Origin: a virus
IMG/VR virus record: IMGVR_UViG_3300032213_001531
Coordinates: 40,994-104,993 of that record
Reading direction: 5' to 3' (one strand)
DNA length: 64,000 bases
Both the position numbers and the translations under genes were made by a program. The notes beneath the pieces are model-generated. The model saw only the letters and a list, made by a program, of their open reading frames with translations. It was not told the origin of the DNA and searched no databases. This document shows positions 1 through 64,000 of the stretch, one piece after another. Each line of letters begins with the position of its first letter. Positions within the stretch are counted from its first letter, which is position 1.

Positions 1-202
1 TGTGACATGAAAAACAAAAGAAGGTTCCGTTATTTTTATCTACTTCTCCTGCAGGAGTCCGATTGTTATTATGAAATGGACAGAAAAGAATATAGTCTGA
101 GTCAACCTCTGACTCAATGTCTAGACCTGAGCCTGTGATGACTCTTTTGATTTGTTCTTTTGTATATGTATTGCCTTGGTTCCGTCTATTCCTGATATCC
201 AT
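1..202 (-). CDS. dnaG: DNA primase, N-terminal CHC2 zinc finger (partial, runs off window)
   Basis: Not in ORF track; manual translation MDIRNRRNQGNTYTKEQIKRV...ILFCPFHNNNRTPAGEVDKNNGTFFCFSCH has the CPFH...CFSC motif; lies downstream of helicase. Confidence 0.85.
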   Translation of the reverse strand, partial: MDIRNRRNQGNTYTKEQIKRVITGSGLDIESEVDSDYILFCPFHNNNRTPAGEVDKNNGTFFCFSCH

Positions 203-447
203 TCGCTTTGTCTCTTCCCTACGTATATTCCGTGTACTGTTAGTGCAAAATAAAAACTGTTCTTCTTCTCATTATAGTCTATCGTAAAATCTGGCTCAAT
301 GTCAAACCTTGGGACATATCCACTCATTCTCATTTCTGAGACAACAAGTCTAATATATTCAATCTTAAGTCTGCCAATAGACGATTCATCGTGGATTAAT
401 CCATCCAGATAAAACTTCTTAATAGGTTTATGGTGATAGTTTGCCAT
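121..447 (-). CDS. hypothetical protein
   Basis: 108-aa ORF; TATAAT 5 nt upstream of ATG. Confidence 0.75.
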   Translation of the reverse strand: MANYHHKPIKKFYLDGLIHDESSIGRLKIEYIRLVVSEMRMSGYVPRFDIEPDFTIDYNEKKNSFYFALTVHGIYVGKRQSEWISGIDGTKAIHIQKNKSKESSQAQV

Positions 448-468
448 ATCCTATTATAACTGCCAATC

Positions 469-1692
469 TTAGTTTTTATCTTCAAAATCCTTATATCTGT
501 AGTATCCCTTGTCAAAATCAACTTGAACAAGGAAGTCTCCCATAAAACCATTACGGTTTTTTCTAAAAGCACACTCGATGATATCGCTGTTAGTTGCACG
601 ACCTAAAGCAATAACCCAGTCAGCATCGTAGGCAATCTGTCTTGACCAAGCAGTCTGTCCCAATGTAGGAACTCCACTAAGATCATTAACATCATCTGGT
701 GTTGCAGATGAGATAGCAATAATAGGAACCTCTTCGCCAATAGCCATTAGCTTTAGTTCTCGTGATAGGTTTTTCATTCGTACCGTTTCATTATCTGACT
801 TCTGATTAGGAGCCATTAGTTGAAGGTAGTCAACAATAACAAAGTCTGGTTTGTATTGATCAATCTTTCCACGAAGAACTGAAGGATTTATTTCTCCACC
901 TTGATCATTAGAAATAATATGGAACTCTGGCTTGCCTTGTAAATGTTTGGCATGCCACATCTTTAACATGTCCATTTCAACTTCACCGTTGCTAAGTTTT
1001 CTATGAGACCAAAGACCCTCACCCATAATTGTAAATACACGGTTACGGACTTCTGTTTCAGACATCTCAAGTGATATTACAAGGGGTGTCTTACCCTGTT
1101 TCCAAGCCTGTACAGCAAAGTATAGAGCCATCCATGACTTTCCTATACCTGGGTATGCTAAGAAGACTCCTAGCTGCCCTGGCATAATTCCAGAAGGAAG
1201 GTAGTTATCAAATCCTGGCAAGTTAGTCTTAATCCCAACGTGGCCTGCTGCTTGTTGAGCTTTCAAGTTTTCAAAGTATGCAACTGCTGACTCAAGATCA
1301 GTTACATCAATATCACGAATTGCTGATGTGTTTTTCTTTAACTCAGATGTTTTAGTAATTAGTTGGTCAAGTGCTTCACCACCATTACCTGTTTGAATTT
1401 CTGAGGCTGCTGTGCGAATGATATCTTTTAGGCTATCAGTTAGATACTCTGACTGCAATTCTTCAAGGTGATGCTTAGTAGCACCAATGCCAGAGATAGG
1501 TTGAAAATCTCTAAACTTTTCTACAACTAACTCTACTGGTGGAACAGAACTGTTATGCTCAAAATAATTTCTAATGAAATTCCAAACATCATTATGGGTT
1601 CTAAGCAGGTTATCAACATTTGCCTGTAAGAGAACGTGCACCTGCTTATCGCTTAAAACTGCAGAGATTAGTTTTGCTTCTGTATTATTCAC
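469..1692 (-). CDS. dnaB: replicative DNA helicase (DnaB family)
   Basis: Walker A AYPGIGKS, SLEM, VIVDYLQLM, KNRNG motifs. Confidence 0.95.
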   Translation of the reverse strand: MNNTEAKLISAVLSDKQVHVLLQANVDNLLRTHNDVWNFIRNYFEHNSSVPPVELVVEKFRDFQPISGIGATKHHLEELQSEYLTDSLKDIIRTAASEIQTGNGGEALDQLITKTSELKKNTSAIRDIDVTDLESAVAYFENLKAQQAAGHVGIKTNLPGFDNYLPSGIMPGQLGVFLAYPGIGKSWMALYFAVQAWKQGKTPLVISLEMSETEVRNRVFTIMGEGLWSHRKLSNGEVEMDMLKMWHAKHLQGKPEFHIISNDQGGEINPSVLRGKIDQYKPDFVIVDYLQLMAPNQKSDNETVRMKNLSRELKLMAIGEEVPIIAISSATPDDVNDLSGVPTLGQTAWSRQIAYDADWVIALGRATNSDIIECAFRKNRNGFMGDFLVQVDFDKGYYRYKDFEDKN

Positions 1693-1993
1693 TTAGCCAC
1701 TCCCTTGCCATTCGTCTGCGCTCTGCTCTCTCTTTGTCATCTCGACCTTTATCTTTTTGTGCCTGTAAAATTTTTTCTGCGTTGTACGCAAAATAATTCC
1801 ATGAAGGATTTTCTGCAACCTTAAAATAGTACTCAAGTATATCGTAGCACCCAGAAACTCCGTATGACTCTACAAGAGCATCTGCTGCCCATTGCTCTAC
1901 GTTTAAGTTTAGTGATGGCTTTTGCTCATACCTTGCAGTATGGTATTTACTGTAGCGTGAAAGCAAAGCCATTCGGTCTTTGCGCTCTGCCAC
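1685..1993 (-). CDS. hypothetical protein (possible helicase loader)
   Basis: Overlaps helicase start; function inferred from position only. Confidence 0.65.
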   Translation of the reverse strand: MAERKDRMALLSRYSKYHTARYEQKPSLNLNVEQWAADALVESYGVSGCYDILEYYFKVAENPSWNYFAYNAEKILQAQKDKGRDDKERAERRRMAREWLSE

Positions 1994-2199
1994 TATTCGT
2001 TAATTTCAGCTTTTGCTTCGTTAATTTTTTCAGCAAGCTTGTCTTCAACAAATTTATAGACACGCTCAAAAGCTTGATCTGGCGTTTCTCCGTTACGTCT
2101 TGAATCAATAATGCCAAGATCAAGTCTTAGTGATTGAAAATTTCCAAGGTTAAGCGTATATCCTAATGTAACAGATACTTTTGTGTCTTCGTTTTCCAT
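1993..2199 (-). CDS. hypothetical protein
   Basis: Start moved to MENEDTK (GAAGGG RBS); coupled to next gene. Confidence 0.7.
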   Translation of the reverse strand: MENEDTKVSVTLGYTLNLGNFQSLRLDLGIIDSRRNGETPDQAFERVYKFVEDKLAEKINEAKAEINE

Positions 2200-2212
2200 T
2201 TTATACCCTTCG

Positions 2213-2755
2213 TTAAATAGACTCATTCCAAATTGGAATAAACCTTCCATCATCAGTTCTCGTATATGTAAGTATACCTTCTCCCATACGCCTTGTCAAC
2301 TCTTGCTTGGTGGGAGTAATATCATTTGTTATTAAATTATCTTTTCTTGGTCTTCCAATATGGTTCATTGCAAGTATATCACGTATCTCTTTTACTTGCG
2401 ATTCTGAGTAATATGATCTGACTTGCCATCCTCTTGCCCCGCCTTTTTGTGAGCCAGTTGGAAAGGGAATCAATCCTTTTTTCATTAATCTTGGCATATA
2501 TTTTTTATGACGATTAACTAAATCAGCAGTCTCCCCAACGGTGTATGCCTTCTCTCTTTTCTTTTTAAACTCACTAATTAAACAACTTTCAATCTGATCT
2601 TTTGTAATATTATAAACAGACATAATACCATTAGACTTATTAAAGTGATGTACTCTTACTAAATCCCCATTTAAAAACCAAACTTTTTTATTGCCAGGGA
2701 TTATAGGGAGGAGATTGTAGCCTTCGCTCTCTGTTGTTCCTTTTTTAGTAGCCAT
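2213..2755 (-). CDS. MerR-like helix-turn-helix DNA-binding protein
   Basis: YTVGETADLVNRHKKYMPRLMKKGLIP...RSYYSESQV resembles MerR/excisionase wHTH. Confidence 0.7.
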   Translation of the reverse strand: MATKKGTTESEGYNLLPIIPGNKKVWFLNGDLVRVHHFNKSNGIMSVYNITKDQIESCLISEFKKKREKAYTVGETADLVNRHKKYMPRLMKKGLIPFPTGSQKGGARGWQVRSYYSESQVKEIRDILAMNHIGRPRKDNLITNDITPTKQELTRRMGEGILTYTRTDDGRFIPIWNESI

Positions 2756-2892
2756 AAACCCTCTGATGTTTTTTCTGGAGGCGTAAAGAATACTCTGTTA
2801 CCACAAAGCAGGCAATAGGTTTCAAGGTGTGTTGGAGTGCTGTAAATTCTATCAACTAGCATCCTGCCTTTGCATTTTTTGCATTTTAACAT
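2701..2892 (-). CDS. small zinc-ribbon protein
   Basis: CKKC...CLLCG; TAATG coupling with upstream gene. Confidence 0.7.
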   Translation of the reverse strand: MLKCKKCKGRMLVDRIYSTPTHLETYCLLCGNRVFFTPPEKTSEGLWLLKKEQQRAKATISSL

Positions 2893-3335
2893 TAATTAGT
2901 AATGCCAATGATAATAAGGTTTACTCCAACAATAACATTACCAGTAGAGTCAAATTTTACAATACCATCAACTTTTGAGGTAGAAGCTGGATAGAGAATA
3001 ACAGAAGTATCTTTTCCAGCTACTGTATTTCCTTTATTAACCACCGTAGCAGTTACAATTGGTGGATACTTAAATTCTGCTTGTGAAAATCCATAAGTAA
3101 ATGGAATACCTTCTCCGCCCGTTACTGTTCCAGGCTTAATCTCTACATACCCGCCAATAAAACGTGAATTTTTCCCCATTGCTGTTTGAGTGCCAGACTG
3201 AGAAGTATCTATTGTTACATACTTAGACTGATTTGGACTAACTAAACTTTGAAGATCATTTACAGCACTTGCCATTTCAGAAATATAGGAAACATCCAGA
3301 GGTTGGCCAGCTTGAGGGATTTGTATTTTTGCCAT
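2892..3335 (-). CDS. minor tail/baseplate protein
   Basis: End of tail operon; beta-rich C-terminus (FKYPPIVTAT). Confidence 0.55.
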   Translation of the reverse strand: MAKIQIPQAGQPLDVSYISEMASAVNDLQSLVSPNQSKYVTIDTSQSGTQTAMGKNSRFIGGYVEIKPGTVTGGEGIPFTYGFSQAEFKYPPIVTATVVNKGNTVAGKDTSVILYPASTSKVDGIVKFDSTGNVIVGVNLIIIGITN

Positions 3336-3345
3336 AGTAATTCTA

Positions 3346-3768
3346 TTATACCAGAGACTGGCTTCCTGAATTATAGATTTTTAGCGCATCGTTTACAGTT
3401 CGATTGATTCCCTCTACTTGAATTTGAACCTCAACTGAAACTGTTCCTGTTTTTAAAAATGAATAGGAGTTAACAGATGAAGTTGCTCTCCAGGTAAGTG
3501 GTTGCCCATCAAATCCAACAAAAATATCGTAAGCTGTTGTGTTGGTTGGTGTTGCCCAAACTACGGTTACAGCATTTTCAAGTACCTGCACAGCTCCTGC
3601 TATTTGTGTAATCTCAGTTGCAGGAATAGCATAAGTTGGTGACCAATGAGATGTTCGGTTTTTATCTTCTGAAATTATCCTATACCTTAGAATATACTCA
3701 TTAGAGTTTCCTACTTTTCCTAAATCTTTTTTATATATTGTTGTTTTTTTAATTCCTAAGTCAGCCAT
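3346..3768 (-). CDS. minor tail protein (FN3/Ig-like)
   Basis: YILRYRIISEDKNRTSHWS and VTVVW...YDIFV pattern; tail operon. Confidence 0.55.
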   Translation of the reverse strand: MADLGIKKTTIYKKDLGKVGNSNEYILRYRIISEDKNRTSHWSPTYAIPATEITQIAGAVQVLENAVTVVWATPTNTTAYDIFVGFDGQPLTWRATSSVNSYSFLKTGTVSVEVQIQVEGINRTVNDALKIYNSGSQSLV

Positions 3769-4979
3769 TATAAAACATCAACTCCAAACCTAAATTCAAT
3801 ATAATTTTTTGTATTTGATAGTTTTGTTATTGTTTCAGCGCTTTCTGTTTTAACAACTGTGTATCCAGTTAATCCATAAACAGAATTTGACGAACTTACA
3901 TTTTCTAGGCGTAGTGCATCAAGTGCTACATAGTAATCTGAAGAGCCAACAAGAACTGGCGCTGAAATATTTTCAACTACTGTAACATAAACTTTTACAA
4001 CGTTTACAGAAGTCCAAGTAAAAGAAGTACTTTTTTCTAATTGTTGTAATTGTTTACTTGAAACAAAATATCTGTTTGTTGAAAAATCATAATCTGCATC
4101 AGATAAAACTGTTGAGAATTTAGCCCAAACACCAGTATCGGAAATATCTGTTGAAGCAAATTCAAATAAAACTCTAACCTGATCTGGAGTTCCATTTCCG
4201 CTAACGTTAATTAAAGAAAATGCAAGGCGTAATTCATCTAGTGCTGAGTTTTGATCAAAATTTAAACTAACTCCAGTTAAGTGAATATGATTAGAGTCTA
4301 CTGATGGATTTAAATTTCCATCAACATCTAGCTCAAGCTTTGCAGTATCACCACGCATCATAATCATATTATTTAAAAATCTAGAATTCTCATATCTTTC
4401 AGATCTGTTTGCAGTACTAAAAATTCTGTTATCGGAATTAGTTTGAAAAACTGGGGTTTCAGTTAACACACCATCAATAGAATATTCTCCAGTAATAATG
4501 TTGTCATTATTTGAATCTAATGGTTGTGGAATAAAAGGAATTTCTATTGCAAGTGCTGGACTTACAGTATGATATTCCCATAGCTCTGTATCTCTAAATG
4601 AATTAATAACTTTACTATCTCTTGCTCCAGCTGCTGGATTTGATCCTGCAGAATAAATCCCAATTTCTGAAATATCATATCTTTCTTCTGTTGGAAGCTC
4701 TGCTGTTAATACAATCTTAGAAACTTGTACAATTTGACCTTCTACCAAAACATCTTCTACGGCATAGCCACGAGAAGAAATTGGAACACGAAACATTTCA
4801 AAATCTAAAGATTCTTTATTTTGCATAGCTGCTACTTCTTCAGCATTGGCTGGATCGTTAAAATCGTAGGTGCTATCTAATGGTTTTGGGCCACAGCCAA
4901 CAGCAATATAAGAAGCATAGGCGGGAGCCTGCCCAACCAAATACTTTGCTAAAATGCCTTTGCCTTTATTAGTTATCAT
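3768..4979 (-). CDS. minor tail/baseplate protein
   Basis: MITNKGK...YIAVGCG...ISEIGIYS N-terminus typical of fibre-attachment/baseplate proteins. Confidence 0.6.
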   Translation of the reverse strand: MITNKGKGILAKYLVGQAPAYASYIAVGCGPKPLDSTYDFNDPANAEEVAAMQNKESLDFEMFRVPISSRGYAVEDVLVEGQIVQVSKIVLTAELPTEERYDISEIGIYSAGSNPAAGARDSKVINSFRDTELWEYHTVSPALAIEIPFIPQPLDSNNDNIITGEYSIDGVLTETPVFQTNSDNRIFSTANRSERYENSRFLNNMIMMRGDTAKLELDVDGNLNPSVDSNHIHLTGVSLNFDQNSALDELRLAFSLINVSGNGTPDQVRVLFEFASTDISDTGVWAKFSTVLSDADYDFSTNRYFVSSKQLQQLEKSTSFTWTSVNVVKVYVTVVENISAPVLVGSSDYYVALDALRLENVSSSNSVYGLTGYTVVKTESAETITKLSNTKNYIEFRFGVDVL

Positions 4980-4981
4980 AA

Positions 4982-5509
4982 TTACACCGCCTCATATATT
5001 GTATCACTTAATACTATTCCAGAACTTAAAATTTGAACTTCAACCTGCTCATCTTGTTGCAAGTTTATGACATTAATAATTATATTGCCAGTTTCAGGTT
5101 CAAGATAAACAATTTTGCAGTTAGGAACCTGCTCTATGTTTGGGGCTGTTCCAATTAGTGTATAGCCAGTTCCACAATCTGGAACCTTGTTCTCAAAAGA
5201 TATTGGAAAGTTTTTAAAATAGGCTAAATCCGCATCCTGCAACGCAAGGATGTTTTGAGGATTATACTGAAAGTTAATAGCAGCTAAATTTTTAATTGCT
5301 TGATATACAACATCTTGCCCATTGACTAAGTCGTGTCTGGCAATATTAATCATCTCTTGCCCACCTATGTCTTCAAAGGTAAGGTAGAATTGTATTTCTT
5401 GTGGTGGTAGAGAATCTTCTAGAATAATTAACTCTGGGATTGCCACCTTTACCGCCACAGAAGGCTTAGAAGGGGTATTAGACGCTAGATTAGCCGTTGC
5501 TTCAGTCAT
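4982..5509 (-). CDS. minor tail protein
   Basis: Coupled ORF in tail operon. Confidence 0.55.
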   Translation of the reverse strand: MTEATANLASNTPSKPSVAVKVAIPELIILEDSLPPQEIQFYLTFEDIGGQEMINIARHDLVNGQDVVYQAIKNLAAINFQYNPQNILALQDADLAYFKNFPISFENKVPDCGTGYTLIGTAPNIEQVPNCKIVYLEPETGNIIINVINLQQDEQVEVQILSSGIVLSDTIYEAV

Positions 5510-8500
5510 TATGCCACCTCACTTAAAAACACTGTCATATCAGGACCATCTGGGCTTTTGCTGTATTGAATATTGTATACTACGTATCGCTTAGATATGT
5601 CTCCTAGTTTATTTATAGATTTTTCATTATAGTCTATATTAACAATATCTCCTAATTGTAATGTTGGGTTAGCAAAAAGCTTTATACCTACAGACTTTCT
5701 AGGCTTCATAATTTTTGAAATAATCCACTTCATTAATGAATTTGCAGAATCTTGTGTTTGAATGTATTCTGCCTCAAGAGAAAAATCTTTTTTCCCATAT
5801 GTCATCCTACTCATTTTGATATCTTCATAGTCTTTTGTTAGCTTTAAGGGTGATGAGACAACACTGTCTCCATTAAACTCAAGGCCAGAAAAGCTACTAT
5901 TCTTAGAAAAATACTGATCAACAGTCAAGGTATTTTTTGTTTCTTGTGTGAATGTAACTCCCTGAATCTTTAGATAGTTTCCAGAAGTTTCATCTAAAAA
6001 TAATATAGAGTCCGTTGTATTAAAGATTAAAAACTCTGCACCGTATGCCCCTGCTCTAAAACCAGAAACAGTATATCCCCTAAGTCTATTAAAGGTTGGA
6101 GATAATTTAGCAAAAAGTGCTGGGAACGCTTTATCATATTTAATATTAAAAGATGCAACCTCTCTCATAATTGTTCCAAACTCATCAAAGAATATATTAT
6201 AGCGTAAAGGGTCTGAAGAACTGATGCCAGACAAATAGCTATTTTGAACTATTCCACTAATCGCATATTTTCTAAATGATTCACTTGCATTAATCTCTTT
6301 ATTTGCAAATGCAGAGCTTACTGGGGTGTCTAAAGCAAAGCCAGAATTTTGGCTATAGTTTTGTGTTAGCGCATAAACATGCTCAAACATGACTCTTGAA
6401 GATCCACGAACAAACATTGCCATATTATTATACTCTGGCAAAGGGTCATTATCAACTATTCTGGCTACAATATTTTCATTAATAAACAGATAGAAAACTT
6501 TCTTAGATCCTAAATTTTCATACTCAACAGATAGATCATAGACAGTTGTTGGGGAGTCCCCAATAAGTCTACCTTGACCAGTAAACAAGCCGTCATCTAC
6601 GGTAACACCAAGGAGTCCTTGCCATAGTGTTTCTGGAATAGCTTCGCCAGTTACTGAATCCTTTTTAATTTTATAAAAGATAACATCATTAAGATTTGCA
6701 TCTAAGTTTTTACTACGACTGTTTGTACCAAGTGCAATCAACTCAAAGTAGTATCCATTGTTTGTTGTTGGATTTAGCAATACTCCAAGCCCACCAGATC
6801 CACCAGAAATGTTGATTGGTTCATTAGGCGTTGTTCCATCAACAGTATAATTGATTGTACTTCCAACGGCAGTCTGAACAACATTAGTATCATTTTCAAT
6901 TCTTCCAACAATTCTCATTCTTGTTCCAAAGTGTTTAAATTTATTGTCTAATGGCCTATGAACATATGAAATAAAATCTAAAGGTTTTTCTGTTGTATTA
7001 AAAGATGGGCCATTCATCACTAATGCAGAAGACTGAACTGTTCCTCTTATCGGAGTAGTCTTCTTATTATTTTCTGATTCTGCAGTTTTAAATGAAGAAG
7101 CATAATTTTTTATTATTCCATTTCTTGTTGTTTTAACTGCTAAAGCATTGTTAACTCCTGCTGCGCCTATTCCTGTAGTTGGTAATTTTTGTAACTCTAA
7201 GTCTGCATTAACCAAAGCCGTTTGTGGAGGTAGAGTTATTTTAAATTTAGTTTCGTCAACAATTTCTGTAACTTTATTAACTACAGATAAGTCTAAAAGC
7301 CCAGTAGACAAAGCTGAAGTAAGGTTTACCCTTTGCCCCACCTTAACTAATGTTGTGCTACTTGCAGTAATAACATTTCCAACTGAGGTAACTCCAGTAA
7401 GGGTAACAACATCCTGATTTCCAAATAAATATTCAGAACGCATTGTGCAGCCCTTAACATTTTTATTATCTGACCAGTATGGATTTAATCCTGCAGTATG
7501 TGCTGTTGCAAAAGTTCCAAACTGTCTTCTTCCATGTTTAGCCACTGGACCATTTTTTAGTTTTGTTACACCATTTACTTCTTCATAATTTGGTTCAGAA
7601 TAGATTCTCAACCTGCCAGTTTTATACATTTTTCCATTAAATGGTAGTTGTGAAAAATATCTTTGATACTCTTCAGTGTTTTGAACCCAAACATTTCCAA
7701 GACTGTTTAGTGATACGCTAATGGTATAAAGGTCTTGTCCATTTGCTGTCACTGTTTCAAGTAGTCGTTCTGCTCCAGGTATGTTATATTCAACAGCATC
7801 GTACTTAATGATTTCTCCGTTAGCGTATAGGTATCCATTATTTCTTGACAATAAGCTAATGCCCTCGCCTAAATCAATTATATTATTTACAACCTGATTG
7901 TTTACAACATAGGGGATAGAGTTAGCAAGATCAGAGTTTAGTGGAATTGCCGATAACGCATAAGATGATTGAGTTCCTGCTGTCTCATTTTGAGCCTGAG
8001 TATTTTCGCTTGCTCCAACCTCCCACAAAAGTGCTGGCTTGTATCTCCAAGTTTTTGCATTATCTTCACCCTGACTAGTTTGATCTATAGAAGACAAAGT
8101 TCTTTGAATATATCTAGAAGTATAATTAATTAAACCATCATTATAAACATTGCTGTCTTGTGAAGATATTTCAATAATGTTAGCAATCTTATCTTTATTA
8201 GTTTTATTTTTTATTGCACCATCCTTAACCTGATCTGAAGACCCATAAAGAGTCATACTTGTTTCTCTTTGTGTTGCGGTTGGCATCATGTACTCTTTAC
8301 TCATTAAAATAAAATTATTGTATTCATCAAAAAACATTGCGGTTTGTGTAGAGATAGCCAATTGCTGCAAGACTTCTGCAACACTGATGTCTGGTTGTAC
8401 AAAGAAATAAGGGATTATAGACTCTGATTCTCCAGAAATTCTTTTAAAGGTATAGTTTGAAACACCTATAGCATCCATTAAAATAGAAACTGCTGAAGAA

Positions 8501-10089
8501 AAAGATATATCTTTAAGTAAAAGTTCTGGGGCTTTAATTGATTCTAAATAAAAATATAAATCTCTAAGCTCTAGACTAACTGTTTTGCTGGAGTTGTTGC
8601 TAACTAAAAAGCCATCAGAGTATAAAGTTTTTAGTGGTACGAAGTAGTCCCACCCATTAACCTCTTCAATAACTTCATAGAATTTAACCTGAATATACCT
8701 TGAGTTATATTTACTAATAATGCTTGTAGAATTGTTTTCATTAAAAGCATCATCATAATCAAAGAATTCAACTGAGCCATTAGACGCCAAGAGTTGTCCA
8801 ACTGGCAAACCACTAGACCCTAAATCTGAAGCAATCTTGTTTACCGAGTAGTTCAAAGTTTTTTCTGTAAGGTCCACAGATAGTCTAGGAGATAACTCAA
8901 TTAGATCAAAGGTTGATTGATTTGTATTCATTGATTCAACTACAACTCTTAAACCTTTAACATACTCAAACTCTCTGTATCTTGTTAGGCTGTCTGTTGG
9001 ATTTAAAAATGATAGTGGGCTTGTTACGTCAGTTACAAAATTTGTTAGTCTTGTAACAGTCTCTTCGTGAATTTGCCAAGCATATTCTGGAGTAAACGTA
9101 TCATATCTTAAGTTAGGTTGATTCCAAATATAAAATGTTCCAATGTCTGTTTCATTTGCTGTAATTAAATAAGCATAACCATTAACAGACTTTGCAGGTA
9201 AAAGATTAGCAGAAGAATACTTTTCAGCAAATACAAAAATATCTTTATATTGATTTGGAACCTTAAGTCCATACTCAATTTCTAAATATCCATCTGATTT
9301 AATGATTGGAGATCCATCTGATCTTAAATCTTGTGGCTTAAAAGATATAGCATCTACCCAGCTATTGTTTTTTAAATACTGAATTTTCCATTTTTTTGGA
9401 GTGGTTTTATTTACATCTCCGTAGTATGGGTCAGCAAATGAGCTACCTCTGTTTGTAAATGGGCCAAGATTTATGTCTCCAACATTTGTTTGCATTTTTA
9501 CAACAATTCTGTTTGTCGGAACAGCATCCTTATAAACTATAAAAGGAACACTGTCTGAAATTTTATACTCGTTATTGTGTAAACTAGAAACGCCATAAGA
9601 GTAACCATTTTCAGTTCTATAAGAAGTCCAGTATTTAAATGCATCTGTTTTATCTGGCATGTAATATCTTGGGCGTTGAGCCATAAATATATTTGGATTA
9701 TGTATAAAAAATTTACCAGGGAAGAAAGATGATTTATTTATTCCAGATCTTGGTCTAAATGGTTTAAAGCAATCCTCTAATGAATATAAAAATTTATTTT
9801 TTTCTTTTGTTTGGACTAGGGTAAACGGAGTTTCTGTCTCGTCAACTCCTCCATCAATCAAGATATCTGCATCGGTTGCTCCAGTATAAAAATTTCCAGA
9901 ATCTCCTGCATCAAATGTGTTTGGCAACGTTGAATAAGTTGTTCCAGTTTCTGCAGGTCTATATCTGTAATTACCAATAAGGCTAATGTTACTAGCAATA
10001 TTCATATTCCACTCACCAATAATCGATGATCTGCTTTTAATAACAGATGATGTTTCTAGGTGGTTTTTTAATTCATCACTCTTAAACAT
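5509..10089 (-). CDS. large tail/baseplate hub protein
   Basis: About 1526 aa (start MFKSDEL, TAATG overlap); second gene after tape measure; C-terminal ANPTLQLGDIVNI hub-like motif. Confidence 0.7.
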   Translation of the reverse strand: MFKSDELKNHLETSSVIKSRSSIIGEWNMNIASNISLIGNYRYRPAETGTTYSTLPNTFDAGDSGNFYTGATDADILIDGGVDETETPFTLVQTKEKNKFLYSLEDCFKPFRPRSGINKSSFFPGKFFIHNPNIFMAQRPRYYMPDKTDAFKYWTSYRTENGYSYGVSSLHNNEYKISDSVPFIVYKDAVPTNRIVVKMQTNVGDINLGPFTNRGSSFADPYYGDVNKTTPKKWKIQYLKNNSWVDAISFKPQDLRSDGSPIIKSDGYLEIEYGLKVPNQYKDIFVFAEKYSSANLLPAKSVNGYAYLITANETDIGTFYIWNQPNLRYDTFTPEYAWQIHEETVTRLTNFVTDVTSPLSFLNPTDSLTRYREFEYVKGLRVVVESMNTNQSTFDLIELSPRLSVDLTEKTLNYSVNKIASDLGSSGLPVGQLLASNGSVEFFDYDDAFNENNSTSIISKYNSRYIQVKFYEVIEEVNGWDYFVPLKTLYSDGFLVSNNSSKTVSLELRDLYFYLESIKAPELLLKDISFSSAVSILMDAIGVSNYTFKRISGESESIIPYFFVQPDISVAEVLQQLAISTQTAMFFDEYNNFILMSKEYMMPTATQRETSMTLYGSSDQVKDGAIKNKTNKDKIANIIEISSQDSNVYNDGLINYTSRYIQRTLSSIDQTSQGEDNAKTWRYKPALLWEVGASENTQAQNETAGTQSSYALSAIPLNSDLANSIPYVVNNQVVNNIIDLGEGISLLSRNNGYLYANGEIIKYDAVEYNIPGAERLLETVTANGQDLYTISVSLNSLGNVWVQNTEEYQRYFSQLPFNGKMYKTGRLRIYSEPNYEEVNGVTKLKNGPVAKHGRRQFGTFATAHTAGLNPYWSDNKNVKGCTMRSEYLFGNQDVVTLTGVTSVGNVITASSTTLVKVGQRVNLTSALSTGLLDLSVVNKVTEIVDETKFKITLPPQTALVNADLELQKLPTTGIGAAGVNNALAVKTTRNGIIKNYASSFKTAESENNKKTTPIRGTVQSSALVMNGPSFNTTEKPLDFISYVHRPLDNKFKHFGTRMRIVGRIENDTNVVQTAVGSTINYTVDGTTPNEPINISGGSGGLGVLLNPTTNNGYYFELIALGTNSRSKNLDANLNDVIFYKIKKDSVTGEAIPETLWQGLLGVTVDDGLFTGQGRLIGDSPTTVYDLSVEYENLGSKKVFYLFINENIVARIVDNDPLPEYNNMAMFVRGSSRVMFEHVYALTQNYSQNSGFALDTPVSSAFANKEINASESFRKYAISGIVQNSYLSGISSSDPLRYNIFFDEFGTIMREVASFNIKYDKAFPALFAKLSPTFNRLRGYTVSGFRAGAYGAEFLIFNTTDSILFLDETSGNYLKIQGVTFTQETKNTLTVDQYFSKNSSFSGLEFNGDSVVSSPLKLTKDYEDIKMSRMTYGKKDFSLEAEYIQTQDSANSLMKWIISKIMKPRKSVGIKLFANPTLQLGDIVNIDYNEKSINKLGDISKRYVVYNIQYSKSPDGPDMTVFLSEVA

Positions 10090-10784
10090 TACACTTCTTC
10101 CAATGTACAAGAAACATTCCAGAAGTCATAGTTACTTCCACCACGCTTAACGACAGTATAACTAAAATCTGAAATAAACATTTCTATTAATTCATTATAT
10201 TGTCCAAGGTGTGCGTAAGCTAAATTGTCTTTACCAAAATTAGAATACTTATCATAAGCAAGGTATACCCAAAAAGAACCTTTATGGCTATCATACCAAT
10301 CTACAAGATCTACTCCCCCTGCTCCACCATCAGTGGTGTATTCTTGATTTTGTATTGTAACATTTGGAAGTTGTGAGAATGACGCATCTGTTCCTGGCTC
10401 TCTTAAACCTTCATCAATTAAAGATGTTTTTCCAGATGAGTTAAATGATGGATTTAAACCATGAGATCTAGATGGAAGCATGTTCCAAGATGTACCAATA
10501 GTTAGTTTGTCAGCAATATGATATGAGCGCATACGACCATTAATCATTCTTTCACGCTTTTCAATTCTGTTGTTATTAAAATTAATCTCTCCTCTATTAT
10601 CATCAGATAATATTAAGAATTGATCTAGCAAAGATTGATCTGATATACCAGTAGTATCAGCTTTTACTTCATAGCCGTTGGGAACATAAAGACCATTAGT
10701 AAGGGTTCCTGAGTTATTAGCCCAAAGCATTGCTTGTGGTCTAGCATACTTTCTTCTACCATTGATATATGTTTCTGTTGCCAT
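10089..10784 (-). CDS. distal tail (Dit-like) protein
   Basis: Immediately downstream of tape measure; ends WNVSCTLEEV. Confidence 0.6.
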   Translation of the reverse strand: MATETYINGRRKYARPQAMLWANNSGTLTNGLYVPNGYEVKADTTGISDQSLLDQFLILSDDNRGEINFNNNRIEKRERMINGRMRSYHIADKLTIGTSWNMLPSRSHGLNPSFNSSGKTSLIDEGLREPGTDASFSQLPNVTIQNQEYTTDGGAGGVDLVDWYDSHKGSFWVYLAYDKYSNFGKDNLAYAHLGQYNELIEMFISDFSYTVVKRGGSNYDFWNVSCTLEEV

Positions 10785-13700
10785 TAAAATCTACTCCCTC
10801 GAATTTTTTGTGAATCTATCTGTTTAATTTGAGCCATAACTGATCTAGCAATTTCATCAGGATTCGCATCTGACTTAACGTTTACGCTAATACTATAATT
10901 ATACACTGCGTCGCCTACTGAATCTCCATTATTGATTGCTTTCATCTTGTCCGCACCATGAGTGTTAACAGCATACTTACTCATTACAAATTCTCCTGGA
11001 GTAAGCATTGCTGGTACTGTATCTGTTCCCATAGCATAACCGCCTGAAGCAAAGAACTGAGGAATTAATCCACCTGAAGATTTAGCAGCAAAACCAGTAC
11101 TAAAGTTAAACGGAGTAGGCTGGCCATCTTTATAATTAATTCCGTCTTTGTTACCAGTAAAAGGCTCCCAGCTATCAGTTTTTCTTCTATAGATAAGCGC
11201 TCCAACTCCTGTGTCTGTATAAACATCACCATTCTTATAATCATTTCCCCATACTGTATAGCTAGTCTGATTTGGTGATCCAATTAGTGGTTCAGAAAAT
11301 GTTAACATTGTTGCTGGATCATTTGCATTAGATGTTGTACTTGATGTTGTTGAAGAAGATGAAGATGTTGTTGAAGAAGATGAAGATGTTGTTGAAGAAG
11401 ATGAAGATGTTGTTGAAGAAGATGTTGTTGAAGAAGGGGAGGCTGTTGAAGTATTTCCAGATGTTGAATTTTTAGAGGCTATGGCTTTAGCTAATAAAGC
11501 ATTTGCTTTTGCTAACCTATCAGAGTTCTTGGCTAAGAGTGCTGCATTTTGTTCTATCAAAGCATTTAAATTTTCTGCAATAGAATTTGATATTGACATG
11601 CCTGATTCAATAAGCTTTAAATTATTTTCTGCTTTAGTAATTGCATCTTGAGCAGTTTGCAATTCTGCAAGCCTTCCCTTATTCATATAATCACCAAAAC
11701 GATCTGACATGTCAGCATAAACTTGTTTTGCGTTATTGACAGCTGCAACTCCTTCATCATAACCTACAGGCTTAGTGTTTGCATTATTATTTAAAGCTGC
11801 ATCTGCTGCTGCAAGAGCTGCGTCTAAAGCTGCTGTTGCCTGAGCGTCTATTGCATCTGCTGCATCTTGTGCTGCTTGTGCCATTGCTACTGCTGCTGCA
11901 GCTGCTGCGATGGCAGCGTTAGCTGCATCTTCCGCAATTTTAAGTGCTGCGTTAGCTGCTGCTGTATCTGCGTCTGCTGCTGCTTGTGCTTCTGCAAGAG
12001 CTTTTTCGGCTGCAGCTTTTTCTGCTGCAGTTACTGCCTCTGCTTTAATCTTGAGTGCTGCTGCAACAAGGGCGTCTGCCTCTGCCTTAGATTTTTCTGC
12101 TGCAGCTTTGGCATCAGCAATAATTTTGTCAGCAGCGGCTTTTGCATCCGCAGTAATTTTATCTGATGCAGCTTTAGCATCTGCTTCTGATTTAGCTACA
12201 TTTGCTGTGCTTCCAGAATTAGTAACAATGGTTTGTGCAGTAGTCATTATCTTGGAGTCTTTTGCAGGTGTTGCTGCATAGGCACCAATTTTTGTCATAA
12301 TTGATTCCCATTGTGCATTGATTGCTGTTGATGCTGCTAATAATGCAGCAAAGGCAGTATCTAAATCTTTTTTAGATAGATCATATGCTTTTACCTTAGC
12401 TTCAATTGCAGCCCAAGCATCTTTATTTTTTCCAAGGACAGTAGTTTCTTCAACTAATTTATCAAGTCTTGCTTGAATAGTTTCATTCTCGGTGTTTAAG
12501 GCAGCAATCATTCTTTCTCTATCTACAACACTATCTTTAGTAATTTTAGCAATTTCATTTTCATAAGTCCGAATCTGCTTTAAGTTATTTTCTCTTAGCT
12601 GTTCTAACTCATATATAGTTTTAGTTTTAGATTTAATACTATCTTGAATTGCTATTTTTCTAGGATCTGTTTCTAAAGCGTAAATGTCTTGAGAAATTTG
12701 ATACTGCTTTTCTTTAATTTGATCTTGAGTAAGGCCCTGAGTTGCTACAAGCCTATCTAGTTCATTTTTTCTGGCTAGTTCAAAAGATTTTTGTGCTGCA
12801 TTAGAGTATAAATCTGCGCTTGCTTTTCGCATATCCTGCATTGCTTTTCCTGCTGCAGAAATATCTCCGCTAGTTAAAGCATCTGCTAAGCTAATCTGTT
12901 TTTCTTGTTGTGATAAAATTGCATCATTAATCTCTTTAACTGTTGTTAGGGATTCTGCTTGCTGATCGTAACGTTTATTAATTTCTTCTGCAGCATGATT
13001 AATAAGATCTAAATCATGAGATAAGGCACTAGATTGATCTTGCAATGCTTGAATAGGCTCATTAAACTGAACATCAATTTGATGCTGTAGATCATTAATC
13101 TCTTTCTGATAATCATCAATCTTTTGACTAATATTAAGAGAAACTGCTGCTTGAATATCATTAATCTTATACTGAAGTTGCTCTATCTGTGCTTCATATG
13201 GGCGGAGTTGGCTTTGTAATTCTTTAATCTTTGTCTCATTAGCAGAAAGTTGTGCTACATCTTTAGTGCTTCTAGAATCTACACCAGTCTTAATTAGATC
13301 TTCCTGTACCGCAAACATTTGGTTAACCATATCAAGACCAGAAGAAGCAACTTGAGCATAGTCTCCCTTGTTAAAGTTGATTTGAATATCAATTAGTTTC
13401 TTAGCTTCGATGTCTTTCAAGAACTCAGAAATTGCTCCTGTTGAACCTTCAATAGCTGCTATGTCAATTTTGCCATCTTTAATGTTTTGGGTGAACTGTT
13501 TTAGCATTGCAGGGTTTCCAAGTACTGCGTCAATTTGCTCTACAGAATACCCCATAGACTTCATTGCACCTACTACTTCTGGAGTTTTTGCAAATACATC
13601 AAACTCTGCATTCTTTGTAAGGGTGTCAGTTATAACCTGCATCTTTTCCATTGCACTATTGGCTTCAGCAATATCTTTAATAAACTTCTTCATTTCATCT

Positions 13701-16700
13701 GAACCTGCAGCACCAAGGGTTCCAGCAGCAATAGCTGAAGCAAGAGATTGATCTTCAATTACTTTAAGTGCATCGGTAACAGACATTCCTGCACCTCTTA
13801 AAATCTCAAATGCTTCTCTTTGTTTTTTAATGTTGTCTATACTTTGGGCTGCACCAAATTGAGCCATACCAACAACTACTGAATTAAAGGCTTCGGACAA
13901 CCCTAGTAAGTCTTCAGTTATTCCAATGACGTTTCCTTTATCGTCTAGCTTGAATGGTTTTTGTTTATCCTTTTTACTTGGGTTTACATCTGAGTTTTTA
14001 AAAGCTTCAAACTCTTCTGCTGACATTCCAGATATTGCATCCATGAGTCCTGAAGATACTCCACCCTCTAGCATTATTTGCTGTAGGCCCTTAAACTTTG
14101 CAAACATTCTGCTAAGACCGCCTTCAGCACCTTTACTATTTTCAAAAATAGCCATGATAGATTTTAATGGGGTAAGAGCATTAAAAGCTGAATCTCTAAA
14201 TAGTTTTAGCTTCATTCCTAAATCCTCTAGAAAAGAATATGCTCCCTTTAATGTATCTGCAGCTTCTTGTGCAGCTAGCTTTTTTAGATCAGCAGTCTTT
14301 GGACCATAGATAGAATCCAGTCTTTCTTTTAGTAACTTATCCAAAGTGCTTTTAGCAATACCTGGGTTTGCTTTACTTAACTGATCTATTTGTGCTTGTA
14401 TGAGAGCTGCTGAGTTTGCTAATGGAAGAGGAATATCTTTCCAAAGTCCTTTTTTCTTAAACGCATTAATTAATTCTGCATTCAACTCTTGTTGGATGTT
14501 ATCTGATATCAACAACTGATTTAAAGTAACTGATGCTTCTAGCTGTAGTGTTGGATCATAACTACTTAATAGATCCCAATTTTTTACTGCAGCATCAAGT
14601 GCTTCATTTGGGCTTTTCCCTTTTAACTTTAATTCAGCTTGATACGCAATTAGCGCTGGTTTAGTAAGCTTTCCTCCTGGGAAATGTTTTCTAAGGGCAT
14701 CAATTTCTTTTCCAAGTTTTTTGAGTACGGGAATGTCATCTGGATCTGATTCTATATTTAAATCTATTCTAAACTCTGGAGGGAATTGAATAAAGTCTTC
14801 TAACATTGAGTAGAATTCTCTAGCTTGTTGAGGGCCTTCTTTGCCATTAAAAGTACCAGCAACATTGACTACAGTATTAATGTTTTCTTGATCTGATAAA
14901 TTTTGAAGAATCCAGCCAAGAGAATCCATCTCTTTAGCTCCTTGGCCTCCTAACATTAATTTCCAAGTTGTTTCAACATTTTTTCCAGTTGCTATAAAGT
15001 TCTCAATTAAAGCTTTTGCAGATCCAGCAGAAATGTCACCAGCTACGACTGATGCTTGAACCATAACTCCAATTTTTGTTACATCTTGAGTTGTTTTTGC
15101 TTTTAATCCTTGAATAATCCTTACTTGATTCTGCATTTCAGCAATATATTCTGCTTGCGCTGCAGTAAATTCACCACTATTACTATCGTAGGAATCTCTT
15201 CTTGCTTGAATTTCTGCTACTCTTTTTTCTGACTCTGCTAGTTGTTTCTTTAATTCTTTTCTTTCTTCTGAAGAAATTCCAGCTTCTTTTGGAATCAGTT
15301 TTGAATCTGGATTTAGCAATGCACTAAGTTCTGTTGCTGCAAGCTTTTCTGGACCTACGGCATCTTTATATTTATCATCAAAGGCTGTCTTGTATGCTTC
15401 TGCATATTTAACCTTTGCATCTTTGCCACTAATGTTGTCCAAGAATCCAGTAGCTCGATCTACAACGTCTACCCCTTGATTTCTTAACTCTTGTTGATCT
15501 TGAAGGTTTTGATCATTAAGATCTTTAATCTTCTTTTCAATTTCAAGTCTTTTTTCTGCAGTCTTAACGGCCTCTTTTTCTTTAGTAAGTTTTTCAATTT
15601 GAGCATCAGTTTGCATTTGTAGTAGATCCATAGATTGTTGAACTTGTGCTAGTGACTGAATTGAATTACCTGCTACTGCTCCAGCAACTGCTCCTACAGC
15701 TTTCTTCTCTCTACCTTGTTGATACTTTCTAAGAGCTAGATCTGCAGCAAGTGTTGTTGCTAATATAATTGCTCCAGGAAGTACTCCTGCGCCAGTTGCA
15801 GAAGCACCTGTTCCTAATGCTGCTGCTCCTCTTATAACTCCTGCGCCAAATCTTGCCTTTCCTAAAGTTCCTGCTATTTGTGACTCTTTTGCAAAAGTTG
15901 CTGCAGCAGGTAGCGATCTAGCCCCAGCTATAACCCCTGTTTTATCAAGTTGACTAGCAATACGGGCGCCAAGAAGAGCGCCACCGACTGTGCTTCCTGC
16001 AAGCTCAAACCCCTCACGTTTATTGATTCCAGTCCTTAGTCCAACAGCCCCTGCTCCAGGCACATTCTGCATGAGGTTAGCAAACCATCCGCCCATTTCT
16101 TTTTCAACAACATCACTAAAAATATTCTGCATTTGAGTAGTAAGTTGTTTTTGATTTTTTAATATCTTTAATTGAACCCCAATAGGGTTATCTTTTAGAT
16201 TTTTTCCATCGGGGCCGATGATTTCTCTTAAAATTCCTCTAGCTTCAATCTCTAAAGATTGATCTCCCATATCTCTTGCAAGATTTACAATGATTGATTC
16301 TGCCTGATCTGCAGACAATACTCCTTGGCTTACTGCTGAAGCAAGTTTTGTTCCTAGTTGTTTAGCTGCACCTCTACCGTTTGATTTTGCGTAAGTGTTA
16401 AACTCAGCAATAAATTGTTTTCCAAATTCGCTACCTGAAAAATCTTTACCAAATGTTTGATCAATTGGAGTTATCTCAAGTCTATTTGCTTCTCTCTTCT
16501 TGTCCATAATTTGTGTTGCAGACATTGTTCCAAGGATAGATCCAAAACCTTCCAAAGACTCAATGGTATTTCCAATAGATTGTCCTTGTTTAACTCCATC
16601 AGCAATAGATTTTCTAATTGCCATGCTCTGCATTTTAAATGAAACGCCTAATGCTACTACTGTGGCAATCAATTTCTTTAGCGGTGAATTAAGAAGTGGC

Positions 16701-19700
16701 AATATCATTGGAAGCATAGATGCTCCCATAATTGCTGTCATGTGATTAGAAGCAAATTTTCCTGCTGTTGAATCAGGTGATCCTTGTGCAATTCCTTGAG
16801 CAAGCATAGGAATCATCATGGCTGCCATTCCTACACCCATCATTGTTTGAGATGATTTCATTCTTTGATCTTGTCTTGCATTAATTCTTTGTTCTTTATT
16901 TAATGCATTACCATCTTGATCGTGGGTTGCAACTTTTCCATACCCTGTCCAATAACCACCATGTGGCTTAGGACCGCTAGGTCCACCAGGACCAGCAGGG
17001 CCACCCATAGATGACAGGCGAGCATCAATCTTTCTAACTCTATCCATTGCTTTTGCGCTTGCTGATTGAACCCTAGCATTATTTGCAACTGCCTTAGTTC
17101 CAGTTACTACCGCCGTTCCAAACTTGCTAACTTGAGCTGTAGCTTTTCCAAGTACATCTGCTCCCTTTGAAGGTGGTGGTGTATTTGCTACTGGAGTTGC
17201 TCCCCAACCATCACCCTTATCAACCATGGTGTATCCAGGAAGAGGTCTTGGAACTCCACCCTTACCGCCTCTACCACTACCATGTTCAGGAATTGTTCCA
17301 TTAATCATTCCTGAAACTAATGAAGAATATTTGGCTGCAGCCTTGGCTGGAATGACTGCTTCTCCAGGAGATAGCATTGCTGGTTGAATATCTCCCGCAC
17401 CCTTTGGCCCTGGAACTGAAAAAATTCCTTTTGCTAATGCAAGAGTATCCGCTGGCATATAGTCTGAGTCTTTAAATTTCTGATTCTTGTAATATCCATC
17501 ATGAATTCTTTTCCTTAATAAATGTTCAGTAATTATATCTGTAGTTGTCCAAGTGTCTGCTTTATTTTTTGCACCCCAACCTTTATATTGATGTCTTTTA
17601 CTTTCTAATTTACTAAGTGCTATCAATGCTTCTTTTTCAGTTGTTACGTGAATTGCGCCCATCCTTTTTGAAAGTGCATTCATTCCAGAGTTTATAACTG
17701 TCTGATCTCTCACAACATTGTCTGCTGGCCAAAACTCTAAATCTCTATTTTTACCAGTAGCTTTTATATGGCTTGCTGCGATTCCACCTTCGCCAGATCT
17801 GACTCTCTCTATTGCAGTTTGAAAGTCTGGTGCTTTTAATACAGCAAGTGCATCTGCTTCTGAAATTTTTCCAGTATTAACAAGATTCTTCTTTACAGAA
17901 GCAAGCTCTTCTGCATAATAATTTAATAGCTTTTGTGCTGGTTTATTTTTACTAGGGTCAGCAAGAACTTTTTGCCATCTACTATTTACCTCTGGTGGAG
18001 TGGCTCTAGTTCTTGATCCTGACCAAGGATTTACATTTGCAAACAAACCTTTACCAGAAGCTGTTCCTATGTCTAATGGTTTACCGCTTTCTTTATACTT
18101 TAAAATTCTTGCTTCTAAAGCTTTTACTTTTTGTGCATAAATTGTTTTATCTGGATATGCTGCTTCAAACTCTTTCCATCTTCCTTCAAACTTAGCAGCC
18201 TCTGATGCTTTTACGGTCATAGATTGACCACCTATTTGAATTTGTGACATTCCAGACCCAAGGCTACTAATCTTAAATGAGGTGCCAGGAGGTAATGGGG
18301 TGAGTGGTAATCTTGTTCTAGATTCTAGACTAGCAACTGTTGCTGCTTCTTTTGCCCCTGAAACTTTTACTGCTGAAGCTGCGCCGTACATGCCCAGTCT
18401 TCCAGCCATGTATCCTGGAACTACTCCACCCTTAGCGAAACCATTTCCTTGTGCCCATTTAGAAAAACCTTCCATAAAGTCTTTATCAGATAAGGATGAG
18501 GCGTGTCCCTTTTGTCTTGCTCTTAATGTAATTTCATCTTCTATTTTTTTTATTGCTGCAGGAGTTAATGCTTTCTTTGGATTAGCAATTACTGATGAAT
18601 GAATCCCGTGAAGTTCTCTCCAGTTCGCACCCCTAGAATCCTCTAAGCGTCTAACCATGTCTTGATAAATACCCTGCTCTTCTTTATTTAACTTAAATCC
18701 TGCTATTGTTGCTTTAAGTCTTGGAAGAGTTTCATCGATCTCTCGTATCATTCTTGTATGGTATTCTTCTGCAGTCATTCCCTTTGGAATATTAGATGTT
18801 GCTTCAGCAAAGAATCTTTTTGCATTTGATCCCTTTACGCCAAGTAAATTTATACGAACCTGATCTTCAACGGATGGCATGCCTTTTGAATATGTTCTAA
18901 AACCAGATGCTGTATCAAAGACTCCAGCATTTCCAGCATCAACCATATTTCTACCAGACACATTTGCCATTTGGAGATCTTTGTCTCCTCTTACTCCAGA
19001 AGCTAAAAGTTGTGCAAAGTATTCATCTTCACTAAACTTGCCCGTTGGTTTTGCAAACTCAGGGTTGTAAGGGGCTTCAGATACAATAATTTTTCTTTTC
19101 TTTTGTGGATCCGTTGGATCAATCATTGTACGAATTGTGTGCTCTGGTGCTTTTAGTGGAAAGGCTTTGTTTGTAATAGTAGCCATTCTTTCCTCTGCTA
19201 AAGCAGCAGTCTCATCAACATATGGCTTAACAAATACCTTAGTTCCATCTGGCTTTTGATACAATCCGCCAATTCCTTTAACAGGAAATGAGTGCCCTGT
19301 GGTTGCTTCAAGTTGAACGCCAAAATCTGTTGGATCCATGTTAGCAAATCGACTTGCTTCAGTTCCTTTTCCAATTGACTCCATTGATAGTCTTGCTTTA
19401 CGTTGTATATTAACTGCTTTAATGCTTTTTGGCATACCCAAAAATAGTGGCATTCTTCCAAGTATATGACCTGGCAAAGTTCCGTCAATCATCTGTCCAA
19501 TAAATGGTGCATACTTCTTAGCCATGTCAGCAGGAATAACGGCTTCTCCAGGGGTTAGAAGGGCTGGGGTAGTATCTTTATTACCTGTTCCAGGAACACT
19601 TGTCACACCCTTGGCAAAACGTCTTGGAGGGGTAACTCTGCCCCTGCTTGGCATAAACATTCCAGGGTTTGTACTAGCAAAACTAGACATTGCAACTTTT

Positions 19701-21625
19701 GCTTCTCTGTAAGCATTAGTTAAGGCAACAAGGCTTGCTGACTCAAGGACATATGCGGAAGACAAAGATTTATGGGCTGTTGCAAGACTATTTGATACAG
19801 CAATATTTTCTAGCTCTTCATTGCTGAGGTACTGTGTTCCAAGGGCTGCATCTTTTGATCCATAAGCTAAACCTTGAAAACCTTTACGAATAAGATTAAA
19901 CATCTTCATTAAGTTAGCTAAACCGTTAGCAACAAGACCAACGGTCATAAGTAGAATTGGACCAATACCAGCAACTGCTGCTACAATAATTGCTACTGCT
20001 TTTTTAATTCCTTCAGGAGCATTGTTAAATTTATCAAACAGCTTAACAAAGAAATTAATAACTGGAGTCAATACCTTTGCAAACAATTCACCAATTGGAG
20101 CAATAGATGCTTTAAGTTTTTCAATTGCTGCTTGCATTTTATACATAGGAGATGATTCCTGTGTTTTTAATTCTCTCTCAGATAACAGCGCCAACTCTTC
20201 TGCAGATGCAGATGCCAATTTTAAAACTCTGCTTGCTTGGTTTCCTTCTTTTGTTACGTTATTTAAAAGTGCTGAGATTCTTGAAAACTGATACTTGCCA
20301 AAAACTTTTTCAATTGTTTGTGCTCTTTGTAGGTCTGTTAGTGGTTGTAATGCTTGAGCAAAAGAAACAACAGTATTTTTTAAGTTACCCTGATTGCTTT
20401 CAATAATTCCCTTAAGGTTAATGCCTAGCTTTGAAGTTGCTTCAGTTGCTGCTTTTGATGGATTAATTAAAGATGCAAGACCAGACTTAAGTGCGTTAGC
20501 TCCTTGCTCTGCACTAATACCACCTTCTTTCATTGCTGTAAGGAAGAATGCTAAATCTTTTACATCTCCGCCAAGCTGTTTAATAACTGGAGCAACTCTT
20601 GGAATGGCATTAGATAAATCTTCAAGGCTTAAAACAGTTTGGTTTTCAACAGAGTTAAGAAAGTCCATTGTTTTAGATAGTTCGCCACTACCAATAGCAA
20701 AAGCATTTTGTAATGCAATTGTTGTTTCTAAAGCTTTGTCTTGTGCAACTCCACCAAGGACTGCTAATTTGTTTGCTTGTCTTACTACCGTATCAAGTTG
20801 CTGCCCTGAGTTACCTGCTGCTGCTGCATCTGCAGCCATCTTGATTGTTTCAGAAACTTTAAGTCCATACTTTGTATACTCTTTAGCAATATCTTTCATG
20901 TTTTTAAGGGCTTTGTCAGTATCATCTTGTGTTGTAAAGATGTCTCCATAAACCTTTTTAAATCTAATTGCTTGAGTTTCAATTTCTTTAAATGCTTTTA
21001 TTGCTGATCCTGCGAACATAGCTAAAGGAATTGTAAAACCAACCATAAGCTGGCGACCAGCCCACTGTGTATTCTTACCAAAGTTTAGAAGTTTTGTAGC
21101 ACCATCGTCAAGCAGCTTATTCATTATCTGTTGACGTTGAATAGTCATTGACATTCTTGTTAATGCGTCGTTATAATTAAGTGCTTTTGGTGTAATTCGC
21201 ATTGAGCGGATTGCACCCTGTGCGTCTTTACCTAGTTGGACATACTGGCTTTGAAGAGCCTTAACTCTTTTTTCAGCAAGGTTGCTAATTGTTTGAAATT
21301 CTCTAGCGTAATTCTTTCCAAATGTTTTAGTGGAAGCCATGCCATATCGATAGTATTCACGAAGTGATAGCTTGCCAGCTTCCAGACGTTTTGAAAACTG
21401 ATCTGTAGAAGTTGCCATCTTGCCCATTGAGGCATTAAACATGCCTGTGGCATTAATGTTATGTAAAAGTGATTTTGAAAAATCGGCTTGAGCTAGTGAT
21501 GCAGCTTTTGTGCCGACGATCATGGAACGGTTAAGTGCAGATATCTGCTTGTCTAGCCCACGTAGTGCGGACATAGCTTGTGTTGTATCAATATTAATTA
21601 AAATATTGCTGTTTACATCTGTCAT
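10784..21625 (-). CDS. tail tape measure protein with inserted cargo domains
   Basis: 3613 aa; TP901-type tape-measure region near N-terminus, hydrophobic segments, long coiled coils; follows tail chaperones. Confidence 0.92.
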   Translation of the reverse strand: MTDVNSNILINIDTTQAMSALRGLDKQISALNRSMIVGTKAASLAQADFSKSLLHNINATGMFNASMGKMATSTDQFSKRLEAGKLSLREYYRYGMASTKTFGKNYAREFQTISNLAEKRVKALQSQYVQLGKDAQGAIRSMRITPKALNYNDALTRMSMTIQRQQIMNKLLDDGATKLLNFGKNTQWAGRQLMVGFTIPLAMFAGSAIKAFKEIETQAIRFKKVYGDIFTTQDDTDKALKNMKDIAKEYTKYGLKVSETIKMAADAAAAGNSGQQLDTVVRQANKLAVLGGVAQDKALETTIALQNAFAIGSGELSKTMDFLNSVENQTVLSLEDLSNAIPRVAPVIKQLGGDVKDLAFFLTAMKEGGISAEQGANALKSGLASLINPSKAATEATSKLGINLKGIIESNQGNLKNTVVSFAQALQPLTDLQRAQTIEKVFGKYQFSRISALLNNVTKEGNQASRVLKLASASAEELALLSERELKTQESSPMYKMQAAIEKLKASIAPIGELFAKVLTPVINFFVKLFDKFNNAPEGIKKAVAIIVAAVAGIGPILLMTVGLVANGLANLMKMFNLIRKGFQGLAYGSKDAALGTQYLSNEELENIAVSNSLATAHKSLSSAYVLESASLVALTNAYREAKVAMSSFASTNPGMFMPSRGRVTPPRRFAKGVTSVPGTGNKDTTPALLTPGEAVIPADMAKKYAPFIGQMIDGTLPGHILGRMPLFLGMPKSIKAVNIQRKARLSMESIGKGTEASRFANMDPTDFGVQLEATTGHSFPVKGIGGLYQKPDGTKVFVKPYVDETAALAEERMATITNKAFPLKAPEHTIRTMIDPTDPQKKRKIIVSEAPYNPEFAKPTGKFSEDEYFAQLLASGVRGDKDLQMANVSGRNMVDAGNAGVFDTASGFRTYSKGMPSVEDQVRINLLGVKGSNAKRFFAEATSNIPKGMTAEEYHTRMIREIDETLPRLKATIAGFKLNKEEQGIYQDMVRRLEDSRGANWRELHGIHSSVIANPKKALTPAAIKKIEDEITLRARQKGHASSLSDKDFMEGFSKWAQGNGFAKGGVVPGYMAGRLGMYGAASAVKVSGAKEAATVASLESRTRLPLTPLPPGTSFKISSLGSGMSQIQIGGQSMTVKASEAAKFEGRWKEFEAAYPDKTIYAQKVKALEARILKYKESGKPLDIGTASGKGLFANVNPWSGSRTRATPPEVNSRWQKVLADPSKNKPAQKLLNYYAEELASVKKNLVNTGKISEADALAVLKAPDFQTAIERVRSGEGGIAASHIKATGKNRDLEFWPADNVVRDQTVINSGMNALSKRMGAIHVTTEKEALIALSKLESKRHQYKGWGAKNKADTWTTTDIITEHLLRKRIHDGYYKNQKFKDSDYMPADTLALAKGIFSVPGPKGAGDIQPAMLSPGEAVIPAKAAAKYSSLVSGMINGTIPEHGSGRGGKGGVPRPLPGYTMVDKGDGWGATPVANTPPPSKGADVLGKATAQVSKFGTAVVTGTKAVANNARVQSASAKAMDRVRKIDARLSSMGGPAGPGGPSGPKPHGGYWTGYGKVATHDQDGNALNKEQRINARQDQRMKSSQTMMGVGMAAMMIPMLAQGIAQGSPDSTAGKFASNHMTAIMGASMLPMILPLLNSPLKKLIATVVALGVSFKMQSMAIRKSIADGVKQGQSIGNTIESLEGFGSILGTMSATQIMDKKREANRLEITPIDQTFGKDFSGSEFGKQFIAEFNTYAKSNGRGAAKQLGTKLASAVSQGVLSADQAESIIVNLARDMGDQSLEIEARGILREIIGPDGKNLKDNPIGVQLKILKNQKQLTTQMQNIFSDVVEKEMGGWFANLMQNVPGAGAVGLRTGINKREGFELAGSTVGGALLGARIASQLDKTGVIAGARSLPAAATFAKESQIAGTLGKARFGAGVIRGAAALGTGASATGAGVLPGAIILATTLAADLALRKYQQGREKKAVGAVAGAVAGNSIQSLAQVQQSMDLLQMQTDAQIEKLTKEKEAVKTAEKRLEIEKKIKDLNDQNLQDQQELRNQGVDVVDRATGFLDNISGKDAKVKYAEAYKTAFDDKYKDAVGPEKLAATELSALLNPDSKLIPKEAGISSEERKELKKQLAESEKRVAEIQARRDSYDSNSGEFTAAQAEYIAEMQNQVRIIQGLKAKTTQDVTKIGVMVQASVVAGDISAGSAKALIENFIATGKNVETTWKLMLGGQGAKEMDSLGWILQNLSDQENINTVVNVAGTFNGKEGPQQAREFYSMLEDFIQFPPEFRIDLNIESDPDDIPVLKKLGKEIDALRKHFPGGKLTKPALIAYQAELKLKGKSPNEALDAAVKNWDLLSSYDPTLQLEASVTLNQLLISDNIQQELNAELINAFKKKGLWKDIPLPLANSAALIQAQIDQLSKANPGIAKSTLDKLLKERLDSIYGPKTADLKKLAAQEAADTLKGAYSFLEDLGMKLKLFRDSAFNALTPLKSIMAIFENSKGAEGGLSRMFAKFKGLQQIMLEGGVSSGLMDAISGMSAEEFEAFKNSDVNPSKKDKQKPFKLDDKGNVIGITEDLLGLSEAFNSVVVGMAQFGAAQSIDNIKKQREAFEILRGAGMSVTDALKVIEDQSLASAIAAGTLGAAGSDEMKKFIKDIAEANSAMEKMQVITDTLTKNAEFDVFAKTPEVVGAMKSMGYSVEQIDAVLGNPAMLKQFTQNIKDGKIDIAAIEGSTGAISEFLKDIEAKKLIDIQINFNKGDYAQVASSGLDMVNQMFAVQEDLIKTGVDSRSTKDVAQLSANETKIKELQSQLRPYEAQIEQLQYKINDIQAAVSLNISQKIDDYQKEINDLQHQIDVQFNEPIQALQDQSSALSHDLDLINHAAEEINKRYDQQAESLTTVKEINDAILSQQEKQISLADALTSGDISAAGKAMQDMRKASADLYSNAAQKSFELARKNELDRLVATQGLTQDQIKEKQYQISQDIYALETDPRKIAIQDSIKSKTKTIYELEQLRENNLKQIRTYENEIAKITKDSVVDRERMIAALNTENETIQARLDKLVEETTVLGKNKDAWAAIEAKVKAYDLSKKDLDTAFAALLAASTAINAQWESIMTKIGAYAATPAKDSKIMTTAQTIVTNSGSTANVAKSEADAKAASDKITADAKAAADKIIADAKAAAEKSKAEADALVAAALKIKAEAVTAAEKAAAEKALAEAQAAADADTAAANAALKIAEDAANAAIAAAAAAVAMAQAAQDAADAIDAQATAALDAALAAADAALNNNANTKPVGYDEGVAAVNNAKQVYADMSDRFGDYMNKGRLAELQTAQDAITKAENNLKLIESGMSISNSIAENLNALIEQNAALLAKNSDRLAKANALLAKAIASKNSTSGNTSTASPSSTTSSSTTSSSSSTTSSSSSTTSSSSSTTSSTTSNANDPATMLTFSEPLIGSPNQTSYTVWGNDYKNGDVYTDTGVGALIYRRKTDSWEPFTGNKDGINYKDGQPTPFNFSTGFAAKSSGGLIPQFFASGGYAMGTDTVPAMLTPGEFVMSKYAVNTHGADKMKAINNGDSVGDAVYNYSISVNVKSDANPDEIARSVMAQIKQIDSQKIRGSRF
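11343..11436. repeat. 21-bp tandem repeat (GATGTTGTTGAAGAAGATGAA) x3 plus partial copies, encoding a Ser/Thr linker in the tape measure
   Basis: Seen directly. Confidence 0.9.
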
Positions 21626-21655
21626 TTAACCGCCATGACCCCCTATTTTATTTTT

Positions 21656-21982
21656 TTATTCTTGTGAAGCAAGTGCAAGTAATGCTGAATCATTTAGATT
21701 GATACCTGATGCTGCTTCAATGATCTTGTATACTGTTGGCAGATCAACTAAATCTTCCAAATCAGCAACAGAGTAGTCTGCGTCTGCTTTATATTGTTTC
21801 ATTGCAATGTGGACACATTCAATTAGGATGTCCATTGATTTTTCGTTATCTGTTGCTACTGCTGTTAGTCCTTCAAAAGATTTCATAAACGGTCTAAGTA
21901 AAGAAATCTTAAGTGGCTGTGCGTCAATTTTTGTTCCGTCGATAAAGACGATCTCATTCTTTTCAATTGGCTTAGTTGCCAT
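21656..21982 (-). CDS. tail assembly chaperone (gpG-like)
   Basis: Start MATKPIE after GGAGG; between major tail and tape measure; paralogous to N-half of 22034..22720. Confidence 0.75.
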   Translation of the reverse strand: MATKPIEKNEIVFIDGTKIDAQPLKISLLRPFMKSFEGLTAVATDNEKSMDILIECVHIAMKQYKADADYSVADLEDLVDLPTVYKIIEAASGINLNDSALLALASQE

Positions 21983-22033
21983 GTATAACCTCCTGTGGTT
22001 GTAAATCAATTATACCATAGGCAGGCTTATTTT

Positions 22034-22720
22034 TTAGTCTATTTTTTCGTAAGACAATCCCATACCAATACCAAAACCAGCCTTTTGTGCATTTACTCCT
22101 TGCAATGCTAAAACGTCTTTTGAGTTAGCTGCTGTGCCACCGCTGTAAACTCTAGCTTTTAGCTCTTCCCAGGCATTTCCAGTACTCTTATTACTTGCCT
22201 TATCTAGGTCAACACCTTGCATTGCTGCTAAAAATTTCTGTTCATCGTATCTTGATTCTCTTTTACTTTCAAGAGTTGCTATTAGTTCTGGCATTGATAA
22301 AGACTCTTCTAATTGATTGTAGTCTTTCCAGATGCCCAGCAAAAATAACTCAGACTCTAGCTTTGCTAAATCTAATGTTTCCCAAGAAGATCCACTTTCT
22401 ACTGCTTGCTCTTTAACGCTTTGCTCTGAATCTTTATCTACTTTAATACCTGCTGCAATATCTATTAGTTTATATATTGTAGGAAGGTCAAAGTTATCTT
22501 CTAGATCCTCTACCGTCTTTATTTCTGGCATATATTGTTGCATGGCAATTCTGGCACACTCTACTAGATTTTCAATAGTGTCTTGATCCCCTTGAGATTT
22601 TCTAACAATTTCAAAAGCAACCATAAATTGTCTTAAATATTTTATTTTTAATGGAGTGATATAAAGTGGCGTTCCATCAACTAAATAAAGGACTTCACTA
22701 TTGTATATTCTCGTAGCCAT
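22034..22720 (-). CDS. tail assembly chaperone (gpGT-like long form)
   Basis: G-like N-half plus C-terminal extension in one frame; directly after major tail gene. Confidence 0.75.
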   Translation of the reverse strand: MATRIYNSEVLYLVDGTPLYITPLKIKYLRQFMVAFEIVRKSQGDQDTIENLVECARIAMQQYMPEIKTVEDLEDNFDLPTIYKLIDIAAGIKVDKDSEQSVKEQAVESGSSWETLDLAKLESELFLLGIWKDYNQLEESLSMPELIATLESKRESRYDEQKFLAAMQGVDLDKASNKSTGNAWEELKARVYSGGTAANSKDVLALQGVNAQKAGFGIGMGLSYEKID

Positions 22721-22744
22721 TAATATAGTATACCAAAAACAAAA

Positions 22745-22772
22745 TTGCCCCGCATCCTAAGATGAAGGGCAA
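22745..22772 (-). terminator. intrinsic terminator after major tail gene
   Basis: TTGCCC..CATC/GATG..GGGCAA stem followed by TTTTGTTTTT on minus strand. Confidence 0.7.
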
Positions 22773-22792
22773 CTCTGTATTATTAAGTTGTA

Positions 22793-23446
22793 TTATGATG
22801 CTGCTGGGATAGTGCGATCTACGATCTTGCCGTATGATGCATTATCATTTGGAAGTAGACGGAATGAAACCTCAAACATTGTTGCTTCATCACGCTTTGC
22901 TGATACTGAAACATTCTCAATTGAGAGTGCACGGTATGCAACATAGATTCTTTCCAAGCTTGAGCCAATTGCACAGTCACCTGTACCTGGACCTACTGCA
23001 ACCAAACCACGCTCGACTGGGCATTCGCCAATGTCTCCTGCTGAAAGGTTAAGTGATGCAGATCCTGCACCAATACCTGTTCCTGATAGGGCTGTTAGAT
23101 CTGAATCCTTGCCTGCTACTGCAAACAAAAGATTCTCTAGTGTTGCTTCAGCAAATGTAGTATTTAGGTTAACCTGCATACCTTGCTTGAACAACTTTGC
23201 TACGTCAAGAACCTGATCTACAGCAACTTCGCCGAAATCTGGCTGGAACTGTAGTTCCAAACCGTTCATTGTGTAACCAATATTACGGAAATCGGTTGTA
23301 TTTGGGGATGTGCTTAATGTATCCTTATACGAATCTCCGCTTACATATGCTGGCAAGTCACCATCTGTTAGTGTTCCTGCTTCATATGTGAAAAGTGCTG
23401 CTGCACCAACGATAATGTTAGTACTGTCGCCTCTTGTATATGCCAT
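22793..23446 (-). CDS. major tail tube protein
   Basis: Start MAYTRGD after GAGGTGG; NIIVGAA, GYTMNGLELQF and FEVSFRLLP motifs; position; downstream terminator. Confidence 0.85.
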   Translation of the reverse strand: MAYTRGDSTNIIVGAAALFTYEAGTLTDGDLPAYVSGDSYKDTLSTSPNTTDFRNIGYTMNGLELQFQPDFGEVAVDQVLDVAKLFKQGMQVNLNTTFAEATLENLLFAVAGKDSDLTALSGTGIGAGSASLNLSAGDIGECPVERGLVAVGPGTGDCAIGSSLERIYVAYRALSIENVSVSAKRDEATMFEVSFRLLPNDNASYGKIVDRTIPAAS

Positions 23447-23513
23447 AATTTCCACCTCTTTTTCTTGTATTGAATTGTAGGCGTGTTTCCTCAAATAAAG
23501 TATAACACGGGTT

Positions 23514-24086
23514 TTATATAATTATTTTAGTAGCCAAGCGGCTTTCTGGTCCTTCTGTGTTAATTAAAGCTGGCATTTGGTGGTAATCAAAATCAATAAT
23601 TATTTTATTTCCCCCATATGTACGAGCTGTTCCAAAATCAATGATGTCTCTGGTTTCTTCCAGCTGGTAGACTTTAAAATTGTGAAAATAGAACATGTTA
23701 TCTATGACCGTATTTTGATCTAACCTTATTTGTCTATTTGCACACCATGCGTTAATCTCTTCTGCGGTTTCATCAAACCTATCCATTAGCCTTAAGACTG
23801 ACTCTTGAATCTGTACCATATTTTCCACACTATTTTCTGCCGTAGCGTAAAAGTAATAAAGTAGTTGCTCACATTTAATATGAGGAAATCCTTTTTTATT
23901 CATTTTAATCAGTCTATCCCATGTAGCCATAACTCCGCCATCAGGAAAATATTGAGTTAAATCGTTTATTGTTGAAGGCGTTGATGGAAAAAATGGTGTT
24001 TCTATATCAGTAAGTAACTGAATTTTATTTTGCAAATACTTATTAATCCATAAAACTGGTGTATTTAATAAGCTATCGTTTGCCAT
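23514..24086 (-). CDS. tail terminator/completion protein (putative)
   Basis: Position between neck genes and major tail. Confidence 0.55.
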   Translation of the reverse strand: MANDSLLNTPVLWINKYLQNKIQLLTDIETPFFPSTPSTINDLTQYFPDGGVMATWDRLIKMNKKGFPHIKCEQLLYYFYATAENSVENMVQIQESVLRLMDRFDETAEEINAWCANRQIRLDQNTVIDNMFYFHNFKVYQLEETRDIIDFGTARTYGGNKIIIDFDYHQMPALINTEGPESRLATKIII

Positions 24087-24757
24087 TAAATACCAACTCC
24101 CGCACTAGCAACCCATTGAAATCCTACTTTAACTCCAGCAGATCTTCCTTGTTTCTTTCCACTTTGTAAATTTTTTCTATATACTGATGCATTCTTAAAG
24201 TGAGACTCTAGCCCACTTACTCTTAAAAAAGACTGTCTAAAGTAAACATTAAAAAATGTGCCTATAACTTCTTCAAATTTTCCCTGTGTTTCTCCACCAG
24301 GATTTAAGACAGTGACTGGCTCTTTAGTAAAAACCTCTTCGCCATCTATCTCAAACCTTAAAGCTTCTGCTTTTTTAGGAGTAATGGTTACAGCAATTCC
24401 GTTTTCCATAATTTTTGCTTTATCGTAAAAGGGAACCTTTGAACCATTTTTGATTGAAGTTGACTGTTTTAGATTAGTTTTAAACGTAAGTCCTAGATTA
24501 CTAACAGTATAATGAATGTCAAATAAACGACCTTCTGGAGTTCCAACCTGTGACCATTCATAAATATGATGAAGTGTAGATGGGCTTACTCTGGCATTAC
24601 TGTCAATATACTCATTCATAATCTTAGAAACGCCTTCACCTAAAGTTCTGTACATAGTTGTTTTTCCACGTTGAGCACCTTCTAAAAATCCAAAAGAATA
24701 TTGAACAATGTTATTCATGTCTTTTCTAAACGCTCTAGAGTCTATGTTCATTTTCAT
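24086..24757 (-). CDS. neck/tail completion protein (putative)
   Basis: Basic protein with PKKAEALRF motif; position. Confidence 0.55.
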   Translation of the reverse strand: MKMNIDSRAFRKDMNNIVQYSFGFLEGAQRGKTTMYRTLGEGVSKIMNEYIDSNARVSPSTLHHIYEWSQVGTPEGRLFDIHYTVSNLGLTFKTNLKQSTSIKNGSKVPFYDKAKIMENGIAVTITPKKAEALRFEIDGEEVFTKEPVTVLNPGGETQGKFEEVIGTFFNVYFRQSFLRVSGLESHFKNASVYRKNLQSGKKQGRSAGVKVGFQWVASAGVGI

Positions 24758-25200
24758 AGGTCTACCGCCTGATTCTCAGAACGACGGATAACAATTTTAT
24801 AATACTCTACTCCACCAAATGGTCCAACAAATGGCTCTACTGTAGCAACCTCAAAAATTGTTGGCTTTCCAGATCTTGGGCCAGCAGTTTCATTATAGAT
24901 TTCATTACAGTTTTTATCACGTATATTTGTGACAAGTATATTTGTTACTGAATTTCTTGAGTCTCTACTTGAAATTCTAAGATCACTTTTAACTCTTCCA
25001 AGCAATAAAGATTCTTGAGTAATATTGACGTTGGGTGTCACTTCTTCTTTAAAAGCTGATCCAGCTGAAGCAAAGCTGCCTGCAATTGTTTTATCTAGTA
25101 TCCACTGTTTTTTAACATTTCCATATGCGCCTTGCTCAACAATTGGATAATATATATCTGCTTGCATTGGAAATATGTAGTCCGTTGCTTCGCATATCAT
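24754..25200 (-). CDS. head-closure (stopper) protein (putative)
   Basis: Size, beta-rich composition, position after adaptor. Confidence 0.55.
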   Translation of the reverse strand: MICEATDYIFPMQADIYYPIVEQGAYGNVKKQWILDKTIAGSFASAGSAFKEEVTPNVNITQESLLLGRVKSDLRISSRDSRNSVTNILVTNIRDKNCNEIYNETAGPRSGKPTIFEVATVEPFVGPFGGVEYYKIVIRRSENQAVDL

Positions 25201-26108
25201 TAGATTATCCCTGGTTTAAGAATAGTATTTGCATACTTATCTAATATCTTATCTACTAGCATGTTTCCAGTTCCGTTAAGAACTGACTTATCAAACTGAA
25301 TTCTAAACTGATCTGTGTTGTAAGCAGTTACATATCTTTTATAGTAATCTAACTTTCCACACTGTATATCTTCAATTAGTGCCTTAGTAGCAACTTCAAC
25401 ATCTGAAGGAATTGTTTTATATCCACTATCTACAATAAAGGTATAATCATATCCCGCTGGAAAAGCAACTGATTGATATCCATAATATCCAAGATCGCCT
25501 CTTGCAATTGGAACATTTGGAGGAGATTGCTCTGAACGATTATAAGGATCAGTAATAACTCTTTGAATTGCAGAGTTATCTAAAGTAATAATATATTCAT
25601 ATGTATTTGTTTCTGGGGTTTCTACGTCATATACAAGAACATTGTTTTCGTATACTTTTAAGACTTTGCTTGTGTCATACCATATTGGGAAATAGTCTGT
25701 CCCCTGTCCAACTGCTTGAATAACTTGTTTATGATTATAGAAACCATTTGGAATAATGGTATCAATTACGGCTCTGGCAAGAAGTTCTTGCATTCTATAT
25801 TCTGCAATTTCTGAAGCTGTAGTAGCCATCTTATTAGCATTTACATAGGGTCTAATAATATCTAAATTCTCTTCATAAAGTGTGTGTATGTGTTCTGTAT
25901 CATAAAACTTAATATAAAATTTTCTATCGTATTGTACTTTTTCTAACGGTAGTTCATATTCAACTACCCCATTAGCATCAGATGTTACTTCTGTTTCTAC
26001 TACTGAGTGGTCCACCAGATCCTCAACATATTGAACGTACGTATAGTTTGGTATAGGTAATGTCCAAGTTGTTGTAATAGGATAAGGTGGAACTCTCATA
26101 ACCTCCAT
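25200..26108 (-). CDS. head-to-tail adaptor
   Basis: GYKTIPSDVEVAT...VDKILDKY adaptor-like C-terminus; position after capsid. Confidence 0.65.
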   Translation of the reverse strand: MEVMRVPPYPITTTWTLPIPNYTYVQYVEDLVDHSVVETEVTSDANGVVEYELPLEKVQYDRKFYIKFYDTEHIHTLYEENLDIIRPYVNANKMATTASEIAEYRMQELLARAVIDTIIPNGFYNHKQVIQAVGQGTDYFPIWYDTSKVLKVYENNVLVYDVETPETNTYEYIITLDNSAIQRVITDPYNRSEQSPPNVPIARGDLGYYGYQSVAFPAGYDYTFIVDSGYKTIPSDVEVATKALIEDIQCGKLDYYKRYVTAYNTDQFRIQFDKSVLNGTGNMLVDKILDKYANTILKPGII

Positions 26109-26111
26109 GTC

Positions 26112-26588
26112 TTACTTACCAAATTCCTTAGCAACTTCTTCAGGTGTGGCAAGTGAGATGTGTGAACGAGTAAGCCACTTTTCAGCAGCGCTCTTTGCTA
26201 CAATGTTGATACCAAAATAAACTTTGCCAACTTCTGGCCAGCTAACATTTTTTGTTGATCTAATAGCAACTGTCTCTTCTGGATTTATATCGATCTTTGA
26301 TTTCTTAGATGACTTTGGTAGTACTGGTGCTGCTGTAACTCCAATTGCACCACTATCTAATTGACCAACTGCCTGCTGTTCAGAATCTGATTTCCCAAAA
26401 TCTGATGTATTAATTGCTGTTGGTGCTTCTTCATGAGCTTCTGGCTCTAAAATAGATTCTTCAACAGCTGGTTGTTCAGCAACTACTGGCTCTTCAACTG
26501 CAGGGGTTTCAATAACCTCTGGTGTTTCTTCAATAATCGGAGCTTCAGTATTTTCTTCTACAACTGGGTTTTCATTTATATTTTCCAT
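26112..26588 (-). CDS. acidic hypothetical protein
   Basis: Glu/Pro-rich N-terminus; GGAGG RBS. Confidence 0.7.
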   Translation of the reverse strand: MENINENPVVEENTEAPIIEETPEVIETPAVEEPVVAEQPAVEESILEPEAHEEAPTAINTSDFGKSDSEQQAVGQLDSGAIGVTAAPVLPKSSKKSKIDINPEETVAIRSTKNVSWPEVGKVYFGINIVAKSAAEKWLTRSHISLATPEEVAKEFGK

Positions 26589-26627
26589 TATTTCCTCCTA
26601 AATAGTATTATATCATTATAAGTTATA

Positions 26628-26660
26628 AGGGGAGCAGGAGAATTAACTCCTACTCCCCCT
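26628..26660 (-). terminator. stem-loop after major capsid gene
   Basis: AGGGGAG.AGGAG / CTCCT.CTCCCCT inverted repeat. Confidence 0.7.
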
Positions 26661-26679
26661 AAATTTTACTGTTTACAGA

Positions 26680-27831
26680 TTATGCATCTGCTGCAGCATC
26701 AGCGTATGCGATAGCATCTTGCTCTTCCCATGTAATACCGAAGCGAACGAAGACTGTGTATTCTACAGTATCCTTCTTTGGCTTGTATTCACGGTTAACA
26801 GTGATATCACGCTGGAAGCCCCATACACGGTTCTGTGGGAATGTTAAATCAACATATCCTGCAGGGTAGTAAGGAACTTCTTGTACGTCAACTCCGAGAA
26901 CACGTGTTGTACGTGCTCCACCGAATGTCTGTGCTCCACCATCAAGGTATGCTTGACGATTAATTGGAGTTCCGCCAGCCCGTGAAGCAAATGCTTCAGC
27001 AACTGCGTCTGCTAGAGTACCGTTATTCTTAACGATTCCCTGGAATGCATCTGTACCAGCATAGAACTTCAAGTTAGACTTGATAGCACGATACTTACGT
27101 GGCATTGCTGTGATGATATTTTGCATTACTTCTGTTGTCCAAGCGTTATTAGCGACTGTTACAACTGATTCGTGAGCGTCATATCCTGCTCTAACTTGGT
27201 GAACGAAACCGTCCATAATTCCAAGGAATGCTCCATCTCCACTAAGACCTGTACCATTAATAGCAAGATCTTCAATGTCATTACCAAATGCGTTTGTCAT
27301 AAGACGAACGATATGATCTTCTAGTGCTGCACCTTCGATGTTATCTTCTAGTGCTTCTGATGTTACTTCCCAGTCAAGACGAATCTTCTTTGTAGTTAAT
27401 TCAACCTTTGAGAATGTTGCACCAGCATTTGTGTAATCACCAAGTGATTGTGCTGCTGCACGGATTACACGCTCTCCGACGTTTACCTTTTCGAGTTCCA
27501 TTGTATTGGCTCTCATAGTAACACGACGGCCATCTTGGGCGAGAGTGGTAGCATCCCACACGTAGTCAATAAAACGACGTGCTTGCTCTGGGCGTAGGAT
27601 ACCTGATCCAGCCTCACCTGAAGGATTTACTGCGTTTGGACCAGATGATGTACCTAATTGTGCTGATGGGATATTTCCCAACACGCCACCGTCAGTGTAG
27701 TTACCTGGTACGTTAACTGCTGCATCTGAACCTGATGCAAATGCTCCTTGACCCTGGTAGAGTCCTGGTGCTGTTCCGCCAATGTTACCTGAAGTACCTG
27801 GCTGGTTCTTTTCTATATTTTGTTCCGACAT
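26680..27831 (-). CDS. major capsid protein (HK97 fold)
   Basis: GILRPEQARRFID, EALEDNIEG, DIEDLAINGTG; strong RBS; follows protease. Confidence 0.92.
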   Translation of the reverse strand: MSEQNIEKNQPGTSGNIGGTAPGLYQGQGAFASGSDAAVNVPGNYTDGGVLGNIPSAQLGTSSGPNAVNPSGEAGSGILRPEQARRFIDYVWDATTLAQDGRRVTMRANTMELEKVNVGERVIRAAAQSLGDYTNAGATFSKVELTTKKIRLDWEVTSEALEDNIEGAALEDHIVRLMTNAFGNDIEDLAINGTGLSGDGAFLGIMDGFVHQVRAGYDAHESVVTVANNAWTTEVMQNIITAMPRKYRAIKSNLKFYAGTDAFQGIVKNNGTLADAVAEAFASRAGGTPINRQAYLDGGAQTFGGARTTRVLGVDVQEVPYYPAGYVDLTFPQNRVWGFQRDITVNREYKPKKDTVEYTVFVRFGITWEEQDAIAYADAAADA

Positions 27832-27854
27832 ATTGTCACCTCCTGTGATTTTTT

Positions 27855-29255
27855 CTAAATGAATAGATCGGCTGTTTTGAGGAAACTACCGCCCCATAGG
27901 GATTTTTCAACCGTTTCAGATTGATTCTGTACTATCTCGCCGAGATCGCCAGACTTTCGGAAAGCCGTGTCTGCTTCTACAGCATCTACTCGCTTACCAA
28001 ATTCATTAAATACATTTGAGGCTGTTGCAATATCTTTTGCTACTGCTTCAAATGAGCTTTTTACTTCGTCAACATCAACCTTTGAAGACTTAAGAAGTTC
28101 TACTTCTGCTTGTAAAGATTTAACTGTTGATACTAGATCGCTAAAGGCTGATGTAAGAGTGTTCTTGATTTCAGCAAGAGACTCAACAATTACTTCATCT
28201 GACTTAGCTGCCATAGGCTTTTTGGCCTCGGCATCTTCGTCTACTGGAGTTTCAGCAGCAGCCATAGCAGCAGATTCTTCTTCGTCAGTCATTGGCTTTG
28301 CAGCCTTTTCTGTTGAGTCTTTTGAATCTTCTGCAGCAGATTCTTCATCAGACATAGGCTTCTTATCAGCCTTTTCTGTTGCTTCTTCTACTGGTGTTAC
28401 TTCTACTGCATCTGCCTCTGGAGCGACCTCTACTGCTTCAACTGTAGCTTCTGATTTTGATACAATCTCATCTGCTACATTTTTTGTTGTTTTTGCCATA
28501 GGATTTGCCTCCTTGTTAATCTTAGAAGTATTAATGCCTTTAGCACTATCAACTAAGAACTTTATCATATTTGTTTTTTCATTATCCGTTTTTTCAACGA
28601 AACCTATATTAGTCATTTCATTACCATTTACTGGGCTAAGCTCAGACTCATTTTCTGAAACCATTACGAGTCCAGATTCTTTATCCCAAAATACATTCTC
28701 AAGCAATGTCTCATCTGCTTTAATAATATCTACACCATCTACTTTTTCAACAGATACAATGTTTGCAAACTGATTAGCAGGGGAATCAACAAGACTCAAC
28801 TCTACCAAATCATATTCCTTAATAACACGGATTGACTTATCTGATTTTTCATCATAAGCATCATCCCATTTATTCATTTTTCCGCCAATTGAAAAGCCAG
28901 TAAGGGTTCCGTCAAGAACTTTTTCCCAAGTATCTTGTGCACCCTTTGAAACATAAGCGGACACAAAAACACCTTTATAAAACTTCTTTGATGCTGGATC
29001 AAAATATTTATCTTCTTTAAAATCTACCATTTTACCTACTGCTACGGGCTGATGCATTTCTCTAATGTTCCCACGGAACTTTGCAAATGCTTCCATTGAT
29101 GCTTCTGCTGTAACAATATCATCTTGTTTATCAAGGTTATCTAGTGAAGCAAAACCAGAAACAATTCTTCGCTCTTTGTCTACTTTGGTAAGTGGCATTG
29201 AGAGACGAACATTTTCCCCATCGGTATCCCAATGAGCTTTTGATATACTATTCAC
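27855..29255 (-). CDS. prohead protease fused to acidic scaffold
   Basis: REMH, GFSIGG, ELSLVDSPAN HK97-type protease motifs; acidic coiled-coil C-terminus. Confidence 0.9.
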   Translation of the reverse strand: MNSISKAHWDTDGENVRLSMPLTKVDKERRIVSGFASLDNLDKQDDIVTAEASMEAFAKFRGNIREMHQPVAVGKMVDFKEDKYFDPASKKFYKGVFVSAYVSKGAQDTWEKVLDGTLTGFSIGGKMNKWDDAYDEKSDKSIRVIKEYDLVELSLVDSPANQFANIVSVEKVDGVDIIKADETLLENVFWDKESGLVMVSENESELSPVNGNEMTNIGFVEKTDNEKTNMIKFLVDSAKGINTSKINKEANPMAKTTKNVADEIVSKSEATVEAVEVAPEADAVEVTPVEEATEKADKKPMSDEESAAEDSKDSTEKAAKPMTDEEESAAMAAAETPVDEDAEAKKPMAAKSDEVIVESLAEIKNTLTSAFSDLVSTVKSLQAEVELLKSSKVDVDEVKSSFEAVAKDIATASNVFNEFGKRVDAVEADTAFRKSGDLGEIVQNQSETVEKSLWGGSFLKTADLFI

Positions 29256-29300
29256 TATTATATTATAATCCCTTTTTATTCGTTTATTTAAAAACTATGC

Positions 29301-30917
29301 TTATTCATCAAATTTGCGGCCTTCGCCTTTTGGATTTCTTCCAGCAACAGTAGATGAGCTATCAGAATTGTTATTTGTTCTTTGACTATCCCTTGCTCTA
29401 TTAGCAGTAGCATCTGCTGCCTGTTCTGGCTTCATCTCTAAAGGTTCATCCCCGCCATCTCTTTGAGGCATACCTAAAATTGTACGAGCCTCATTTGGAA
29501 CCATGATTTGAGCCTTAACATATCTTTCAAGAATTTGAGATTGTGTAATTTCATCAGTCAAGGTAAGCTCGTTAAACTTAAAATCCAAGATGTCTGTCTT
29601 TTCACGAATTACTTTACTAATCATTTTATTCAATTTATCTTGTGCTGGTCTGGCTACCTGCTCTTTAAAAGTTCTATCTTGTGCTAATGCTGCTGCAATT
29701 GCCGATGCATCACTACCGCCTAGCTTAGACAAAGGAACTTGATGTGCTACTAAAATATCATCACGGTTTTGTTTACGATACTTTTCAAAAGATCCTTCTT
29801 GAACACCATTTTCAATTGGCTCCATCTTAAACTCAACCTTATTGGTATCAGAATCTCCTGGTAGTGGAATGTAGAGAGTTCTATGAGATTGCCCCTTAAG
29901 TCCAGTCTGAAGGAATCTAAACATTTTATCTTCTGCTTCTGAGGAAAGCTTGGCACCTTTAAGGGTTACGACATATCTTGGAACAGCTTTATTTTGGAAA
30001 TAGTCAATATTGTACTGAGAGGCAAGGCTATCACCATACAAAGAGTTGATTGCTGAAATAATATCTGGAACACCATAAAAAGTGTTTAGTGGTGAGTATT
30101 GTTTAAAATGTATAATCTCATTTGGTCGTGCATCTGTCCCTAGTGGATTTGGATTAGTTGCTCCAAAGTTACGGAAATAAACAACCTTGTTTCCAATAAC
30201 TTGAACAAAGCCGTCACGAAGTCTGCGGACTCTAACTGTAGTAGATGGGATATGTCCAACGTATCCTATTTCTCCTTTTAGCGTTCTTCCGACTTCAAGA
30301 TACCCATTACCAGTTGCTTGAAGATCTGTATAAACTTTTTCCATTGAAGCAGTAAAAGAGTCATCGCTATTTAAACTTTCTAGCCAGTCTCTAACTTCAA
30401 TCTTTGCTCTTTCAATTCTTTTTCTTGCACGATCTACTGACGTAGCATCTGTAGAAGACTCTAGCTTTAGCATTGTTCTTGGAGATACCTCAAAGTCATA
30501 GCCTAGTCCAACTATATTTTCTACCTTAGCGTCAATAGCAGCATGATTAGCAAATGAGGTATCATAAAAATTAGCAAGTTCGTATAAATTCCAAGGCGGT
30601 GTAATAACATCAAATAAACCATATCCATTGCGATAAATAAGTCCAGGGTTAATTTCTTTTGATTGTGCTCCATCAATACCAGAACTAACAGCACGAGCTG
30701 AATCAATATATCCTTGGGATGCGTCAACCTTGCTTACATCTGTACCTAGTGATTTAACTACACGAGAAGCACGACGTTTAAAATTATTGTCCAATCCGTT
30801 AAGATTTTTTAAATCATCCCAGGATTTATTAAATGGGTCTTGTTTGTCAAAGGTATCATCGGCTTCAATTGTTTTATCAATTCTTGCTCCAATGACATAA
30901 TCGCTTTGATCTGACAT
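29301..30917 (-). CDS. portal protein
   Basis: GNGYLEV, NEIIHFKQYSP..FYGVPD, ILVAHQVP, PNEARTILG. Confidence 0.92.
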   Translation of the reverse strand: MSDQSDYVIGARIDKTIEADDTFDKQDPFNKSWDDLKNLNGLDNNFKRRASRVVKSLGTDVSKVDASQGYIDSARAVSSGIDGAQSKEINPGLIYRNGYGLFDVITPPWNLYELANFYDTSFANHAAIDAKVENIVGLGYDFEVSPRTMLKLESSTDATSVDRARKRIERAKIEVRDWLESLNSDDSFTASMEKVYTDLQATGNGYLEVGRTLKGEIGYVGHIPSTTVRVRRLRDGFVQVIGNKVVYFRNFGATNPNPLGTDARPNEIIHFKQYSPLNTFYGVPDIISAINSLYGDSLASQYNIDYFQNKAVPRYVVTLKGAKLSSEAEDKMFRFLQTGLKGQSHRTLYIPLPGDSDTNKVEFKMEPIENGVQEGSFEKYRKQNRDDILVAHQVPLSKLGGSDASAIAAALAQDRTFKEQVARPAQDKLNKMISKVIREKTDILDFKFNELTLTDEITQSQILERYVKAQIMVPNEARTILGMPQRDGGDEPLEMKPEQAADATANRARDSQRTNNNSDSSSTVAGRNPKGEGRKFDE

Positions 30918-31321
30918 TATTCATCACTTCCATACTTGGCAATTGTATCTTTAGCTGCTTGAACAGCGCCAAGATCATTAAGAGAAGGAATTAGGCCTGC
31001 TGCCATTCTTTCTTTTTGCTCTGAATATTCTTCTTCTGAAATTCTTGTAAGCCCTGGAACAAAAACACAAGTACCGTCACCTTCATCACCATAATGCTTT
31101 GCAGCATCCTTAAGTTTTGATATCTGCATAATGTCACCCTTCATAGATTCAATGTTTAAGACAGAACCATTTCCATCTGTAAACCATTTTCCATTGGCTT
31201 TTTTGTAGACATACAAGCCCCAGTCATAATGCTTTTCAATAATCTTGGCACGGGATTCTCCCACCTGCCCTTTCATTTTAGGTAAGGCTTTACGCTTTTT
31301 GTTTGGATTTTCCATATTCAT
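30917..31321 (-). CDS. hypothetical protein coupled to portal
   Basis: TAATG overlap with portal; ATG at 31321 lies 7 nt from TGGTATACT. Confidence 0.65.
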   Translation of the reverse strand: MNMENPNKKRKALPKMKGQVGESRAKIIEKHYDWGLYVYKKANGKWFTDGNGSVLNIESMKGDIMQISKLKDAAKHYGDEGDGTCVFVPGLTRISEEEYSEQKERMAAGLIPSLNDLGAVQAAKDTIAKYGSDE

Positions 31322-31339
31322 AACCATAAGTATACCATA

Positions 31340-34300
31340 TTAGATAGCGTTTTGAGTGTTACTTGTCCACAAAACATCTTGATAGAATAGGTATTGGTAA
31401 GACCCAAACTTTAAAACCTTATCTGGACCATCTCCTACAATAATTTTATTGGTTCCTGTGTAAATCTTATAAATAATTGATGGATCTACCCCATAATAAC
31501 TGCTAGAGGCAAGAATCAAAACATTGTTCCAAGTAACACTTGGTGAATCCCAGTAATTCCAGTCAAGCTCAGTAGATATGTCTGTCTTAACTTTAAACCA
31601 CGGTCTGTTTACTACCTTTTGCTTTTCTTGTAAATTTGTTGATTGATAATAAGAAATAGTATTAGTTAAAATTGGGCCAGTTATTTTAATTGATCCAACG
31701 ATATTTGAAAAATTGAGAGCATTTGTAAATGAAAGACCTAAGAACCCCCAGTCCTTGGTAGTAATTATAGGCTCTTTAACAACTTTACCATTCCAGTAAA
31801 ATCCAATATCATTTGAAAGCTGACCACTATTTGCATCAATGGCATAAAGTTTTGCTCTTCTGCCTTGTGGATCATTAGCAACCATGTAAATCTTAATTAC
31901 TTTATCCCTTGACTCAATCTCAAATATTTCTGTTGCTGCAAATGGAAAAAAGTCTTGAGTATATCTAATTGCTGCCTGGATTGCAATAACCTTAAACGAG
32001 TTTACTGCATTTTGATTTATTGGAATTGATATGCCACGATTTATAAGTGAATCATGGGTTCCCTTAATCTCAATACCGCTATGCCTTGTTGTGTAAAGAT
32101 ATGGAGAGCTTCCCTTATATATAGTAAATGGGTTTGCACCTTTATAGTCATAATAGATGCCTGTTTTTTTGTATGGATAAATAGACGTTCCAAACCTTGT
32201 GCCAATAGGATTTGGAGATACATCATTGAAGGCTTGAGAACAAATTTGCAAACTCTTAATATTAACTTTATTTTTTAAAGAAGATTTAACAGTAAAATCA
32301 ACGTGTGTAACTACAGCAATATCCAAAATATCCGAAGTTTTTGGAGGATACAAAATTGTGTTATTAACTACTTCATATTTTGTGTTTATCCAATTAATCC
32401 CTGGTTCAATAACTCCTTCTTTGGGAGCCAGCTCAGAATAGGTAAAAAATTCATCGATTGCATTTGCTCCAGAAGATAGGTACTCAAAAGATATATGAGT
32501 CTTTACCATTGATTTAGATGTATCATATTTATAGTTTTTAATTGACTTGTTTTGCAAATCTGAGTAATCGTTATAGCCTGTATACAGCTGATTGTCTAAA
32601 GACTCATAGGTTCTTTGTACTGGAATCGCATATTGTTCTTTAAGCTCTTGATATGTCCAAGTACCAGAAGACTGCTCTTCAACAAACTTTGAGGGTTCTG
32701 GATAGTTGATATTAAATTGCAAGAAATCTAAGTCGTAATAGAAATCGTTCTTTGCATCTTTTACATATTGAGCAAAATAAGAAAGCGGAACATAGTCTTT
32801 CCAAGAACCGTTAATGTCAATATCTAAACTGTATTCACCAAAGTATACAACTGGGGATAGCGTATAGCTTGCTGTGTGGTTAATAAGCATATATGTTGAA
32901 AATCCTGAAGGACTACCGCCATCCAATAAAAATTGCCAATAGGATGCTTGATTTCCAAAGTAAGTTTCTCCAGCATCGTAATCTACAAGGCTTCCATATA
33001 AATTAAAAACATTTTCATAATTTACTGGAACACCAATATCGTTAAAAAAATCTTTGATTTGCTGATAGTTTTTATTATTAGAAAATCCTACATTATAGAT
33101 ATTTCCATTAAAAGTATTCTCTAGTTCTTTTTTGCCACCAACATAAAATCTTAAACTACCACGATTTCCAAAAAATGAGGATACATTTCCACCAAAATTA
33201 CTTACAAAAGAATCTATATGAATTCCAGAAACAAATGTCTCTCCTGTTGAATATCCATATGATTCATATATTGTTTGTAGGACTCCATTATAATTTAGAT
33301 TATAGGAAATAGTACTACCATTTAAAGAAATTTCAAAATAATCATTTGAGTCTGCAGAGTCAATATAAATAAGAGTTTCATTGGTTGCTGGTGACTTGGA
33401 TTTAAATATTCCATAAAAACACTTAATTTCTTCTTGTAAGAAGCTTAAATTATTAAATAAAAGATATCCCTCGGAATAATCCCAAGAGTCTAGACCTCCA
33501 GGATATAAAGAAAAGAATAGATCAGACTCATTTTGACTAGATGCATTATCTGAATAAAAATCTTGCTCAGTTTTATTACTTATAACAATATCAGGAAGAA
33601 AGTATTCAGGAGTTGACAAAATTCCATTATTAGTTGTAAGATTGTCTACAGATCCCTGATTCCAATTAACCATATTAGGATAAGAGTGATTGTTTGTATA
33701 ATCTGCAAAAGGATAGTCAATAAAAACAGATGTTCCGCTATAGGACTGGTTTATTCCTTCTGGAAACTCAACGCCTTGGCCATACACAAATCTTCTTGTT
33801 GCAACAATAGAAGAAACTCTATAAGGATAAACTGCAATACAGTCAACTTGAAAAGGATAAACATCCTCATAAGACCAAAAAGCAAGCCAATCATTGCTTA
33901 GTCCTTCTGAAGAAATTTCTGGAAATTCTAGATCTGTAGTTAAATATGTTAAAGAAATTACCTCTTCTCCATTAACCAACAAGGAAGAACTGTTTTCTGA
34001 AACAGTTATATGGATTAACATAGGTCTGTCCCATTCACCAACAAAGTAAGACCCAATGCTTGATCCTATTTTAAGGATAAGAAAGGATCCATTAACCCAT
34101 AAACCATTATCCCCCCTAAGATTTCCAAATATCTTTTTAGGTTCTGTACAATCTACAGCTACCTTTAACCACATCTCAAAAGTGTAGTTTTTATATTGAC
34201 CAATTTTATTTAAAAAGCCTTTTCCTGGAACTATTAAAGAAGGACTGCCATTGGAGCTTGGAGACATGGCCGTAACATTAGAGGATCCGTAAACAATTGG

Positions 34301-35053
34301 AAGTCCCGAATTTTTAGATAAAAGTGTTTCATTCTCTGTTAAGTAATAGCCAAACTCTTCTTCTAATCCATAAGAATATGCTTTTATTCCTTTTGTTGTA
34401 GATGAAAAAATTCCAGTTGGCAAAGTTTGAGGACTTATGCCCAAAGAATATGACTGAAACTCTTCACTCCATTGCCCAACAGTAACTCCATTAATTAAAA
34501 ACAAATAGTCTTCTGCAGACAAAGATCCAGACAAATAGTTTATCTTAACAACAATTCTAACCGTTGCACTTTCTGGAAGAACGCTAAAAGTTTCAGAAAC
34601 AAAAAACCATTGATCTGTTAATGAGATATCAAAACTTTTTAAATGTTGTACAGTAGAAGAGGTTGTTGTATCGTAATACTCATATCCAATTTCAACACTA
34701 TTTATATATTGACTTAAAGAATATAGACAGGCTCCTACAGAAAATGTTGACAGATCAGAACTAAAGTCATTAAAGTTTAATATATCATCACTTATTGCAA
34801 CTATCTGCTCTATAGGATTAGAAGGGACATCAGCAGAAAATAAACCAACATAGCTTTCAGGAAATGGTTGATCGTTTACTGGGTAATCAAAGTTAAATGA
34901 CTCTGAAAAACCATTAGTTATTGTCCAGTTTGATAGATTTCTTTGAGATTCAGTGATTAAAGATATGTAGTCAACCTTGTCATCCAATGCCCACAAAGCC
35001 AATGGATGTTCCGCAAAAATCTTTTCAGCATATAAGTTAGATGGGTTAGTCAT
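31340..35053 (-). CDS. large virion-associated protein with LamG/concanavalin-like domain (putative)
   Basis: HPLALWALDD N-terminus; YTFEMWLK...PMLIHITV...LLVNGEEV LamG-like pattern. Confidence 0.6.
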   Translation of the reverse strand: MTNPSNLYAEKIFAEHPLALWALDDKVDYISLITESQRNLSNWTITNGFSESFNFDYPVNDQPFPESYVGLFSADVPSNPIEQIVAISDDILNFNDFSSDLSTFSVGACLYSLSQYINSVEIGYEYYDTTTSSTVQHLKSFDISLTDQWFFVSETFSVLPESATVRIVVKINYLSGSLSAEDYLFLINGVTVGQWSEEFQSYSLGISPQTLPTGIFSSTTKGIKAYSYGLEEEFGYYLTENETLLSKNSGLPIVYGSSNVTAMSPSSNGSPSLIVPGKGFLNKIGQYKNYTFEMWLKVAVDCTEPKKIFGNLRGDNGLWVNGSFLILKIGSSIGSYFVGEWDRPMLIHITVSENSSSLLVNGEEVISLTYLTTDLEFPEISSEGLSNDWLAFWSYEDVYPFQVDCIAVYPYRVSSIVATRRFVYGQGVEFPEGINQSYSGTSVFIDYPFADYTNNHSYPNMVNWNQGSVDNLTTNNGILSTPEYFLPDIVISNKTEQDFYSDNASSQNESDLFFSLYPGGLDSWDYSEGYLLFNNLSFLQEEIKCFYGIFKSKSPATNETLIYIDSADSNDYFEISLNGSTISYNLNYNGVLQTIYESYGYSTGETFVSGIHIDSFVSNFGGNVSSFFGNRGSLRFYVGGKKELENTFNGNIYNVGFSNNKNYQQIKDFFNDIGVPVNYENVFNLYGSLVDYDAGETYFGNQASYWQFLLDGGSPSGFSTYMLINHTASYTLSPVVYFGEYSLDIDINGSWKDYVPLSYFAQYVKDAKNDFYYDLDFLQFNINYPEPSKFVEEQSSGTWTYQELKEQYAIPVQRTYESLDNQLYTGYNDYSDLQNKSIKNYKYDTSKSMVKTHISFEYLSSGANAIDEFFTYSELAPKEGVIEPGINWINTKYEVVNNTILYPPKTSDILDIAVVTHVDFTVKSSLKNKVNIKSLQICSQAFNDVSPNPIGTRFGTSIYPYKKTGIYYDYKGANPFTIYKGSSPYLYTTRHSGIEIKGTHDSLINRGISIPINQNAVNSFKVIAIQAAIRYTQDFFPFAATEIFEIESRDKVIKIYMVANDPQGRRAKLYAIDANSGQLSNDIGFYWNGKVVKEPIITTKDWGFLGLSFTNALNFSNIVGSIKITGPILTNTISYYQSTNLQEKQKVVNRPWFKVKTDISTELDWNYWDSPSVTWNNVLILASSSYYGVDPSIIYKIYTGTNKIIVGDGPDKVLKFGSYQYLFYQDVLWTSNTQNAI

Positions 35054-35084
35054 AGTTCTCCTAACCTATTTTACCACAGAAGCC

Positions 35085-37115
35085 CTATTTAATTTTAATC
35101 TCACAGTAGTCTGTGGTGCAATAAGACTCTCCAAGTGCTTCAAGATTATCTACCCCGTCATAAATAGCAGAAAAATCAATATGTCCAATACGACCAATGT
35201 AATAATCATATTCTTCTTCTGTAATCTGAGTATAAGGTTGCTGAGGATAAGTATGATTTCCCATTGGAAGGAAGGACACTGCTTTTAGCTGACCCTCATA
35301 CATATGTAAGACTGTTGGAACGTGTTTAGACTCTGTTTCTTTATCAAAAGATAAAGTTACAGAAACTCCATTGTCAGACCAATACTTTTGGGCAGTGGCT
35401 GCAAGAGCAATCTTTTCAAATAAAGTTACATCCTTTTCAGATCTTGCATGACCTGATTTAACTGGGAAGTAAACTACTGACGTATTTGCTGATACTAAGT
35501 CATCTTCAATTTTATACCCTGCTGCTTTAAATAAATGAAGCATTGGATCGGTATTTCCAAAGCGAATAGCACGAAGGAAGAACTCTCCTCCTGGCCCCCA
35601 ATGAACTCCTGGTGTTGCTCCAGAAAGAATTGAAACAGATCCAGATGGCTTTACTGTTGTGACACGAATTGATTCACGAACGCAGAGCCACTCTGAATAT
35701 TGACGATCATACTTACGAATTGTATTATAACCTTCATCCATCCATTCACGAACTGCTGGCAATCCCTTTTGATCTGCAAATGAAGCAATGCCTGTAAGAG
35801 ATGTACCAATACGACGATTGCGCTGCATAATGCCATTTGTTTGTTGCCAGTATGTCGGAAGAAGTGTTACAGTCTTACCGTAAAGATAAGCAAACTTTAA
35901 TGTCTTGAGGAAGTCCTCCTTGGAATCATGACGATTTAAGTGCACCTCTACAAGTGTACAAAGTTCGTATGATTCTAATGGCTGCTCCGCACAAGGATTA
36001 AAGCCCATAACACGATAGTCTTTTCCATCCGCAGGATCTGCAAGACGACCATAGTTACGAGCAACATCAAGCCAAATAAAACCTGGCTCTCCATTGTTTA
36101 CAATTAAATCTGTATATTTTTCATAGTCCATTCCAACTGTTGCTGAAATGGAATTATTAGACATCCAAGCCCAACCTGGATTATCTGAGTCATACGAGTT
36201 GCGCTCTGGAAATATTTCTGGATTTTTGAGATTAATAAAGTCTTCATCCCCTGGAGCACCAAGAGCAAGTGTTGCAGAACGACGTACATTTCCTGAAACA
36301 ACACATGTTCCAATCAAGTTAATGATATCCGTAATAGCACGAGAATCTAGGATTTCCCCTGCTCTGGAGCCAATGACATGATTGATCTTATCATGTAATG
36401 CAATAAGAGGTGCTGGACCGCTGGCAACCCCTCCAAAGCCTTTAATGGGTGCTCCTAGAGGTCTAATAAGGTCGTAATTAAACTTTTGAATAGGTTGATT
36501 TGATCTTAAGTAAGAGTTTAATAGTATACGTACTGATTCTACCCAACCTTCACGAGTATCTGGAATTTCAAATGTAACTGCTGGTTCTGTTGGAGCATAG
36601 ATAGAGAAATTCTTTTCTTGTCCTACTGTATCAAATCCTACACCAATACCAAGCATAAGAGCATCCATAACCCAAGCAAACAAAGCTCCTGGGTCATTCT
36701 TATCAAGATCTTTAGTAGATACCATTGCACAGTTTTGAAGGGCTGCTGAGTTTTTCTTTTCCATTGTCATTGCTGTACCAAATGTCCACATACCACGACC
36801 TGGAGGAGTCCACTTTAGCTCAAACATTCTTTGGAATGCTTCTTGTGCTGACTTCTGTGCCTTATTGTCATTCCATGAAAGACGATTATCTTTAGCATGA
36901 TTCTTTTGAACTGAGTACATTCCTTCAATTACACGGCGACAAACTTCATGCCAACGTTCTTTTGTTCCATCTTCTTTAACACGAGAATAGGTACGAATAA
37001 AAGTAATTTCTCCTAAAGAGTTTTCCCCCGCATCTGAAAATCCAAATGGAGCTGGGATATTACTGTATTTATTTATAAAGTCCTCTGTTAAGCGAAAAGA
37101 AAAAATATCTGACAT
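35085..37115 (-). CDS. nrdJ: class II (adenosylcobalamin) ribonucleoside-triphosphate reductase
   Basis: PPGRG, NCA, GNVRRSA, FNPCAEQPL, TTVKPSG and C-terminal CTTDYC; no beta subunit nearby. Confidence 0.93.
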   Translation of the reverse strand: MSDIFSFRLTEDFINKYSNIPAPFGFSDAGENSLGEITFIRTYSRVKEDGTKERWHEVCRRVIEGMYSVQKNHAKDNRLSWNDNKAQKSAQEAFQRMFELKWTPPGRGMWTFGTAMTMEKKNSAALQNCAMVSTKDLDKNDPGALFAWVMDALMLGIGVGFDTVGQEKNFSIYAPTEPAVTFEIPDTREGWVESVRILLNSYLRSNQPIQKFNYDLIRPLGAPIKGFGGVASGPAPLIALHDKINHVIGSRAGEILDSRAITDIINLIGTCVVSGNVRRSATLALGAPGDEDFINLKNPEIFPERNSYDSDNPGWAWMSNNSISATVGMDYEKYTDLIVNNGEPGFIWLDVARNYGRLADPADGKDYRVMGFNPCAEQPLESYELCTLVEVHLNRHDSKEDFLKTLKFAYLYGKTVTLLPTYWQQTNGIMQRNRRIGTSLTGIASFADQKGLPAVREWMDEGYNTIRKYDRQYSEWLCVRESIRVTTVKPSGSVSILSGATPGVHWGPGGEFFLRAIRFGNTDPMLHLFKAAGYKIEDDLVSANTSVVYFPVKSGHARSEKDVTLFEKIALAATAQKYWSDNGVSVTLSFDKETESKHVPTVLHMYEGQLKAVSFLPMGNHTYPQQPYTQITEEEYDYYIGRIGHIDFSAIYDGVDNLEALGESYCTTDYCEIKIK

Positions 37116-37277
37116 TTGTTTGTGTTACCTTTCTAAAATTGATTAGTACTTTGCAAAATTCAAAGCAGTCCTAAGTATAGCATGAAATTTAAAAAGATTC
37201 TACGCTTAATTTTAATCTCTAAATCTATTGTTTATGGTTAGCACTTTTATATAACAAAAGTGTTATAAACAAAATAA

Positions 37278-37946
37278 TTAGCCATACTTGCTACTATGAA
37301 TATGACACATTTCAATTTCATTTATATTTACGTGACTTGGTAATGAGCCTACCCAATAAATTGCTTCTGCTAAATCCTCAGCAGTTAATGCTTGATCCCT
37401 TTTTTCTTCTTGGGTATCAATAGTTGCTGGACAAATTTCTGTAATCTTAATTCCAAACTGAGGAAACTCAAGTCTCATTGTGTCAATTAGGCCACGTTCA
37501 CCTCTCTTGGCATTTGTATAATTTCCTCCACCACGGTAAGGGACTTTACCACCAAAAGATGTAATAAAAATAATTGTTGGCGATTCTGATCTTTCCATAC
37601 AAGGAGCAAATAGTTGAGATAGGTACATTGGACCAGTGACATTTATGTCATAGGCTTTTCTAAAGTTTTCTGGTGTTTCATTAATAATAAAGGTTGGTCC
37701 AGATCCTCCGCCAGCATTATTTACTAAAAGGTCTAAAGTAATATCTTGATACTTATCAAAGAATTTTTCTATGGCTTGAGAATCTGTAACATCTAATTGA
37801 TAGACTTCAACATTATCAGAGACTAGTTTTGAAACTTTAGATAGGTTTCTTGAAACAGCAATAACCTTATAGCCGTTTTCAGACAGACGTTTAACTGTTG
37901 CTAAACCTACACCTTTGCTTGCTCCAGTTACAATTGCTGTTTTCAA
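37278..37946 (-). CDS. short-chain dehydrogenase/reductase (YdfG-like)
   Basis: TGASKGVG, NNAG, YTNAK catalytic motif. Confidence 0.9.
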   Translation of the reverse strand: MKTAIVTGASKGVGLATVKRLSENGYKVIAVSRNLSKVSKLVSDNVEVYQLDVTDSQAIEKFFDKYQDITLDLLVNNAGGGSGPTFIINETPENFRKAYDINVTGPMYLSQLFAPCMERSESPTIIFITSFGGKVPYRGGGNYTNAKRGERGLIDTMRLEFPQFGIKITEICPATIDTQEEKRDQALTAEDLAEAIYWVGSLPSHVNINEIEMCHIHSSKYG

Positions 37947-38678
37947 TTACATACTCTGGCTTTGATTAAGCTCCATATTATTATGGATCCAATGTCCAGG
38001 AATCATATACTTTACACCAGACTTAACTGTGTGTGCCGTGTGAAAATATGGAGCGTATGCTGGAAATATTACAACACTATTTTCTTTAGGCTTTACACCA
38101 AAACTAATAGCTTTATTTGCAACTGCAAGATCATAGTCTAACTCTACTGCTGGTGCGCCACTTACCCAACCTTCTGAGCTAGTCCATCCACCATCATAGT
38201 CCTTTAACTGAAAAGATATTTCTCCGCCTTCGCAGTCATCATTTAGATACATAACCAAAGAATATCTCAATGTTTTGTCGCCATCTAACTGATCAAAGTG
38301 TGCTCCCATAGCCATTCCAGTATTGTACTTTTTTATGTTAAATGTTGGGAAAAGCCTTGGTTCATCAAAGTCTCCCATAGAGGATGCATAGTCTTTACAA
38401 ACATTATACATCGTAGTCATAACGGCATCATAGATATATTTGCTTTTTTCTGCTACGTCTCCACTAAGATTGTTTATTGCATTAGCATCAAAAGTTTTTG
38501 TTTCTCCGTAGATAAAAGTTTTATCATTAGAAGATGTCCAAGGGTTCCAAACATTTACCCCTAACTCATCATACTGCTCAAGAGTGTCTAGCTCTTTCCA
38601 AACTTGTTTGAATTTATCAAAATTTTCAATTGCGTCAGTATAGTAATATACTTTTGGATCTAGTAGTTCTTTATTCAT
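37947..38678 (-). CDS. 2OG-Fe(II) oxygenase (prolyl 4-hydroxylase-like)
   Basis: HFD...YLNDDCEGGE...FH...K. Confidence 0.9.
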   Translation of the reverse strand: MNKELLDPKVYYYTDAIENFDKFKQVWKELDTLEQYDELGVNVWNPWTSSNDKTFIYGETKTFDANAINNLSGDVAEKSKYIYDAVMTTMYNVCKDYASSMGDFDEPRLFPTFNIKKYNTGMAMGAHFDQLDGDKTLRYSLVMYLNDDCEGGEISFQLKDYDGGWTSSEGWVSGAPAVELDYDLAVANKAISFGVKPKENSVVIFPAYAPYFHTAHTVKSGVKYMIPGHWIHNNMELNQSQSM

Positions 38679-38690
38679 TTGTTTCTCCCT

Positions 38691-39350
38691 TTAGTATCTA
38701 TTCTTTTCATAAAATCCTTTTTCTTTAATAAATCCAACCAAAACATATCTAATTGGTCCTGGACCTACATGTTTTACTCCATGATTATATTCTGCTGTGC
38801 CTGGAAAAATAAGCATTGATCCAGGATCAGGTTTAAACTCTAAACCATTGTTTGGAAAAAACAACTCTCCATCAACATAATCATTATTTAAATACAGAAT
38901 AGCAGCGTACCTAATTGATGGGTCTGTATCTTGATCTGTGTGAGCTTTTAACTCGACACCCTCTTGCATCCTTTGAATAGTTGCAAAACCACTTAACTCT
39001 ATGGTATCGTCAACATTTTGAACTAAATCATTTAGTCTATTAAAAAAATCTTTTTGAAATGAATGATTGCTAATGTTTAAATTTTTATCTTGCCAATTTT
39101 GAGTTATTTCAAATTTACCTTCAGCAACTAAATTATCAACATCATCTCTGCCAAATTTTTGCATACAAAAGTTTTTTAGGTTACCATGATACTCTACAAA
39201 CCACTCTTCATTGGGCGTTGTATTAATAATATCAAAAACTTTATCTAAATCTTCTTTAGAGAAAAAATCTTTTACCAACAAGACATCGTCAGTAATTTCT
39301 TCAATTTGAAAACTATTTTCCTCTAAAATGTTTTTTAAGAAGTTAGACAT
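38691..39350 (-). CDS. 2OG-Fe(II) oxygenase (P4H-like)
   Basis: HTD...YLNNDYVDGE...HGV...R. Confidence 0.9.
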   Translation of the reverse strand: MSNFLKNILEENSFQIEEITDDVLLVKDFFSKEDLDKVFDIINTTPNEEWFVEYHGNLKNFCMQKFGRDDVDNLVAEGKFEITQNWQDKNLNISNHSFQKDFFNRLNDLVQNVDDTIELSGFATIQRMQEGVELKAHTDQDTDPSIRYAAILYLNNDYVDGELFFPNNGLEFKPDPGSMLIFPGTAEYNHGVKHVGPGPIRYVLVGFIKEKGFYEKNRY

Positions 39351-40101
39351 TATTTCCTAAATCCTCAACTTTGTACTTGTTTCCATCAGCATCTAGCTTC
39401 CAACCTTCTTTTAAAAGATCTTGCCATTCAGCTCTTTCAATTTCTTGTTTAGCTCTAGTCTCTTTCATCTCTGCAGCCCAGGCATCTCTTAGCTCTTGTG
39501 GATAAGCATCTTCTTCTCTATCATCCCAGAAAGATCCTATAGTGTATCTTACTCCACTTTCTATTAATGATACTTCGTGCATATTGCTAAATCCCCCGTC
39601 AAAAACAGCAAGCATTCCAACTTCTGGTTTAATCTCTATGTTATGACTTGGAAACTTAAGCAGTCCCCCCTCAAAGTCATCGTTTAGATATAGGAACCCT
39701 GCATAACGACTTCTTGTAAAGGCTCCAGAATTTCCTTCAGCATCTGTGTTATCTGAATGAATTCTTGCGTATGCTCCTGGCTCCCATTTTTGAGTATGGT
39801 ATCCAATTTTAGAAATTGTTTTTGGATCAAGGTCATGTACTGAAGCAATTGCCTCTGGCATTGTTTTTTCAATGTCTGAAAAAATAGTTGGAGATAGTCC
39901 AGCGTCAAGCAATTCTTTATCGTTGTCTTGTGGCAGTACTGAAGAATATGACTCATAAAAAGAAATAGGCATCCAAGAAAGTGCACCATTATCTGCCTGA
40001 GCATCTAATGCTTGAATCATTTTTTTGCAATCTTCTTTACTTATAAAGTTCTTATAAATAACTATATCTTTTGTTAGTCTAACTTTATCGTTTAGGTTCA
40101 T
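39343..40101 (-). CDS. 2OG-Fe(II) oxygenase (P4H-like)
   Basis: HSD...YLNDDFEGG...HEV...R. Confidence 0.9.
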   Translation of the reverse strand: MNLNDKVRLTKDIVIYKNFISKEDCKKMIQALDAQADNGALSWMPISFYESYSSVLPQDNDKELLDAGLSPTIFSDIEKTMPEAIASVHDLDPKTISKIGYHTQKWEPGAYARIHSDNTDAEGNSGAFTRSRYAGFLYLNDDFEGGLLKFPSHNIEIKPEVGMLAVFDGGFSNMHEVSLIESGVRYTIGSFWDDREEDAYPQELRDAWAAEMKETRAKQEIERAEWQDLLKEGWKLDADGNKYKVEDLGNNV

Positions 40102-40985
40102 TGTATTCTTACTCCATTTTCTATTACAGCTCTTTGCGGATGCTTTAGTCTAAACTGCTCGTCTAAATCTTTTTGCATTTCCGCCCAAACATCTTTTCCA
40201 AACTCTTTTTCTTTTTCATACCAATCATCAGTTCCTTTTTGATATTTTTGCCAATACATTCTTGACAAGAACTTATTATTTTTATATGATGGCATAACTC
40301 CATGTAAATATGGTTTTCCTTCTTCTGTCAGATAGTCTGGGTGTCCTGATGGAAAAACTAAAACATCTCCTGCTTCTGGTTTATACTTTACAAGCTTATC
40401 TCCCATTGCAAAATCAATCTCGCCACCCTCGTAGTTATCATTAAAATATATTGTAGATGTTATTACAAACTTATATCCTGGAGTATGACCTTGCTCTCTT
40501 ATATAGTCTGAATGATAGTTCATTCCAACCGTACTATATTCATTGCTTACATGGTATTTGCCTATTGTTCCGCCAGCCCATCTCCAAGTTGGAATAGGAT
40601 TGCCATCATCGTCTATAGACATTGCATCTAAATCTACGTCTAAATTATGACTCTTGATATAGTCTTCTGTAGCTAAATAAAAATTGTCCATCATTTCAAT
40701 TACAAAGTTTTTATGATTTTCTTGCGTTTCTGTTGATGTTTCTACATCTTTCATATTTCCATATCTATCATTCATAGAGAATTGAGGAGTTATTGGATTT
40801 AAGTATTCTCCAAAAACAGACCAAGTGGTCCAAGGATTAAACAAACCGTCTTCTGTTTCCGATAAAGAATCTGTTAAAATTTTATAAGATTTTTCAATAT
40901 CTTTAAAAAGATTTTTGTACACAACAATATTTGGATATATTTCTATTGACTCAAGTTTATTATTGTTTGGCCAAGGATATGTCAT
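40098..40985 (-). CDS. 2OG-Fe(II) oxygenase (P4H-like)
   Basis: HSD...YFNDNYEGGE...HGV...K. Confidence 0.9.
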   Translation of the reverse strand: MTYPWPNNNKLESIEIYPNIVVYKNLFKDIEKSYKILTDSLSETEDGLFNPWTTWSVFGEYLNPITPQFSMNDRYGNMKDVETSTETQENHKNFVIEMMDNFYLATEDYIKSHNLDVDLDAMSIDDDGNPIPTWRWAGGTIGKYHVSNEYSTVGMNYHSDYIREQGHTPGYKFVITSTIYFNDNYEGGEIDFAMGDKLVKYKPEAGDVLVFPSGHPDYLTEEGKPYLHGVMPSYKNNKFLSRMYWQKYQKGTDDWYEKEKEFGKDVWAEMQKDLDEQFRLKHPQRAVIENGVRIQ

Positions 40986-41665
40986 TATGGTTGCCTATCT
41001 CCTGTATGCTTTGTAATTTCCCAGAAAAATGGGCATGTAAATCTTAGGCCACTTTTGATTTCAGTAACTCCATGAATATAGTTTTTATCTCCTGGGAAGA
41101 AGTATGCAGCTCCTTTTTTAGGCTTAAACTGCACACCTTGTAAAGGGAAGTATAGCTCTCCACCCTCATAGTCATCATTTAAATAAAACAAACTTGAAAG
41201 ATCATAGTTTGGAAAATCATTAGGGGTTCCAGCATCAGGTCCCTCGTGCAATTCTTTATCAGCATGAGGCTTTTGAAATTGTCCAGGAAGCCATTTAACA
41301 ATAGTTGTTCCAGTTGGATGAACCTCTACTTTGTAAAAATCTTCAACTATTGGCTTTAGTCTTTGAAACAAACCAGCAATAACTGGTGCAATTGTAGGGT
41401 CATTTTTATCTAAACTTGGAGTTGTTGCAACTCTATCTTTCCAATAGTCAGAATCGTAAGTAACAGTTCCATTTTCATTCATGTGGCTTTCGGTTACATC
41501 CCAAATTGTCAAAGATTTGGCAGCTTTTTCTAAAAACTCAATTTCTTCTTGAGTCATAAAATTTTCTAGCTCAACAATCATGTCTTTGCTATCTCCAAAC
41601 CAACCAGATGGAGTTATAGATGGTGTTCTTTTAACTACTGTGTACGACTCGTTATTTTGTTCCAT
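40985..41665 (-). CDS. 2OG-Fe(II) oxygenase (P4H-like)
   Basis: HAD...YLNDDYEGGE...HGV...R. Confidence 0.9.
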   Translation of the reverse strand: MEQNNESYTVVKRTPSITPSGWFGDSKDMIVELENFMTQEEIEFLEKAAKSLTIWDVTESHMNENGTVTYDSDYWKDRVATTPSLDKNDPTIAPVIAGLFQRLKPIVEDFYKVEVHPTGTTIVKWLPGQFQKPHADKELHEGPDAGTPNDFPNYDLSSLFYLNDDYEGGELYFPLQGVQFKPKKGAAYFFPGDKNYIHGVTEIKSGLRFTCPFFWEITKHTGDRQP

Positions 41666-41683
41666 GTTTTATTATACCATTTC

Positions 41684-42409
41684 CTATTCGTAGAATCTCT
41701 TAGTCCAGACTTCTTTTTGATAAACTCCGCCATCTGGGACACGATATTTTTTACTATTTTCTATATTATGATTCATCATTTCAGAAGCAGTTGGAACAGT
41801 TATTTCGGATTTCCAATCTTCCCTCAAAAATGGAAGCAACTGAGCATAAGGAGTTCCTGCTGGAAGAACTCCAGTCCAACCTTTTTGTACAAAAAATGGA
41901 AAAGATCCAGGCAAATTAACTTTGTCATTATCAATAATTCCAGAAACTGTCATAATTGGAAGATCGTATCTATTAAATGGGGCAACATATAAAACGCTAT
42001 AGCCATCTGGAACCTTTACTGCCCAATCTGGCATCCAAGCAAAATGATAATTATAGTATCCTTCTGGATGACGAAATTGTGGCATAGGAGTTCTTCTTGT
42101 AGCAAAATCTTTATACATTGGATCTTCAATTTTAACATCAATTTGCCCTGCGCCGTCAAGGAAAAATTCTATGTCACAGGGGGTTACAAGGCTATACCCC
42201 GTTGTCAAAATATCAAGAATTGCAGGACAGGCTTTCCATGTAGGGATCTTTCCCTTGTCTGGCCCTATCCAATATTCTCCATCTGGTTTTTTAGCAAATC
42301 TATCAGCTTCTTTATACCACTGTGGCATTGATCTTGAAATTGGTATTGGCTTTGATTTACTATCTTTACTTAGCCAAGGCCTATTAGTTATAAACTCAAT
42401 AATTTTCAT
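41684..42409 (-). CDS. conserved phage protein, DUF6065-related/dUTPase-like beta fold (putative)
   Basis: PQWYK, CPAILD..GY, SGIIDND, GTPYAQLLP. Confidence 0.55.
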   Translation of the reverse strand: MKIIEFITNRPWLSKDSKSKPIPISRSMPQWYKEADRFAKKPDGEYWIGPDKGKIPTWKACPAILDILTTGYSLVTPCDIEFFLDGAGQIDVKIEDPMYKDFATRRTPMPQFRHPEGYYNYHFAWMPDWAVKVPDGYSVLYVAPFNRYDLPIMTVSGIIDNDKVNLPGSFPFFVQKGWTGVLPAGTPYAQLLPFLREDWKSEITVPTASEMMNHNIENSKKYRVPDGGVYQKEVWTKRFYE

Positions 42410-43122
42410 TGTTCACTCTTTGTATTATCAATAACACTTAGCTTTAAATTTTTAACTTCATGAGATCCGACAGATTCGCCTTTTTCATTTACTGCATTTC
42501 TATACCAGTCTGTCCATTCACCTAATTTATTTATTTCTTGAGCAGCAGCTCCATAAGCGTTTACAGAATCACTATATTCTTGAGTATGAATAAAGTCAAC
42601 TATTTCAATTGACTCATCTTTTAAAGAAGTTAAAGATATAGGAATTATTGTTGCTACTGGAGTTCCTGCCTTAATGACAACTTCTTGATTAGGTATTCTG
42701 CATTTAATTGCTAATGGAAAATCAGTATTTAAAAATGAAGTTGAGATTAAAGAAGACATTACCTCAAAGTTTTCATTAAAATAATTTTGAGGAGTAATTG
42801 TCAATACGCTTATATCTTGAGCAGTTCTCAAAATAAAACCAGTATTAAAACTAATTGTAGATTGACCTCTACCAGTATAGACATATTCTTTACCTTCTAA
42901 AATTGTTACATTATCACCACTTGTATCATTTACACCATTCCAAATAAATTTTAAATCTATTGGCAAAGAAATGCTCCAGCCTATAACATTAGCAGAAGTT
43001 ACTGGATGACACCTATAGGCATGACCTTGAGGAGTTTCATCCATCCAATCTCTTTTAATTGACATTGGCTCTATATTTAATGCCATTGGTGTTTTTTTAT
43101 AAGCAGTGATAATTGACATCAT
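42406..43122 (-). CDS. DUF6065-like protein
   Basis: RDWMD...AYRCHPVTSANVIGW...GTPVATIIP; family name from recall. Confidence 0.6.
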   Translation of the reverse strand: MMSIITAYKKTPMALNIEPMSIKRDWMDETPQGHAYRCHPVTSANVIGWSISLPIDLKFIWNGVNDTSGDNVTILEGKEYVYTGRGQSTISFNTGFILRTAQDISVLTITPQNYFNENFEVMSSLISTSFLNTDFPLAIKCRIPNQEVVIKAGTPVATIIPISLTSLKDESIEIVDFIHTQEYSDSVNAYGAAAQEINKLGEWTDWYRNAVNEKGESVGSHEVKNLKLSVIDNTKSEQ

Positions 43123-43790
43123 GACCCAGTCTCTTGATACATCTCTGGAGTATGATACTTATCGCTATAGTCAAGCATTGTTACCAAAGAATACTTTGTT
43201 CCAGAGTGAACAACTTTAGCTTGATGTGGATACATAAAATTAGATGGGAACAATACAACATCTCCAGCTTTTGGAACATATGTAATTCCCTGAAGTCTAA
43301 AGAATAACTCTCCACCTTCAAAATTATCATTAATATAAGCAACTAAAGATAGTGTACAGTTATATGAAAATCCATGATCATGATGTTCCATAAAGTGTTG
43401 ACCAGGCTCATACTTAATATAATTAAAAGCTTCCCAGTATCTTAGGTTATTAATATTAAAGCGTCTGCAGTAATCTTCTACTGCTAACTTTTGTCTATCA
43501 TAACAGTCTTGCCAAATGCCCTGAAGTTTTAAGGAGTCTGGAGATACGTCTCTTTCAATGTCTGTTTTCTTAAATTTAAAATCAACGCAGTCTCTATACT
43601 CTGGCATTCTTTGTTGATAACCAACATAAGCTGGTTGCCAATTATAGTTTGGTCTGTCATTATTTAAAACCTCTTCCAACCTATCAATGATGTTTAATTC
43701 TGTTGGTAAAACGTCGTGGTAAACAAAAATTCCTGGAGCAATCTCTTCATAGCTACTCCAAGGTGCTGATGTTGTATTTTCTGTATTCAT
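43119..43790 (-). CDS. 2OG-Fe(II) oxygenase (P4H-like)
   Basis: HHDHG...YINDNFEGGE...PH...K. Confidence 0.9.
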   Translation of the reverse strand: MNTENTTSAPWSSYEEIAPGIFVYHDVLPTELNIIDRLEEVLNNDRPNYNWQPAYVGYQQRMPEYRDCVDFKFKKTDIERDVSPDSLKLQGIWQDCYDRQKLAVEDYCRRFNINNLRYWEAFNYIKYEPGQHFMEHHDHGFSYNCTLSLVAYINDNFEGGELFFRLQGITYVPKAGDVVLFPSNFMYPHQAKVVHSGTKYSLVTMLDYSDKYHTPEMYQETGS

Positions 43791-43803
43791 ATTTTCTCCT
43801 ATT

Positions 43804-44523
43804 TTAATTTCCTGTGTGACCTAAAAGATTAATGTCTGTCATAATGACAACACAGTATTTTGTTCCTGTTTTCATTGGCAAAGAAGCATGCTCATATATA
43901 TAGTTTGAAGGAAATATTGCTATATCTCCAACCTTTGGGGTATGAACAAAATTATCTAATCTTGGAAATTTAATTTCTCCACCTTCGTAATCATCATTAA
44001 TATAGATTACCGCAGAAACAGTACAATTATAAGCTGGACCATGATCGGCATGTATATTAAAATGAGTTCCTTCACCTTCATACTTTACAAAGTTAAATGC
44101 TTCATAATATGTAACATTTATCCCCCAGTAGTGTGCATAATCATCTATACACAATTTTAGTTTTTGATATATCTCTTCATGCAAATCAATCAAATCAGCA
44201 TTATGTTCATCTCTTGGACCAAGATTTTCTTGCTTATATTTAAAGTCTACAGCATCTCTTGCTTTTTTGATTGGAACAGTAGAGTTTGTTACCTGTGCTT
44301 CAGACCACTTATATTTATTATCCCCTGAAAGATTGTGCTCAAGAGTATTGATATATCTATCTGAATCATCTTTTGAAAAAACATTATGATAAATATTTAA
44401 ACCTAATCCTGGATTGCTAATCGAGATATTACTTTGAGGCATTAATCTTGAAATTCTTGTTGAGGCTGTTTCTGATCTATCTTTAGTAAACCAGTGATTA
44501 TCGTTTTCATCATATACTTGCAT
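43804..44523 (-). CDS. 2OG-Fe(II) oxygenase (P4H-like)
   Basis: Start MQVYDEN after AGGA; HADHG...YINDDYEGGE...EH...K; close paralog of 43119..43790. Confidence 0.9.
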   Translation of the reverse strand: MQVYDENDNHWFTKDRSETASTRISRLMPQSNISISNPGLGLNIYHNVFSKDDSDRYINTLEHNLSGDNKYKWSEAQVTNSTVPIKKARDAVDFKYKQENLGPRDEHNADLIDLHEEIYQKLKLCIDDYAHYWGINVTYYEAFNFVKYEGEGTHFNIHADHGPAYNCTVSAVIYINDDYEGGEIKFPRLDNFVHTPKVGDIAIFPSNYIYEHASLPMKTGTKYCVVIMTDINLLGHTGN

Positions 44524-44596
44524 GTGATTCCTATCTTTTAATGGTATGGTTTTATTATAGCATAAAAGTACTATTTGAAGCAAGATATAGCGAGTG

Positions 44597-44863
44597 TTAC
44601 CACTTATTGATAGGGCAAGTAGCGTGAGCCATTGTTGTTTTTATTTTCATAAAGCAGCCACATTTTTTACATTGAGATGTTAGTTTAATTAGTTCTGGAC
44701 AAGATTTGCATATATCAAATCTTTCTTTTGCAACTGATTCTTCAACATATTCAGTTTTTGGGTTTAATAAATCCCAAGGCTTTGCTGCTCTGTGTTTTTC
44801 TATATTTTCAACCATTTCTTTGTTGGCTTCTTTATAGACTTCCCAAGGTGTTTTTTCTGACAT
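44597..44863 (-). CDS. small Cys-rich metal-binding protein (DUF6171-like)
   Basis: RFDICKSCP...CKKCGCFM...ATCPINKW. Confidence 0.75.
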   Translation of the reverse strand: MSEKTPWEVYKEANKEMVENIEKHRAAKPWDLLNPKTEYVEESVAKERFDICKSCPELIKLTSQCKKCGCFMKIKTTMAHATCPINKW

Positions 44864-44882
44864 AACTACTTCCTGTTATATA

Positions 44883-45227
44883 TTAGTTATTATTAAATCC
44901 GTTAACAGCATCATATTTCCAACCAACTTGAACAACTTCTGGTTCTGAAATTACTGCTATTACGGGATTACTCATAAGCATTGTATAAAGGCCCTCGTCA
45001 GAGGCTACTGGCATATATGTATTTTCATCAACTGAAATTGTAAAATAATACATATGTGGATATTGATTATTTGTCAAAGCTCTTTTTTCTTCTGTTTGAT
45101 CTATAATGGTGTGTTCTTGTAAAAGAACATTAGCCATTGCTTCTGGCACAGTCATAATTTTTTCAACTACACCGTCTAAAATAAAACCTACAGCGGTTGG
45201 ACCAACCACAGTTTTTCCAGTAATCAT
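44883..45227 (-). CDS. hypothetical protein, possible fibre/adhesin assembly factor
   Basis: C-terminal VGWKYD..GF motif; directly after adhesin-like gene. Confidence 0.55.
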   Translation of the reverse strand: MITGKTVVGPTAVGFILDGVVEKIMTVPEAMANVLLQEHTIIDQTEEKRALTNNQYPHMYYFTISVDENTYMPVASDEGLYTMLMSNPVIAVISEPEVVQVGWKYDAVNGFNNN

Positions 45228-45284
45228 TATTGCTCCCTTTTGTATACTATAAGTATACCATTTAGATTTTTGTTTGTCAAGATG

Positions 45285-46283
45285 TTAGCAACCGCCACCA
45301 TCAAAGCATCCTGGGCTTGAGCAAGCTCCACCGCAACAGAACACTGTACAGAAGTTTGGTGAGCAACAGCTAGGAGAACATGATCCTCCGAAGCCATTAC
45401 ATGCTTGTGCAAAGTAAGGTGGGAAGAATGGGAATGAAGGTGGGAAGAATGGAGGGAAGAATGGTGGGAAGAACGGGAAGAACGGGAAGTAAGGGAAATA
45501 TGGTGGGAAGAACGGTGGGAAGAACGGTGGGAAGAAAGGTGGGAAGAACGGGAAGAATGGAGGGAAGAACGGTGGGAAGAATGGAGGGAAGAAAGGTGGG
45601 AAGAACGGGAAGAACGGGAAGAATGGTGGGAAAAATGGCGGGAAGAACGGGAAGAATGGTGGAAAGAATGGGGGAAAGAATGGAGACAAAGTAGTAATAG
45701 ATCCAGATGCAGGAGAAGCAGCGCTTGTACCATTAGCATTAGTTGCTGTAACTGTATAGGTTTGTGAAGTTCCAGCAGTATCTGCAATAACAATTGGAGA
45801 AGTAGCACCTGTTCCAGAAGTACCGTCAGATCCTGTTACAGTATAACCACTGATTGTCTTTCCACCAGTTGATGGGGCTGAAAAAGCAATTGAGTTTTGA
45901 TTTACGCCAGCTGTTGGAGTTGGAGCAGACATGGTTGCAGGAACTGTTGTTGCGGTAATAGAATCTGAAGCAGTTGAGGCTGCTGAAGTTCCAGCAGCAT
46001 TGCTTGCTGTTACAGTAAATGTATATGCAGTAGCAGACTGAAGTCCAGCTACAGTAATTGGAGAAGATGAACCAGTTCCAGTAAATCCTCCAGGACTAGA
46101 TGTTACAGTATAAGAAGTTGCTGCTGGAGATAGCGCAGGTAAAGAAAAAGATACTGTTGCAGCACCATTATTAAAGGCTCTTCCAGTTCCAACATCTGTT
46201 GCTGTTGCTCCTGTTGGTGCCAATGGCTCTAAAAAGTCATTTGATGCTTGTGACTTCTTACCTATTCTCTTACCTGATGCCAT
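45285..46283 (-). CDS. adhesin-like protein: two FN3 domains, (Pro/Phe) tract, 10-Cys C-terminal domain
   Basis: GLQSATAYTFTVTASNAAG and YTVTATNANG FN3 motifs; about 91-aa tract almost entirely P/F; CNGFGGSC...CFDGGGC end; GGAG RBS. Confidence 0.85.
   Translation of the reverse strand: MASGKRIGKKSQASNDFLEPLAPTGATATDVGTGRAFNNGAATVSFSLPALSPAATSYTVTSSPGGFTGTGSSSPITVAGLQSATAYTFTVTASNAAGTSAASTASDSITATTVPATMSAPTPTAGVNQNSIAFSAPSTGGKTISGYTVTGSDGTSGTGATSPIVIADTAGTSQTYTVTATNANGTSAASPASGSITTLSPFFPPFFPPFFPFFPPFFPPFFPFFPFFPPFFPPFFPPFFPPFFPFFPPFFPPFFPPFFPPYFPYFPFFPFFPPFFPPFFPPSFPFFPPYFAQACNGFGGSCSPSCCSPNFCTVFCCGGACSSPGCFDGGGC
45411..45683. repeat. degenerate 9/12-bp coding tandem repeat (PFF/PPFF)
   Basis: GGGAAGAA(C/T)GG(T/A) units. 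Confidence 0.95.
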
Positions 46284-46316
46284 TGTTAATCTCCTAATTT
46301 CTTATTGAATTTTGTA

Positions 46317-48701
46317 TTACGCTGTCAAGTCGCCAAAGACAACCCATGTATTTGCTGCTCTCTTAAAGAGAGTTGCAGATGACCATTGAGTTCTTAGCTT
46401 TAATCCTGGGGTTGAGTTAACTGTTACTCCAGTGTCTCCAGCAATTGTTACTTGTCCTGCTCCAGTTTGAAGAATATCAATAGATGTTCCTACTGGATAT
46501 GCTACTGCTGTATTTGTAGGGATTGTAATTGTTGTAGCTGTTGCTTTTGAAACTTCAATTAGTGAATCTCTTTCAGTTAATGCTGATAGTGTATAAGAAT
46601 CTGTTTTTTGAACAATTGGTGTCCGTGAAGGAACGCCTTCCTTTGTTTGTGTACCGTCTGTAAATGCTACACCTGAAGCAGAGGCTGTAATTAATCCTGA
46701 TGCTGTAAGTGCTGCTACGTTACTTGTACCAGTGAATGTTGGTGATGCAAGTGGAGCAAATCCTGAAATGCTTGCACCTGCAGGAATTGTTACTGTTCCA
46801 GTAAATGTAGGTGAAGCAATTGGGGCTTTTAGTCCAATTGAGGTTGTTAGTGTTGTAGATAAGTTTGCATCATTTCCAAGAGCGGTTGCAATTTCTCCAA
46901 GAGTGTCTAAAGTTGAAGTTGCGCTATTGACAAGTGCTGATATTTCTCCACGAACATAGGCAGTTGTTGCAACTTGTGTAGTGTTAGTTGTTGCTGCAGC
47001 CGTTGGTGCAGTAGGAGTGCCTGTAAGTGCTGGTGAAGCAAGAGGAGCAAATCCTGAAATTGATGCTCCTGCTGGAATTGTTACTGTTCCTGTGAATGTT
47101 GGAGATGCAAGTGGTGCTTTTGCAGTAAGGGCTGTATCAAGACCTGAAATTTTTGATGTTGCAATTGCTGCTGAAGAAGAAATATCTCCATCAACAATTG
47201 TTCCATCAAGAATCATTGTGCTTGTTACAGTGCCAGAAGGCAATGTTACAGTGCCTGTAAAGGTAGGTGAAGCTAATGGTGCTTTAGCATCTAATTGAGT
47301 CTGAATAGATGATGTAACTCCATCTAGATATCCAATTTCAACATCTGAAACATTGGCAACAGTTGCTTGCTTACCATTTAATTGTGTTTGGATAGATGAA
47401 GTAACTCCATCAACGTATCCTAATTCTGTTGAAGAAACAGTTGATGAAACTGCAAGCTTTGTCCAGTCAATTGCTGCTGCTGAATTTATATCGCTATTAA
47501 CAATTGTTCCAGCAACAATTTTTGCTGATGTAACTGAATCATCTCCAAGTTTAGCAGTAGTTACTGCACCGTCTGCAATCTTTCCAGTTGTTACTGATAA
47601 TCCACCAATTTCATTAGTTCCAACTGAATCATCTGACATCATTGATTGAGTAATTGTGTTTGCAGGTAGTGTTACTGTGCCTGTAAATGTTGGTGAGGCT
47701 AAAGGAGCTTTTGCATCAATTTGAGTTTGAATAGCTGAGGTAACTCCATCAAGGTATCCTAATTCAGTTGCTGAAAGGCCTACAATAACATCTTGCTTAT
47801 TATTTAGCTGTGTTTGAATAGCTGAGGTAACTCCATCAACATAGTTTAGTTCAACTGTAGATAAGGTTGCTCCATCAAGGATATTTAGCTCTGTAGCTGT
47901 TGCTGTAAGTGCTACTGCTTCATTAACAAGTGGGGAATTTACAGTTGCGGAAGTTAAAGTTTTATTAGTTAATGTTTCTGTTCCTGCAATTGTTGCTAAA
48001 TCAGCATCAGAAACTGCGGTATTAAACTGTGCAATTGTTCCACTTACTGTATTTGCATTTAAGTTAATAGTTTTATTTGATAATGTCTGGGTGCCGTCAG
48101 CAAGTACTACGGTACCTGTAGCATCTGGAAGTGTAATAGTTCTGTCTGCTGTTGGGTCTACAACAGTAAGGCTTGTTTCAAATGCGTTTGCTGTTAAACC
48201 TTCAAATTTAATTTCATTTTGAACATTAAGGATTGTACTATCAATAATAGTTGTTGTTCCTGATACTGTTAAGTCTCCTGATACTGTTACATTTCCGCTA
48301 CCGTCAGCAAGAAGAACTGTTCCTGTAGCATTAGGAATAGTAATAGTGCGATCAGCTGTTGGGTCTGTTACCTGTAAAGTTGTTTCAAATTCATTTGCTG
48401 TAGCGCCTTCAAAAACAACGCCAGTCTTTGTTAATACATTAAATGTAGCATCGAGTTCTGCAACTCCAGATGCTGCGCCTTTCTCTGTAAGAAGAATATA
48501 GTCGTCAAGAGATCCACCAAGGTCTTCAAGGTTTTTAAAATATGAAAGGTCGATCCAGTGACTAATTCCGTCACCAATTTTGAATTGACCAGTATCGCTT
48601 TCAAAACCAATTTCGCCAGCAGCGAGGATTGGACCATCTCCATTATTTAAAGAAATCCATTGCGCTGCAGTTCCTCTGCGCTGTTGCATTCTTGTTGCCA
48701 T
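46317..48701 (-). CDS. tail fibre protein (Mtd-N-like N-terminus)
   Basis: RRGTAAQW...GEIGFESDTGQFKIGDG; internal repeats APLASPTFTGTVT and GYxDGVTSxIQTQL; C-terminal WVVFGDLTA domain. Confidence 0.85.
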   Translation of the reverse strand: MATRMQQRRGTAAQWISLNNGDGPILAAGEIGFESDTGQFKIGDGISHWIDLSYFKNLEDLGGSLDDYILLTEKGAASGVAELDATFNVLTKTGVVFEGATANEFETTLQVTDPTADRTITIPNATGTVLLADGSGNVTVSGDLTVSGTTTIIDSTILNVQNEIKFEGLTANAFETSLTVVDPTADRTITLPDATGTVVLADGTQTLSNKTINLNANTVSGTIAQFNTAVSDADLATIAGTETLTNKTLTSATVNSPLVNEAVALTATATELNILDGATLSTVELNYVDGVTSAIQTQLNNKQDVIVGLSATELGYLDGVTSAIQTQIDAKAPLASPTFTGTVTLPANTITQSMMSDDSVGTNEIGGLSVTTGKIADGAVTTAKLGDDSVTSAKIVAGTIVNSDINSAAAIDWTKLAVSSTVSSTELGYVDGVTSSIQTQLNGKQATVANVSDVEIGYLDGVTSSIQTQLDAKAPLASPTFTGTVTLPSGTVTSTMILDGTIVDGDISSSAAIATSKISGLDTALTAKAPLASPTFTGTVTIPAGASISGFAPLASPALTGTPTAPTAAATTNTTQVATTAYVRGEISALVNSATSTLDTLGEIATALGNDANLSTTLTTSIGLKAPIASPTFTGTVTIPAGASISGFAPLASPTFTGTSNVAALTASGLITASASGVAFTDGTQTKEGVPSRTPIVQKTDSYTLSALTERDSLIEVSKATATTITIPTNTAVAYPVGTSIDILQTGAGQVTIAGDTGVTVNSTPGLKLRTQWSSATLFKRAANTWVVFGDLTA

Positions 48702-48754
48702 ATTCCACTCTCCTTATGGGTGCTGCCCATTGTTATATCTTATTATAACATCTT

Positions 48755-49213
48755 TTAATTAAAGTTATCCATTGATATTCCGCCATCCCATACTTCACTA
48801 AATAGTACTGTGTTGTATGTTGCTGTTTCTATCAAAGATCCTTCAGTATTATAACTTCCTGCTTCAACAAATATACTTGAAAGCAAACCATTTCCACCAA
48901 TTGAGGTATCATGAATATGCTCTTGTAGGAATTCTGCATCTGCAACATTTGCAAACGCTCTCCAACTGCTATTATAAAAAATATGAAGTCTATTAAAGAC
49001 TGTATCATAATATAATTGTCCATCTACTGGATCTGCAGGTGCTTCTGCTGCTCTTGGTACATTTGGTGCTTTAGTATCTACGTACCCTTTTGTTGCTGCG
49101 TGAGTACTTTCGGTTGGGGTAGCAACTACTACTGTTCCACCAAAGGAACCTCCGTTAGTTACGGATAACCCGTGTTTAACTTTAAAATCTTTAGTAGTAG
49201 TTGCCATTCCCAT
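48755..49213 (-). CDS. tail fibre-associated protein
   Basis: HAATKGYVD and DGQLYYDT fibre motifs; N-terminus similar to 49242..50978. Confidence 0.7.
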   Translation of the reverse strand: MGMATTTKDFKVKHGLSVTNGGSFGGTVVVATPTESTHAATKGYVDTKAPNVPRAAEAPADPVDGQLYYDTVFNRLHIFYNSSWRAFANVADAEFLQEHIHDTSIGGNGLLSSIFVEAGSYNTEGSLIETATYNTVLFSEVWDGGISMDNFN

Positions 49214-49241
49214 CCTCTTTTCTTTTTACTGTATTTTTAAA

Positions 49242-50978
49242 TTATGCTTCAACGTAAGTCTTGTGTAACTTAACTGAAGTGTCTGCTGCTGCAGCAGCTA
49301 CTGTAAGAACAACATTTCCAGCACTGTATGCTGCAGTAATTGTTCCAAGAGTAGCATTGCTAATTACGTTAGCATACTCTGTAATGTATACATTGTTTGC
49401 TCCGTCTACTGTTACAAGAATTTCACTTGTTTCAATATCCCCAGATTTTTTCATCTGAACTAAGTATTTAGCGCTTGAATAAGTTGTTGCTGACCATGTG
49501 TCAACTGTAGTTGCTGAAGTTCCAGCAGTTCCTGTTGCAGAACCAGCAAATGAGTCTGGGTATTCAACAGATGTAGCCTTTGCTGCTCCAAGTGTTGGAG
49601 TAACAAATGTTGGGCTATTTGTAAATGCTACAGTTGAAGATCCTGATTCATCAGTTAATGCTGATGCAAGGTTTGCAGAAGATGGTGTGGCAAGGAATGT
49701 GGCTACGCCAGTTCCAAGACCAGAAACATCATTTGCAATTCTTACTGTAAGTGTGTTGCTTGCGCCATCAATTGTCTTGTTTGTAAGAGTTTGTGTTGCA
49801 GCTGTTTCTAGTGTACCGTTTAGGTAAAATGCCTTACCAGAAGCAAGGTTAATGTGCTCAGATGAGGTCCATGCATCAGTTGCATCTACCCAGTTGAAAG
49901 TTTTATCTGTAGCACCCTTAAGAGTAATACCACCACCGTCAGCGCCTGCATCTGTTGGAGATGCTACTGAACCAAGTGTAAGGTTCTTATCATCAACTGT
50001 GATTTCTGTTGAGTTAATTGTAGTTGTTGTACCATTAACTGTTAGGTCCCCTGAAAGAACCAAAGATGTACCAGTTGCAGCACCAATATTTGGTGTTACA
50101 AGTGTTGGAGTATTAGCAAAAACAAGTGCTCCAGTACCAGTTTCATCAGAGATGATTCCAGCAAGTTCTGAAGAAGATGTTGATGCAAGTACGTTTAACT
50201 TATCTGTTGTTACAACAAGTGTCTTTGATGACGGGATAGTTGTACCGTTAACAGATGTAGCAGTAGCAACGCCAAGTGCTGGTGTTGTAAGTGTTGGGCT
50301 TGTAAGAGTCTTATTTGTAAGAGTCTGAGTATTTGTTGTTCCAACTACTGCACCAGTTGCGCCGTGTGCTTCTGTAAGGTTTGCGTGTGTTGATACATAT
50401 CCTGAAGCAGTTGATTCTGCTGCAGTCTGTGCTGATCCTGCTGCACCATAAGCATCATATGTATTTGGTGTTACTTTAATTTCACCTGTTGAATCTGTGT
50501 ATGTAAGTCCAGTTCCAACTGCGTTACCTACTGCATCTTGTGCTCGTTCATCTGTGAAGTAAAGGTTTGTTCCTTCTGATAATGAAGTTGTTGATGAAGG
50601 AATATCTGAAGTAAGTGCTACTGTACCAGTTGCATTTGGGAATGTGATTGTGCGATCTGCTGTTGGATCTACAATTGTAAGTGTAGTTTCAAAAGCATCG
50701 GCTGTTGCGCCCTCAAATGTAATTTCTGTTTGGAAGACACCAACAGCTGCTGGATCTGCCCATTGAACTCCGTATGTAGCACCTGATGCTGCTGTAAGGA
50801 CTTGACCATTTGAGCCAACGCCTAAACGAGCTACTGCATCATCTGCACTACCTACAATTAAATCACCCTTAGCATCAACGACGCCTGCTGTGATAATATT
50901 CTTGCCGTTAACGGTTGCAGATGAACCCTCAACGACGAGGCCATTCTTAATTCTAAAATCTTTATTTACTGTTGCCAT
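49242..50978 (-). CDS. tail fibre protein
   Basis: AKGDLIV, PTADRTITFP, TQTLTNKT repeats; Thr/Ala/Gly-rich. Confidence 0.8.
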   Translation of the reverse strand: MATVNKDFRIKNGLVVEGSSATVNGKNIITAGVVDAKGDLIVGSADDAVARLGVGSNGQVLTAASGATYGVQWADPAAVGVFQTEITFEGATADAFETTLTIVDPTADRTITFPNATGTVALTSDIPSSTTSLSEGTNLYFTDERAQDAVGNAVGTGLTYTDSTGEIKVTPNTYDAYGAAGSAQTAAESTASGYVSTHANLTEAHGATGAVVGTTNTQTLTNKTLTSPTLTTPALGVATATSVNGTTIPSSKTLVVTTDKLNVLASTSSSELAGIISDETGTGALVFANTPTLVTPNIGAATGTSLVLSGDLTVNGTTTTINSTEITVDDKNLTLGSVASPTDAGADGGGITLKGATDKTFNWVDATDAWTSSEHINLASGKAFYLNGTLETAATQTLTNKTIDGASNTLTVRIANDVSGLGTGVATFLATPSSANLASALTDESGSSTVAFTNSPTFVTPTLGAAKATSVEYPDSFAGSATGTAGTSATTVDTWSATTYSSAKYLVQMKKSGDIETSEILVTVDGANNVYITEYANVISNATLGTITAAYSAGNVVLTVAAAAADTSVKLHKTYVEA

Positions 50979-50994
50979 TTTTATATCTCCTTAG

Positions 50995-51441
50995 TTATGC
51001 CTTAAGTCCTGTGCGAGAATATCGTACAGTGACTGGCTTGATCGCTGGGTCTGGAGTGACTGATATAGCCACGGTATTTCCAGTGCGAGAAACATTAATG
51101 GTGCCAATATTCCCATCATTGTCGATTGTGCCATACTCATTAACAGATACATTTGATCCGTCAATAAGAATATCTAGTTTAGTTGCATAGAATTTATTAT
51201 CTCCTGCAGAAGTTTTTGAAATTGAAATAGAGTACGAGACTGATCTCCATGCTGTTGCATCAAAGCTGTCTATAGTTGTAGCATTCTCAATGCCATTAAT
51301 TGTGCTCTCATTATTACCCGCAGTGCCCAGATCTGTTGCCTGTGCTGAAGAGGTATCAATTAAATCTTCATAATTTTCTTGAGTAGGTCTATCTCCTGTT
51401 TGAAACAGGGCCTTTACGCTTGCAATTGATATTTTAGCCAT
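50995..51441 (-). CDS. virion structural protein
   Basis: FQTGDRPTQENYEDLID N-terminus; C-domain resembles C-terminus of 49242..50978. Confidence 0.65.
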   Translation of the reverse strand: MAKISIASVKALFQTGDRPTQENYEDLIDTSSAQATDLGTAGNNESTINGIENATTIDSFDATAWRSVSYSISISKTSAGDNKFYATKLDILIDGSNVSVNEYGTIDNDGNIGTINVSRTGNTVAISVTPDPAIKPVTVRYSRTGLKA

Positions 51442-51475
51442 GCTGTAATTATAACACCTATTTATAGTTATTTAA

Positions 51476-51697
51476 TTAGAGAATATAGTTGCTATAACCA
51501 ATTACTTGAAGCCCAATTCCTGGCGGATTACCAAATAAAGACTCTATCTGTATAGGAATAAACTTGACTCTAAAGGGAAGTATATCATTGACTACTGTTT
51601 GACGATTTTTATCTTCTATTTTTATAATTGAATAATTTATTGGATAAATACTTTTTGTTTTATTGTTTAATTCATCAAGTATTAATGCTCTGGCCAT
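51476..51697 (-). CDS. hypothetical protein
   Basis: TAATG-coupled ORF. Confidence 0.6.
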   Translation of the reverse strand: MARALILDELNNKTKSIYPINYSIIKIEDKNRQTVVNDILPFRVKFIPIQIESLFGNPPGIGLQVIGYSNYIL

Positions 51698-52101
51698 TAA
51701 TCTGTTACATCTTCAAGAATTCTCATTGCACCCTGAGCTACTGTCCAAACTCTTGTAGGGTCTGACAATTGAATATCAAAAATGTCTCCTGTTTGAAGAT
51801 TTTGAGATTGTGCTGCTTCAAGCCAAACTGTAAATTCTCCTGGACCATCATTTTGATCAGCAGCGGGAGTTAAAATCATAACTGTTGTAGCATCATCTGT
51901 AATAACTCCAAGATTAGCAACACTGTTCGGTCTTTTAATTTTCATACTAATATCCCAATCAGGAATATTTAAAGCAACTTTTGCATCATCTGTAGCATAG
52001 ACTCTAAAACCTGAAGTATCTCCACGAACTACAGTCCAAAGAACTGTTGGAGGTTTATTTCCAATGTCATAAGAGTTTGCTGATCCACGAGTAGTTGCCA
52101 T
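51697..52101 (-). CDS. BppU-N/Ig-like structural protein
   Basis: VVRGDT...FDIQL...WTVAQG; paralog of 56220 and 57454 genes. Confidence 0.6.
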   Translation of the reverse strand: MATTRGSANSYDIGNKPPTVLWTVVRGDTSGFRVYATDDAKVALNIPDWDISMKIKRPNSVANLGVITDDATTVMILTPAADQNDGPGEFTVWLEAAQSQNLQTGDIFDIQLSDPTRVWTVAQGAMRILEDVTD

Positions 52102-52119
52102 TTGTTTATTATATCACTA

Positions 52120-52641
52120 TTAGGCTAGTCCAGCCTTTAGTGCCCCCCATGTCCCGTTGCCTTTTGCCTCAACAATAATAATTCCAGATGAGGCTGCATG
52201 AGCTACAATTCCAACTGCACCAGAACCAGATGTTGGCCGTGTTGCTGTTAATCCACCAGACTCTGCAACATATAAAATATCTCCATTAGAAAAACCAGAA
52301 GTATTAATGTCTTCCATAACTCCTGCTACAACTGCAATACCTTCGGCATTGTTTGCTAAACTAGTTTTTAATAATCCTAAAATAGGAGATGTAGTTGTTG
52401 GAATTGCTTTTGAAACAGTTGTGACTGTAGTATATCCTGTTGCATATATTGGTGTTCCTGCTGAAAGTGTTGATCCCCCAGTATTTTTTACTTGAATTTG
52501 AAATTGAGATAATCCAAGTGGAGGTAAAATAATTTTTAATCTATCAGCTAATGCCTCAATGTCTCCGTGTACATTTACAGGATCTTCTGCAAGCGGGTAA
52601 GGTAAATTAAATAAACCATCATCTGTATTTCCAGTAGCCAT
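52120..52641 (-). CDS. virion structural protein
   Basis: Start MATGNTD; LPYP...DIEALA N-terminus; GDILYV...GGLTATRP. Confidence 0.65.
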   Translation of the reverse strand: MATGNTDDGLFNLPYPLAEDPVNVHGDIEALADRLKIILPPLGLSQFQIQVKNTGGSTLSAGTPIYATGYTTVTTVSKAIPTTTSPILGLLKTSLANNAEGIAVVAGVMEDINTSGFSNGDILYVAESGGLTATRPTSGSGAVGIVAHAASSGIIIVEAKGNGTWGALKAGLA

Positions 52642-52676
52642 AGTATATTTATTATACCACCTTCTGAACTGGGTGT

Positions 52677-52706
52677 TTGACTTTGACAATAAAATTATGC
52701 TATACT
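52677..52706 (+). promoter_or_regulatory. sigma70-type promoter for lytic transglycosylase
   Basis: TTGACT-18 nt-TATACT with TG extension; AAGGAGG RBS downstream. Confidence 0.7.
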
Positions 52707-52755
52707 TGGTAGTAACAACCCTGAAAAGGGTTTTTCGTTTCTAAGGAGGAAACAG

Positions 52756-53304
52756 ATGAACATAACACAAGATAAACAAAAACTCATCGGAATACTCACG
52801 ATTATAGTAATGGCAGCGCAGGGTTTAAATGTTGCTAATGCTAGTGAACGCAATAACTTAAGTACGGAAATTGTAGTGTCCGCAGATTCAGCCTCGCAAG
52901 AGGCTTTAAGTGTTTCTAAGGATAAAAAATTAAAAAAGTTTGAAAATAAGGGTTTTCTAACCGATGATGAACTCAAGGAACTTTTATACCTCGTTGGCTT
53001 TAGAGGCAACGATTTAAAGGAGGCTTGGGCAGTAGCCAAAAAAGAGTCTAATGGACAACCAATCAGATTTAATGGAAACACTAAGACTGGCGACAGCTCT
53101 TATGGAATGTTTCAAATTAATATGATTGGCGAACTGGGTCCTGATCGTCGAGATAAATTTAATCTTGATGCCAATTCAGATCTTTTAAATCCCGTTGTAA
53201 ATGCACAAATAGCATTTCATATGTCAGACGGTGGAAAAGATTGGTCTGCTTGGCATGGCATAACAGCTAAAACAAAAATGTGGATGAGTCGTTTTCCTAA
53301 TTAA
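52756..53304 (+). CDS. secreted/membrane-anchored lytic transglycosylase (SLT/lysozyme-like)
   Basis: N-terminal hydrophobic segment; AVAKKES catalytic Glu, SYGMFQIN, DWSAW. Confidence 0.85.
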   Translation: MNITQDKQKLIGILTIIVMAAQGLNVANASERNNLSTEIVVSADSASQEALSVSKDKKLKKFENKGFLTDDELKELLYLVGFRGNDLKEAWAVAKKESNGQPIRFNGNTKTGDSSYGMFQINMIGELGPDRRDKFNLDANSDLLNPVVNAQIAFHMSDGGKDWSAWHGITAKTKMWMSRFPN

Positions 53305-53319
53305 CATTTAAAAGTAAAG

Positions 53320-53349
53320 AACCCCTACCGTAAAAAGTAGGGGTTTTTT
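53320..53349. terminator. terminator between convergent genes
   Basis: AACCCCTAC/GTAGGGGTT stem with T-tract. Confidence 0.85.
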
Positions 53350-53360
53350 GTTTATTTAAA

Positions 53361-54422
53361 TTAACAGCTTCCTCCATCAAAACAACCAGGGTCTGAACAA
53401 CCAGAGCCACAACAGAATGTGGTACAGAATAATCCAGCACAACAATTTCCACAAGGTCCTCCAAACTCAGTACATGCTGCTGGAGCAAAATAAGGTGGGA
53501 AGAACGGTGCTGGTGCAAAGTAAGGAGGGAAGAACGGTGGGAAGAACGGTGCTGGTGCAAAGTAAGGTGGGAAGAACGGAGGGAAGAACGGTGCTGGTGC
53601 AAAGTAAGGAGGGAAGAATGGAGGGAAGAATGGTGACGGTCCACCTGGAGAACATGAAGGTCCAGTTGTGCCATAAATTAATGAATCTAAACATTCTCCA
53701 ATGTATGAACAGTATCCATTTCCAAGGTCACTTGAAGTACATTCCTTATAAAGCACTGTTGCAAAGTAAGGTGGGAAGAACGGTGGGAAGAACGGTGCTG
53801 GACCAAAGAACGGTGGGAAGAATGGAGGGAAGAATGGTGCTACTGCGTAGTTATGTGTAAATGTTATTGTTTGACTTGCTGCTCCAGGATTAACCGTAAT
53901 TGTGACGGTATAAGACTGAGCATTAACCATATTAACTAAATCGCCAGGCCAGGAAGCAGTATATGCTCCGTAGTTGTATAGTGATGGATAATTTGTAGCG
54001 CCATTGGTGGATGTATATAGATAATTAGCTATATTTGATCCAGTCCAAGAAAGAGTTCCAGTCGTTGTGCTATTAGCTGTATATGTAAGGTTTGAAATTG
54101 TTGCACTTGGCGTTGGAGTAAAGTAAGGTGGGAAGAATGGTGGGAAGAATGGTGGGAAGAATGGGAAGAATGGTGGTGCTACATAATTATAATAAACAAA
54201 ACTTACAGAAGATTGATAGTCAGCAAGTGTTCCTGATGTTGGTGTTTGAGACGCTACTTTATTTGATAAACCTGAATCCCCAGTATTTGTTGTAGAACTT
54301 GAAGAATAAGTTAAACCACTATTTGCAATTGCTGTTTGTGCTGCTGTATTTAATAGACCGATTAAGTTTGGTACTGCTACCATTCCTTTGGATGCTGCCC
54401 AACGGCCTATAAAACCCAGCAT
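53361..54422 (-). CDS. adhesin-like protein: PASTA domain, three Pro/Phe tracts, Ig/FN3-like domain, 4-Cys and 10-Cys domains
   Basis: VAVPNLIGL...KVASQTPTSG PASTA motif; (PFFP)n and APAPFFPPFFPPYF repeats; CTEFGGPC...CFDGGSC end. Confidence 0.85.
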   Translation of the reverse strand: MLGFIGRWAASKGMVAVPNLIGLLNTAAQTAIANSGLTYSSSSTTNTGDSGLSNKVASQTPTSGTLADYQSSVSFVYYNYVAPPFFPFFPPFFPPFFPPYFTPTPSATISNLTYTANSTTTGTLSWTGSNIANYLYTSTNGATNYPSLYNYGAYTASWPGDLVNMVNAQSYTVTITVNPGAASQTITFTHNYAVAPFFPPFFPPFFGPAPFFPPFFPPYFATVLYKECTSSDLGNGYCSYIGECLDSLIYGTTGPSCSPGGPSPFFPPFFPPYFAPAPFFPPFFPPYFAPAPFFPPFFPPYFAPAPFFPPYFAPAACTEFGGPCGNCCAGLFCTTFCCGSGCSDPGCFDGGSC

Positions 54423-54429
54423 ATGAAAC

Positions 54430-55056
54430 CTACGCTGTCAAATCGCCAATAAGAACCCAGGCATTGGTGTCTGTTTTAAAAATTGTACAACCTGAGTATC
54501 TTGCAGCAATTTTCTTATTTGAATTTTTGCTATAAATTGTAACAGCTACTGAAACTGGAGCTATTTCTGTTTGACCTGCGCCAATTTGAACAATGTCAAA
54601 TCTAGAACCTATTGGAAATGCAACACTAGCATTTGTTGGAATAGTGACTGTATTAGCAGTTCCAACATCCATTGTTACAGTTTTTCCAGCATCTGTTAAA
54701 GCAGCAGTATAACTTGCTGTTTTAGGTAGTAGTGTTGTAGCATCATTTAGTGATCTCCAAGCATTATCATAATATTGAAGCTCATTAATTTCATTACCGT
54801 TAGAGTTTTGACGAACAAAACAAACAATTCCATTTGTTGGAGATGGAAGTGCTGCGTCACGAGCAGCGGTATTTAAAAAGTTATTGACTCCTGCTTTAGC
54901 AGTTAAAACTTCAGTAAAACTAACGGCTGAACCAAAACTATGAGTTCCAGTCCAAGCGTAGTTTGCTCCAGTTGATGTTGTTCCCGCTACTGGATGCCAA
55001 GTAGATGTTGAATTTTGATAAACATATGCCACTTTTCCATTAGAACTAATTGTCAT
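54430..55056 (-). CDS. short tail fibre protein with WVLIGDLTA C-terminal domain
   Basis: C-domain homologous to that of 46317..48701. Confidence 0.75.
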   Translation of the reverse strand: MTISSNGKVAYVYQNSTSTWHPVAGTTSTGANYAWTGTHSFGSAVSFTEVLTAKAGVNNFLNTAARDAALPSPTNGIVCFVRQNSNGNEINELQYYDNAWRSLNDATTLLPKTASYTAALTDAGKTVTMDVGTANTVTIPTNASVAFPIGSRFDIVQIGAGQTEIAPVSVAVTIYSKNSNKKIAARYSGCTIFKTDTNAWVLIGDLTA

Positions 55057-55159
55057 CTGATCTCAACCCCAATGCTCTCAATTCTGCCTCAGTTAAACCA
55101 AGTGCAACTAATTTTCCAATTCCAAGTTCTTTTAATTCTTGATCTGATAGATTAGCCAT
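55046..55159 (-). CDS. 37-aa micro-protein
   Basis: Not in ORF track: MANLSDQELKELGIGKLVALGLTEAELRALGLRSDDN; TAATG-coupled, fills the gap. Confidence 0.65.
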   Translation of the reverse strand: MANLSDQELKELGIGKLVALGLTEAELRALGLRSDDN

Positions 55160-55614
55160 TACGCACCTATCTCTCTAAATGTAGTTAGGGCAGAATCATA
55201 GATATACATTTTAAGTGGTGAAGAGTCTTTGTCTACCCAAAGAAGTCCATCTGTTAATCCTGTAGTTGGTGCTGAGTTTGTATAAACTGCTGTTGGAATA
55301 CCAACTGAAGATGCACTAGATGTTGTTGAATCCATCCAAACAAAGCCGTCTTGTGGTGTAGCTGGCTCGGTGGCTGAATAAATTGAACCAATACCTTTTG
55401 CATCAACTGTTGCAATCGCTTCTGTTAAATCTTGTAAATGTTGAGCCAGTGATGGAGTCTTTAATTCTGCAACGTCAGTGTTTGATCCATCATAATCTTC
55501 ACCATAATGATATAGTCTAAGGGCTGCCTGAATGTCAGCTGCCTCTGAAAGTGCAGGAATCTTGGTATTGAATAAACCAGTCCCGCCAACGGTACCATCA
55601 ATATTTTCAGCCAT
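55159..55614 (-). CDS. tail fibre-associated protein
   Basis: DGFVWMDS and DGLLWVDK repeats. Confidence 0.65.
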   Translation of the reverse strand: MAENIDGTVGGTGLFNTKIPALSEAADIQAALRLYHYGEDYDGSNTDVAELKTPSLAQHLQDLTEAIATVDAKGIGSIYSATEPATPQDGFVWMDSTTSSASSVGIPTAVYTNSAPTTGLTDGLLWVDKDSSPLKMYIYDSALTTFREIGA

Positions 55615-55633
55615 AATATATCACCACTTTAGA

Positions 55634-56218
55634 TTATACCACAGTAATCAATAAATTGACTACCCTTGTCCCGTCTAGATTTTCCCAACTGGTGCCATCA
55701 TACTCAAGAGCAGTAATGGTTATAGGTAAAGATCTAAATCCTGCAACTATTGCAACTGTTCCTAAAGAGATAGTTGTTGCTACTGGATTTCCTAGATTAT
55801 TAATAGAGGCTTGAACATTAAAGTTTGTTGATTCTAAAGAAGAAACCAAACTTCCAGAAACAACATCTACAAGCTTTACATTAATTGTTGTAGATCCATC
55901 AACAAAAACTTTTTCAATATTTTTACTATAAATGTTTGGAATTAATTTTACTACAGGAACCCAAGTATCGCTTCCATTACTATTAATGTATTGATACATA
56001 TAAAGATATTCTGAATCTCCAACAAGTGTATTAATATATAAATCAAAGATCTCTAAACTTTGATCCCAAATATCATTATTAGGATTATTTGGTTGTCCAG
56101 ATCCAGTAAATATCTGACTTCCTCTTTGCCCTTGTGGACCAAAATCTAAATCTACAGTAATAGAACTTGGACCACCTAAAACTGTAAGATCATCCGCAGT
56201 TACTAGTGGCTCAGCCAT
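55634..56218 (-). CDS. virion structural protein
   Basis: GPQGQRGS mini-collagen, DLYINT motif. Confidence 0.65.
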   Translation of the reverse strand: MAEPLVTADDLTVLGGPSSITVDLDFGPQGQRGSQIFTGSGQPNNPNNDIWDQSLEIFDLYINTLVGDSEYLYMYQYINSNGSDTWVPVVKLIPNIYSKNIEKVFVDGSTTINVKLVDVVSGSLVSSLESTNFNVQASINNLGNPVATTISLGTVAIVAGFRSLPITITALEYDGTSWENLDGTRVVNLLITVV

Positions 56219-56219
56219 A

Positions 56220-56576
56220 CTATGCTCCTGCTGGAGTTACTTGTTCGGTTACAGTAACTGTTCCAGTTAACAAAGTGTGAACTAGGTTGTAAGGTGTTGC
56301 AGATTTCTTAACTTCAACATCATATACATATTGAGTTCCAGCTGTCATAGAGGCTCCCGCACCTGGAGTGATTGCACAGGTAGCATACGTGTTATCTGAA
56401 GAGATAGCTGCGTAACCTTCAATAATTGATGTGGCCCCTCTTGTTAATGCGATGGTAAATTTTATTGAATACCCATCTAAACTAAAAACTGTTCCATCAT
56501 TTTTCTTTGGGTAGACATTAAACTCATAGGTATCACCCTTGTAGTAGCTAATGTTTAATTCTCCTGGAAATGCCAT
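56220..56576 (-). CDS. BppU-N/Ig-like structural protein
   Basis: YKGDT...YVYDVEV...TLLTGTVTV. Confidence 0.65.
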   Translation of the reverse strand: MAFPGELNISYYKGDTYEFNVYPKKNDGTVFSLDGYSIKFTIALTRGATSIIEGYAAISSDNTYATCAITPGAGASMTAGTQYVYDVEVKKSATPYNLVHTLLTGTVTVTEQVTPAGA

Positions 56577-56593
56577 AGTTTTATTATACCATG

Positions 56594-57349
56594 CTAGGAT
56601 ATTGAAATGTAGATAGAGTTTAAGATAGCCGTGCCTTCTAAATCTGACATTATTTGTGGTGAAATACCAAGCCTTTTAACTTTTTCGGTATCTATAACAA
56701 AGCTATGAGTAGTAGATAAATTATATGTATGTTGATACTTTAAGGAAGCTACAAAACTTATAATACTGTTGTTATCATCTGGAAAAAGTGATTTTAGCCA
56801 TATTTCTGTATTATTATTAAGAGTTTCTATGCTTAGATTATAGGTTATGTCTACTCTTGATCCTAGCTTAATATGCTTAAAATTAAGCTTTTGAGATTCT
56901 ATGTTGTATAAAGGAATTTTATTTCCTGGAAGGTACACTTCATTTGTATTTGAACCCAAACCATCAACTGAAAGATCTACCCAACCATCTGTTCCTCTAT
57001 TTGCTCCAATTCTTAGGCCCTTATTATTTAAATTATCATAAATAGCCCAACCCGTGTGTTGTGCATATGGATTAGTTGTTGGATCTAACTCTCCAGGTTC
57101 CCCTTTAGGGCCTTGAGGACCTGGTTTACCGTCTTTTCCGTCTTTACCCTGAAGTCCACGTTCACCTCTTGGTCCTGCGGGTCCCTCTGGGCCAGGCAAA
57201 CCATCTTTTCCTGGATAGCCTTTTTCCCCTTGTGGTCCAGGAACTGGAATATAAATACTATTATCTACTTGACCATTTTCTTGTTTAACTTTATCGGCAT
57301 AGCTAGAAGATTTTGAAGCAGGAAAGTCCATAGATTTAGAAGTAGCCAT
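56594..57349 (-). CDS. collagen-like (Gly-X-Y) protein
   Basis: About 17 consecutive GXY triplets GPQGEKGYP...GPKGEPGE. Confidence 0.85.
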
Positions 57350-57367
57350 AAAGACATTATCTCATGA

Positions 57368-57454
57368 CTATTTGTTTACTTTAAATGTTTTGTTTTTAAT
57401 TCTAATTACTGGTGGCAACTCAGGTCTTGGAGTTGTAACTTTTATAACAGCCAT
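57368..57454 (-). CDS. 28-aa basic micro-protein
   Basis: Not in ORF track: MAVIKVTTPRPELPPVIRIKNKTFKVNK; TAATG-coupled. Confidence 0.55.
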   Translation of the reverse strand: MAVIKVTTPRPELPPVIRIKNKTFKVNK

Positions 57455-57834
57455 TACAAGGTACCTGAGACATCTCCGATAACATGAATAGTTCCAATAA
57501 CTGGAGTCCATGTAGTATCGCCATCAATAATTACTTGTAGATCAAAAATTAATTCAGCTACCGCTGTTTTGTAACCAGTTCCCCAATATTCTGTAATTGA
57601 GGCAGGAGCTGTAACATCAACATATCCATTATATGAGACAACTTCAAGCTCATCTATAATGTCACCTTTAGGATCATAACTTGAGGCTGTAAATTCCCAA
57701 TCAGAAATATCAAAATAAGTAGTCTCGTCATCTTCTAAGAATTCAATACGCAAAGGCGCAGTATCTCCTCTAACCACGTTCCACTTAATTCTAACGGGAT
57801 CAGCACCAAAAATCTCAGGACCACATGTACTCAT
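57454..57834 (-). CDS. BppU-N/Ig-like structural protein
   Basis: Start MSTCGPE; VVRGDT...FDLQV...WTPVIG. Confidence 0.6.
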   Translation of the reverse strand: MSTCGPEIFGADPVRIKWNVVRGDTAPLRIEFLEDDETTYFDISDWEFTASSYDPKGDIIDELEVVSYNGYVDVTAPASITEYWGTGYKTAVAELIFDLQVIIDGDTTWTPVIGTIHVIGDVSGTL

Positions 57835-57851
57835 AATCTTGATTATACCAT

Positions 57852-57904
57852 AAAAAATGACTAATACCAAGGTGGTGGGTATAAGACAACCAAGGTATTA
57901 GTCA
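57852..57904 (-). terminator. intrinsic terminator
   Basis: 11-bp perfect inverted repeat TGACTAATACC/GGTATTAGTCA followed by T6 on minus strand. Confidence 0.7.
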
Positions 57905-58125
57905 ATCTAAATTATATCATATCGGACATCATATATATTAAAGTAACAAAACGTTATAATAATAGATAACAAAAAGTTATAAAGTAAATCGTTATAAAAT
58001 TGTTATTTGTCAAGGTATAAAAATTAAGAAATCAGGACTGTAATAGTGTATACTAAATATATATAAGAAAAAAGAACTATCTTTAAAGGTTAATATTTAT
58101 ATATCTTATATATTATATATAGTAG

Positions 58126-58398
58126 TTATTTAGATTTTGCAATGTATTCTAAAAGTATATCGTACATATGGTCTAATTTTTCTTTCATAATTTTATGATC
58201 TTCTTTCATCTGCTTACGACTAACATCAGCATCATAAATTTTTTGTTCTAATCTTGAAATTTGATCTTTCATTGATGAGCCTGAATTGGGCTTAAGTTCG
58301 CTGAGATAATGTTTTACGAGAAATTTAATTCCACCCGCCATAATACCAACTATGGTCAGTACGCTCAAAATTAATGCTGCCCAGTCTTGTACGCTCAT
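58126..58398 (-). CDS. single-TM membrane protein (holin-like)
   Basis: N-terminal TM helix, KPNSGSSMKD, coiled coil. Confidence 0.55.
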   Translation of the reverse strand: MSVQDWAALILSVLTIVGIMAGGIKFLVKHYLSELKPNSGSSMKDQISRLEQKIYDADVSRKQMKEDHKIMKEKLDHMYDILLEYIAKSK

Positions 58399-58566
58399 AA
58401 GTTTTATTATACTATTAGTTTATTAAAAATACGGCGGGACATAGAGTTCGTCGATTTAAATTCGTCGAAATAGAGGATATCCAAACCCTCTATAGACAAT
58501 CTATGGGAGACACTCCCAAACATGTCTTAAATCGGTTCCTAGAGCCTTATACGCTATAATAGAAGT

Positions 58567-58767
58567 ATGTCTGATGATGTAAAATTTAGTGACTTATTTG
58601 ATCCTTCGCAACCAAGGAGTGATAAAGATCTAATTGAACAAAGGTTAGCAATTTGTAACGAATGTCCATCTTTTAACAAACGATTAATTAAGTGTAGAGA
58701 GTGTGGATGTTTTATGGCATTAAAATCTACTTTACGTCAAGCTACATGTCCGTTAGGGAAATGGTAA
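58567..58767 (+). CDS. small Cys-rich metal-binding protein (paralog of 44597..44863)
   Basis: RLAICNECP...CRECGCFM...ATCPLGKW. Confidence 0.75.
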   Translation: MSDDVKFSDLFDPSQPRSDKDLIEQRLAICNECPSFNKRLIKCRECGCFMALKSTLRQATCPLGKW

Positions 58768-58768
58768 T

Positions 58769-59359
58769 ATGAAAATCAATAGAATTTCTCCAGACCTATA
58801 TGAGATTGAGGACTTTATTACAGTCGATCAACAAAAAGAGGTTTTAGATTTTGCATCAGGATTAGATGAAGAGCAATGGTGGCTATCATTTGATGATGAG
58901 TATAAAAAGGGTTTGTGGTATGGAAAACAATATAACGGTGAAAAAAATCCAGTATTTAAAGAGATAGACGATCAAATTAATAACCTATTTGAATCATTAC
59001 TATATGTAGGACAAGTAGCACTTCAAAGATATCACAAGGGTGATGCTATTCAAGAACATAGGGACTATTGGTTAAAGGATGAGCCATATCACATCAGATA
59101 CGGTATATGTTTATATTATAATGACGAGTATGCTGGAGGAGAACTTGAGTACTCAGAGTTAGGTATTGTACATAAGCCTAAATCTAGGTCTTTAGTTATG
59201 CATGGTGGTAATATCCTGCATAAGTCATTACCTGTTACTAATGATCTCCCCCGATATTTTTCAACATGCTTTGTAAGAGGATCAAAAGAAAGTCCAGTTC
59301 TTTTAAATAAAGAACTCTTTAGCGAAATAGAGGAACACGATGGATCAACGTATCAATGA
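58769..59359 (+). CDS. 2OG-Fe(II) oxygenase (P4H-like)
   Basis: HRD...YYNDEYAGGE...LH...R. Confidence 0.88.
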   Translation: MKINRISPDLYEIEDFITVDQQKEVLDFASGLDEEQWWLSFDDEYKKGLWYGKQYNGEKNPVFKEIDDQINNLFESLLYVGQVALQRYHKGDAIQEHRDYWLKDEPYHIRYGICLYYNDEYAGGELEYSELGIVHKPKSRSLVMHGGNILHKSLPVTNDLPRYFSTCFVRGSKESPVLLNKELFSEIEEHDGSTYQ

Positions 59360-60002
59360 ACGAGTAATTGAGATAAACAATATGACTCGACCAGAGTTTG
59401 AAAAACATATGCGAGACAAAAGAGATTCTATGAGATCATCTGATAGCTTTGCTTTAGATATCTTAGAATATAAGAAAAATGGATATTATGTAGAAATGGG
59501 ATCAGCAGGTCCTATAAGTGGAAACACAACCTATAAAATGGAAAATGAATATGACTGGATAGGTGTTGGTTTTGATTTAGATAAAAGAAACGTAGATGAG
59601 TATAACTCTGTTCGCAAAAACCCTTGTTTAATGCAAGATGCCACAACATTTGATTATCTAAAATACTTTGAAGAAAACAACTTTCCAAAACAAATAGATT
59701 ACCTTCAAATTGATATTGAATCTCCAATGGATAAAGGTGGAAGACCTATTGCTCCTATTGGAACACCATTGAATGGTTTAATTGCCCTGCCATTATCTAG
59801 ATATCGCTTTACCGTGATTTCTTTTGAACACGAATATATTATCAACTATAAGAATGCTTCCTTGCGTGATGCTCAGCGAGAAATTCTAAATAACCTTGGA
59901 TATTCTTTAGTTGCAAAGATAGGTCATGAAGACTGGTGGGTAGACTCTACTGTTATTCCATATGAGATCTATAAGTATTATGGAAGATACGAAGCACCAT
60001 AA
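59340..60002 (+). CDS. FkbM-like SAM-dependent methyltransferase
   Basis: GYYVEMGS, IDYLQIDIE, ISFEH, EDWWV. Confidence 0.8.
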   Translation: MDQRINERVIEINNMTRPEFEKHMRDKRDSMRSSDSFALDILEYKKNGYYVEMGSAGPISGNTTYKMENEYDWIGVGFDLDKRNVDEYNSVRKNPCLMQDATTFDYLKYFEENNFPKQIDYLQIDIESPMDKGGRPIAPIGTPLNGLIALPLSRYRFTVISFEHEYIINYKNASLRDAQREILNNLGYSLVAKIGHEDWWVDSTVIPYEIYKYYGRYEAP

Positions 60003-60205
60003 TGCCAAAATATTATTATAAAGTAGATGAAAAAATTTGTGCTGAAACTTATGAGTTCCATGCAAAAAAAGATTTATTTAGAGATGGATATTATCCTTTA
60101 AACATGACGCTAGTTGTTGAAGCAACAAATGAAATTGAATCTGAAAAAATACGTATTGCAGCTACTGATATTAGAATGTGGAAATTAGACCATATAGAAG
60201 ATTAA
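60002..60205 (+). CDS. hypothetical protein
   Basis: TAATG-coupled ORF. Confidence 0.6.
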   Translation: MPKYYYKVDEKICAETYEFHAKKDLFRDGYYPLNMTLVVEATNEIESEKIRIAATDIRMWKLDHIED

Positions 60206-60375
60206 GGTCTTCCTAGGTCTCCCCAAAAAACTTCTCTACCCATGTTATCTGTTACAGGCATAAGTTTAGATTCGCATTCAGAACAAACAGTTTCTGAAAA
60301 TATTTTTTGAGCAAGACTTTCGTATTGAGGATCAAGTTCATCCCATGCGTTTTCTAGATTATCTAAGATTCCCAT
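60202..60375 (-). CDS. 57-aa protein with CxxC
   Basis: Not in ORF track: MGILDNLENAWDELDP...CSECESK...WGDLGRP; TGATAGAAT 6 nt upstream. Confidence 0.6.
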   Translation of the reverse strand: MGILDNLENAWDELDPQYESLAQKIFSETVCSECESKLMPVTDNMGREVFWGDLGRP

Positions 60376-60964
60376 TTAAATATTCTATCATGGTTTGTAG
60401 TGTTTGAATGTTATCTTTTACATTTCCTAGAGCTGCATTACAGTGATGACATAGCAAACCTCTTACACAATTACCACAAGAGCCTTCTCCTGGACAACAA
60501 GCGTGATCATGATCTACAGATAGTCGTTTTCTGAAACTTGTATCTTTTTGTTTACATATCAAACATGAGAAATTTTGACTTTGTAACAAATTGTGATAAT
60601 CATCAAGAGTTAAATTATATTTCTTAAGTGTGCGTGTTCTAGATAGCAATGGAGCACAGTCTAGACAATATGATAGTCCTTTATATCTTCCAGTCTTAGA
60701 CTGTTTCATTTGGTCTTCTTTAAAGTATTCCCCGCAATTTCTACAATGTATATTTCCATTCTCATCTAGCTTCCGTGGAAAAATACGTGTTGCGTCATTT
60801 TCCTTTAAATCATATTGTTTTACACAAACCTTACACCATTGCTTTAATCCATCTGGACCCTTGGAAAATTTATGAAATTCAGATGTCTCTTTGTATTCCT
60901 GGCAACTTGTACATTGTTTTAAACCATCTTTGTTATATTGGGCTTTTGTATATTGTTTTCTCAT
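60359..60964 (-). CDS. endonuclease VII family nuclease with N-terminal Zn fingers
   Basis: Start MRKQY; CLIC...LSVDHDH...VRGLLCHHCNAALG. Confidence 0.9.
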   Translation of the reverse strand: MRKQYTKAQYNKDGLKQCTSCQEYKETSEFHKFSKGPDGLKQWCKVCVKQYDLKENDATRIFPRKLDENGNIHCRNCGEYFKEDQMKQSKTGRYKGLSYCLDCAPLLSRTRTLKKYNLTLDDYHNLLQSQNFSCLICKQKDTSFRKRLSVDHDHACCPGEGSCGNCVRGLLCHHCNAALGNVKDNIQTLQTMIEYLNGNLR

Positions 60965-61105
60965 ACTTAAGTATATCACAAACTTCAGATTTTATTCAGA
61001 TTTCATATTGGAGATTTTCTGACAACATCTAGCTTGTGCATGATACGTGCTTTTAGAAAATGAAACAATAAAATATAGTGCGCCCATAAATAATTTTTTT
61101 TTATT

Positions 61106-61192
61106 TAGTAGTAGTACCTAGTAAAAGTTTAGCACTAGTACCAGCAAAAAGATTGGGAGTAGTGCCTAGTAAAAGTTAGACACTACTACCCT
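61106..61192. terminator. tandem imperfect hairpins sharing CCTAGTAAAAGTT
   Basis: GTAGTG..CACTAC stem; 13-mer duplicated near 61117 and 61165; at the end of the leftward micro-ORF operon. Confidence 0.5.
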
Positions 61193-61197
61193 AAAAA

Positions 61198-61383
61198 TTA
61201 TTTCTTAGCCTTGCCCTGTATCCAGCCTGAGTGAATACCTGCTAGTGGGGCATCAATATTTACCGCTGTACCTAATGGCAACGTATCACCAAACAATTCA
61301 ATAAATTGTAATAGGTTTTCTTTGCTATCAAATGTCATACCCTTAGTAGATCCGCCTACTGTTGTTAGTGTTGCGTTTATCAT
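61198..61383 (-). CDS. early hypothetical protein (paralog of 63115..63291)
   Basis: ORF track plus manual alignment. Confidence 0.75.
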   Translation of the reverse strand: MINATLTTVGGSTKGMTFDSKENLLQFIELFGDTLPLGTAVNIDAPLAGIHSGWIQGKAKK

Positions 61384-61530
61384 TTAGTTTTCTTCTTTCG
61401 CTAGTAGGTAATCGTTATTGAGTGGAGCAATATTGAGGGCATATAGTGCCTCACCTCTTGCCTTGTCTTTTGCTCGCTGTAATGCGTAGCGTTCTTGTTG
61501 TTCTTGTCTAATGCGTTCTAGTGTATTCAT
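61384..61530 (-). CDS. 48-aa early protein
   Basis: MNTLERIRQEQQERY...; abuts both neighbours. Confidence 0.7.
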   Translation of the reverse strand: MNTLERIRQEQQERYALQRAKDKARGEALYALNIAPLNNDYLLAKEEN

Positions 61531-61653
61531 TTAGTTACCCCCGTTAATAAAACATAATCCGATTGCGATTGCTATGCCAATGAAGGCTCCTACTGGTGCC
61601 ATGAAGTCTGCGTTATCATCTAACCAGTCTATTGCGTATGTGAATGGATTCAT
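61531..61653 (-). CDS. 40-aa membrane peptide
   Basis: MNPFTYAIDWLDDNADFMAPVGAFIGIAIAIGLCFINGGN; AAGGAG RBS. Confidence 0.7.
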   Translation of the reverse strand: MNPFTYAIDWLDDNADFMAPVGAFIGIAIAIGLCFINGGN

Positions 61654-61668
61654 GTTAATTCTCCTTAG

Positions 61669-61806
61669 TTAGTTTGAACGATATTGAGGAGTATATTCTC
61701 CGTCAATTTCTATTGAGCAAGGGGCACAGCCGTAGCCGTCACAGATGTCATCATTTTCAATAGCCCAGCAGATTTCATCTGTTGCGTAGATTGTGTTAGT
61801 GTTCAT
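61669..61806 (-). CDS. 45-aa Cys-containing early protein
   Basis: MNTNTIYATDEICW...CDGYGCAPC; GAAAGG RBS; own promoter. Confidence 0.7.
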   Translation of the reverse strand: MNTNTIYATDEICWAIENDDICDGYGCAPCSIEIDGEYTPQYRSN

Positions 61807-61838
61807 TTTTGAACCTTTCTTGTTGTTGTTATAATGGA

Positions 61839-61860
61839 AGTATAGCAGGGGGTACTGACA
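61839..61860 (-). promoter_or_regulatory. early promoter TGTCAG-N7-TGC-TATACT
   Basis: One of five copies with identical spacing. Confidence 0.8.
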
Positions 61861-61892
61861 TTTTTACCCCTTTTGGGGGTGTGTCTGATGTG

Positions 61893-62060
61893 TTACTCGT
61901 CACACTCGCAAGGCTGAGCGTAGTCAAACTCACAGAAATAGCACCCCTGAGCCTGAAAGTGCTTGTCGCAATAGTGACGGAATTGGATCTCGCCACAGTG
62001 GATAAATTGGGTGTTATCAGTTAAATAGTACTGATTAACGGGATATAGGGTAAGTGACAT
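61893..62060 (-). CDS. 55-aa Cys/His-rich early protein
   Basis: MSLTLYP...HCGE...YCDKH...GCYFC...PCECDE; GAAAGGA RBS; own promoter. Confidence 0.7.
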   Translation of the reverse strand: MSLTLYPVNQYYLTDNTQFIHCGEIQFRHYCDKHFQAQGCYFCEFDYAQPCECDE

Positions 62061-62091
62061 TTTTATGTCCTTTCGTTGTTGTTATATGGCA

Positions 62092-62113
62092 AGTGTAGCA
62101 GGTAGCACTGACA
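62092..62113 (-). promoter_or_regulatory. early promoter TGTCAG-N7-TGC-TACACT
   Basis: Repeat copy. Confidence 0.8.
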
Positions 62114-62188
62114 AAAACAACCCGACACGCCGTAATTGTGTAATATTTATATGTGATATACACCACATAAAAAAATGTCGAAAAAAAG

Positions 62189-62197
62189 TTATCCACA
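62189..62197 (+). promoter_or_regulatory. DnaA box (TTATCCACA)
   Basis: Perfect consensus 9-mer in the divergent intergenic region; single copy. Confidence 0.45.
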
Positions 62198-62267
62198 GGG
62201 TGATGTGTATATCCTTGTCAAGCCGACACGCCCTAATAATTATAACAATTTGATAACGATCTAATCA

Positions 62268-62299
62268 TGTGACATGAAACACATGTGACCTACCTCACA
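62268..62299. promoter_or_regulatory. tandem CRP/GlxR-type sites
   Basis: TGTGA-N6-ACACA then perfect TGTGA-N6-TCACA. Confidence 0.7.
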
Positions 62300-62332
62300 A
62301 TGTCCGAATTGTTCTATTTGTACCCCTCAATT

Positions 62333-62354
62333 TGTCAGACCCCTGTGTTAGACT
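62333..62354 (+). promoter_or_regulatory. early promoter TGTCAG-N7-TGT-TAGACT
   Basis: Repeat copy; GAAAGGTGG RBS downstream. Confidence 0.8.
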
Positions 62355-62389
62355 TACAGTATAAAGAAATTAAAGAAAGGTGGTCTAAA

Positions 62390-62563
62390 ATGACTACATT
62401 AACAAAAACACATGAGCATAACCCTATGCTTTCCGCTATCTCAGAGGTATCAGATACCCAATACACTTTCTGCCAAGATTGTGAGCAAAACATTGAGCGT
62501 TACTACTATGATAGTGACCCTGAGCAATTCCCTATGTGGACAGATTGGAAGGTATCTCAATGA
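62390..62563 (+). CDS. early protein with CxxC
   Basis: Start MTTLTKTH after GAAAGG. Confidence 0.7.
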   Translation: MTTLTKTHEHNPMLSAISEVSDTQYTFCQDCEQNIERYYYDSDPEQFPMWTDWKVSQ

Positions 62564-62760
62564 TAGCCCTCTCCCATAATCTATCTAAATGCCTTTCTTG
62601 TAATTGGACAGGTGACTCTTGGGATAATTTCTGCTCAATAGATAAATCTCACCCTACCGTTGAGGCTTGGGCTTGGCTCAATAAGCCTAGTGATGACTAT
62701 CACACTTGGTTTTACACTTATTCGTCTGATTTGTCAGACCCCTCTGCTAAACTTGCTTAA
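62560..62760 (+). CDS. early protein with CxxC
   Basis: ATGA overlap; MIALSHNLSKCLSC. Confidence 0.6.
   Translation: MIALSHNLSKCLSCNWTGDSWDNFCSIDKSHPTVEAWAWLNKPSDDYHTWFYTYSSDLSDPSAKLA
62732..62753 (+). promoter_or_regulatory. early promoter TGTCAG-N7-TGC-TAAACT
   Basis: Repeat copy. Confidence 0.8.
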
Positions 62761-62785
62761 TAACAAAAAGAAAGGTGGTCATAAT

Positions 62786-62965
62786 ATGACTATACTAAAA
62801 ACACAAGAGGTTATAGATAACGCCCTGTTATCCGTACTAGAGCCTCACCTATACGGCAGAGCCTCTACCGCACTTATCCCATGCTCTAATTGTAATGATA
62901 ATTATTTAGAGGTATTTGCTAAAGATAAAAAGTTCACTAAGTTCACATGCGAGGGGTGTAAGTAA
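62786..62965 (+). CDS. early zinc-ribbon protein
   Basis: Start MTILKTQ after GAAAGG; CSNC...CEGC. Confidence 0.7.
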   Translation: MTILKTQEVIDNALLSVLEPHLYGRASTALIPCSNCNDNYLEVFAKDKKFTKFTCEGCK

Positions 62966-63111
62966 TGAATAAATATGAACTAAGAGATTTAGCATTTAGC
63001 CTTGCTAAAGAAAATCATGGAGATCAAAAATATGCTGCGCTCTGGGGTGCTGCTGCTGTTCTACTTTCAGAAAAAGATTTAGAAATTATTGTAAAAGTAA
63101 TGGAGATGTAA
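62965..63111 (+). CDS. 48-aa early protein
   Basis: MNKYELRDLAFSLAKENHGDQKYAALWG...; TAATG-coupled. Confidence 0.7.
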   Translation: MNKYELRDLAFSLAKENHGDQKYAALWGAAAVLLSEKDLEIIVKVMEM

Positions 63112-63114
63112 ATA

Positions 63115-63291
63115 ATGATAACCCTAACCCTAACCTCATATAACGGCAACACTAAGAAAATGCCTTTCTATTCTAAGCAACAGGTACTAGATTTTCTTTC
63201 TGCGTTACCTTCACGCCTTAACAAAAACACATCTCTAAAAGTAGAGTGTGACATCTTAGCAATTAACGGAACTATTAGAGGGGCTAACTAA
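63115..63291 (+). CDS. 58-aa early protein (paralog of 61198..61383)
   Basis: MITLTLTSYNGNTKKMPFYSKQQVLDF... Confidence 0.75.
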   Translation: MITLTLTSYNGNTKKMPFYSKQQVLDFLSALPSRLNKNTSLKVECDILAINGTIRGAN

Positions 63292-63482
63292 TGTTAGATT
63301 TTGATGTCGCTTTTGAAATTAAATCATGGTTTGATGACATGCTAGACGAATCGTATAAGCCTTTTGAAATTGGTAACTTATCTTTTTCTGCCTCACAGAT
63401 TTTGCGAGAGTGTGACCCTGTTGCTTATCACCAATCACTTTTAGATTTTGAGGACGCTATTAGAGAAAATGAAGAGGGGTAA
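63291..63482 (+). CDS. acidic early protein
   Basis: FDDMLDESY...ASQILRECDPVAY. Confidence 0.75.
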   Translation: MLDFDVAFEIKSWFDDMLDESYKPFEIGNLSFSASQILRECDPVAYHQSLLDFEDAIRENEEG

Positions 63483-63484
63483 AA

Positions 63485-63589
63485 ATGGAAATAGATTTAT
63501 TCGGATTTGCTAACGCAATACAATTAGATCATTTAACTAATGAACAACTTTTAGAATTAGAAAAAATACTTAACGGAATTGGAGAATAA
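63485..63589 (+). CDS. 34-aa early protein
   Basis: MEIDLFGFANAIQLDHLTNEQLLELEKILNGIGE; GAGG RBS. Confidence 0.6.
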   Translation: MEIDLFGFANAIQLDHLTNEQLLELEKILNGIGE

Positions 63590-63592
63590 AAA

Positions 63593-63685
63593 ATGGATCT
63601 AACTTTTTTTACTGACGGCAGAGCTTTATTTTTCTTAACTTTATTTTTTGCTTTTCGTTTTTTATATTTACTTGGGAAGGGGTAA
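63593..63685 (+). CDS. 30-aa hydrophobic peptide
   Basis: MDLTFFTDGRALFFLTLFFAFRFLYLLGKG; GGAG RBS. Confidence 0.55.
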   Translation: MDLTFFTDGRALFFLTLFFAFRFLYLLGKG

Positions 63686-63758
63686 ATAAAATTTTCGAAA
63701 AAACCGACACGCCGATAAGTTTAAGATTGTTATAAAATTGTTATAAAGTTTACAATTA

Positions 63759-63774
63759 TGTGATAATGATCACA
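63759..63774. promoter_or_regulatory. CRP/GlxR-type site
   Basis: Perfect TGTGA-TAATGA-TCACA. Confidence 0.7.
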
Positions 63775-63822
63775 AAAATAAATATCAAAATGTCCGAATT
63801 GTTAGCATTTCTAATTTGATAA

Positions 63823-63844
63823 TGTCAGTCTAATCTGCTAAACT
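63823..63844 (+). promoter_or_regulatory. early promoter TGTCAG-N7-TGC-TAAACT
   Basis: Repeat copy; GAAAGG RBS downstream. Confidence 0.8.
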
Positions 63845-63876
63845 TACATAGTAAGCAATTAAACGAAAGGTCAAAA

Positions 63877-63990
63877 ATGACACTAGAGGAATATAAGGCG
63901 CTAATACAGGCGCAACGCAACGCAAGCAAGGCTCAGGCTTTGTCAGTCCTATCCGCTACAATTAAAGAAATAAAGAAAGGTGACAACTAA
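63877..63990 (+). CDS. 37-aa early protein
   Basis: MTLEEYKALIQAQRNASKAQALSVLSATIKEIKKGDN; next ATG overlaps the stop. Confidence 0.65.
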   Translation: MTLEEYKALIQAQRNASKAQALSVLSATIKEIKKGDN

Positions 63991-64000
63991 TGTCAGCAAA

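Follow-up and report, generated by a model that had tools for sequence, protein, structure and literature searches.

A conserved module separates exchangeable cassettes, one of them kinase-like, in a 105-kb siphophage's tape measure protein

The window analysed here, 64,000 nucleotides of a virus record, raises the question of whether a phage tape measure protein (TMP) can carry cargo domains between repeated junctions and, if so, what those junctions do. The original prediction described three copies of a short repeated motif, and all of them were found at the expected positions in one minus-strand ORF (10784-21625). The further reading, a tape measure whose embedded cargo lies between copies of a repeated module, is supported. 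The module HMM cited below is a profile built from relatives.

The tape measure gene and its repeated module

The features of the gene are as follows (all on the minus strand).
10784..21625, minus strand: TMP gene P0001, a single ORF of 3,613 aa
19628..21625, minus strand: N-terminal TMP core, aa 1-666, from Pfam/PHROG matches, with a hydrophobic segment at aa ~539-572
19448..19627, minus strand: module copy 1, aa 667-726 (FAKGVTSVPGTGNKDTTPALLTPGEAVIPADMAKKYAPFIGQMIDGTLPGH), module HMM 81.6 bits
18440..19447, minus strand: cassette K1, aa 727-1062, atypical protein-kinase-like domain, from the AF2 model and structure matches
18398..18439, minus strand: putative relic module, aa 1063-1076 (FAKGGVVPGYMAGR), with both module ends and the core missing
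17438..18397, minus strand: cassette K2, aa 1077-1396, a variable insert, from family membership in relatives; no Pfam match
17270..17437, minus strand: module copy 2, aa 1397-1452, module HMM 73.4 bits
11063..17269, minus strand: Gly/Pro-rich linker, hydrophobic segments and long helical ruler, aa 1453-3521, from translation and hydropathy scan
10919..11062, minus strand: module copy 3 (terminal type), aa 3522-3569, module HMM 52.8 bits
10787..10918, minus strand: C-terminal tail, aa 3570-3613, a candidate hub-bound helix

The ORF encodes the TP901-type tape measure protein of a 105-kb siphophage. PF10145 (PhageMin_Tail) matches aa 248-443 (E 1.5e-27, 97 bits vs a cut-off of 33), and 11 PHROG tape measure families match the protein, all over the N-terminal ~800 aa. 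PF10145 is the sole significant Pfam match; the only other, V-SNARE, is sub-threshold (17.6 bits vs a cut-off of 25.9), and MuF, zincin-like peptidase and ART domains were not found by this search. The gene lies between tail chaperone genes and minor tail genes. Its upstream neighbours include a pair of phrog_10504 paralogues and an Ig-domain major tail protein, and downstream come a protein of 231 aa and a minor tail protein of 1,533 aa; a tail protease was sought near the gene and none was found. Across relatives the N-terminal core is 38-99% identical and conservation of aa 1453-3521 is mosaic. This latter region has hydrophobic segments at aa ~1652-1670 and 1943-1965 in the hydropathy scan, and its helical ruler includes Ala-rich and Ser/Thr-rich tracts. 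The C-terminal tail is probably a hub-bound helix, because the last 32-42 TMP residues of lambda, T1, JBD30 and Douge are resolved in the hub interior of their structures (PMC12617516, PMC11945409, PMC11445458, PMC13033339).

Each of the three motifs is a copy of a single module of ~55 aa, with the core D..PA.L.PGE.V: FAKG...PALLTPGE in copy 1 (aa 670-694, window 19544-19618), LAKG...PAMLSPGE in copy 2 (aa 1397-1422, window 17360-17437) and FASG...PAMLTPGE in copy 3 (aa 3525-3545, window 10991-11053), each on the minus strand. The module has an edge of the form aromatic-x-x-G(G), followed by the invariant core D..P....GE and by a short helix that ends near (I/L)PG(F/Y). A loose version of the core pattern is seen three times in the TMP vs 0.015 expected per shuffled protein, and when the complete virus record (104,993 bp) was searched with the profile, no module turned up beyond these three copies, which all lie within the TMP. 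Because the DNA of the copies diverges at many synonymous positions, it is the peptide that is conserved, and the copies did not arise by recent duplication. Among 887 non-redundant instances the core is at least 90% conserved and the flanks are not, and module 2 in relative P0006 forms an island of 70% identity between flanks of 24% and 38%. It is the whole module that is kept; the F(A/S)xGG motifs emphasised by the original prediction form only its N-terminal edge, which is less conserved and occurs in 54% of the internal copies vs 78% of the terminal ones. Copy 1 is predicted not to fold as a monomer, because its AF2 pLDDT is 30-50. Pfam and NCBIfam models gave no match to the module, and no paper describing it was found in the literature.

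Cassettes K1 and K2 and their exchange among relatives

A kinase-like domain had been predicted in the first insert, and the AF2 model of K1 and its VIA-align matches point to a kinase fold with an invariant catalytic set. The core of the model has a pLDDT of 70-95 and matches CotH kinase 5jda at a Z of 11.4 (215 residues aligned, rmsd 3.8), PI4KII-alpha at 9.9 and MavQ at 9.5; 13 chains have a Z of at least 8, and the best 50 VIA-align matches listed are all kinases or kinase-like. The best Foldseek matches are kinases too, but weak (E ~1e-3). Residues K800, E811, D881, D883, N888 and D896 do not vary among 10 sequences spanning 42-88% identity, and the motifs VFVK800, ALAE811, RGD881KD883LQMAN888 and VD896AG fit the beta-3 Lys, helix-C Glu, catalytic D....N loop and metal-binding DxG, as assigned to catalytic positions by motif order, not superposition. 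By modelled fold and catalytic set, K1 is a member of the protein-kinase-like superfamily, in the atypical branch of CotH, PI3/4-kinase, HipA, CtkA and MavQ. Cassettes matching K1 number 92 in 120 relatives, so that K1 is conserved, not polymorphic. The kinase-fold K1 cargo occurs only inside these TMPs; short database proteins that bear K1 lie on contigs of 1-3 kb and are gene fragments. Among the top structural matches of K1 in BFVD are several large phage proteins (about 600-1,300 aa) whose names vary: ADP-ribosyltransferase, portal protein, PI3K/PI4K-domain protein and uncharacterized.

The second insert begins after the peptide FAKGGVVPGY (aa 1063-1072, window 18410-18439, minus strand), which separates the kinase-like domain (aa 727-1062) from the second insert (aa 1077-1396) just as had been predicted. 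The whole segment, FAKGGVVPGYMAGR, looks like a fourth module copy that has lost its core: it is conserved across P0002-P0007, and in P0014, P0056 and P0060 a full module ending ...IPGFNGGRLG stands at its place after K1. K2 had no match in Pfam and Atlas searches, and its AF2 model is poor, with a mean pLDDT (46.6) too low to establish a globular fold. K2 belongs, as a divergent member, to a family of cassettes found upstream of K1 in at least 42 relatives, and its invariant residues are S1285-H1286, N and H.

The order of the cassettes is accordingly K1-K2 in the clade of the window vs K2-K1 in those relatives, and the number of modules per TMP ranges from 0 to 5 among the 120 relatives. The arrangements (m, module) include m-K2-m-K1-m...m (31 of 120) and m-K1-m... 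(30 of 120); m-K2-K1-m...m is found in 11 and m-K1-K2-m...m in seven, the window's TMP among them, while in a further arrangement another cassette precedes K1 (11 of 120). In P0005, whose N-terminal core is 98% identical to that of the window's TMP, K2 has been replaced: identity drops at the relic and returns at module 2, and these are the breakpoints. The alignment of relatives that had been set beforehand as the check on interchangeable cargo thus gave non-colinear inter-motif regions, and the swapped order, varying module counts and replaced K2 bear the claim out. Cassettes are replaced, reordered, gained and lost at module separators in the window phage and hundreds of relatives; thus, the modules are conserved islands between which cargo is exchanged. 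Against this, mosaic breakpoints also fall within the module-free ruler. K1 lacks a recognisable upstream module in 28 relatives, and K2 and K1 abut without a module in 11; therefore K1 is not strictly dependent on flanking modules.

The module in other phages and its possible role

The module profile matches 26,499 protein-cluster representatives (E <=1e-3). In some of these proteins as many as ~10 copies stand between segments unrelated to one another, and in the largest ones copies also separate long non-globular segments. Cultured-phage records matching the module number 915, and the annotated features in 40 listed are all TMP or hypothetical protein. Two copies (48.7 and 43.0 bits) bracket an NlpC/P60 hydrolase in Lolly9 gp17, and Douge gp16 also has two (E 1.8e-15); P318 has two copies and then CHAP, Trina one copy and then M23, and cyanomyophage S-SCSM1 gp213 one copy and then glucosaminidase. 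JBD30 gp46 matches at E 8.4e-6. Residues 732-779 of lambda gpH align to the module moderately by hhalign (E 3.6e-5, probability 71%) and weakly by HMM; PF09718, the Pfam lambda C-terminal family, covers gpH 627-701, outside the module. The module was sought in two enzyme-carrying TMPs, T5 pb2 and P23-45 gp96, and was not detected. Many siphophage TMPs have it some 45-140 residues before the C-end (range tested for a terminal module, about 25-200 residues; position distribution taken in 143 further proteins). Copy 3 of the window's TMP ends 44 aa before the C-end, and its relative position (~45-120 aa before the C-end) is the same as that of the module in lambda gpH and JBD30 gp46.

Taken as a whole, these observations are best explained, with odds slightly better than even, by a module that is the junction of exchangeable cargo, delivered early and perhaps cut during maturation. 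Internal copies separate the TMP core, K1, K2 and the ruler. Since the TMP would exit the tail before the DNA does, the cassettes would reach the host envelope or cytoplasm first, and K1 would probably phosphorylate a host lipid or protein as infection starts. The weakest step is the role of the module itself, which may mark a site of chain handling in tail maturation. The likeliest handling would be a proteolytic cut beside the module, which would make the TMP a true polyprotein, and such cleavage next to the module may occur by analogy with lambda gpH. Both gpH and T5 pb2 are cut near their C-ends (PMC12617516; bioRxiv 10.1101/2022.09.20.507954); the pb2 cut frees an enzymatic C-terminal piece (bioRxiv 10.1101/2022.09.20.507954), and gpH is cut in a glycine-rich zone, with both pieces remaining in the virion and the cut site and catalyst still unknown (PMC12617516). 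The module-aligned residues 732-779 of gpH fall just past this zone. Counting against this explanation are the negative search for a tail protease near the gene, the enzyme-carrying TMPs T5 pb2 and P23-45 gp96 in which no module was detected, the merely moderate match to lambda, and tail structures of Douge, JBD30 and lambda that do not resolve the module. A bolder proposal, which must be regarded as rather doubtful, would make the module a self-cleaving or protease-recognition element of tens of thousands of TMPs and the long-sought determinant of the cut that turns gpH into gpH*; giant TMPs holding as many as ~10 copies would then be polyproteins that load a series of separate enzymes, here a kinase, into the tail tube for injection before the DNA.

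The same module might instead be a structural element of registration or docking in a chain that is never cut, with the cassettes tethered in one polypeptide. It could realign three (or six) TMP chains after each bulky insert, or attach to the lumen of the tube, to the distal tail protein or to tail chaperones. A motif that needs partners in order to fold would be expected to give the low AF2 confidence seen for the monomer, the terminal copy lies in every case immediately above the C-terminal helix bound in the hub, and extreme conservation over the 26,499 clusters suits a conserved partner surface. In the largest proteins, copies also stand between long non-globular segments. However, the tubes, hubs and chaperones of module phages are very diverse and hard to fit to one partner, the module region is not resolved in the tail structures of Douge, JBD30 and lambda and is invisible in their cryo-EM maps (PMC13033339, PMC11445458, PMC12617516), and lambda gpH is actually cut near the module (PMC12617516). 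Registration or docking has a probability well short of even.

Two further readings are much less probable. That the internal copies are functionless relics of gene growth, in which TMP segments that each ended in the canonical pre-C-terminal module were fused or duplicated end to end, would agree with the likeness of residues 1-726 to a complete short TMP plus module (phrog_4704, profile positions 15-562 of 625), with the decay already seen in FAKGGVVPGYMAGR and with degenerate copies in some relatives. This is nonetheless improbable: internal copies outconserve the cassettes they flank in relatives less than 50% identical elsewhere, the peptide is kept despite synonymous-site differences, and functionless copies would not last at up to ~10 per protein. 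A strict counterpart of polymorphic toxins, with a fixed delivery part, swappable toxic tips, immunity genes and silent spare cassettes, is very improbable, and the analogy drawn in the original prediction proves weak. Cassettes are indeed replaced between close relatives, and a kinase fold of the HipA/CtkA/CotH kind could be toxic; yet the variable cassettes are internal (aa 727-1396) and the C-end is a conserved module plus tail, the genes after the TMP encode tail proteins, not immunity proteins, no spare module-flanked cassette turned up when the entire virus record was searched with the profile, and K1 is conserved.

Enzyme-carrying TMPs are already known, with cell-wall hydrolases and one RNA polymerase as cargo. 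What is new is an unannotated conserved module in 26,499 protein clusters and in the TMPs of several studied phages, together with evidence that it is the joint of a cassette system in which enzymes are exchanged, reordered and multiplied within the tail ruler protein. Conserved kinase-fold cargo within TMPs is also new, and would represent a new route to modify the host before DNA arrival. The link to lambda makes the question of the gpH cut testable, since it offers a defined 50-residue element to target.

Comparison with known systems

Lambda gpH resembles the window's TMP in having a conserved element near the C-end; it has one module copy and no enzymatic insert, whereas the window's TMP has two inserts and, besides its three copies, a relic. 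T5 pb2 carries an enzymatic piece, but has no detectable module. The peptidoglycan hydrolase motifs of mycobacteriophage TMPs, such as mt3 of TM4 gp17 (PMC1796659), are enzymatic domains that sit within a TMP and act at infection. A module pair flanks the hydrolase segment in Lolly9 and, as judged from a sequence match, in Douge; the literature passages searched do not mention a flanking module. In contrast to those hydrolase TMPs (PMC1796659), the cargo of the window's TMP is a kinase-fold domain and a second insert, placed after the N-terminal core and not near the C-end. Thermus phage P23-45 gp96 is also a giant TMP (5,002 aa) with a cytoplasm-acting enzyme delivered before the genome; its N-terminal part is the virion RNA polymerase (bioRxiv 10.1101/2022.12.01.518664). 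It differs in having no module and a different enzyme, which lies right at the N-terminus.

Polyvalent proteins of phages and conjugative elements each carry several unrelated enzymatic domains, for which proteolytic release and cassette-like recombination have been proposed (PMC5512222). Kinase domains are among them, and the proteins are delivered with invading DNA; the window's TMP, with its kinase-fold K1 and possibly a second effector-type domain in K2, may resemble them, and its delivery would follow from the role of the TMP. They are built on MuF, portal and other head-packaged scaffolds. No peptidase domain was detected in the window's TMP, and PMC5512222 mentions tape measure proteins 0 times. 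Polymorphic toxins share conserved junctions beside variable cassettes and replacement between close relatives; the window's TMP differs in being without a C-terminal toxin tip, immunity gene or spare cassettes and in its conserved K1. Finally, Sle1-type effectors (PMC13277306) share a TMP-derived scaffold and an exchangeable domain loaded in a tail-like tube, but are cargo of actinobacterial contractile injection systems and have their variable domain at the C-terminus.

A repeated module in a giant tape measure protein

The single long ORF under study encodes a tape measure protein (TMP); PF10145 is matched at aa 248-443 (E 1.5e-27) and the first ~800 residues are matched by eleven PHROG tape measure families. 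All four sequence elements of the original prediction, namely three copies of a module and a short FAKGGVVPGY between two of them, were confirmed in place:

Window 10784-21625, minus strand: TMP ORF, a single ORF of 3,613 aa
Window 19544-19567, minus strand: PALLTPGE, module copy 1 (aa 687)
Window 18410-18439, minus strand: FAKGGVVPGY, probable module relic (aa 1063-1072)
Window 17360-17383, minus strand: PAMLSPGE, module copy 2 (aa 1415)
Window 10991-11014, minus strand: PAMLTPGE, module copy 3 (aa 3538)

The repeated module is a real and non-random feature; the loose core pattern is expected 0.015 times per shuffled protein. What is conserved extends beyond the F(A/S)xGG originally proposed as the junction and forms a module of ~55 aa. 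It starts with an aromatic-A-x-G(G) edge of weak conservation, continues with the core G..D..PA.L.PGE.V, at least 90% conserved across 887 non-redundant instances, and closes with a short helix-like stretch that ends near (I/L)PG(F/Y). Internal copies read ...SVPGPKGAGDvvPAMLSPGEAVIPA... and terminal copies FASGG...GTDTVPAMLTPGEFV..., while a third type, GPGTGTSDSIPAMLSNGEYVIKA, is seen in relatives. The copies in the window differ from each other at many synonymous positions, and therefore the peptide is what is kept. The relic (FAKGGVVPGYMAGR) is best read as what is left of a module, its two ends, after loss of the core. Relatives such as P0014 possess a full module at this place that ends ...IPGFNGGRLG, where the window reads VPGYMAGRLG. 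Searches of the three window modules against Pfam and NCBIfam at E up to 10 returned nothing relevant, the Lolly9 and L004 module copies had no match in the same libraries, and literature searches on the motif text with 'tape measure', or on polyprotein or kinase TMPs, found no description.

The TMP gene is part of a siphophage structural block in which portal, prohead protease and major capsid protein are followed by an Ig-bearing major tail protein and a pair of chaperone-like paralogues; after these come the TMP, a protein of 231 aa and a minor tail protein of 1,533 aa. The parent virus record is 104,993 bp (completeness judged 97%), and its capsid protein shares 44% identity with the capsid proteins of Streptomyces siphophages of ~130 kb. 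Directly upstream of the TMP, the genes at window 21656-22009 and window 22034-22720 (minus strand) each match phrog_10504, with E 1.7e-19 and 4.5e-21; the longer gene has an additional C-terminal part (phrog_10474). Together they look like a chaperone pair encoded by two paralogous genes and not by a frameshift. The block is flanked by a DnaB-like helicase (PF03796, E 3.9e-28; window 469-1692, minus strand) and, on the other side, by a ribonucleotide reductase large subunit (phrog_367, E 6e-142; window 35085-37115, minus strand). Between the latter and the portal gene lies a 1,237-aa ORF (window 31340-35053, minus strand) with no match in PHROG or Pfam searches. Within the TMP, the end of the long helical ruler (aa ~3150-3520, window ~11063-12200) contains long Ala-rich repeats of the AKAAADKI type and a Ser/Thr tract of ~45 residues (SSTTSSSTTSSSSS...); a small segment rich in Gly, Tyr and Asp then comes immediately before module 3.

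Cassettes between modules and their exchange

The first cassette, K1 (aa 727-1062), is predicted by AlphaFold2 (AF2) to fold with good confidence (pLDDT 70-95), and its structure matches, among those listed, are kinases only: CotH (Z 11.4), PI4KII-alpha (9.9) and MavQ (9.5), then CtkA, HipA and Fam20. Foldseek also returned kinases, as weak matches, and protein-language features placed K1 with the LepB_N, PI3/PI4-kinase and HipA_2 clusters. Across ten sequences, with identity down to 42%, the Lys, Glu, D....N and DxG positions show no variation. K1 is found almost only in giant TMPs. Shorter database forms number 19, of which 17 lie on contigs of <4 kb and are gene fragments; the others are P0269 (482 aa, 7.5-kb contig) and P0281 (297 aa, 25.5-kb contig), the latter a module-only match. 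The second cassette, K2 (aa 1077-1396), had no family match and no Atlas hit, and its AF2 model (mean pLDDT 46.6) was too poor for structure search. It has invariant S-H, N and H residues and belongs, as a divergent member, to a cassette family present in about 50 relatives. An apparent homology of K1 and K2 was rejected as artefactual: it came from a single K1 sequence (P0014) among the seeds and was gone once this was removed. In both AF2 models the modules are at low confidence, as expected for linear or partner-dependent motifs.

The database search returned 482 significant relatives, and the 120 examined contain from 0 to 5 modules each.

Architectures among the relatives examined (m, module)
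m-K2-m-K1-m...m: 31 relatives
m-K2-K1-m...m: 11 relatives
m-K1-K2-m...m, the clade of the window: 7 relatives
m-K1-m...: 30 relatives
Other cassette ahead of K1: 11 relatives
K1, upstream module not recognisable: 28 relatives

Thus, K1 and K2 occur in both orders. Alignment of the relatives' TMPs, which had been suggested as a check for swapped sequence between motifs, revealed such swaps in P0005 and P0006. In P0005 the N-terminal core (aa 1-666 in the window) is 98% identical to that of the window and module 2 is 96% identical, and K2 is only ~24% identical; identity drops at the relic and resumes with the first residues of module 2, breakpoints that were mapped at the protein level only. 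P0006 shows module 2 as an isolated stretch of identity with unrelated sequence on both sides. These identity patterns argue for exchange at modules. The ruler is also mosaic where modules are absent, and modules are favoured joints, not the sole ones. The module is a separator kept conserved by purifying selection, and cassettes turn over where it stands. The original idea of interchangeable cargo at repeated junctions is supported by the non-colinear, swapped cassettes among relatives. Its analogy with polymorphic toxins fails on the features tested: the protein lacks a C-terminal tip, and neither an immunity gene nor spare cassettes were found.

Distribution of the module

A profile built from 22 module copies matched 26,499 cluster representatives at E<=1e-3 and 5,012 at 1e-10. 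Some proteins of 5,000-7,900 aa hold seven to ten copies by HMM count, separated by segments that are mutually unrelated and lack K1. Two metagenomic TMP-like proteins, P0121 (7,794 aa) and P0123 (7,872 aa), have about ten copies spaced ~200-1,250 residues apart with unrelated segments between them; in the similar proteins P0125 and P0133, Pfam recognizes only the N-terminal PhageMin_Tail region.

Among cultured phages a single copy type matches 915 records, and among the 40 matches listed all annotated features are either TMPs or hypothetical proteins. No match for the internal module or the K1-K2 block was found in cultured phages by tblastn. In Mycobacterium phage Lolly9 two module copies bracket a segment with an NlpC/P60 hydrolase, and the TMP of Mycobacterium phage Douge has two copies in the same places. 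Thermobifida phage P318 has two copies followed by a CHAP domain, Trina one copy followed by an M23 peptidase, and JBD30 gp46 one copy (1019-1057 of 1,158 aa). The Synechococcus phage S-SCSM1 protein gp213 (L014:2228-5080), a virion 'lysozyme' of 950 aa from a T4-like cyanomyophage, carries one module (aa 606-642) directly before its glucosaminidase domain, and therefore the module is not confined to siphophage TMPs; its gene adjoins baseplate hub genes. In lambda gpH (853 aa) the module aligns at 732-779, with the invariant D, P and GE falling at about 745-757. Pfam Tape_meas_lam_C (PF09718), considered as the identity of the module, was rejected; it covers gpH 627-701 and the module lies downstream.

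Possible roles of the separator and known precedents

Cleavage of lambda gpH follows tail assembly and falls in a glycine-rich zone just before the module; both pieces remain in the particle, and the cut site and catalyst are still unidentified in the literature (PMC12617516). The cut in T5 pb2 frees its enzymatic end (bioRxiv 10.1101/2022.09.20.507954). In the manner of lambda and T5, the chain of the window TMP may be cut next to the module; the last would-be fragment (module 3 and the C-terminal tail) is ~95 aa, a size like that of gpHC and pb2C. We lean slightly toward the view that the module acts both as a junction and in handling of the protein. Cleavage, as one part of this view, is suggested by these analogies only tentatively and is somewhat doubtful, and release of the cargo by processing, as originally predicted, is plausible. 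Against cleavage, or neutral to it, are the occurrence of K1 without flanking modules in some clades and the enzymes carried by T5 and P23-45 without the module (no module HMM match in T5 pb2, no module in P23-45 gp96). No tail protease was found near the TMP gene, where only the prohead protease (27855-29255) is present. Alternatively, the module may be purely structural and remain uncut, re-registering or docking chains; this we consider less likely, and it fits the same facts nearly as well. Also against cleavage, or neutral to it, the module is not resolved in any structure checked, namely those for Douge (PMC13033339), JBD30 (PMC11445458) and lambda (PMC12617516).

In lambda gpH (L001:143-2704) an (F/Y)ATGG motif borders the module core at each end (aa 733-737 and 778-782), and a cut at the first would give a C-terminal piece of 12.0 kDa, near the ~14 kDa reported for gpHC. 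In T5, a pb2C of 92 residues (PMC12617516) would begin at AEGGMMYPG...GTEVVTP, which looks faintly module-like.

The nearest precedents for this protein include the enzyme-bearing TMPs TM4 gp17 (PMC1796659) and T5 pb2, and the P23-45 TMP-RNA polymerase fusion (bioRxiv 10.1101/2022.12.01.518664). Polyvalent proteins are also close, with tape measures not mentioned in their defining paper (PMC5512222), as are the effectors of Streptomyces injection systems, which are TMP-derived and reconfigurable (PMC13277306).

Follow-up and report, generated by a model that had tools for sequence, protein, structure and literature searches.

A predicted atypical kinase domain carried as an exchangeable cassette in the tape measure protein of an uncultured phage

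The window analysed here is a stretch of 64,000 nucleotides from a virus record of IMG/VR (IMGVR_UViG_3300032213_001531, positions 40,994 to 104,993). Its minus strand encodes a giant tape measure protein (TMP) in an uninterrupted reading frame (Table 1). The identification relies on a profile match, on hydrophobic segments and on the place of the gene, with tail chaperones before it and distal tail genes after it. PhageMin_Tail of Pfam is recognised at residues 248–443 (E 1.5e-27), and eleven PHROG TMP families match the protein, with E values reaching 2.5e-91. Tail-chaperone-like genes flank the gene on one side and minor tail genes on the other: two phrog_10504 paralogs are its upstream neighbours, and a minor tail protein (phrog_10359) is encoded downstream. 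Genes for portal, protease and capsid are found further upstream. Besides the first strongly hydrophobic segment, the Kyte–Doolittle scan revealed others at residues ~1652–1670 and 1943–1965. The C-terminal ~100 residues are conserved among related TMPs. A repeat module occurs in three copies, one of which adjoins the segment of interest, and blastp returns cross-matches of this module between TMPs. The same genome contains a WhiB gene, from which we take the host to be probably an actinobacterium.

Table 1. Features of the tape measure protein and of its predicted kinase cassette; positions are those of the window.
Feature	Residues	Window position	Strand	Basis or context
TMP gene, uninterrupted ORF	3,613 aa	10784..21625	(-)	ORF list and translation
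First strongly hydrophobic segment, N-terminal to the cassette	539-572	19910..20011	(-)	Kyte-Doolittle, 19-aa window, peak 2.55
Repeat module 'FAKG..VPG..PAxLxPGEAV', copy 1, adjoining the cassette upstream	664-724	19454..19636	(-)	Motif positions
Kinase cassette as insertion unit	728-1106	18308..19444	(-)	Alignment to the kinase-less TMP L100
Predicted atypical protein-kinase-like catalytic domain (~270 residues)	741-1012	18590..19405	(-)	AF2, structure matches, conservation
Gly loop	G784/G786/G787	from 19276	(-)	In GIGGLYQKPDG, from residue 784
β3 Lys	800	19226-19228	(-)	In VFVKP, from residue 797
αC Glu	811	19193-19195	(-)	In LAEERM, from residue 809
Catalytic Asp	883	18977-18979	(-)	In GDKDLQMANV, residues 880-889
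Asn	888	18962-18964	(-)	In GDKDLQMANV
Metal-binding Asp-x-Gly	896-898	18932-18940 (Asp896 = 18938-18940)	(-)	In MVDAGN, from residue 894
Short 'NGFAKGGVVPGYMAG' element, C-terminal cassette edge	1061-1075	18401..18445	(-)	Direct reading
Second insert, poorly conserved	1080-1395	17441..18388	(-)	Few relatives
PGEAV module, copy 2	1392-1452	17270..17452	(-)	Motif positions, blastp
PGE module, copy 3 (PGEFV), near the TMP C-terminus	3516-3575	10901..11080	(-)	Motif positions

An earlier note on this DNA had proposed a HipA/PI3-4-kinase-like domain embedded in the TMP at 18600–19300. This span corresponds to residues 776–1008 and covers most of the domain delimited here, and the peptides quoted in the note are real, at residues 784–812 and 873–898 of the continuous 3,613-residue protein. 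The segment presents the β3 lysine and αC glutamate pair, then D-x-x-x-x-N and a metal-binding D-x-G. The consensus of the catalytic loop is R-G-D-K-D-L-x-x-x-N, which has the ordinary spacing of protein kinases. Conservation was assessed in 133 full-length homologs, representatives at most 50% identical to each other. Lys800, Glu811, Asn888 and Asp896 are invariant in all of them, Asp883 is kept in 132 and Gly898 in 129; poor conservation of the catalytic residues, which the note had named as an argument against its own proposal, is not what these homologs display. The glutamine described in the note as replacing the usual histidine fared less well. Position 885 is occupied by Ser (54 sequences), Gln (30), Gly (23), Ala (12), Lys (9) or His (4) among the 133, and since it varies, a glutamine at this place is no determinant.

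Relatives of the kinase domain are numerous: 165 representatives were collected after clustering at 50% identity (E ≤ 1e-3, 140 of them at ≤ 1e-30), and at least 182 IMG/VR loci harbor the domain. As so many cluster representatives match and the motif residues are near-invariant in the 133 full-length copies, the similarity goes far beyond chance resemblance. Nearly all members are located within TMPs of 2,000–4,400 residues (median 2,871). The TMP N-terminus is common to 109 of the 126 large members, the remainder being mostly N-terminally cut, and distant members also have PhageMin_Tail. A stand-alone family received no support; a search for free-standing forms (160–510 residues) yielded just 11 short proteins, mostly from contigs of 0.7–3 kb, with two from contigs of 6.6–7.5 kb. 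Comparison of the domain with Pfam, PHROG, NCBIfam and the PDB, as a single sequence and as a 40-sequence profile, produced nothing meaningful. The Pfam models for PI3_PI4_kinase (PF00454), HipA and CotH did not match the 400-residue segment or the whole TMP at E ≤ 1, and CotH (PF08757) also gave no match at that threshold when the entire genome (105 kb) was searched in six frames, while control genomes were positive. No match was obtained by tblastn among 50,697 deposited phage genomes, which leaves us without a cultured relative. Just two matches, both on Actinomycetota-labelled MAG contigs, were found in 185,579 species genomes, which indicates that the domain is not common prophage cargo; the label of these contigs is, besides WhiB, a second hint at the host. 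A literature search found no paper on a kinase in a tape measure protein. The family has no curated name and occurs almost only in giant TMPs of uncultured phages.

The AF2 model of the domain is confident (pLDDT 91.7, pTM 0.88), compact and bilobal. In model numbering, strands 31–35, 48–51 and 57–63 precede helix 66–82, which is followed by strands 91–96 and 106–113 and then by helices; the helical C-lobe extends to residue 271, beyond the D-x-G motif. Lys800 is placed on strand 57–63, Glu811 in helix 66–82, and Asp883 and Asn888 after helix 127–140. This order agrees with that of a kinase core; the active-site arrangement was judged from the order of secondary structures only. In an unbiased VIA-align search, the best 50 matches from 48,161 chains all adopt a kinase fold. 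CotH is the top match (Z 12.1, 215 aligned residues, rmsd 3.8 Å, 6% identity). A second VIA-align comparison gave Z 10.9 for CtkA, 10.4 for PI4KIIb and 9.5 for LepB. PI4KIIa (Z 10.0), MavQ (9.5), HipA (9.3), PI4KIIIb (8.9), HipT (8.7–8.8) and Vps34 (8.3–9.0) are also matched; the PI3/4-kinases share the fold, with scores close to those of several further families of atypical kinases. All solved kinases are 6–15% identical in sequence to the domain. The best match in BFVD is a phage protein labelled 'PI3/4-kinase catalytic domain' (E 1.4e-5), and neighbours of the model in that database include phage portal, MuF and ART fusion proteins. In the Foldseek search the top matches are all kinases, and the pseudokinases Pan3 and BIR2 come lower, with weaker scores. 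Of the named language-model clusters in the Atlas, LepB_N, HipA_2 and PI3_PI4_kinase lie closest, at 0.92, a proximity that serves as a lead and no more.

A fold unlike kinases had been named beforehand as the other outcome speaking against the proposal; AF2, Foldseek and VIA-align did not return one, and the matches listed for the model are all kinase folds. The predicted structure thus supports the assignment of residues 741–1012 to a kinase-fold domain of the PI3/4K / HipA / CtkA / CotH assemblage. Of the original HipA/PI3-4-kinase label, the atypical fold stands, whereas neither a Pfam match nor the G-D-R-H-x-x-N loop could be found. Protein kinases, lipid kinases and pseudokinases all occur among the structural neighbours, so the fold does not determine the chemistry.

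The kinase is present in 23 of the 67 complete related TMPs. Its boundaries are given by a kinase-less TMP (L100) whose N-terminus is 66% identical to that of the window TMP. Residues 3–727 of the latter align with residues 6–729 of L100 and residues 1107–1847 with 772–1453; ~42 residues in L100 replace 379, in a clean replacement. On the tree of TMP N-termini, gain and loss of the cassette require at least eight changes, six of which are forced by well-supported branches. In comparison with the nearest relative, the N-terminus is 95–100% identical per 100-residue block and the kinase 71–85%; dS is 0.75 in the kinase and 0.23 in its flanks, with a kinase dN/dS of 0.23. Set against this relative, the kinase has the appearance of an allele exchanged by recombination and subject to purifying selection. 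On the evidence of these alignments and of the tree, the kinase is established as an accessory cassette which has been repeatedly gained and lost, exchanged by recombination and kept by purifying selection. Two thirds of the sister TMPs do without it, so it is dispensable for tail assembly and DNA entry. In the same 67 proteins the median length is 3,187 residues with the kinase and 2,514 without.

A PGE motif lies no more than 200 residues upstream of the kinase in 56 of 125 kinase-bearing TMPs, and an 'NGFxxGG' motif similar to the 'NGFAKGGVVPGYMAG' element comes after it in many homologs. The second insert has invariant Ser-His, Arg and Asn residues in an alignment of five sequences, from which an uninterpretable AF2 model was obtained (pLDDT 56.9). 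Inserts found at the same site in ten related TMPs have almost no Pfam matches; the exception is CTP_transf_like, beside the kinase in L167. In a distant family member (P0139), Peptidase_M23 occurs together with the kinase.

Several explanations of these observations have to be weighed. In proteins of such length as TMPs, brief motifs resembling those of kinases can arise randomly, in low-complexity or coiled-coil stretches. That this happened here, with no real domain behind it, received no support after testing and is refuted by the confident globular model, the large family, the invariant signature and the kinase-only structure matches, so we give it practically no weight. The domain could also be a pseudokinase or a structural module, a nucleotide-binding or purely architectural insert which has no catalytic role and adjusts the folding of the TMP, the length of the tail or the formation of the channel. 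Scaffolding is a frequent second use of kinase folds, Pan3 and BIR2 are among the weaker matches, and the cassette adds ~380 residues to a length-determining protein, in line with the difference in median lengths. However, a pseudokinase has as a rule lost the Lys or one of the two aspartates (catalytic or DFG), whereas these residues are kept across the 133 representatives and the kinase dN/dS is low, which makes a purely structural role very unlikely. It is less far-fetched, but still unlikely, that the fold serves another chemistry or another substrate, as a lipid, sugar or small-molecule kinase or in AMPylation or glutamylation like SelO or SidJ. Some of the closest folds are those of type II PI 4-kinases and of MavQ and LepB, lipid kinases from Legionella, and the language-model lead points the same way. 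For a lipid substrate, the probable actinobacterial host suggested by WhiB is of interest; Actinomycetota make phosphatidylinositol. Yet the protein kinases CotH, CtkA, Fam20 and HipA score equally or higher, the Arg-His pair in the catalytic loop of PI3/4K is missing, and the sequence bears no sign of a membrane-binding surface.

There is a real, if minor, chance that the kinase acts in the producing cell during late infection, on tail or TMP components or on host factors, and that its presence in the virion is incidental. The TMP is made in an ATP-rich cytoplasm long before ejection. Furthermore, CotH, the top fold match, is reported to phosphorylate Ser-rich structural proteins in spore coat assembly (PMC7821199), and a Ser/Thr tract is present in this TMP at residues 3392–3445. 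Against this stands the distribution of the tract, which this phage shares with its nearest relative (L095) alone and which is uncorrelated with the kinase in 67 TMPs; on these grounds the tract was rejected as an in-cis substrate by analogy with CotH. In addition, a free-standing gene would suffice for a late role, yet virtually every member is part of a TMP, and short members, few in number, come mostly from small contigs.

On balance, we lean towards an active phosphotransferase which is part of the ejected TMP and phosphorylates a host target before phage gene expression. Because the full catalytic set is kept, the virion may carry a ready-made kinase into the host along with its DNA. Injection is suggested by the known ejection of TMPs and by the precedent of the virion RNA polymerase fused to the TMP of phage P23-45. 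The cassette would be an ATP-dependent phosphotransferase which, within the TMP in the tail lumen, would be metastable and incompletely folded; unfolding and refolding are assumed, as a folded domain of 30 kDa in at least three copies is too large for the lumen. The ejected TMP would then bring the domain into or across the cytoplasmic membrane of a single-membrane, probably actinobacterial host. Refolding would take place on the cytoplasmic side, where ATP is present; there is no ATP outside the cytoplasm. The host target, a protein or possibly a membrane lipid, would be phosphorylated ahead of all phage gene expression. Neither a protease domain nor a proven cleavage site able to free the kinase domain was found. 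The candidate benefits to the phage are takeover, counter-defence and conditioning of the entry site, a choice which cannot be read from the sequence.

A more ambitious version is conceivable and is put forward tentatively, as something we hold to be slightly less than an even bet. An active kinase would enter the host with the ejected TMP and its target at time zero would be a protein or the phosphatidylinositol lipids of Actinomycetota; taken together with the neighbouring nucleotidyltransferase-like and peptidase inserts, the TMP would be a recombination-driven platform for swappable enzymes, and the kinase a new family specific to phage tails.

If the proposed role is true, a kinase in the tail ruler makes the phosphorylation of proteins or lipids one of the first steps of infection, and TMPs are modular carriers besides being rulers and channel formers. 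The kinase family is abundant, and about one third of one very common lake-type phage lineage carries the cassette. Its repeated gain, loss and allele replacement suggest an arms-race function. If the hosts are hard-to-culture freshwater Actinomycetota, the kinase may reveal a host pathway relevant to phage resistance.

Among characterized kinases, CotH (PDB 5jda; PF08757), an atypical Ser/Thr(/Tyr) kinase of the Bacillus spore coat, shares with the TMP domain an atypical fold, a reduced helical C-lobe and the D-x-x-x-x-N and D-x-G set. The proteins that CotH modifies are structural parts of a large assembly, but it is a free-standing bacterial or eukaryotic protein whereas the TMP domain is an insert in a virion protein. 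The fold is also common to type II PI 4-kinases (4pla, 8a5x), MavQ (7m7a) and the LepB N-domain (4jw1), with Z scores of 9.5–10.4 over 183–217 residues. MavQ and LepB are Legionella effector kinases which are sent into another cell by an injection machine; their targets are eukaryotic phosphoinositides, while no lipid-binding features were identified in the TMP domain. The catalytic loop of the TMP domain lacks the Arg-His of the PI3/4K loop, and PF00454 does not match. The HipA and HipT toxin kinases (4pu3, 7ab3) and the secreted CtkA of H. pylori (3akk) have the fold in common with the TMP domain and are bacterial atypical Ser/Thr kinases whose action, as toxins or effectors, is directed at a small number of key host proteins. 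Unlike HipA, the TMP domain has no Pfam HipA match and no antitoxin context, and it resides within a structural virion protein.

With respect to delivery, the closest parallel is gp96 of the Thermus phage P23-45, a TMP of 5,002 residues whose N-terminal part is a virion RNA polymerase, proposed by its authors to be ejected with the TMP and to work at the entry pore (PMC10770324). Like the present TMP, gp96 is giant and has in its N-terminal third a nucleotide-using enzyme acting in the cytoplasm, which is a prediction in our case. In contrast, gp96 is a two-barrel RNA polymerase whose activity is shown and which is essential, whereas the TMP cassette is a predicted kinase and optional. Polyvalent proteins and MuF-type polymorphic effectors are multidomain proteins with predicted delivery along with DNA, and their swappable effector domains include Ser/Thr/Tyr-type kinases and ARTs; tape measure proteins are mentioned nowhere in that study (PMC5512222). 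These effectors ride a virion protein other than the TMP. The kinases of polyvalent proteins (Iyer et al. 2017) are set apart by their description, as they miss a whole C-terminal subdomain while the TMP model keeps a helical C-lobe. Sle1, a TMP-related modular effector which is cargo of a contractile injection system (CIS) in Streptomyces (PMC13277306), resembles the kinase-bearing TMPs in its use of a TMP scaffold as a reconfigurable carrier of functional domains, but it is not a phage TMP. Cell-wall hydrolases embedded in TMPs act on the wall, outside the cytoplasm, and do not require ATP, unlike a kinase. A few further enzymes are known to enter the cell ready-made with a phage, among them T4 Alt, the N4 virion RNA polymerase and MuF-fused toxins. 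Enzymes fused to virion proteins are a known kind, to which the predicted kinase cassette in a TMP belongs.

The window covers part of its source record (104,993 bp, estimated completeness 97%) and includes an unbroken ORF of 3,613 aa that encodes a tape measure protein (TMP). Its residues 248-443 match Pfam PhageMin_Tail (E 1.5e-27), and its first ~700-800 aa are recognized by eleven PHROG TMP families (top E 2.5e-91). The surrounding genes form a morphogenesis block of siphovirus type, with those for portal, prohead protease and capsid upstream of the TMP gene, which is directly preceded by two chaperone-like paralogues. Both match phrog_10504 across their first ~105 aa while the longer one adds a phrog_10474 domain; they look like a G/GT pair of tail chaperones with one gene each and no frameshift. 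A minor tail protein gene follows shortly after the TMP, past a 231-aa ORF. No ORF of the block matches a tail-sheath family. Pfam recognizes no family in the minor tail protein or in the 1,237-aa ORF at 31340-35053 (-). The latter is followed directly by a 136-aa ORF, itself upstream of the portal gene.

Features of the tape measure protein, its neighbours and a locus elsewhere in the same genome
Feature	Position (nt)	Strand	TMP residues	Remarks
TMP gene	10784-21625	-	1-3613	single unbroken ORF
Kinase cassette	18308-19444	-	728-1106	
Catalytic domain	18590-19405	-	741-1012	
PAxLxPGE(A/F)V module, copy 1	19454-19636	-	664-724	~55 aa
PAxLxPGE(A/F)V module, copy 2	17270-17452	-	1392-1452	
PAxLxPGE(A/F)V module, copy 3	10901-11080	-	3516-3575	near TMP C-terminus
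Second insert	17441-18388	-	1080-1395	few relatives
Ser/Thr tract	11291-11452	-	3392-3445	54 aa, almost pure Ser + Thr; near TMP C-terminus
Chaperone-like paralogue	21656-22009	-		directly upstream of TMP
Chaperone-like paralogue	22034-22720	-		directly upstream of TMP
Minor tail protein	5509-10110	-		1,533 aa; PHROG minor tail protein match
WhiB-family gene	G000:C1:16527-16700	-		locus L175, outside window; E 5e-13, above cut-off

The peptides from which the earlier note proposed a HipA/PI3-4-kinase-like domain are found at TMP aa 784-812 and 873-898 (window 19276-18929). A 400-aa segment has no sequence match in Pfam, PHROG, NCBIfam or PDB, and a 40-sequence profile of the domain retrieves nothing from the PDB. 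An exhaustive HMMER search over 1.84 billion cluster representatives returned 165 relatives at E<=1e-3, including 140 at <=1e-30; for the 150 matches listed, the median length is 2,871 aa. Most large members are tape measure-like: 126 have 1,500 aa or more, and of these 109 have the N-terminal region of this TMP, the remaining 17 being mostly N-terminally truncated. PhageMin_Tail is present in distant members as well. In IMG/VR, at least 182 loci carry the domain.

Conservation was read from 133 full-length copies, pairwise at most 50% identical by library construction. G777, G787, K800, E811, P827, Q872, N888 and D896 are invariant, and S779 (132 copies), D883 (132) and G898 (129) nearly so. 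These residues make up the set found in kinases, correctly ordered and spaced: Gly loop, β3 Lys and αC Glu, then the catalytic Asp, the Asn and the metal-binding Asp. The catalytic residues are kept across the family, but the Gln which the earlier note saw in place of the usual His is no family feature: position 885 is Ser in 54 copies, Gln in 30, Gly in 23, Ala in 12, Lys in 9 and His in 4. Of the two outcomes that the earlier note named as refuting its proposal, a predicted fold unlike a kinase and catalytic residues that vary among homologues, neither was observed. In the conserved family loop, R-G-D-K-D-L-x-x-x-N, Asp and Asn are spaced as in ordinary protein kinases, unlike in the G-D-R-H-x-x-N of PI3/4-kinases. 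The curated models PI3_PI4_kinase, HipA and CotH gave no match, and a six-frame search of the whole genome with the CotH model (E<=1, positive controls included) did not find it.

The AlphaFold2 model built on 40 sequences is confident (pLDDT 91.7, pTM 0.88), and its active site was judged by the order of secondary-structure elements. K800 lies on a strand (57-63, model numbering) and E811 in the next helix (66-82); two strands, a helix (127-140), the D883/N888 loop, D896 and a helical C-lobe follow. This predicted order matches the kinase core. All structural searches led to kinase folds. Foldseek matches in the PDB are weak (best E 2.8e-3), yet every listed one has a protein-kinase-like fold, and the best 50 matches listed by VIA-align against 48,161 representative chains are all kinase-fold proteins. 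They include CotH (5jda; Z 12.1, 215 aligned, rmsd 3.8 Å), PI4KIIα (4pla; 10.0), MavQ and CtkA (both 9.5), Golgi casein kinase (9.4), HipA (9.3), PI4KIIIβ (8.9), and ATM and HipT (both 8.8). Re-examination of Foldseek's top 1,000 chains gave CtkA (Z 10.9), PI4KIIβ (10.4) and the LepB N-domain (9.5). In BFVD, a protein of an uncultured phage that bears the annotation 'PI3/4-kinase catalytic domain' ranks first (E 1.4e-5); next come large phage proteins annotated ADP-ribosyltransferase or portal and, far weaker, a head-morphogenesis protein (E 0.075). Named language-model neighbours at 0.92 (LepB_N, HipA_2, PI3_PI4_kinase) serve as a lead only. The TMP very probably contains a genuine enzyme domain of kinase fold, which is best placed in the atypical kinase assemblage as a family without a name; on the model, CotH, CtkA and PI4KII appear to be its closest structures.

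The cassette is an optional, exchangeable accessory part of the TMP. More than 595 IMG/VR relatives share the N-terminal 700 aa. The best 80 of these loci contain 66 related TMPs that are complete, and these together with the window's own make up the comparison set. The kinase is present in 23 of the 67 and absent from 44, with median TMP lengths of 3,187 and 2,514 aa, respectively. A kinase-free TMP (L100), 66% identical at the N-terminus, is collinear with window aa 3-727 and 1107-1847 and has ~42 aa replacing aa 728-1106. In other TMPs the kinase sits ~300 aa further along, after a different insert. To account for its presence and absence on the N-terminal-region tree takes 8 or more changes, and well-supported branches force 6 of these. 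Compared with the nearest relative (L095), 100-aa blocks are 95-100% identical over the N-terminal 700 aa and 71-87% in the cassette; synonymous divergence reaches 0.75 for the kinase and 0.23 for either flank, and kinase dN/dS is 0.23. These values argue for an allele that is older than its surroundings, was replaced via recombination and is maintained by purifying selection.

Further modules surround the kinase. The three copies of the PGE module (fuller pattern F/LAxG..VPG..PAxLxPGE(A/F)V) cross-match among related TMPs, where the module often adjoins the kinase; copies 1 and 2 enclose the kinase together with the second insert. These modules may be recombination or processing sites. The second insert has few invariant residues, including a Ser-His pair, an Arg and an Asn, and its AlphaFold2 model has too low a confidence to be interpreted (pLDDT 56.9). 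In a related TMP (L167:5247-6590 (+)), the insert between conserved N-terminus and kinase carries a cytidylyltransferase-like PF01467 domain (E 1.5e-5, above cut-off), putatively another enzyme that uses nucleotides, located at this same site for cargo. A distant kinase-bearing TMP of 4,468 aa (P0139) has its kinase at aa 2852-3134 and, upstream of it, Peptidase_M23 at aa 2198-2291. Both neighbours fit a general cargo site.

The host is likely an actinobacterium with a single membrane, because of the WhiB gene and two MAG contigs. WhiB proteins are characteristic of Actinomycetota and their phages, and among 14 control genomes only Corynebacterium matches. The contigs, labelled Bifidobacterium sp. 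and Acidimicrobiaceae, are the only 2 matches in 185,579 species genomes. The window contains no tRNA genes.

TMPs are metastable in the tail tube, are ejected into the envelope at infection and form a DNA conduit (as summarised in PMC10770324). By this established biology, the kinase domain would be ejected as part of the TMP. Since a kinase requires ATP, once ejected it could sensibly act only on the cytoplasmic side of the membrane. The cassette lies between a hydrophobic segment (aa 539-572) and the next hydrophobic region (~aa 1652-1670), a position compatible with a loop exposed at one membrane side. The substrate would be a protein or possibly a lipid, as the nearest folds comprise protein kinases (CotH, CtkA, Fam20, HipA) as well as lipid kinases (PI4KII, MavQ, LepB). 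The whole scenario of an active kinase delivered to and acting in the host, the injected effector of the earlier note, seems moderately probable.

Alternatively, the kinase could work in the producing cell during assembly, which we consider rather unlikely. The version examined, in which the Ser/Thr tract would be phosphorylated in cis, finds no support from comparison of the 67 TMPs: the tract is common only to the window TMP and that of L095, with no link to kinase presence. Another chemistry, or a lipid or small-molecule substrate, is a distinctly unlikely reading. A pseudokinase or structural insert is improbable, as the invariant catalytic residues speak against it, and the likelihood of a chance resemblance is negligible.

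Delivery and action in the host, the reading we prefer, has precedents. A computational study that makes no mention of TMPs (PMC5512222) described virion-delivered enzymes and 'polyvalent' or MuF-fused effectors with kinase domains. Its polyvalent-protein kinases are said to lack the C-lobe whereas our model has a helical one. One experimental precedent for a TMP as carrier is P23-45 gp96: the N-terminal part of this TMP forms an active virion RNA polymerase, for which action at the TMP pore has been proposed (PMC10770324). TMP-like reconfigurable CIS effectors (PMC13277306) are another. A full-text literature search found no description of a kinase inside a tape measure protein. Virion-delivered enzymes, kinase-bearing polyvalent effectors and a TMP-fused RNA polymerase are already known; what appears to be new here is a kinase cassette in a TMP.

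Follow-up and report, generated by a model that had tools for sequence, protein, structure and literature searches.

An uncultured lake phage carries a conserved module in which a fibre-region protein with a proline/aromatic tract is followed by an array of prolyl-4-hydroxylase-type oxygenases, and we estimate at about 0.5 the probability that the tract is the substrate of these enzymes. The tract and the enzymes co-occur across hundreds of phage fragments.

Organization of the module

The window is a stretch of 64,000 nucleotides from this phage, in which the genes at 37278-46283 all lie on the minus strand. ORF and Pfam analyses reproduced the layout given by the first-pass annotation, in which a tract gene with a ten-cysteine tip is followed on the same strand by enzyme genes. 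The features are as follows.

46317-48701, minus: tail fibre gene directly upstream, shown for context (Mtd_N, 3e-11; tail-fibre PHROGs)
45285-46283, minus: tract protein, 332 aa, intact ORF; N-terminal conserved segment, FN3 region, PFFP tract and Cys-rich tip
About 45411-45683, minus: Pro/Phe tract of about 91 residues, PPFF and PFF units (composition, TRF)
45288-45401, minus: C-terminal tip with 10 Cys in the last 38 residues of the tract protein
44883-45227, minus: 114-aa ORF, no family, found in only a few relatives
44597-44863, minus: DUF6171, small Cys-rich protein (8e-8)
43804-44583, minus: oxygenase 1, PF13640; translation may actually begin at an internal Met 20 codons downstream
43119-43790, minus: oxygenase 2, PF13640; divergent phages retain this type next to (PPxF)n proteins
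42406-43122, minus: DUF6065 copy a (1.2e-30); predicted dUTPase fold, motif III degenerate
41684-42409, minus: DUF6065 copy b, paralogue of a; IIDND and AQLLP motifs kept
40985-41665, minus: oxygenase 3, PF13640; most conserved member, type also kept in divergent phages
40098-40985, minus: oxygenase 4, PF13640; absent from some relatives
39343-40101, minus: oxygenase 5, PF13640
38691-39350, minus: oxygenase 6, PF13640
37947-38678, minus: oxygenase 7, PF13640
37278-37946, minus: SDR with TGxxxGxG and YxxxK (1.5e-41); last array gene in most relatives
35085-37115, minus: class II RNR, downstream flank, outside the module
53361-54422, minus: 353-aa second tract protein; N-terminus PASTA-like, three PFFP linkers, Cys tip as in the first
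58769-59359, plus: eighth PF13640 oxygenase, outside the array

The genes from DUF6171 through the SDR are tightly packed, their start codons overlapping the neighbouring stop codons or standing no more than 20 nt from them, and a 162-nt gap separates the SDR from the RNR gene. DUF6171, which had been counted as a Cys-rich metalloprotein of the array, goes instead with the Cys-rich tips: among the relatives compared, its adjacency follows the Cys-tipped variants and not the oxygenases, and metal binding is not evident in its sequence.

The tract protein, which has more than 298 relatives in IMG/VR, contains an FN3 domain at residues 40–106 (Pfam, 2e-8), followed by a second FN3-like stretch recognized by eye. 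A 98-residue stretch that includes the tract and a few flanking residues is composed of 41 P, 46 F, 3 Y and 2 S, and TRF detects periods of 12 and 33 in the tract. The Cys tip is nearly identical to that of the second tract protein. The receptor-binding virion protein, or adhesin, of the first-pass annotation is a putative role suggested by the position beside the fibre genes. In some relatives the tract is followed by a Hint/bacterial intein-like C-terminal domain, where the window's protein has the Cys tip. The profile of this region (A4) matches the BIL domain 2LWY (6.5e-8) and then mini-inteins, with Intein_splicing matches in 9 and Hint_2 matches in 4 of 20 members; a Cys directly after the tract and ...HNK ends likewise place the domain, in these relatives only, among the Hint proteins.

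The oxygenases resemble peptidyl-prolyl hydroxylases

The seven array oxygenases score 33–48 bits and the eighth 29.2 bits, all above the PF13640 gathering cut-off of 27. All eight share H178, D180 and H232 (oxygenase 1 numbering) without exception, and each has K or R about 10 residues past the distal His, the basic residue for the 2OG C5 carboxylate. The best match of a joint profile of all eight is the B. anthracis P4H (5.6e-12), followed by human P3H1, PiuC, PBCV-1 P4H and Chlamydomonas P4H. Oxygenase 2, the member that was modelled, shows a double-stranded beta-helix (pLDDT 89), and PHD2, PPHD and algal, viral and bacterial P4Hs make up its first 40 or so Foldseek matches, including an algal P4H with a (Ser-Pro)5 peptide and the PBCV-1 vCPH. 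The assignment to the peptidyl-prolyl hydroxylase clade is thus upheld by the joint profile for all eight and by the fold for oxygenase 2. The oxygenases are prolyl-4-hydroxylase-like with active sites intact by sequence, and their activity is predicted accordingly.

Two DUF6065 proteins with a predicted dUTPase fold

The module includes two DUF6065 proteins, which both match phrog_7084 and align with each other. They had been counted in the tailoring array; the model (pLDDT 79) has a dUTPase fold and not that of an oxygenase. Foldseek returned 57 matches at E < 1e-3, all of those listed being dUTPases, and VIA-align superimposed the model on human dUTPase with a Z of 10.7. The top 23 VIA-align matches are dUTPases, dCTP deaminases and herpesvirus dUTPase-related proteins, with the single exception of TLP20. 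A search of PDB sequences with the DUF6065 profile found no dUTPase. The five catalytic dUTPase motifs are incomplete in the consensus of the DUF6065 alignment (A2): as read by eye, only the motif-III-like IIDxD and the motif-IV-like AQ(I/L)(I/L)P are kept, and the C-terminal end forms a helix that lacks the Gly-rich motif V. Cys38 is invariant in A2.

The dUTPase fold, the RNR as the next gene and weak, sub-threshold Tet_JBP matches (Pfam) of two oxygenases would fit a cluster that modifies nucleotides or DNA. We regard this as highly improbable, since the oxygenases group with prolyl hydroxylases and Tet-like enzymes reach only 1e-3 with the joint profile, and DUF6065 lacks motif V, with IIDxD also gone from copy a. 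Moreover, the array recombines freely relative to the RNR, and the mapping of divergent (PPxF)n modules showed no RNR homologue next to them.

Tract type and array size vary together

The co-variation check proposed in the first-pass annotation was carried out in the relatives, and the array accompanies every PFFP tract and is absent or reduced with other tract types. In a cross-tabulation of 147 loci, 85 combine a PFFP tract with at least four oxygenases and 36 combine a non-PFFP tract with 0–1 oxygenase before the RNR, the remainder being truncated. PFFP tracts in the 121 informative loci are always followed by 4–10 oxygenases, whereas other types (YSFTP, FGFTP and similar) have 0–1, except for a small FGFTP clade with two. 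The composition of the tract differs in parallel: Pro makes up 40% and Ser/Thr/Tyr 6% of the PFFP tracts, which have a median of 7 oxygenases, and Y[SA]FTP tracts, at 46% Ser/Thr/Tyr, have none. The complete, array-less relative G001 has one PF13640 gene and YSFTP-type linkers in both tract genes.

In the RNR phylogeny, all six independent pairs show a joint switch of tract type and array (p 0.031); the tree of the tract protein's own N-terminus requires only 1–3 independent changes. Because the tract and the array are adjacent, one block replacement changes both, so independent events are few. The tip, the 114-aa ORF and DUF6171, which lie between the tract and the array, are highly variable among close relatives, and the pairing is never broken. 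Each genome uses one repeat type across all its tract genes, array-less types included, so gene conversion or co-assembly could explain the agreement of the second tract gene with the first.

Relatives without PFFP tracts can also encode P4H-like oxygenases, although fewer of them. In the FGFTP clade, the tract gene is immediately followed by two oxygenases, two DUF6065 genes and an SDR-like gene. Among other non-PFFP relatives, G010 has four scattered P4H-like oxygenases, and G009 has two beside two DUF6065 genes and one more adjoining the RNR. Such genomes would be expected if the oxygenases hydroxylated other proteins, such as host translation factors, ribosomal proteins or other phage structural proteins, with the tract proteins as co-regulated neighbours. 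The many paralogues and the eighth copy elsewhere in the genome point the same way, as does the second-ranked Foldseek match of oxygenase 2, the Pseudomonas EF-Tu prolyl hydroxylase PPHD. This explanation is quite unlikely, as it does not account for an array size that follows tract type, nor for the same neighbours beside a second (PPxF)n architecture.

A second architecture in divergent phages

In divergent phage contigs, the neighbours of a small, differently built protein with a PASTA-like domain and a (PP[FYHW]F)n tract include oxygenase-2-like and oxygenase-3-like genes and DUF6065. This neighbourhood was found in 26 of 28 informative loci (27 with the whole record searched), on contigs with 33–55% GC and varying gene orientation. 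A pattern scan of loci with at least 4 kb downstream located an oxygenase in 50 of 56, at a median distance of 360 bp; the six tract loci with no nearby oxygenase are all on incomplete records, one of which has an array elsewhere. In contigs from bacterial genomes, an oxygenase occurs within the retrieved stretch in 7 of 11 true tract loci, compared with 0 of 17 chance pattern hits. The co-occurrence of tract and enzymes makes the tract a testable candidate substrate for the phage oxygenases.

Comparison with known systems

The closest described systems are the tandem dioxygenase array of Syn9 and the prolyl hydroxylase of PBCV-1. In the Synechococcus phage Syn9, gp41-gp54 form a tandem array; its authors proposed that it makes secondary metabolites and did not name an encoded substrate (Iyer, Abhiman, de Souza and Aravind 2010; PMC2938197). 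Like the present array, it belongs to the arrays of many distinct 2OG oxygenases in tandem directly after tail-fibre genes, and it includes a dUTPase-fold protein with a conserved Cys, gp43, which matches the DUF6065 profile (1.6e-19). In contrast, most Syn9 oxygenases come from other families, the P4H-type profile matching only gp51, and weakly. Syn9 also has two tryptophan halogenases and a JmjC/MINA-like member, neither of which has a Pfam match in any gene of 37278-46283, and its array has Gly-rich neighbours and no Pro/aromatic tract protein nearby.

The Syn9 proposal, together with a DUF6065 match that has no such tract nearby, raises the alternative that a small molecule (free amino acid, short peptide or secondary metabolite) is the product or target of the array, or that the array reprograms host 2OG/succinate pools, and that the tract is a neighbour only through a shared accessory, fibre-proximal hypervariable region. 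Such chemistry more typically involves proteins like an SDR and those with a dUTPase fold, and the oxygenases of genomes lacking PFFP tracts are in keeping with it. We nevertheless consider it unlikely: the nearest sequence and fold relatives are protein prolyl hydroxylases rather than amino-acid or metabolite hydroxylases, the pairing recurs with a second protein architecture on distant contigs with rearranged gene order, and Pfam found no NRPS, ATP-grasp or halogenase genes in the region.

PBCV-1 likewise encodes both a P4H-type enzyme (A085R, PDB 5c5t, which is among the sequence and fold matches) and Pro-rich repeats. In vitro, this P4H accepts Pro-rich repeat motifs of PBCV-1 itself as hydroxylation substrates (PMC3634087, PMC7019647), although hydroxyproline is undetectable in the virions (PMC7019647). 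PBCV-1 differs in having one enzyme and no array, an enzyme gene that is not adjacent to the substrate gene, a Pro-Ala-Pro-Lys rather than Pro-Phe repeat, and a eukaryotic host.

The collagen and extensin systems (C-P4H, plant and algal P4H) share proline hydroxylation within extended repeats of extracellular structural or adhesive proteins. Mussel foot protein 1 is a parallel, with hydroxylated prolines in the extended repeat polymer of an adhesive protein. Unlike these, the phage tract has no Gly-X-Y or Ser-Pro, would be modified in the bacterial cytoplasm by seven paralogues, and is a predicted substrate.

The first-pass annotation had likened the locus to a RiPP cluster. The part of this reading that holds is a ribosomally made, repetitive, substrate-like peptide encoded beside several tailoring enzymes, an order kept in more than 100 related loci. 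The RiPP hallmarks do not: the analysis revealed neither a leader peptide nor a recognition element nor a dedicated protease for the tract protein, Pfam scans of all genes gave no PqqD-like, protease or transporter domains, and the tract stays as the C-terminal part of a folded 332-aa protein. A RiPP-like multi-enzyme tailoring of a structural protein in aquatic phages is quite unlikely. In this scheme, the paralogues would hydroxylate several Pro ring positions and aromatics (beta-hydroxy or catechol-type), and the SDR and dUTPase-fold proteins would process the products further, converting the encoded (PPxF)n polymer to a heavily oxidised, mussel-glue-like or rigid adhesive virion rod.

Proposed mechanism and implications

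From the gene content, active sites, fold and co-occurrence described above, we infer the tract as substrate, the residue modified and the effect on the virion. In the most likely mechanism, several of the array oxygenases would hydroxylate prolines of the tract in the infected cell, and the PFFP linkers of the second tract protein would be hydroxylated likewise. Different paralogues may act on different positions or ring carbons, and the SDR may act on the resulting hydroxyl. Hydroxylation would give polar groups to an otherwise hydroxyl-free and very hydrophobic rod, whereas the tracts of array-less relatives contain encoded Ser, Thr or Tyr. Proline hydroxylation alone would not need seven different enzymes for one simple repeat, which counts against this mechanism.

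The genomes of aquatic phages, and most of all those of cyanophages, encode as many as two dozen 2OG-Fe(II) oxygenases. Since the polymer paired here with such oxygenases is simple, genetically encoded and open to synthesis or co-expression, an old open question becomes a mass-spectrometry problem. Multi-enzyme tailoring, if true, would provide the first function for an orphan dUTPase-fold family and for the large cyanophage oxygenase arrays. If confirmed, the proposed hydroxylation of the tract would be the first prolyl hydroxylation of a bacteriophage structural protein, and would give a function for DUF6065 and a new kind of Pro/aromatic biopolymer.

Organization of the tract gene and the oxygenase array

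The window covers the last 64 kb of a virus record in IMG/VR that is 105 kb long (97% complete, CheckV estimate); its GC content is ~36%. All genes of the region described here lie on the minus strand. The first-pass annotation had read a Pro/Phe-tract, Cys-tipped gene followed by a small ORF, a Cys-rich protein, seven oxygenases, two DUF6065 genes and an SDR, which is correct as written.

Features of the locus (window coordinates)
directly upstream of the tract gene, minus: tail fibre, 794 aa, with an Mtd_N domain and tail-fibre PHROGs
45285-46283, minus: tract protein, 332 aa, FN3 match at 2e-8
44597-44863, minus: DUF6171
42406-43122 and 41684-42409, minus: DUF6065 genes
37278-37946, minus: SDR
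35085-37115: class II ribonucleotide reductase (RNR)
53361-54422, minus: second tract protein, with a PASTA-like N-terminus just under the Pfam cut-off, three PFFP linkers and a near-identical Cys tip
58769-59359, plus: eighth PF13640 oxygenase, beyond the region of the array

The tract protein carries a tract of ~91 residues formed by PPFF and PFF units (the PFFP type) and then a 38-residue tip containing 10 Cys. Downstream follow a 114-aa ORF without a family, DUF6171, oxygenases 1 and 2 (PF13640 genes, numbered from the tract gene onward), the two DUF6065-type genes, oxygenases 3–7 and the SDR, with start and stop codons that overlap or nearly abut; the RNR gene comes after the array, across a gap of 162 nt. 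A promoter scan gave counts no higher than in shuffled sequence and one good sigma-70-like site (45280-45252, minus), immediately past the stop of the tract gene, and a terminator scan revealed none that was clear. ORFs of 193 and 104 aa lying over the tract in other frames were rejected as genes and regarded as by-products of the repeat. The start of a further gene, with a weak FkbM-type methyltransferase match, lies within the eighth oxygenase gene (58769-60002). A 3613-aa ORF at 10784-21625 presumably encodes the tape measure protein, in which case the tail would be very long. The tract protein is a candidate virion or receptor-binding protein by its position, by the FN3 and PASTA-like domains, and by having its tip in common with the second tract protein.

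The oxygenases resemble prolyl 4-hydroxylases

All eight oxygenases retain the HxD...H triad and a basic residue past the distal His. Their pairwise identity is only 20–40%, so they represent an old, diversified set rather than a recent duplication. The best match of a joint oxygenase profile is the B. anthracis prolyl 4-hydroxylase (P4H; 5.6e-12), followed by human P3H1, PiuC, the P4Hs of PBCV-1 and Chlamydomonas, and lysyl hydroxylases. Tet-like enzymes match this profile at 1e-3 at best, and an action on nucleotides is the least likely of the readings considered. At the top of the PDB match list, the oxygenase 2 model (pLDDT 89) finds only peptidyl-prolyl hydroxylases, including the (Ser-Pro)5-bound algal enzyme and the chlorovirus enzyme. 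Among cultured phages, oxygenase 2 finds only ~30% identical oxygenases, from cyanophages and Methylophilales phages. A complex predicted between oxygenase 2 (alignment A3) and tract residues 195–250, run without controls, scored 0.00, which counts neither for nor against binding.

Neither DUF6065 gene is an oxygenase; their model (pLDDT 79) has a dUTPase fold instead. Foldseek returned 57 matches at E < 1e-3, every one listed being a dUTPase; the Z score against human dUTPase is 10.7. A cupin or oxygenase assignment was ruled out (cupins Z 3 versus dUTPases Z 10). Because the family consensus keeps motifs like dUTPase III and IV and lacks the Gly-rich motif V, we label DUF6065 a dUTPase-fold protein only, without an assigned activity. 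Sequence searches of the PDB with a single sequence and a profile, and a tblastn search against cultured phages, gave no match for DUF6065, and no relevant paper on it was found.

Tract type and array co-vary within the phage family

IMG/VR holds more than 298 relatives of the tract protein, of which 146 loci were analysed together with the window. The second tract protein as a query retrieved 12 related loci only, and neither megablast of the region nor tblastn of the tract protein matched cultured phages. The family gene order is kept: tract protein, sometimes DUF6171, oxygenase 1, DUF6065, oxygenase 2, DUF6065, oxygenases 3–7, SDR and RNR. Wherever the locus is long enough, relatives with a PFFP tract have 4–10 oxygenases (all 85 loci, 66 with distinct proteins; median 7). 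At 36 loci, the next gene after the tract gene is the RNR or a later one; these have 0–1 oxygenase, and their tracts are of the Y[SA]FTP, FGxFGF[ST]P or FGA type, none being PFFP. One FGFTP clade is intermediate: behind its tract gene come two DUF6065 genes, two oxygenases and an SDR-like gene. G001, a complete genome of 109 kb that lacks the array, has a single PF13640 gene. The expectation that oxygenase number follows the P/F tract across relatives thus holds by tract type, but P4H-like oxygenases also exist without a PFFP tract: one compared genome (G010) has four, scattered, and another (G009) has a pair next to two DUF6065 genes. Ser, Thr and Tyr make up 6% of PFFP tracts (Pro 40%) versus 46% of Y[SA]FTP tracts, a difference consistent with, though no proof of, the idea that tract hydroxyls would be either encoded or enzymatically added.

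The C-terminus of the tract also varies. In many relatives (L042:10811-11365, L033:9634-10188 and ~35 other related loci), a bacterial intein-like (Hint) domain of ~170 residues replaces the Cys tip, with a Cys immediately after the tract and a C-terminus ending in HN(K), an arrangement that implies self-cleavage, or that the tract is ligated at its C-terminus. Further relatives end right at the tract. Of 40 Cys-tipped variants, 20 have DUF6171 as the gene immediately downstream of the tract gene, against 1 of 38 Hint-type variants and none of 23 without a tip (Fisher p 3e-9, which ignores the kinship of the loci); DUF6171 therefore seems linked to the Cys tip. Elsewhere, it is often paired with a lone oxygenase.

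Tract genes outside the family

Of the 28 matches to a DNA pattern for PFFPPFFPPFFP in genome contigs of bacteria and archaea, 17 are short, out of frame or non-coding, and none of these has an oxygenase or DUF6065 nearby; the other 11 are real tract genes, seven of them with a P4H-type oxygenase in the retrieved sequence. Five of the 11 encode a different small protein, which combines a PASTA-like domain with (PP[FYHW]F)n and an FK end. Its gene is located directly after a tail-fibre gene and adjoins oxygenase-3-like, oxygenase-2-like and DUF6065 genes, sometimes on the opposite strand. IMG/VR relatives of this protein occur on contigs of 33–55% GC, and such oxygenases lie within the flank in 26 of 28 informative loci; one of the remaining two has the array 12 kb off beside a second tract gene, and the other, a 14.5-kb fragment, has no such oxygenase. 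Repeat tails of PPFF, PPYF, PPHF or PPWF units are found on small PASTA-like proteins of divergent, partly higher-GC contigs (loci L193-L228, L170, L176, L183, L187 and L192); some of these tails are His-rich, and most end in FK. The small protein had no tblastn match among cultured phages.

A stricter pattern identified 115 in-frame tract genes in IMG/VR, 56 with at least 4 kb downstream. An oxygenase is present in 50 of these 56 loci (nearest at a median of 360 bp) and DUF6065 in 44. The six exceptions are all on incomplete records: one has a six-gene array elsewhere, another has one sub-threshold PF13640 match, one is the 14.5-kb fragment already mentioned (13% complete), and three records, 5–48% complete, have no match. 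These results therefore define a conserved core of one (PPxF)n protein, a pair of P4H-like oxygenases and DUF6065.

Independence of the co-occurrence

The co-occurrence of tract and array is not very independent as evidence. On a tree of the N-terminal 195 residues of the tract protein, the state needs 2–3 changes, and well-supported branches force one. Mapped on the tree of the flanking RNR, it requires 8 changes, of which at least 6 are forced, and all 6 independent pairs are concordant in tract type and array (p 0.031). The strong discordance between the two trees indicates that the fibre-plus-array block has been exchanged between otherwise close genomes, and the RNR-tree result mostly shows that the block of tract gene and array recombines relative to the RNR. 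Because tract and array adjoin, a single replacement event can switch both. The short interval that separates the two varies more than any other part of the locus: it may bear a Cys tip or a Hint domain, or neither, and the 114-aa ORF and DUF6171 are variably present. No recombinant with tract or array alone was seen among the loci compared, which counts against pure linkage.

Second and third tract genes, 7–9 kb upstream, always have the repeat type of the first (in the window, 53361-54422 and 45285-46283; in G001, 46721-47278 and 38272-38547), so that each genome has one type, PFFP, YSFTP, FGFTP or FGVFGFSP, across its two or three tract genes. This uniformity points to gene conversion, tract co-assembly or a shared modifier; gene conversion or co-assembly may explain it, since the match holds among array-less types too.

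Discussion

Viral P4Hs with Pro-rich repeats and phage dioxygenase arrays are already known kinds of system. In vitro, Pro-Ala-Pro-Lys repeats serve as a hydroxylation substrate for the PBCV-1 enzyme (PMC3634087, PMC7019647), and hydroxyproline was not found in PBCV-1 virions (PMC7019647). Cyanophages have many oxygenases, and according to a cyanophage paper from 2022, what these viral genes do has yet to be investigated. Like the array described here, that of Synechococcus phage Syn9 (L236) comes after fibre genes and includes a DUF6065 homologue (gp43, 16055-16843; 1.6e-19). In contrast, its oxygenases belong mostly to other families, and a Pro/aromatic tract is absent; the neighbouring gp36, gp38 and gp39 are extremely Gly-rich. 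For the Syn9 array, Iyer et al. 2010 (PMC2938197) proposed secondary-metabolite synthesis. Literature searches yielded no papers dealing with Pro-Phe tracts or reporting hydroxyproline in proteins of phages.

The host is probably an actinobacterium, because a WhiB-family gene (G000:C1:16527-16700, outside the window) suggests such a host, the window RNR is 60–62% identical to actinophage RNRs, and one tract protein has a PASTA-like domain.

The first-pass proposal that the array modifies the tract is supported in part: the P4H-like sequence and fold and the co-occurrence favour it, DUF6065 proves to be a dUTPase-fold protein rather than an obvious tailoring oxygenase, and the independent events are few in number. 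On this sequence-based evidence, we put the odds that the array oxygenases hydroxylate the tract at about even; much of the remainder falls to an array that yields a small-molecule product or to oxygenases that act on other protein targets. The value of the finding is that hydroxylation of the tract would give these enzymes a concrete, named substrate, which is easy to test.

Follow-up and report, generated by a model that had tools for sequence, protein, structure and literature searches.

The window analysed here, a 64,000-nt stretch of a metagenomic phage genome, contains two copies of a two-gene unit, each made up of a fibre gene and a gene whose product carries P/F repeats and a Cys-rich tail. 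All four ORFs lie on the minus strand, within a block of fibre-like genes (PHROGs). Fibre A (46317..48701, 794 aa) has an Mtd_N-like N-terminus, a variable repeat shaft and a C-terminal domain, here termed GDLTA (46320..46622, approximately aa 694-794). After a 33-nt gap that contains an AGGAG ribosome-binding site it is succeeded by PF-A (45285..46283, 332 aa), which consists of an N-terminal peptide (46218..46283, aa 1-22, motif ..KK.GKKSQASNDFLEP..) that is a candidate docking element, two FN3 domains, a 91-aa P/F tract built of PPFF and PFF units (45411..45686, aa 200-291) and a 10-Cys tail (45288..45401). Fibre B (54430..55056, 208 aa) is a stub in which an anchor-like N-terminal half is joined to a second GDLTA domain (54433..54741, aa 106-208), and PF-B (53361..54422, 353 aa) begins 7 nt downstream. 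PF-B is modular. Its N-terminal peptide (motif ML.F..WASSKGMV.VP) and a PASTA-like domain (together 54195..54422, aa 1-76) are followed by a region (53487..54176) with seven P/F linker runs (54120-54176, 53763-53837 and 53487-53633), ordered as linker, beta-domain, linker, 4-Cys module and linkers, and finally by a 10-Cys tail (53364..53474). The two tails share their Cys spacing and both have Cys as the final residue. A duplicated module of fibre and P/F-Cys protein, with fibres of 794 and 208 aa, had been proposed from the letters of the sequence, and both the ORFs and the homology of the C-terminal domains (45% identity over 103 residues, E 6e-20) bear this out. The same genome encodes WhiB and the host of this uncultured phage is therefore probably an actinobacterium.

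Fibre A matches Pfam Mtd_N at its N-terminus (3.2e-11) and many tail-fibre PHROGs, with hits of its GDLTA domain to phrog_21978, phrog_8780 and phrog_16053. Across 46 long relatives, identity was 0.74 in residues 1-40, 0.06-0.46 in the shaft and 0.75-0.82 in residues 681-794. Mean column identity of fibre B was 50% in a 39-row alignment comprising fibre B, 33 relatives, four fused forms (see below) and the fibre A domain. PF-A, compared with 52 non-redundant relatives, showed identities of 0.61-0.83 across its first 200 residues and 0.07-0.11 in its tail, and K5, G8, N15, D16, F17 and P20 of the N-terminal peptide are invariant in 51 sequences. The N-termini of the 46 non-redundant relatives of PF-B are also conserved (0.41-0.55 over aa 1-76, 0.04-0.28 beyond). 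A short conserved N-terminal peptide with a variable remainder, as in branched systems of receptor-binding proteins (RBPs), is thus found in the directly downstream gene. In these alignments, the GDLTA domain and the N-terminal half of the partner form a conserved island, with a variable shaft on one side and a hypervariable tail on the other.

Within the conserved half of PF-A, Pfam fn3 (PF00041) was recovered at 34.8 bits (cut-off 25 bits) and AF2 gave two beta-sandwich domains of FN3 type (pLDDT 90-98), with the N-terminal peptide (pLDDT 54-71) unpacked against the FN3 domain. The PASTA-like domain of PF-B scored 22.3 bits against Pfam PASTA (PF03793), just below the cut-off of 23.2 bits, and PASTA was matched in 44/78 scanned partner proteins (best E 2.1e-15). 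These were the sole Pfam matches of PF-A and PF-B, neither of which matched a PHROG family, and no trimerisation motif was found in the partner proteins. Domains of the FN3 and PASTA kinds are typical, too, of free decoration proteins or of proteins that bind the wall.

The pairing of the two genes extends to relatives in IMG/VR. There, 63 of 66 non-redundant PF-A-type genes have an ORF with a W..GDLxA ending directly upstream; in a 64th the ending deviates only by W to G, and the remaining two are tandem second copies. With 64/66 genes directly behind a GDLTA-ending fibre, the arrangement is beyond chance. Behind short GDLTA proteins, at a distance of 7-9 nt, lies a gene with a PF-B-type N-terminus. 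As all the loci belong to a single related phage lineage, the conserved synteny, and the matching of tails described below, are partly inheritance. Moreover, natural fusions exist: at six loci on five contigs (L136, L166/L168/L169, L167 and L171), in four architectures, a fibre-B-like protein continues in frame, via a Pro-rich linker of (PTPVA)n, (TP)n or T-rich sequence, into the same kinds of tail. Four of the fused proteins (L136, L166, L167 and L171) were scanned with Pfam and showed no PASTA domain, and the gene after the fusion is not PASTA-type in L136, L166, L169, L167 and L171.

PF-A and PF-B have both the P/F repeats and the 10-Cys tail in common, their tail regions aligning with 55% identity over 78 residues (E 1e-5, composition-adjusted) and the tails alone with 63% over 38 residues (E 3.6e-9). 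A-type and B-type tails were homologous within the genome in 12/19 genomes, compared with 86/342 between-genome pairs, a level of matching that 0/10,000 permutations reached. The two appendages had been expected to carry different tips; instead they share one 10-Cys scaffold. AF2 modelled the PF-A tail at pLDDT below 50, and sequence searches of the PDB and Pfam gave no match to it, so that a knottin (inhibitor cystine knot) fold with a three-disulfide core is a mere candidate. The PF-B tail is 90% identical to that of locus L009. The small Cys-rich tip is swapped freely among related phages.

We propose, at a probability of about one half, that these genes encode a paralogous pair of receptor-recognition units in a tailed phage whose hosts are probably Actinobacteria, each with a partner, held on or next to GDLTA, that carries an exchangeable host-facing tip. 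The proximal part of each unit would be trimeric, a long fibre in unit A and a short anchor stub in unit B, both ending in an XD1-type GDLTA beta-sandwich. The product of the downstream gene would be present in the virion as a beads-on-a-string protein, held on or next to GDLTA by its N-terminal peptide and first domain (two FN3 in PF-A, PASTA in PF-B), whilst a linker of Pro-rich repeats (the P/F tract in this phage) would push a small exchangeable end-module outwards. This end-module, in the present phage a putative 10-Cys knot ending in Cys, would be the fast-evolving part in contact with the host, and would be exchanged by recombination both from phage to phage and from one locus to the other within a genome. 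Adjacency, the junction island, hypervariable C-termini and the in-frame fusions all favour the core of the sequence-only reading, a fibre with a distal protein encoded by a gene of its own, whereas its details of a P/F scaffold, different tips and likeness to gp38 do not hold. The matching of tails within genomes, the structure of fibre B (see below) and the setting among fibre-like genes also speak for the proposed units.

Comparable two-gene organisations are known. In the Klebsiella phages KP32, K11 and KP34 (RBP1 branching domain and RBP2 conserved peptide) and in CBA120 (TSP1-4), the first protein has a conserved domain onto which a conserved element of the second product docks (PMC13352976, PMC8825819). 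As in those phages, a second gene here directly follows that of the primary fibre or spike, and its product combines a short conserved element at the N-terminus with a distal part that can be exchanged. However, branched RBP systems dock on XD2/XD3 jellyrolls that precede the enzymatic body of the first protein, whereas the conserved domain here is XD1-type and terminal. Furthermore, the first protein here is without a distal body, the second is a linker-rich string of small modules rather than a trimeric tailspike, and docking is putative, with the natural fusions as its sole indirect support. In T2/S16-type phages, the gp37 fibre is capped by the adhesin gp38, which is encoded separately directly downstream and combines a conserved attachment part with hypervariable host-contact parts. 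The partner studied here is likewise encoded directly downstream of the fibre gene and likewise joins a conserved part, putatively for attachment, to hypervariable parts that would touch the host, but its P/F repeats behave as a spacer and not as a binding scaffold, and the predicted host is Gram-positive. PF-A and PF-B, once taken for gp38 analogues, have no detectable relation to gp38 by sequence, Pfam or PHROGs, and their sequences contain no glycine-rich polyglycine-II motifs.

The AF2 model of fibre B (mean pLDDT 84.7; 94-97 in the GDLTA domain) aligns in its residues 58-206 with a baseplate chain of Klebsiella phage KP1 (residues 49-197, Z 10.7). The best fold match of the GDLTA domain was the C-terminal domain of the Pa223 capsid spike (9ny6_C, VIA Z 14.4), with further matches to CBA120 TSP4 (79-184, Z 9.2), T4 gp9 (64-165, Z 8.4), T4 gp10 (48-149, Z 8.2) and the glycan-binding modules of CpaA and StcE (Z 8.5 and 6.5); these homologues are the set listed for XD1 in PMC8825819. 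Superposition of model residues 106-206 brought 88-96 residues into alignment at 1.8-3.1 Å (Z 8.2-14.4). As modelled, GDLTA is a nine-stranded XD1-type beta-sandwich, superposable on the gp9 middle domain and TSP4 XD1, although sequence identity to the XD1 homologues is just 8-19% and the domain is internal in gp9, gp10 and TSP4, whereas here it is normally the last. The extreme C-terminus is the usual site of a receptor-binding domain. No region matched an XD2/XD3 (T4 gp10-like) jellyroll in the fold search, the matches falling on XD1 of TSP4, gp10 and gp9 (per PMC8825819). Fibre B is similar to the anchor-plus-XD1 stub of CBA120 TSP4 and, on the evidence of the model, looks incomplete alone, its anchor-like domain and XD1 resembling the N-terminal stub of larger tailspike or baseplate proteins (PMC8825819).

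In gp9, gp10 and TSP4, XD1 is a spacer that binds no trimeric partners, whereas CpaA and StcE use this fold to bind glycans (PMC8825819). Therefore the GDLTA fold gives docking no support, and GDLTA could itself be a binding knob. It would then be the distal glycan- or wall-binding end of both fibres, and the downstream proteins would be independent appendages or decorations on baseplate, tail or capsid, adjacent merely through clustering of fibre genes. This would suit the capsid-spike domain as top fold match, the glycan-binding relatives and the lack of a known trimer-docking surface on XD1 (PMC8825819). Moreover, GDLTA stands at the extreme C-terminus in 88/97 longer homologues and ends minor tail proteins in 243 cultured-phage records from which the P/F partner is absent, and decoration proteins commonly carry FN3 and Ig-like domains. 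However, the in-frame fusions put variable modules directly behind GDLTA, and the type-A genes adjoin a GDLTA fibre despite heavy recombination of shafts and tails. Fibre B alone would amount to an anchor and a spacer with nothing distal, and a conserved GDLTA with hypervariable tails downstream is the opposite of what is expected if GDLTA set the host range. We regard this explanation as unlikely, though a serious contender.

A non-structural role, in which the P/F proteins are released or host-directed wall-binding proteins, or, to some other end, substrates of the 2OG-Fe(II) oxygenase cluster nearby, draws on the PASTA homology and on the gene content of the region: seven 2OG-FeII_Oxy_3 genes, two DUF6171, one DUF6065 and one short-chain dehydrogenase gene, mostly downstream of PF-A. 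Such a role is improbable, as the N-terminus is not signal peptide-like, the genes are embedded among fibre genes and fusions to a fibre-type protein exist. Oxygenase and DUF6171 genes, moreover, occur behind non-P/F loci (25 PASTA-type loci without P/F) as often as behind P/F loci and so do not serve the P/F tract specifically. Tail-fibre assembly chaperones (of the Tfa or T4 gp38 kind), which would fold the GDLTA fibres and not be kept in the virion, are encoded at just this place, directly downstream of a fibre gene and translationally close, but the size of the partners (200-620 aa), their multiple domains, long linkers and hypervariable ends opposite a conserved presumed substrate domain, the fused forms and the lack of any PHROGs or Pfam match to tail-fibre-assembly families make this very hard to credit.

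The P/F tract of PF-A is encoded by an imperfect 12-nt tandem repeat (73% matches) and the P/F region of PF-B by tandem repeats of 12, 30 and 42 nt. If these repeats form a defined polyproline-II scaffold, receptors could bind on their own surface, in analogy with gp38 and its polyglycine-II sandwich. In keeping with this, the tract is in frame and under protein-level selection, with wobble variation and strong TTC use (TTC 41/TTT 4 in the PF-A tract, 59/306 in eight other genes), and was present in 49/52 sampled PF-A-type relatives; that sample, however, is biased, two of the six search patterns being P/F words. Against it, the tract varies between 0 and 181 aa in length, including among phages that share a tail, and is missing in 36/46 PASTA-type relatives. 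TP, PTPVA, VTP, FSPFG or INT repeats take the same position elsewhere, and in PF-B globular modules divide the tract into seven short runs. AF2 shows no ordered structure for the PF-A tract, only low-confidence coil (pLDDT 54-72); DSSP does not mark polyproline-II, and a polyproline-II rod would be compatible with this result. Variable length, substitute repeats, the split tract and the coil fit a spacer. The suggestion that P/F rods are the scaffold of the adhesin is thus highly doubtful, and the tract is an optional linker of variable length.

WhiB-encoding metagenomic phages include viruses of abundant, hard-to-culture freshwater Actinobacteria, and to our knowledge host recognition by such phages is essentially unknown. 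The proposed two-part appendage would provide a host-recognition apparatus that can be read from sequence, with a conserved chassis (fibre, GDLTA and partner N-terminus) and a cassette-like tip, and could serve to track host-range turnover in metagenomes. The family also contains unusual building blocks for a phage tail: P/F polymers of up to 181 residues, putative Cys knots whose final residue is Cys, and intein-like domains at the C-terminus.

The latter are found in approximately one fifth of relatives, in which the tail is a domain of ~160 aa in which the first Cys and a penultimate-region Asn (..HN) are invariant. Its profile matches the bacterial intein-like (BIL) domain 2LWY at 1.3e-6, plus mini-inteins, and in relatives such an intein-like (Hint) domain often takes the place of the Cys tip. 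BIL/Hint domains are known from variable bacterial surface proteins and polymorphic toxins; unlike those, the putative Hint domain of the relatives lies at the extreme C-terminus of a fibre-tip protein, with 1-5 residues after it. PF-A and PF-B of the window carry the putative Cys knot in its place. It is a long shot that the end-modules are reactive, presenting thiol or thioester chemistry at the tip through which the phage would attach to the actinobacterial wall by covalent bonds or form cross-links in its own tip, and that the nearby prolyl-hydroxylase-like oxygenases might also hydroxylate the Pro-rich linkers, the P/F tract among them. Tails with a free Cys at the C-terminus (37/98) and Hint-type tails with an invariant first Cys (18/98) would then be two routes to such chemistry.

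The window, part of a 105-kb IMG/VR virus record with a completeness estimate of 97%, has a GC content of ~36% and carries almost all genes between 1 and 58 kb on the minus strand. The four ORFs of the two fibre/P-F pairs are present there exactly where the sequence-only reading had placed them. Unit A consists of fibre A (46317-48701, minus strand, 794 aa) and, after a 33-nt gap with an AGGAG site, PF-A (45285-46283, minus strand); unit B consists of fibre B (54430-55056, minus strand, 208 aa) and, after 7 nt, PF-B (53361-54422, minus strand), PF denoting a protein with Pro/Phe (P/F) repeats. Both fibres terminate in ..W(V)..GDLTA and their C-terminal ~100 residues are 45% identical (E 6e-20), confirming the proposed homologous domain, hereafter the GDLTA domain. 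PF-A and PF-B share P/F repeats and ten-Cys tails of near-equal spacing, with one gap off by one residue, and the final residue of both is Cys. PF-A comprises an N-terminal peptide, two FN3 domains (Pfam fn3 34.8 bits; AF2 pLDDT 90-98), a 91-residue P/F tract and the 10-Cys tail, whilst in PF-B an N-terminal peptide and a borderline PASTA lead into a beta-domain and a 4-Cys module, set apart by seven short P/F runs, before the tail. The duplication of fibre plus P/F protein is real and robust. In the shaft of fibre A (within 46317-48701), the motif PLASPTFTGTVT(L/I)P occurs at least five times, alongside several ..YLDGVTS.IQTQL.. units.

Scans of IMG/VR recovered 171 related loci, and a script survey located the GDLTA domain in 165 ORFs, the majority ending in GDLTA, GDLIA, GDLKA or GDLSA. 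A survey of which genes follow such fibres had been suggested from the sequence, and its outcome is that the gene coming next almost invariably begins with either of two conserved N-termini: type A (..KK.GKKSQASNDFLEP.. plus FN3) after long fibres, or type B (ML.F..WASSKGMV.VP.. plus PASTA) after short fibres. Pfam assigned PASTA to 44 and fn3 to 28 of 78 non-redundant partners. Moreover, a GDLTA-ending ORF directly precedes 64/66 non-redundant type-A genes, the remaining two being tandem second copies. Two tandem PF-A-type genes follow one GDLTA fibre at L026:4217-6972 and L071:5117-6939, and at the former a DUF6171 gene lies between them. At a further locus (L097:3237-4604, genome G021) the gene in the place of PF-B encodes FN3 domains, which share 65% identity with their PF-A counterparts, instead of PASTA, and therefore the N-terminal modules, too, are shuffled between both loci. 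Neither megablast of the whole region nor tblastn of PF-B returned a match among cultured-phage records, where the record's own lineage is possibly masked. The Gordonia phages StorminNorm and Ohgeesy, and PhiJL001, each encode a GDLTA-ending tail protein with another gene directly downstream; StorminNorm gp40, the sole one of these downstream genes to be compared, showed no likeness to P/F proteins when translated. Among 97 longer homologues from a large protein collection the domain is at the extreme C-terminus in 88 and internal in nine, some having two copies.

At several loci (L136; L166/L168/L169; L167; L171) the fibre-B-like protein reads on in frame past the GDLTA motif. A linker of (PTPVA)n, (TP)n or Thr-rich type leads there to modules that contain Cys and to the kinds of tail known from separate partners. 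None of the four fused proteins searched with Pfam (L136, L166, L167 and L171) showed a PASTA match, and the gene after the fused form is not of PASTA type in L136, L166, L169, L167 and L171, such that the covalent link stands in for the N-peptide plus PASTA. These natural fusions are the best available argument that the partner is ordinarily tethered to the GDLTA protein by its N-peptide and PASTA.

Conservation is unevenly distributed along both proteins. When 46 full-length long fibres (425-960 aa) are compared with fibre A, residues 1-40 are 0.74 identical, the shaft falls to 0.06-0.46 and the GDLTA domain returns to 0.75-0.82. PF-A is 0.61-0.83 identical to its relatives in the first 200 residues but 0.07-0.11 in the tail, and PF-B 0.41-0.55 in the first 80 residues but 0.04-0.28 beyond. 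The GDLTA domain and the N-terminal half of the partner thus form a single conserved island, with a variable shaft on one side and a hypervariable distal end on the other. Such an island is the expected appearance of a co-adapted junction and is also compatible with plain inheritance in one lineage. Similarly, in a tree of GDLTA domains those of long and short fibres form separate clades that agree with partner type, a pattern that co-evolution or inheritance could each produce. We give a probability of about one half to the reading that the units encode two paralogous two-part appendages, in each of which a conserved chassis would carry a separately encoded, cassette-like distal protein, with the P/F tract as spacer and the putative Cys knot as exchangeable end.

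The main rival holds that the GDLTA domain is the fibre's own binding knob and that the partners are independent appendages; we consider this less likely, the fusions arguing for attachment and the predicted fold allowing for a knob. The AF2 model of fibre B, built from an alignment of 39 sequences, has a mean pLDDT of 84.7, with residues 106-206 at 94-97. Its GDLTA domain superposes on the C-terminal domain of the Pa223 capsid spike (Z 14.4; rmsd 1.8 A over 96 residues), CBA120 TSP4 residues 79-184 (Z 9.2), CpaA (Z 8.5), T4 gp9 residues 64-165 (Z 8.4), T4 gp10 residues 48-149 (Z 8.2) and StcE (Z 6.5). Moreover, a baseplate chain of Klebsiella phage KP1 aligns through its first 200 residues with model residues 58-206 (Z 10.7), and fibre B as modelled shows a resemblance to the anchor-plus-XD1 stub of larger spikes, XD1 being a beta-sandwich module. 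The proteins matched are exactly the XD1 homologues (PMC8825819). XD1 is a spacer that binds no trimeric partners in gp9, gp10 or TSP4, where docking is via XD2 and XD3, and the same fold is a glycan binder in CpaA and StcE (PMC8825819). As the fold is a spacer in some proteins and a glycan binder in others, it is neutral on docking; the model is not evidence of a docking surface, and the domain itself may bind wall glycan. An assignment as a T4 gp10-like branching domain was dropped because the matched segments are XD1 and not the docking module (PMC8825819). Since the fold is neutral and indicates no docking surface, the unit is not classed in the branched-RBP family (validated in PMC13352976), though it may work alike. 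Branched RBP complexes and gp37-gp38 are the nearest known systems, and the unit lacks a defining feature of each.

Returning to the proposed two-part appendages, the partner tails are extremely diverse. Cys is the last residue in 37/98 non-redundant partners, including the tails of PF-A (45288-45401) and PF-B (53364-53474), whereas Cys accounts for 2.2% of residues overall. The 10-Cys tail has no relative in PDB or Pfam, and among the fetched loci its scaffold recurs in only two further distinct tails, one in L009 and one common to L030-L032. A further 18/98 partners end in ..HN, part of a ~160-residue domain with an invariant first Cys and an invariant Asn, whose profile matches the bacterial intein-like (BIL) domain 2LWY (best PDB hit, 1.3e-6) and mini-inteins. 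In roughly one-fifth of the related tip proteins, a C-terminal intein-like (Hint/BIL) domain takes the place of the Cys tail (L066:6787-7266, L056:6874-7365, L121:7030-7587, L136:5995-8025 and others), directly after the repeat linker and with only 1-5 residues beyond. Of 19 non-redundant genomes, some of them related, 12 have homologous tails on their A-type and B-type partners, compared with 86/342 between-genome pairs, and the within-genome value was not attained in any of 10,000 permutations. Both tips of this phage have the same 10-Cys scaffold; therefore, of the long and short appendages with different tips envisaged earlier, the difference in reach stands and the difference in tip type does not.

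The P/F repeats had been proposed as the scaffold of an adhesin. However, the tract ranges from 0 to 181 residues, varying even among phages with the same tail, is replaced in relatives by TP, VTP, PTPVA, FSPFG or INT repeats, and is modelled by AF2 as coil (pLDDT 54-72); it is best read as a spacer. It occurs in 49/52 sampled type-A proteins, a sample biased by P/F words among the search patterns, and in only ~10/46 type-B proteins. A tract-plus-tail search of a large protein collection matched unnamed metagenomic proteins only, with recorded domains mostly FN3 and once PASTA, and we found nothing relevant in the literature on PPFF-type repeats. The tract DNA (45411-45686) is an imperfect 12-nt repeat (73% matches) in which Phe is encoded by 41 TTC and 4 TTT codons, compared with 59 and 306 across eight genes elsewhere in this AT-rich phage. 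This preference may reflect avoidance of long, slip-prone T runs; the Pro codon CCG is also enriched.

The block around the units contains many fibre-like genes, one with collagen repeats. A 114-aa gene and a DUF6171 gene lie downstream of PF-A, as do most of seven 2OG-FeII_Oxy_3 genes, one DUF6065 gene and a short-chain dehydrogenase (37278-44863 and 58567-59359). The DUF6065 gene adjoins a similar-sized neighbour without assignment, and at two loci a DUF6171 mini-protein gene is directly upstream of an oxygenase gene. In relatives, loci with and without P/F are both followed by oxygenase or DUF6171 genes. The oxygenases are therefore ruled out as a dedicated P/F tailoring set, although these Pro-rich proteins as a class could be their substrates. 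The idea of a small conserved third partner was likewise rejected, as a homologue of the 114-aa protein comes next at only 12/96 loci and no paralogue follows PF-B. Tail type and next-gene type showed no significant association (AMI 0.126; shuffle maximum 0.168).

Lastly, the phage's own genome encodes, outside the window, a WhiB-like protein (G000:C1:16527-16700; 46.6 bits, over the Pfam cut-off). WhiB is a key indicator of Actinobacteria phages (PMC10202952), and the protein points to an actinobacterial host. The GDLTA domain is common to minor tail proteins of Gordonia phages (Gordonia accounts for 223 of 243 phage records), and this sharing, together with PASTA, fits a Gram-positive host. 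Directly after PF-B, on the opposite strand amid the minus-strand fibre block, lies an SLT_3 lysozyme-like gene (52756-53304, plus strand; 1.8e-14), and one 3613-aa ORF, located downstream of the head genes, occupies 10784-21625 on the minus strand.
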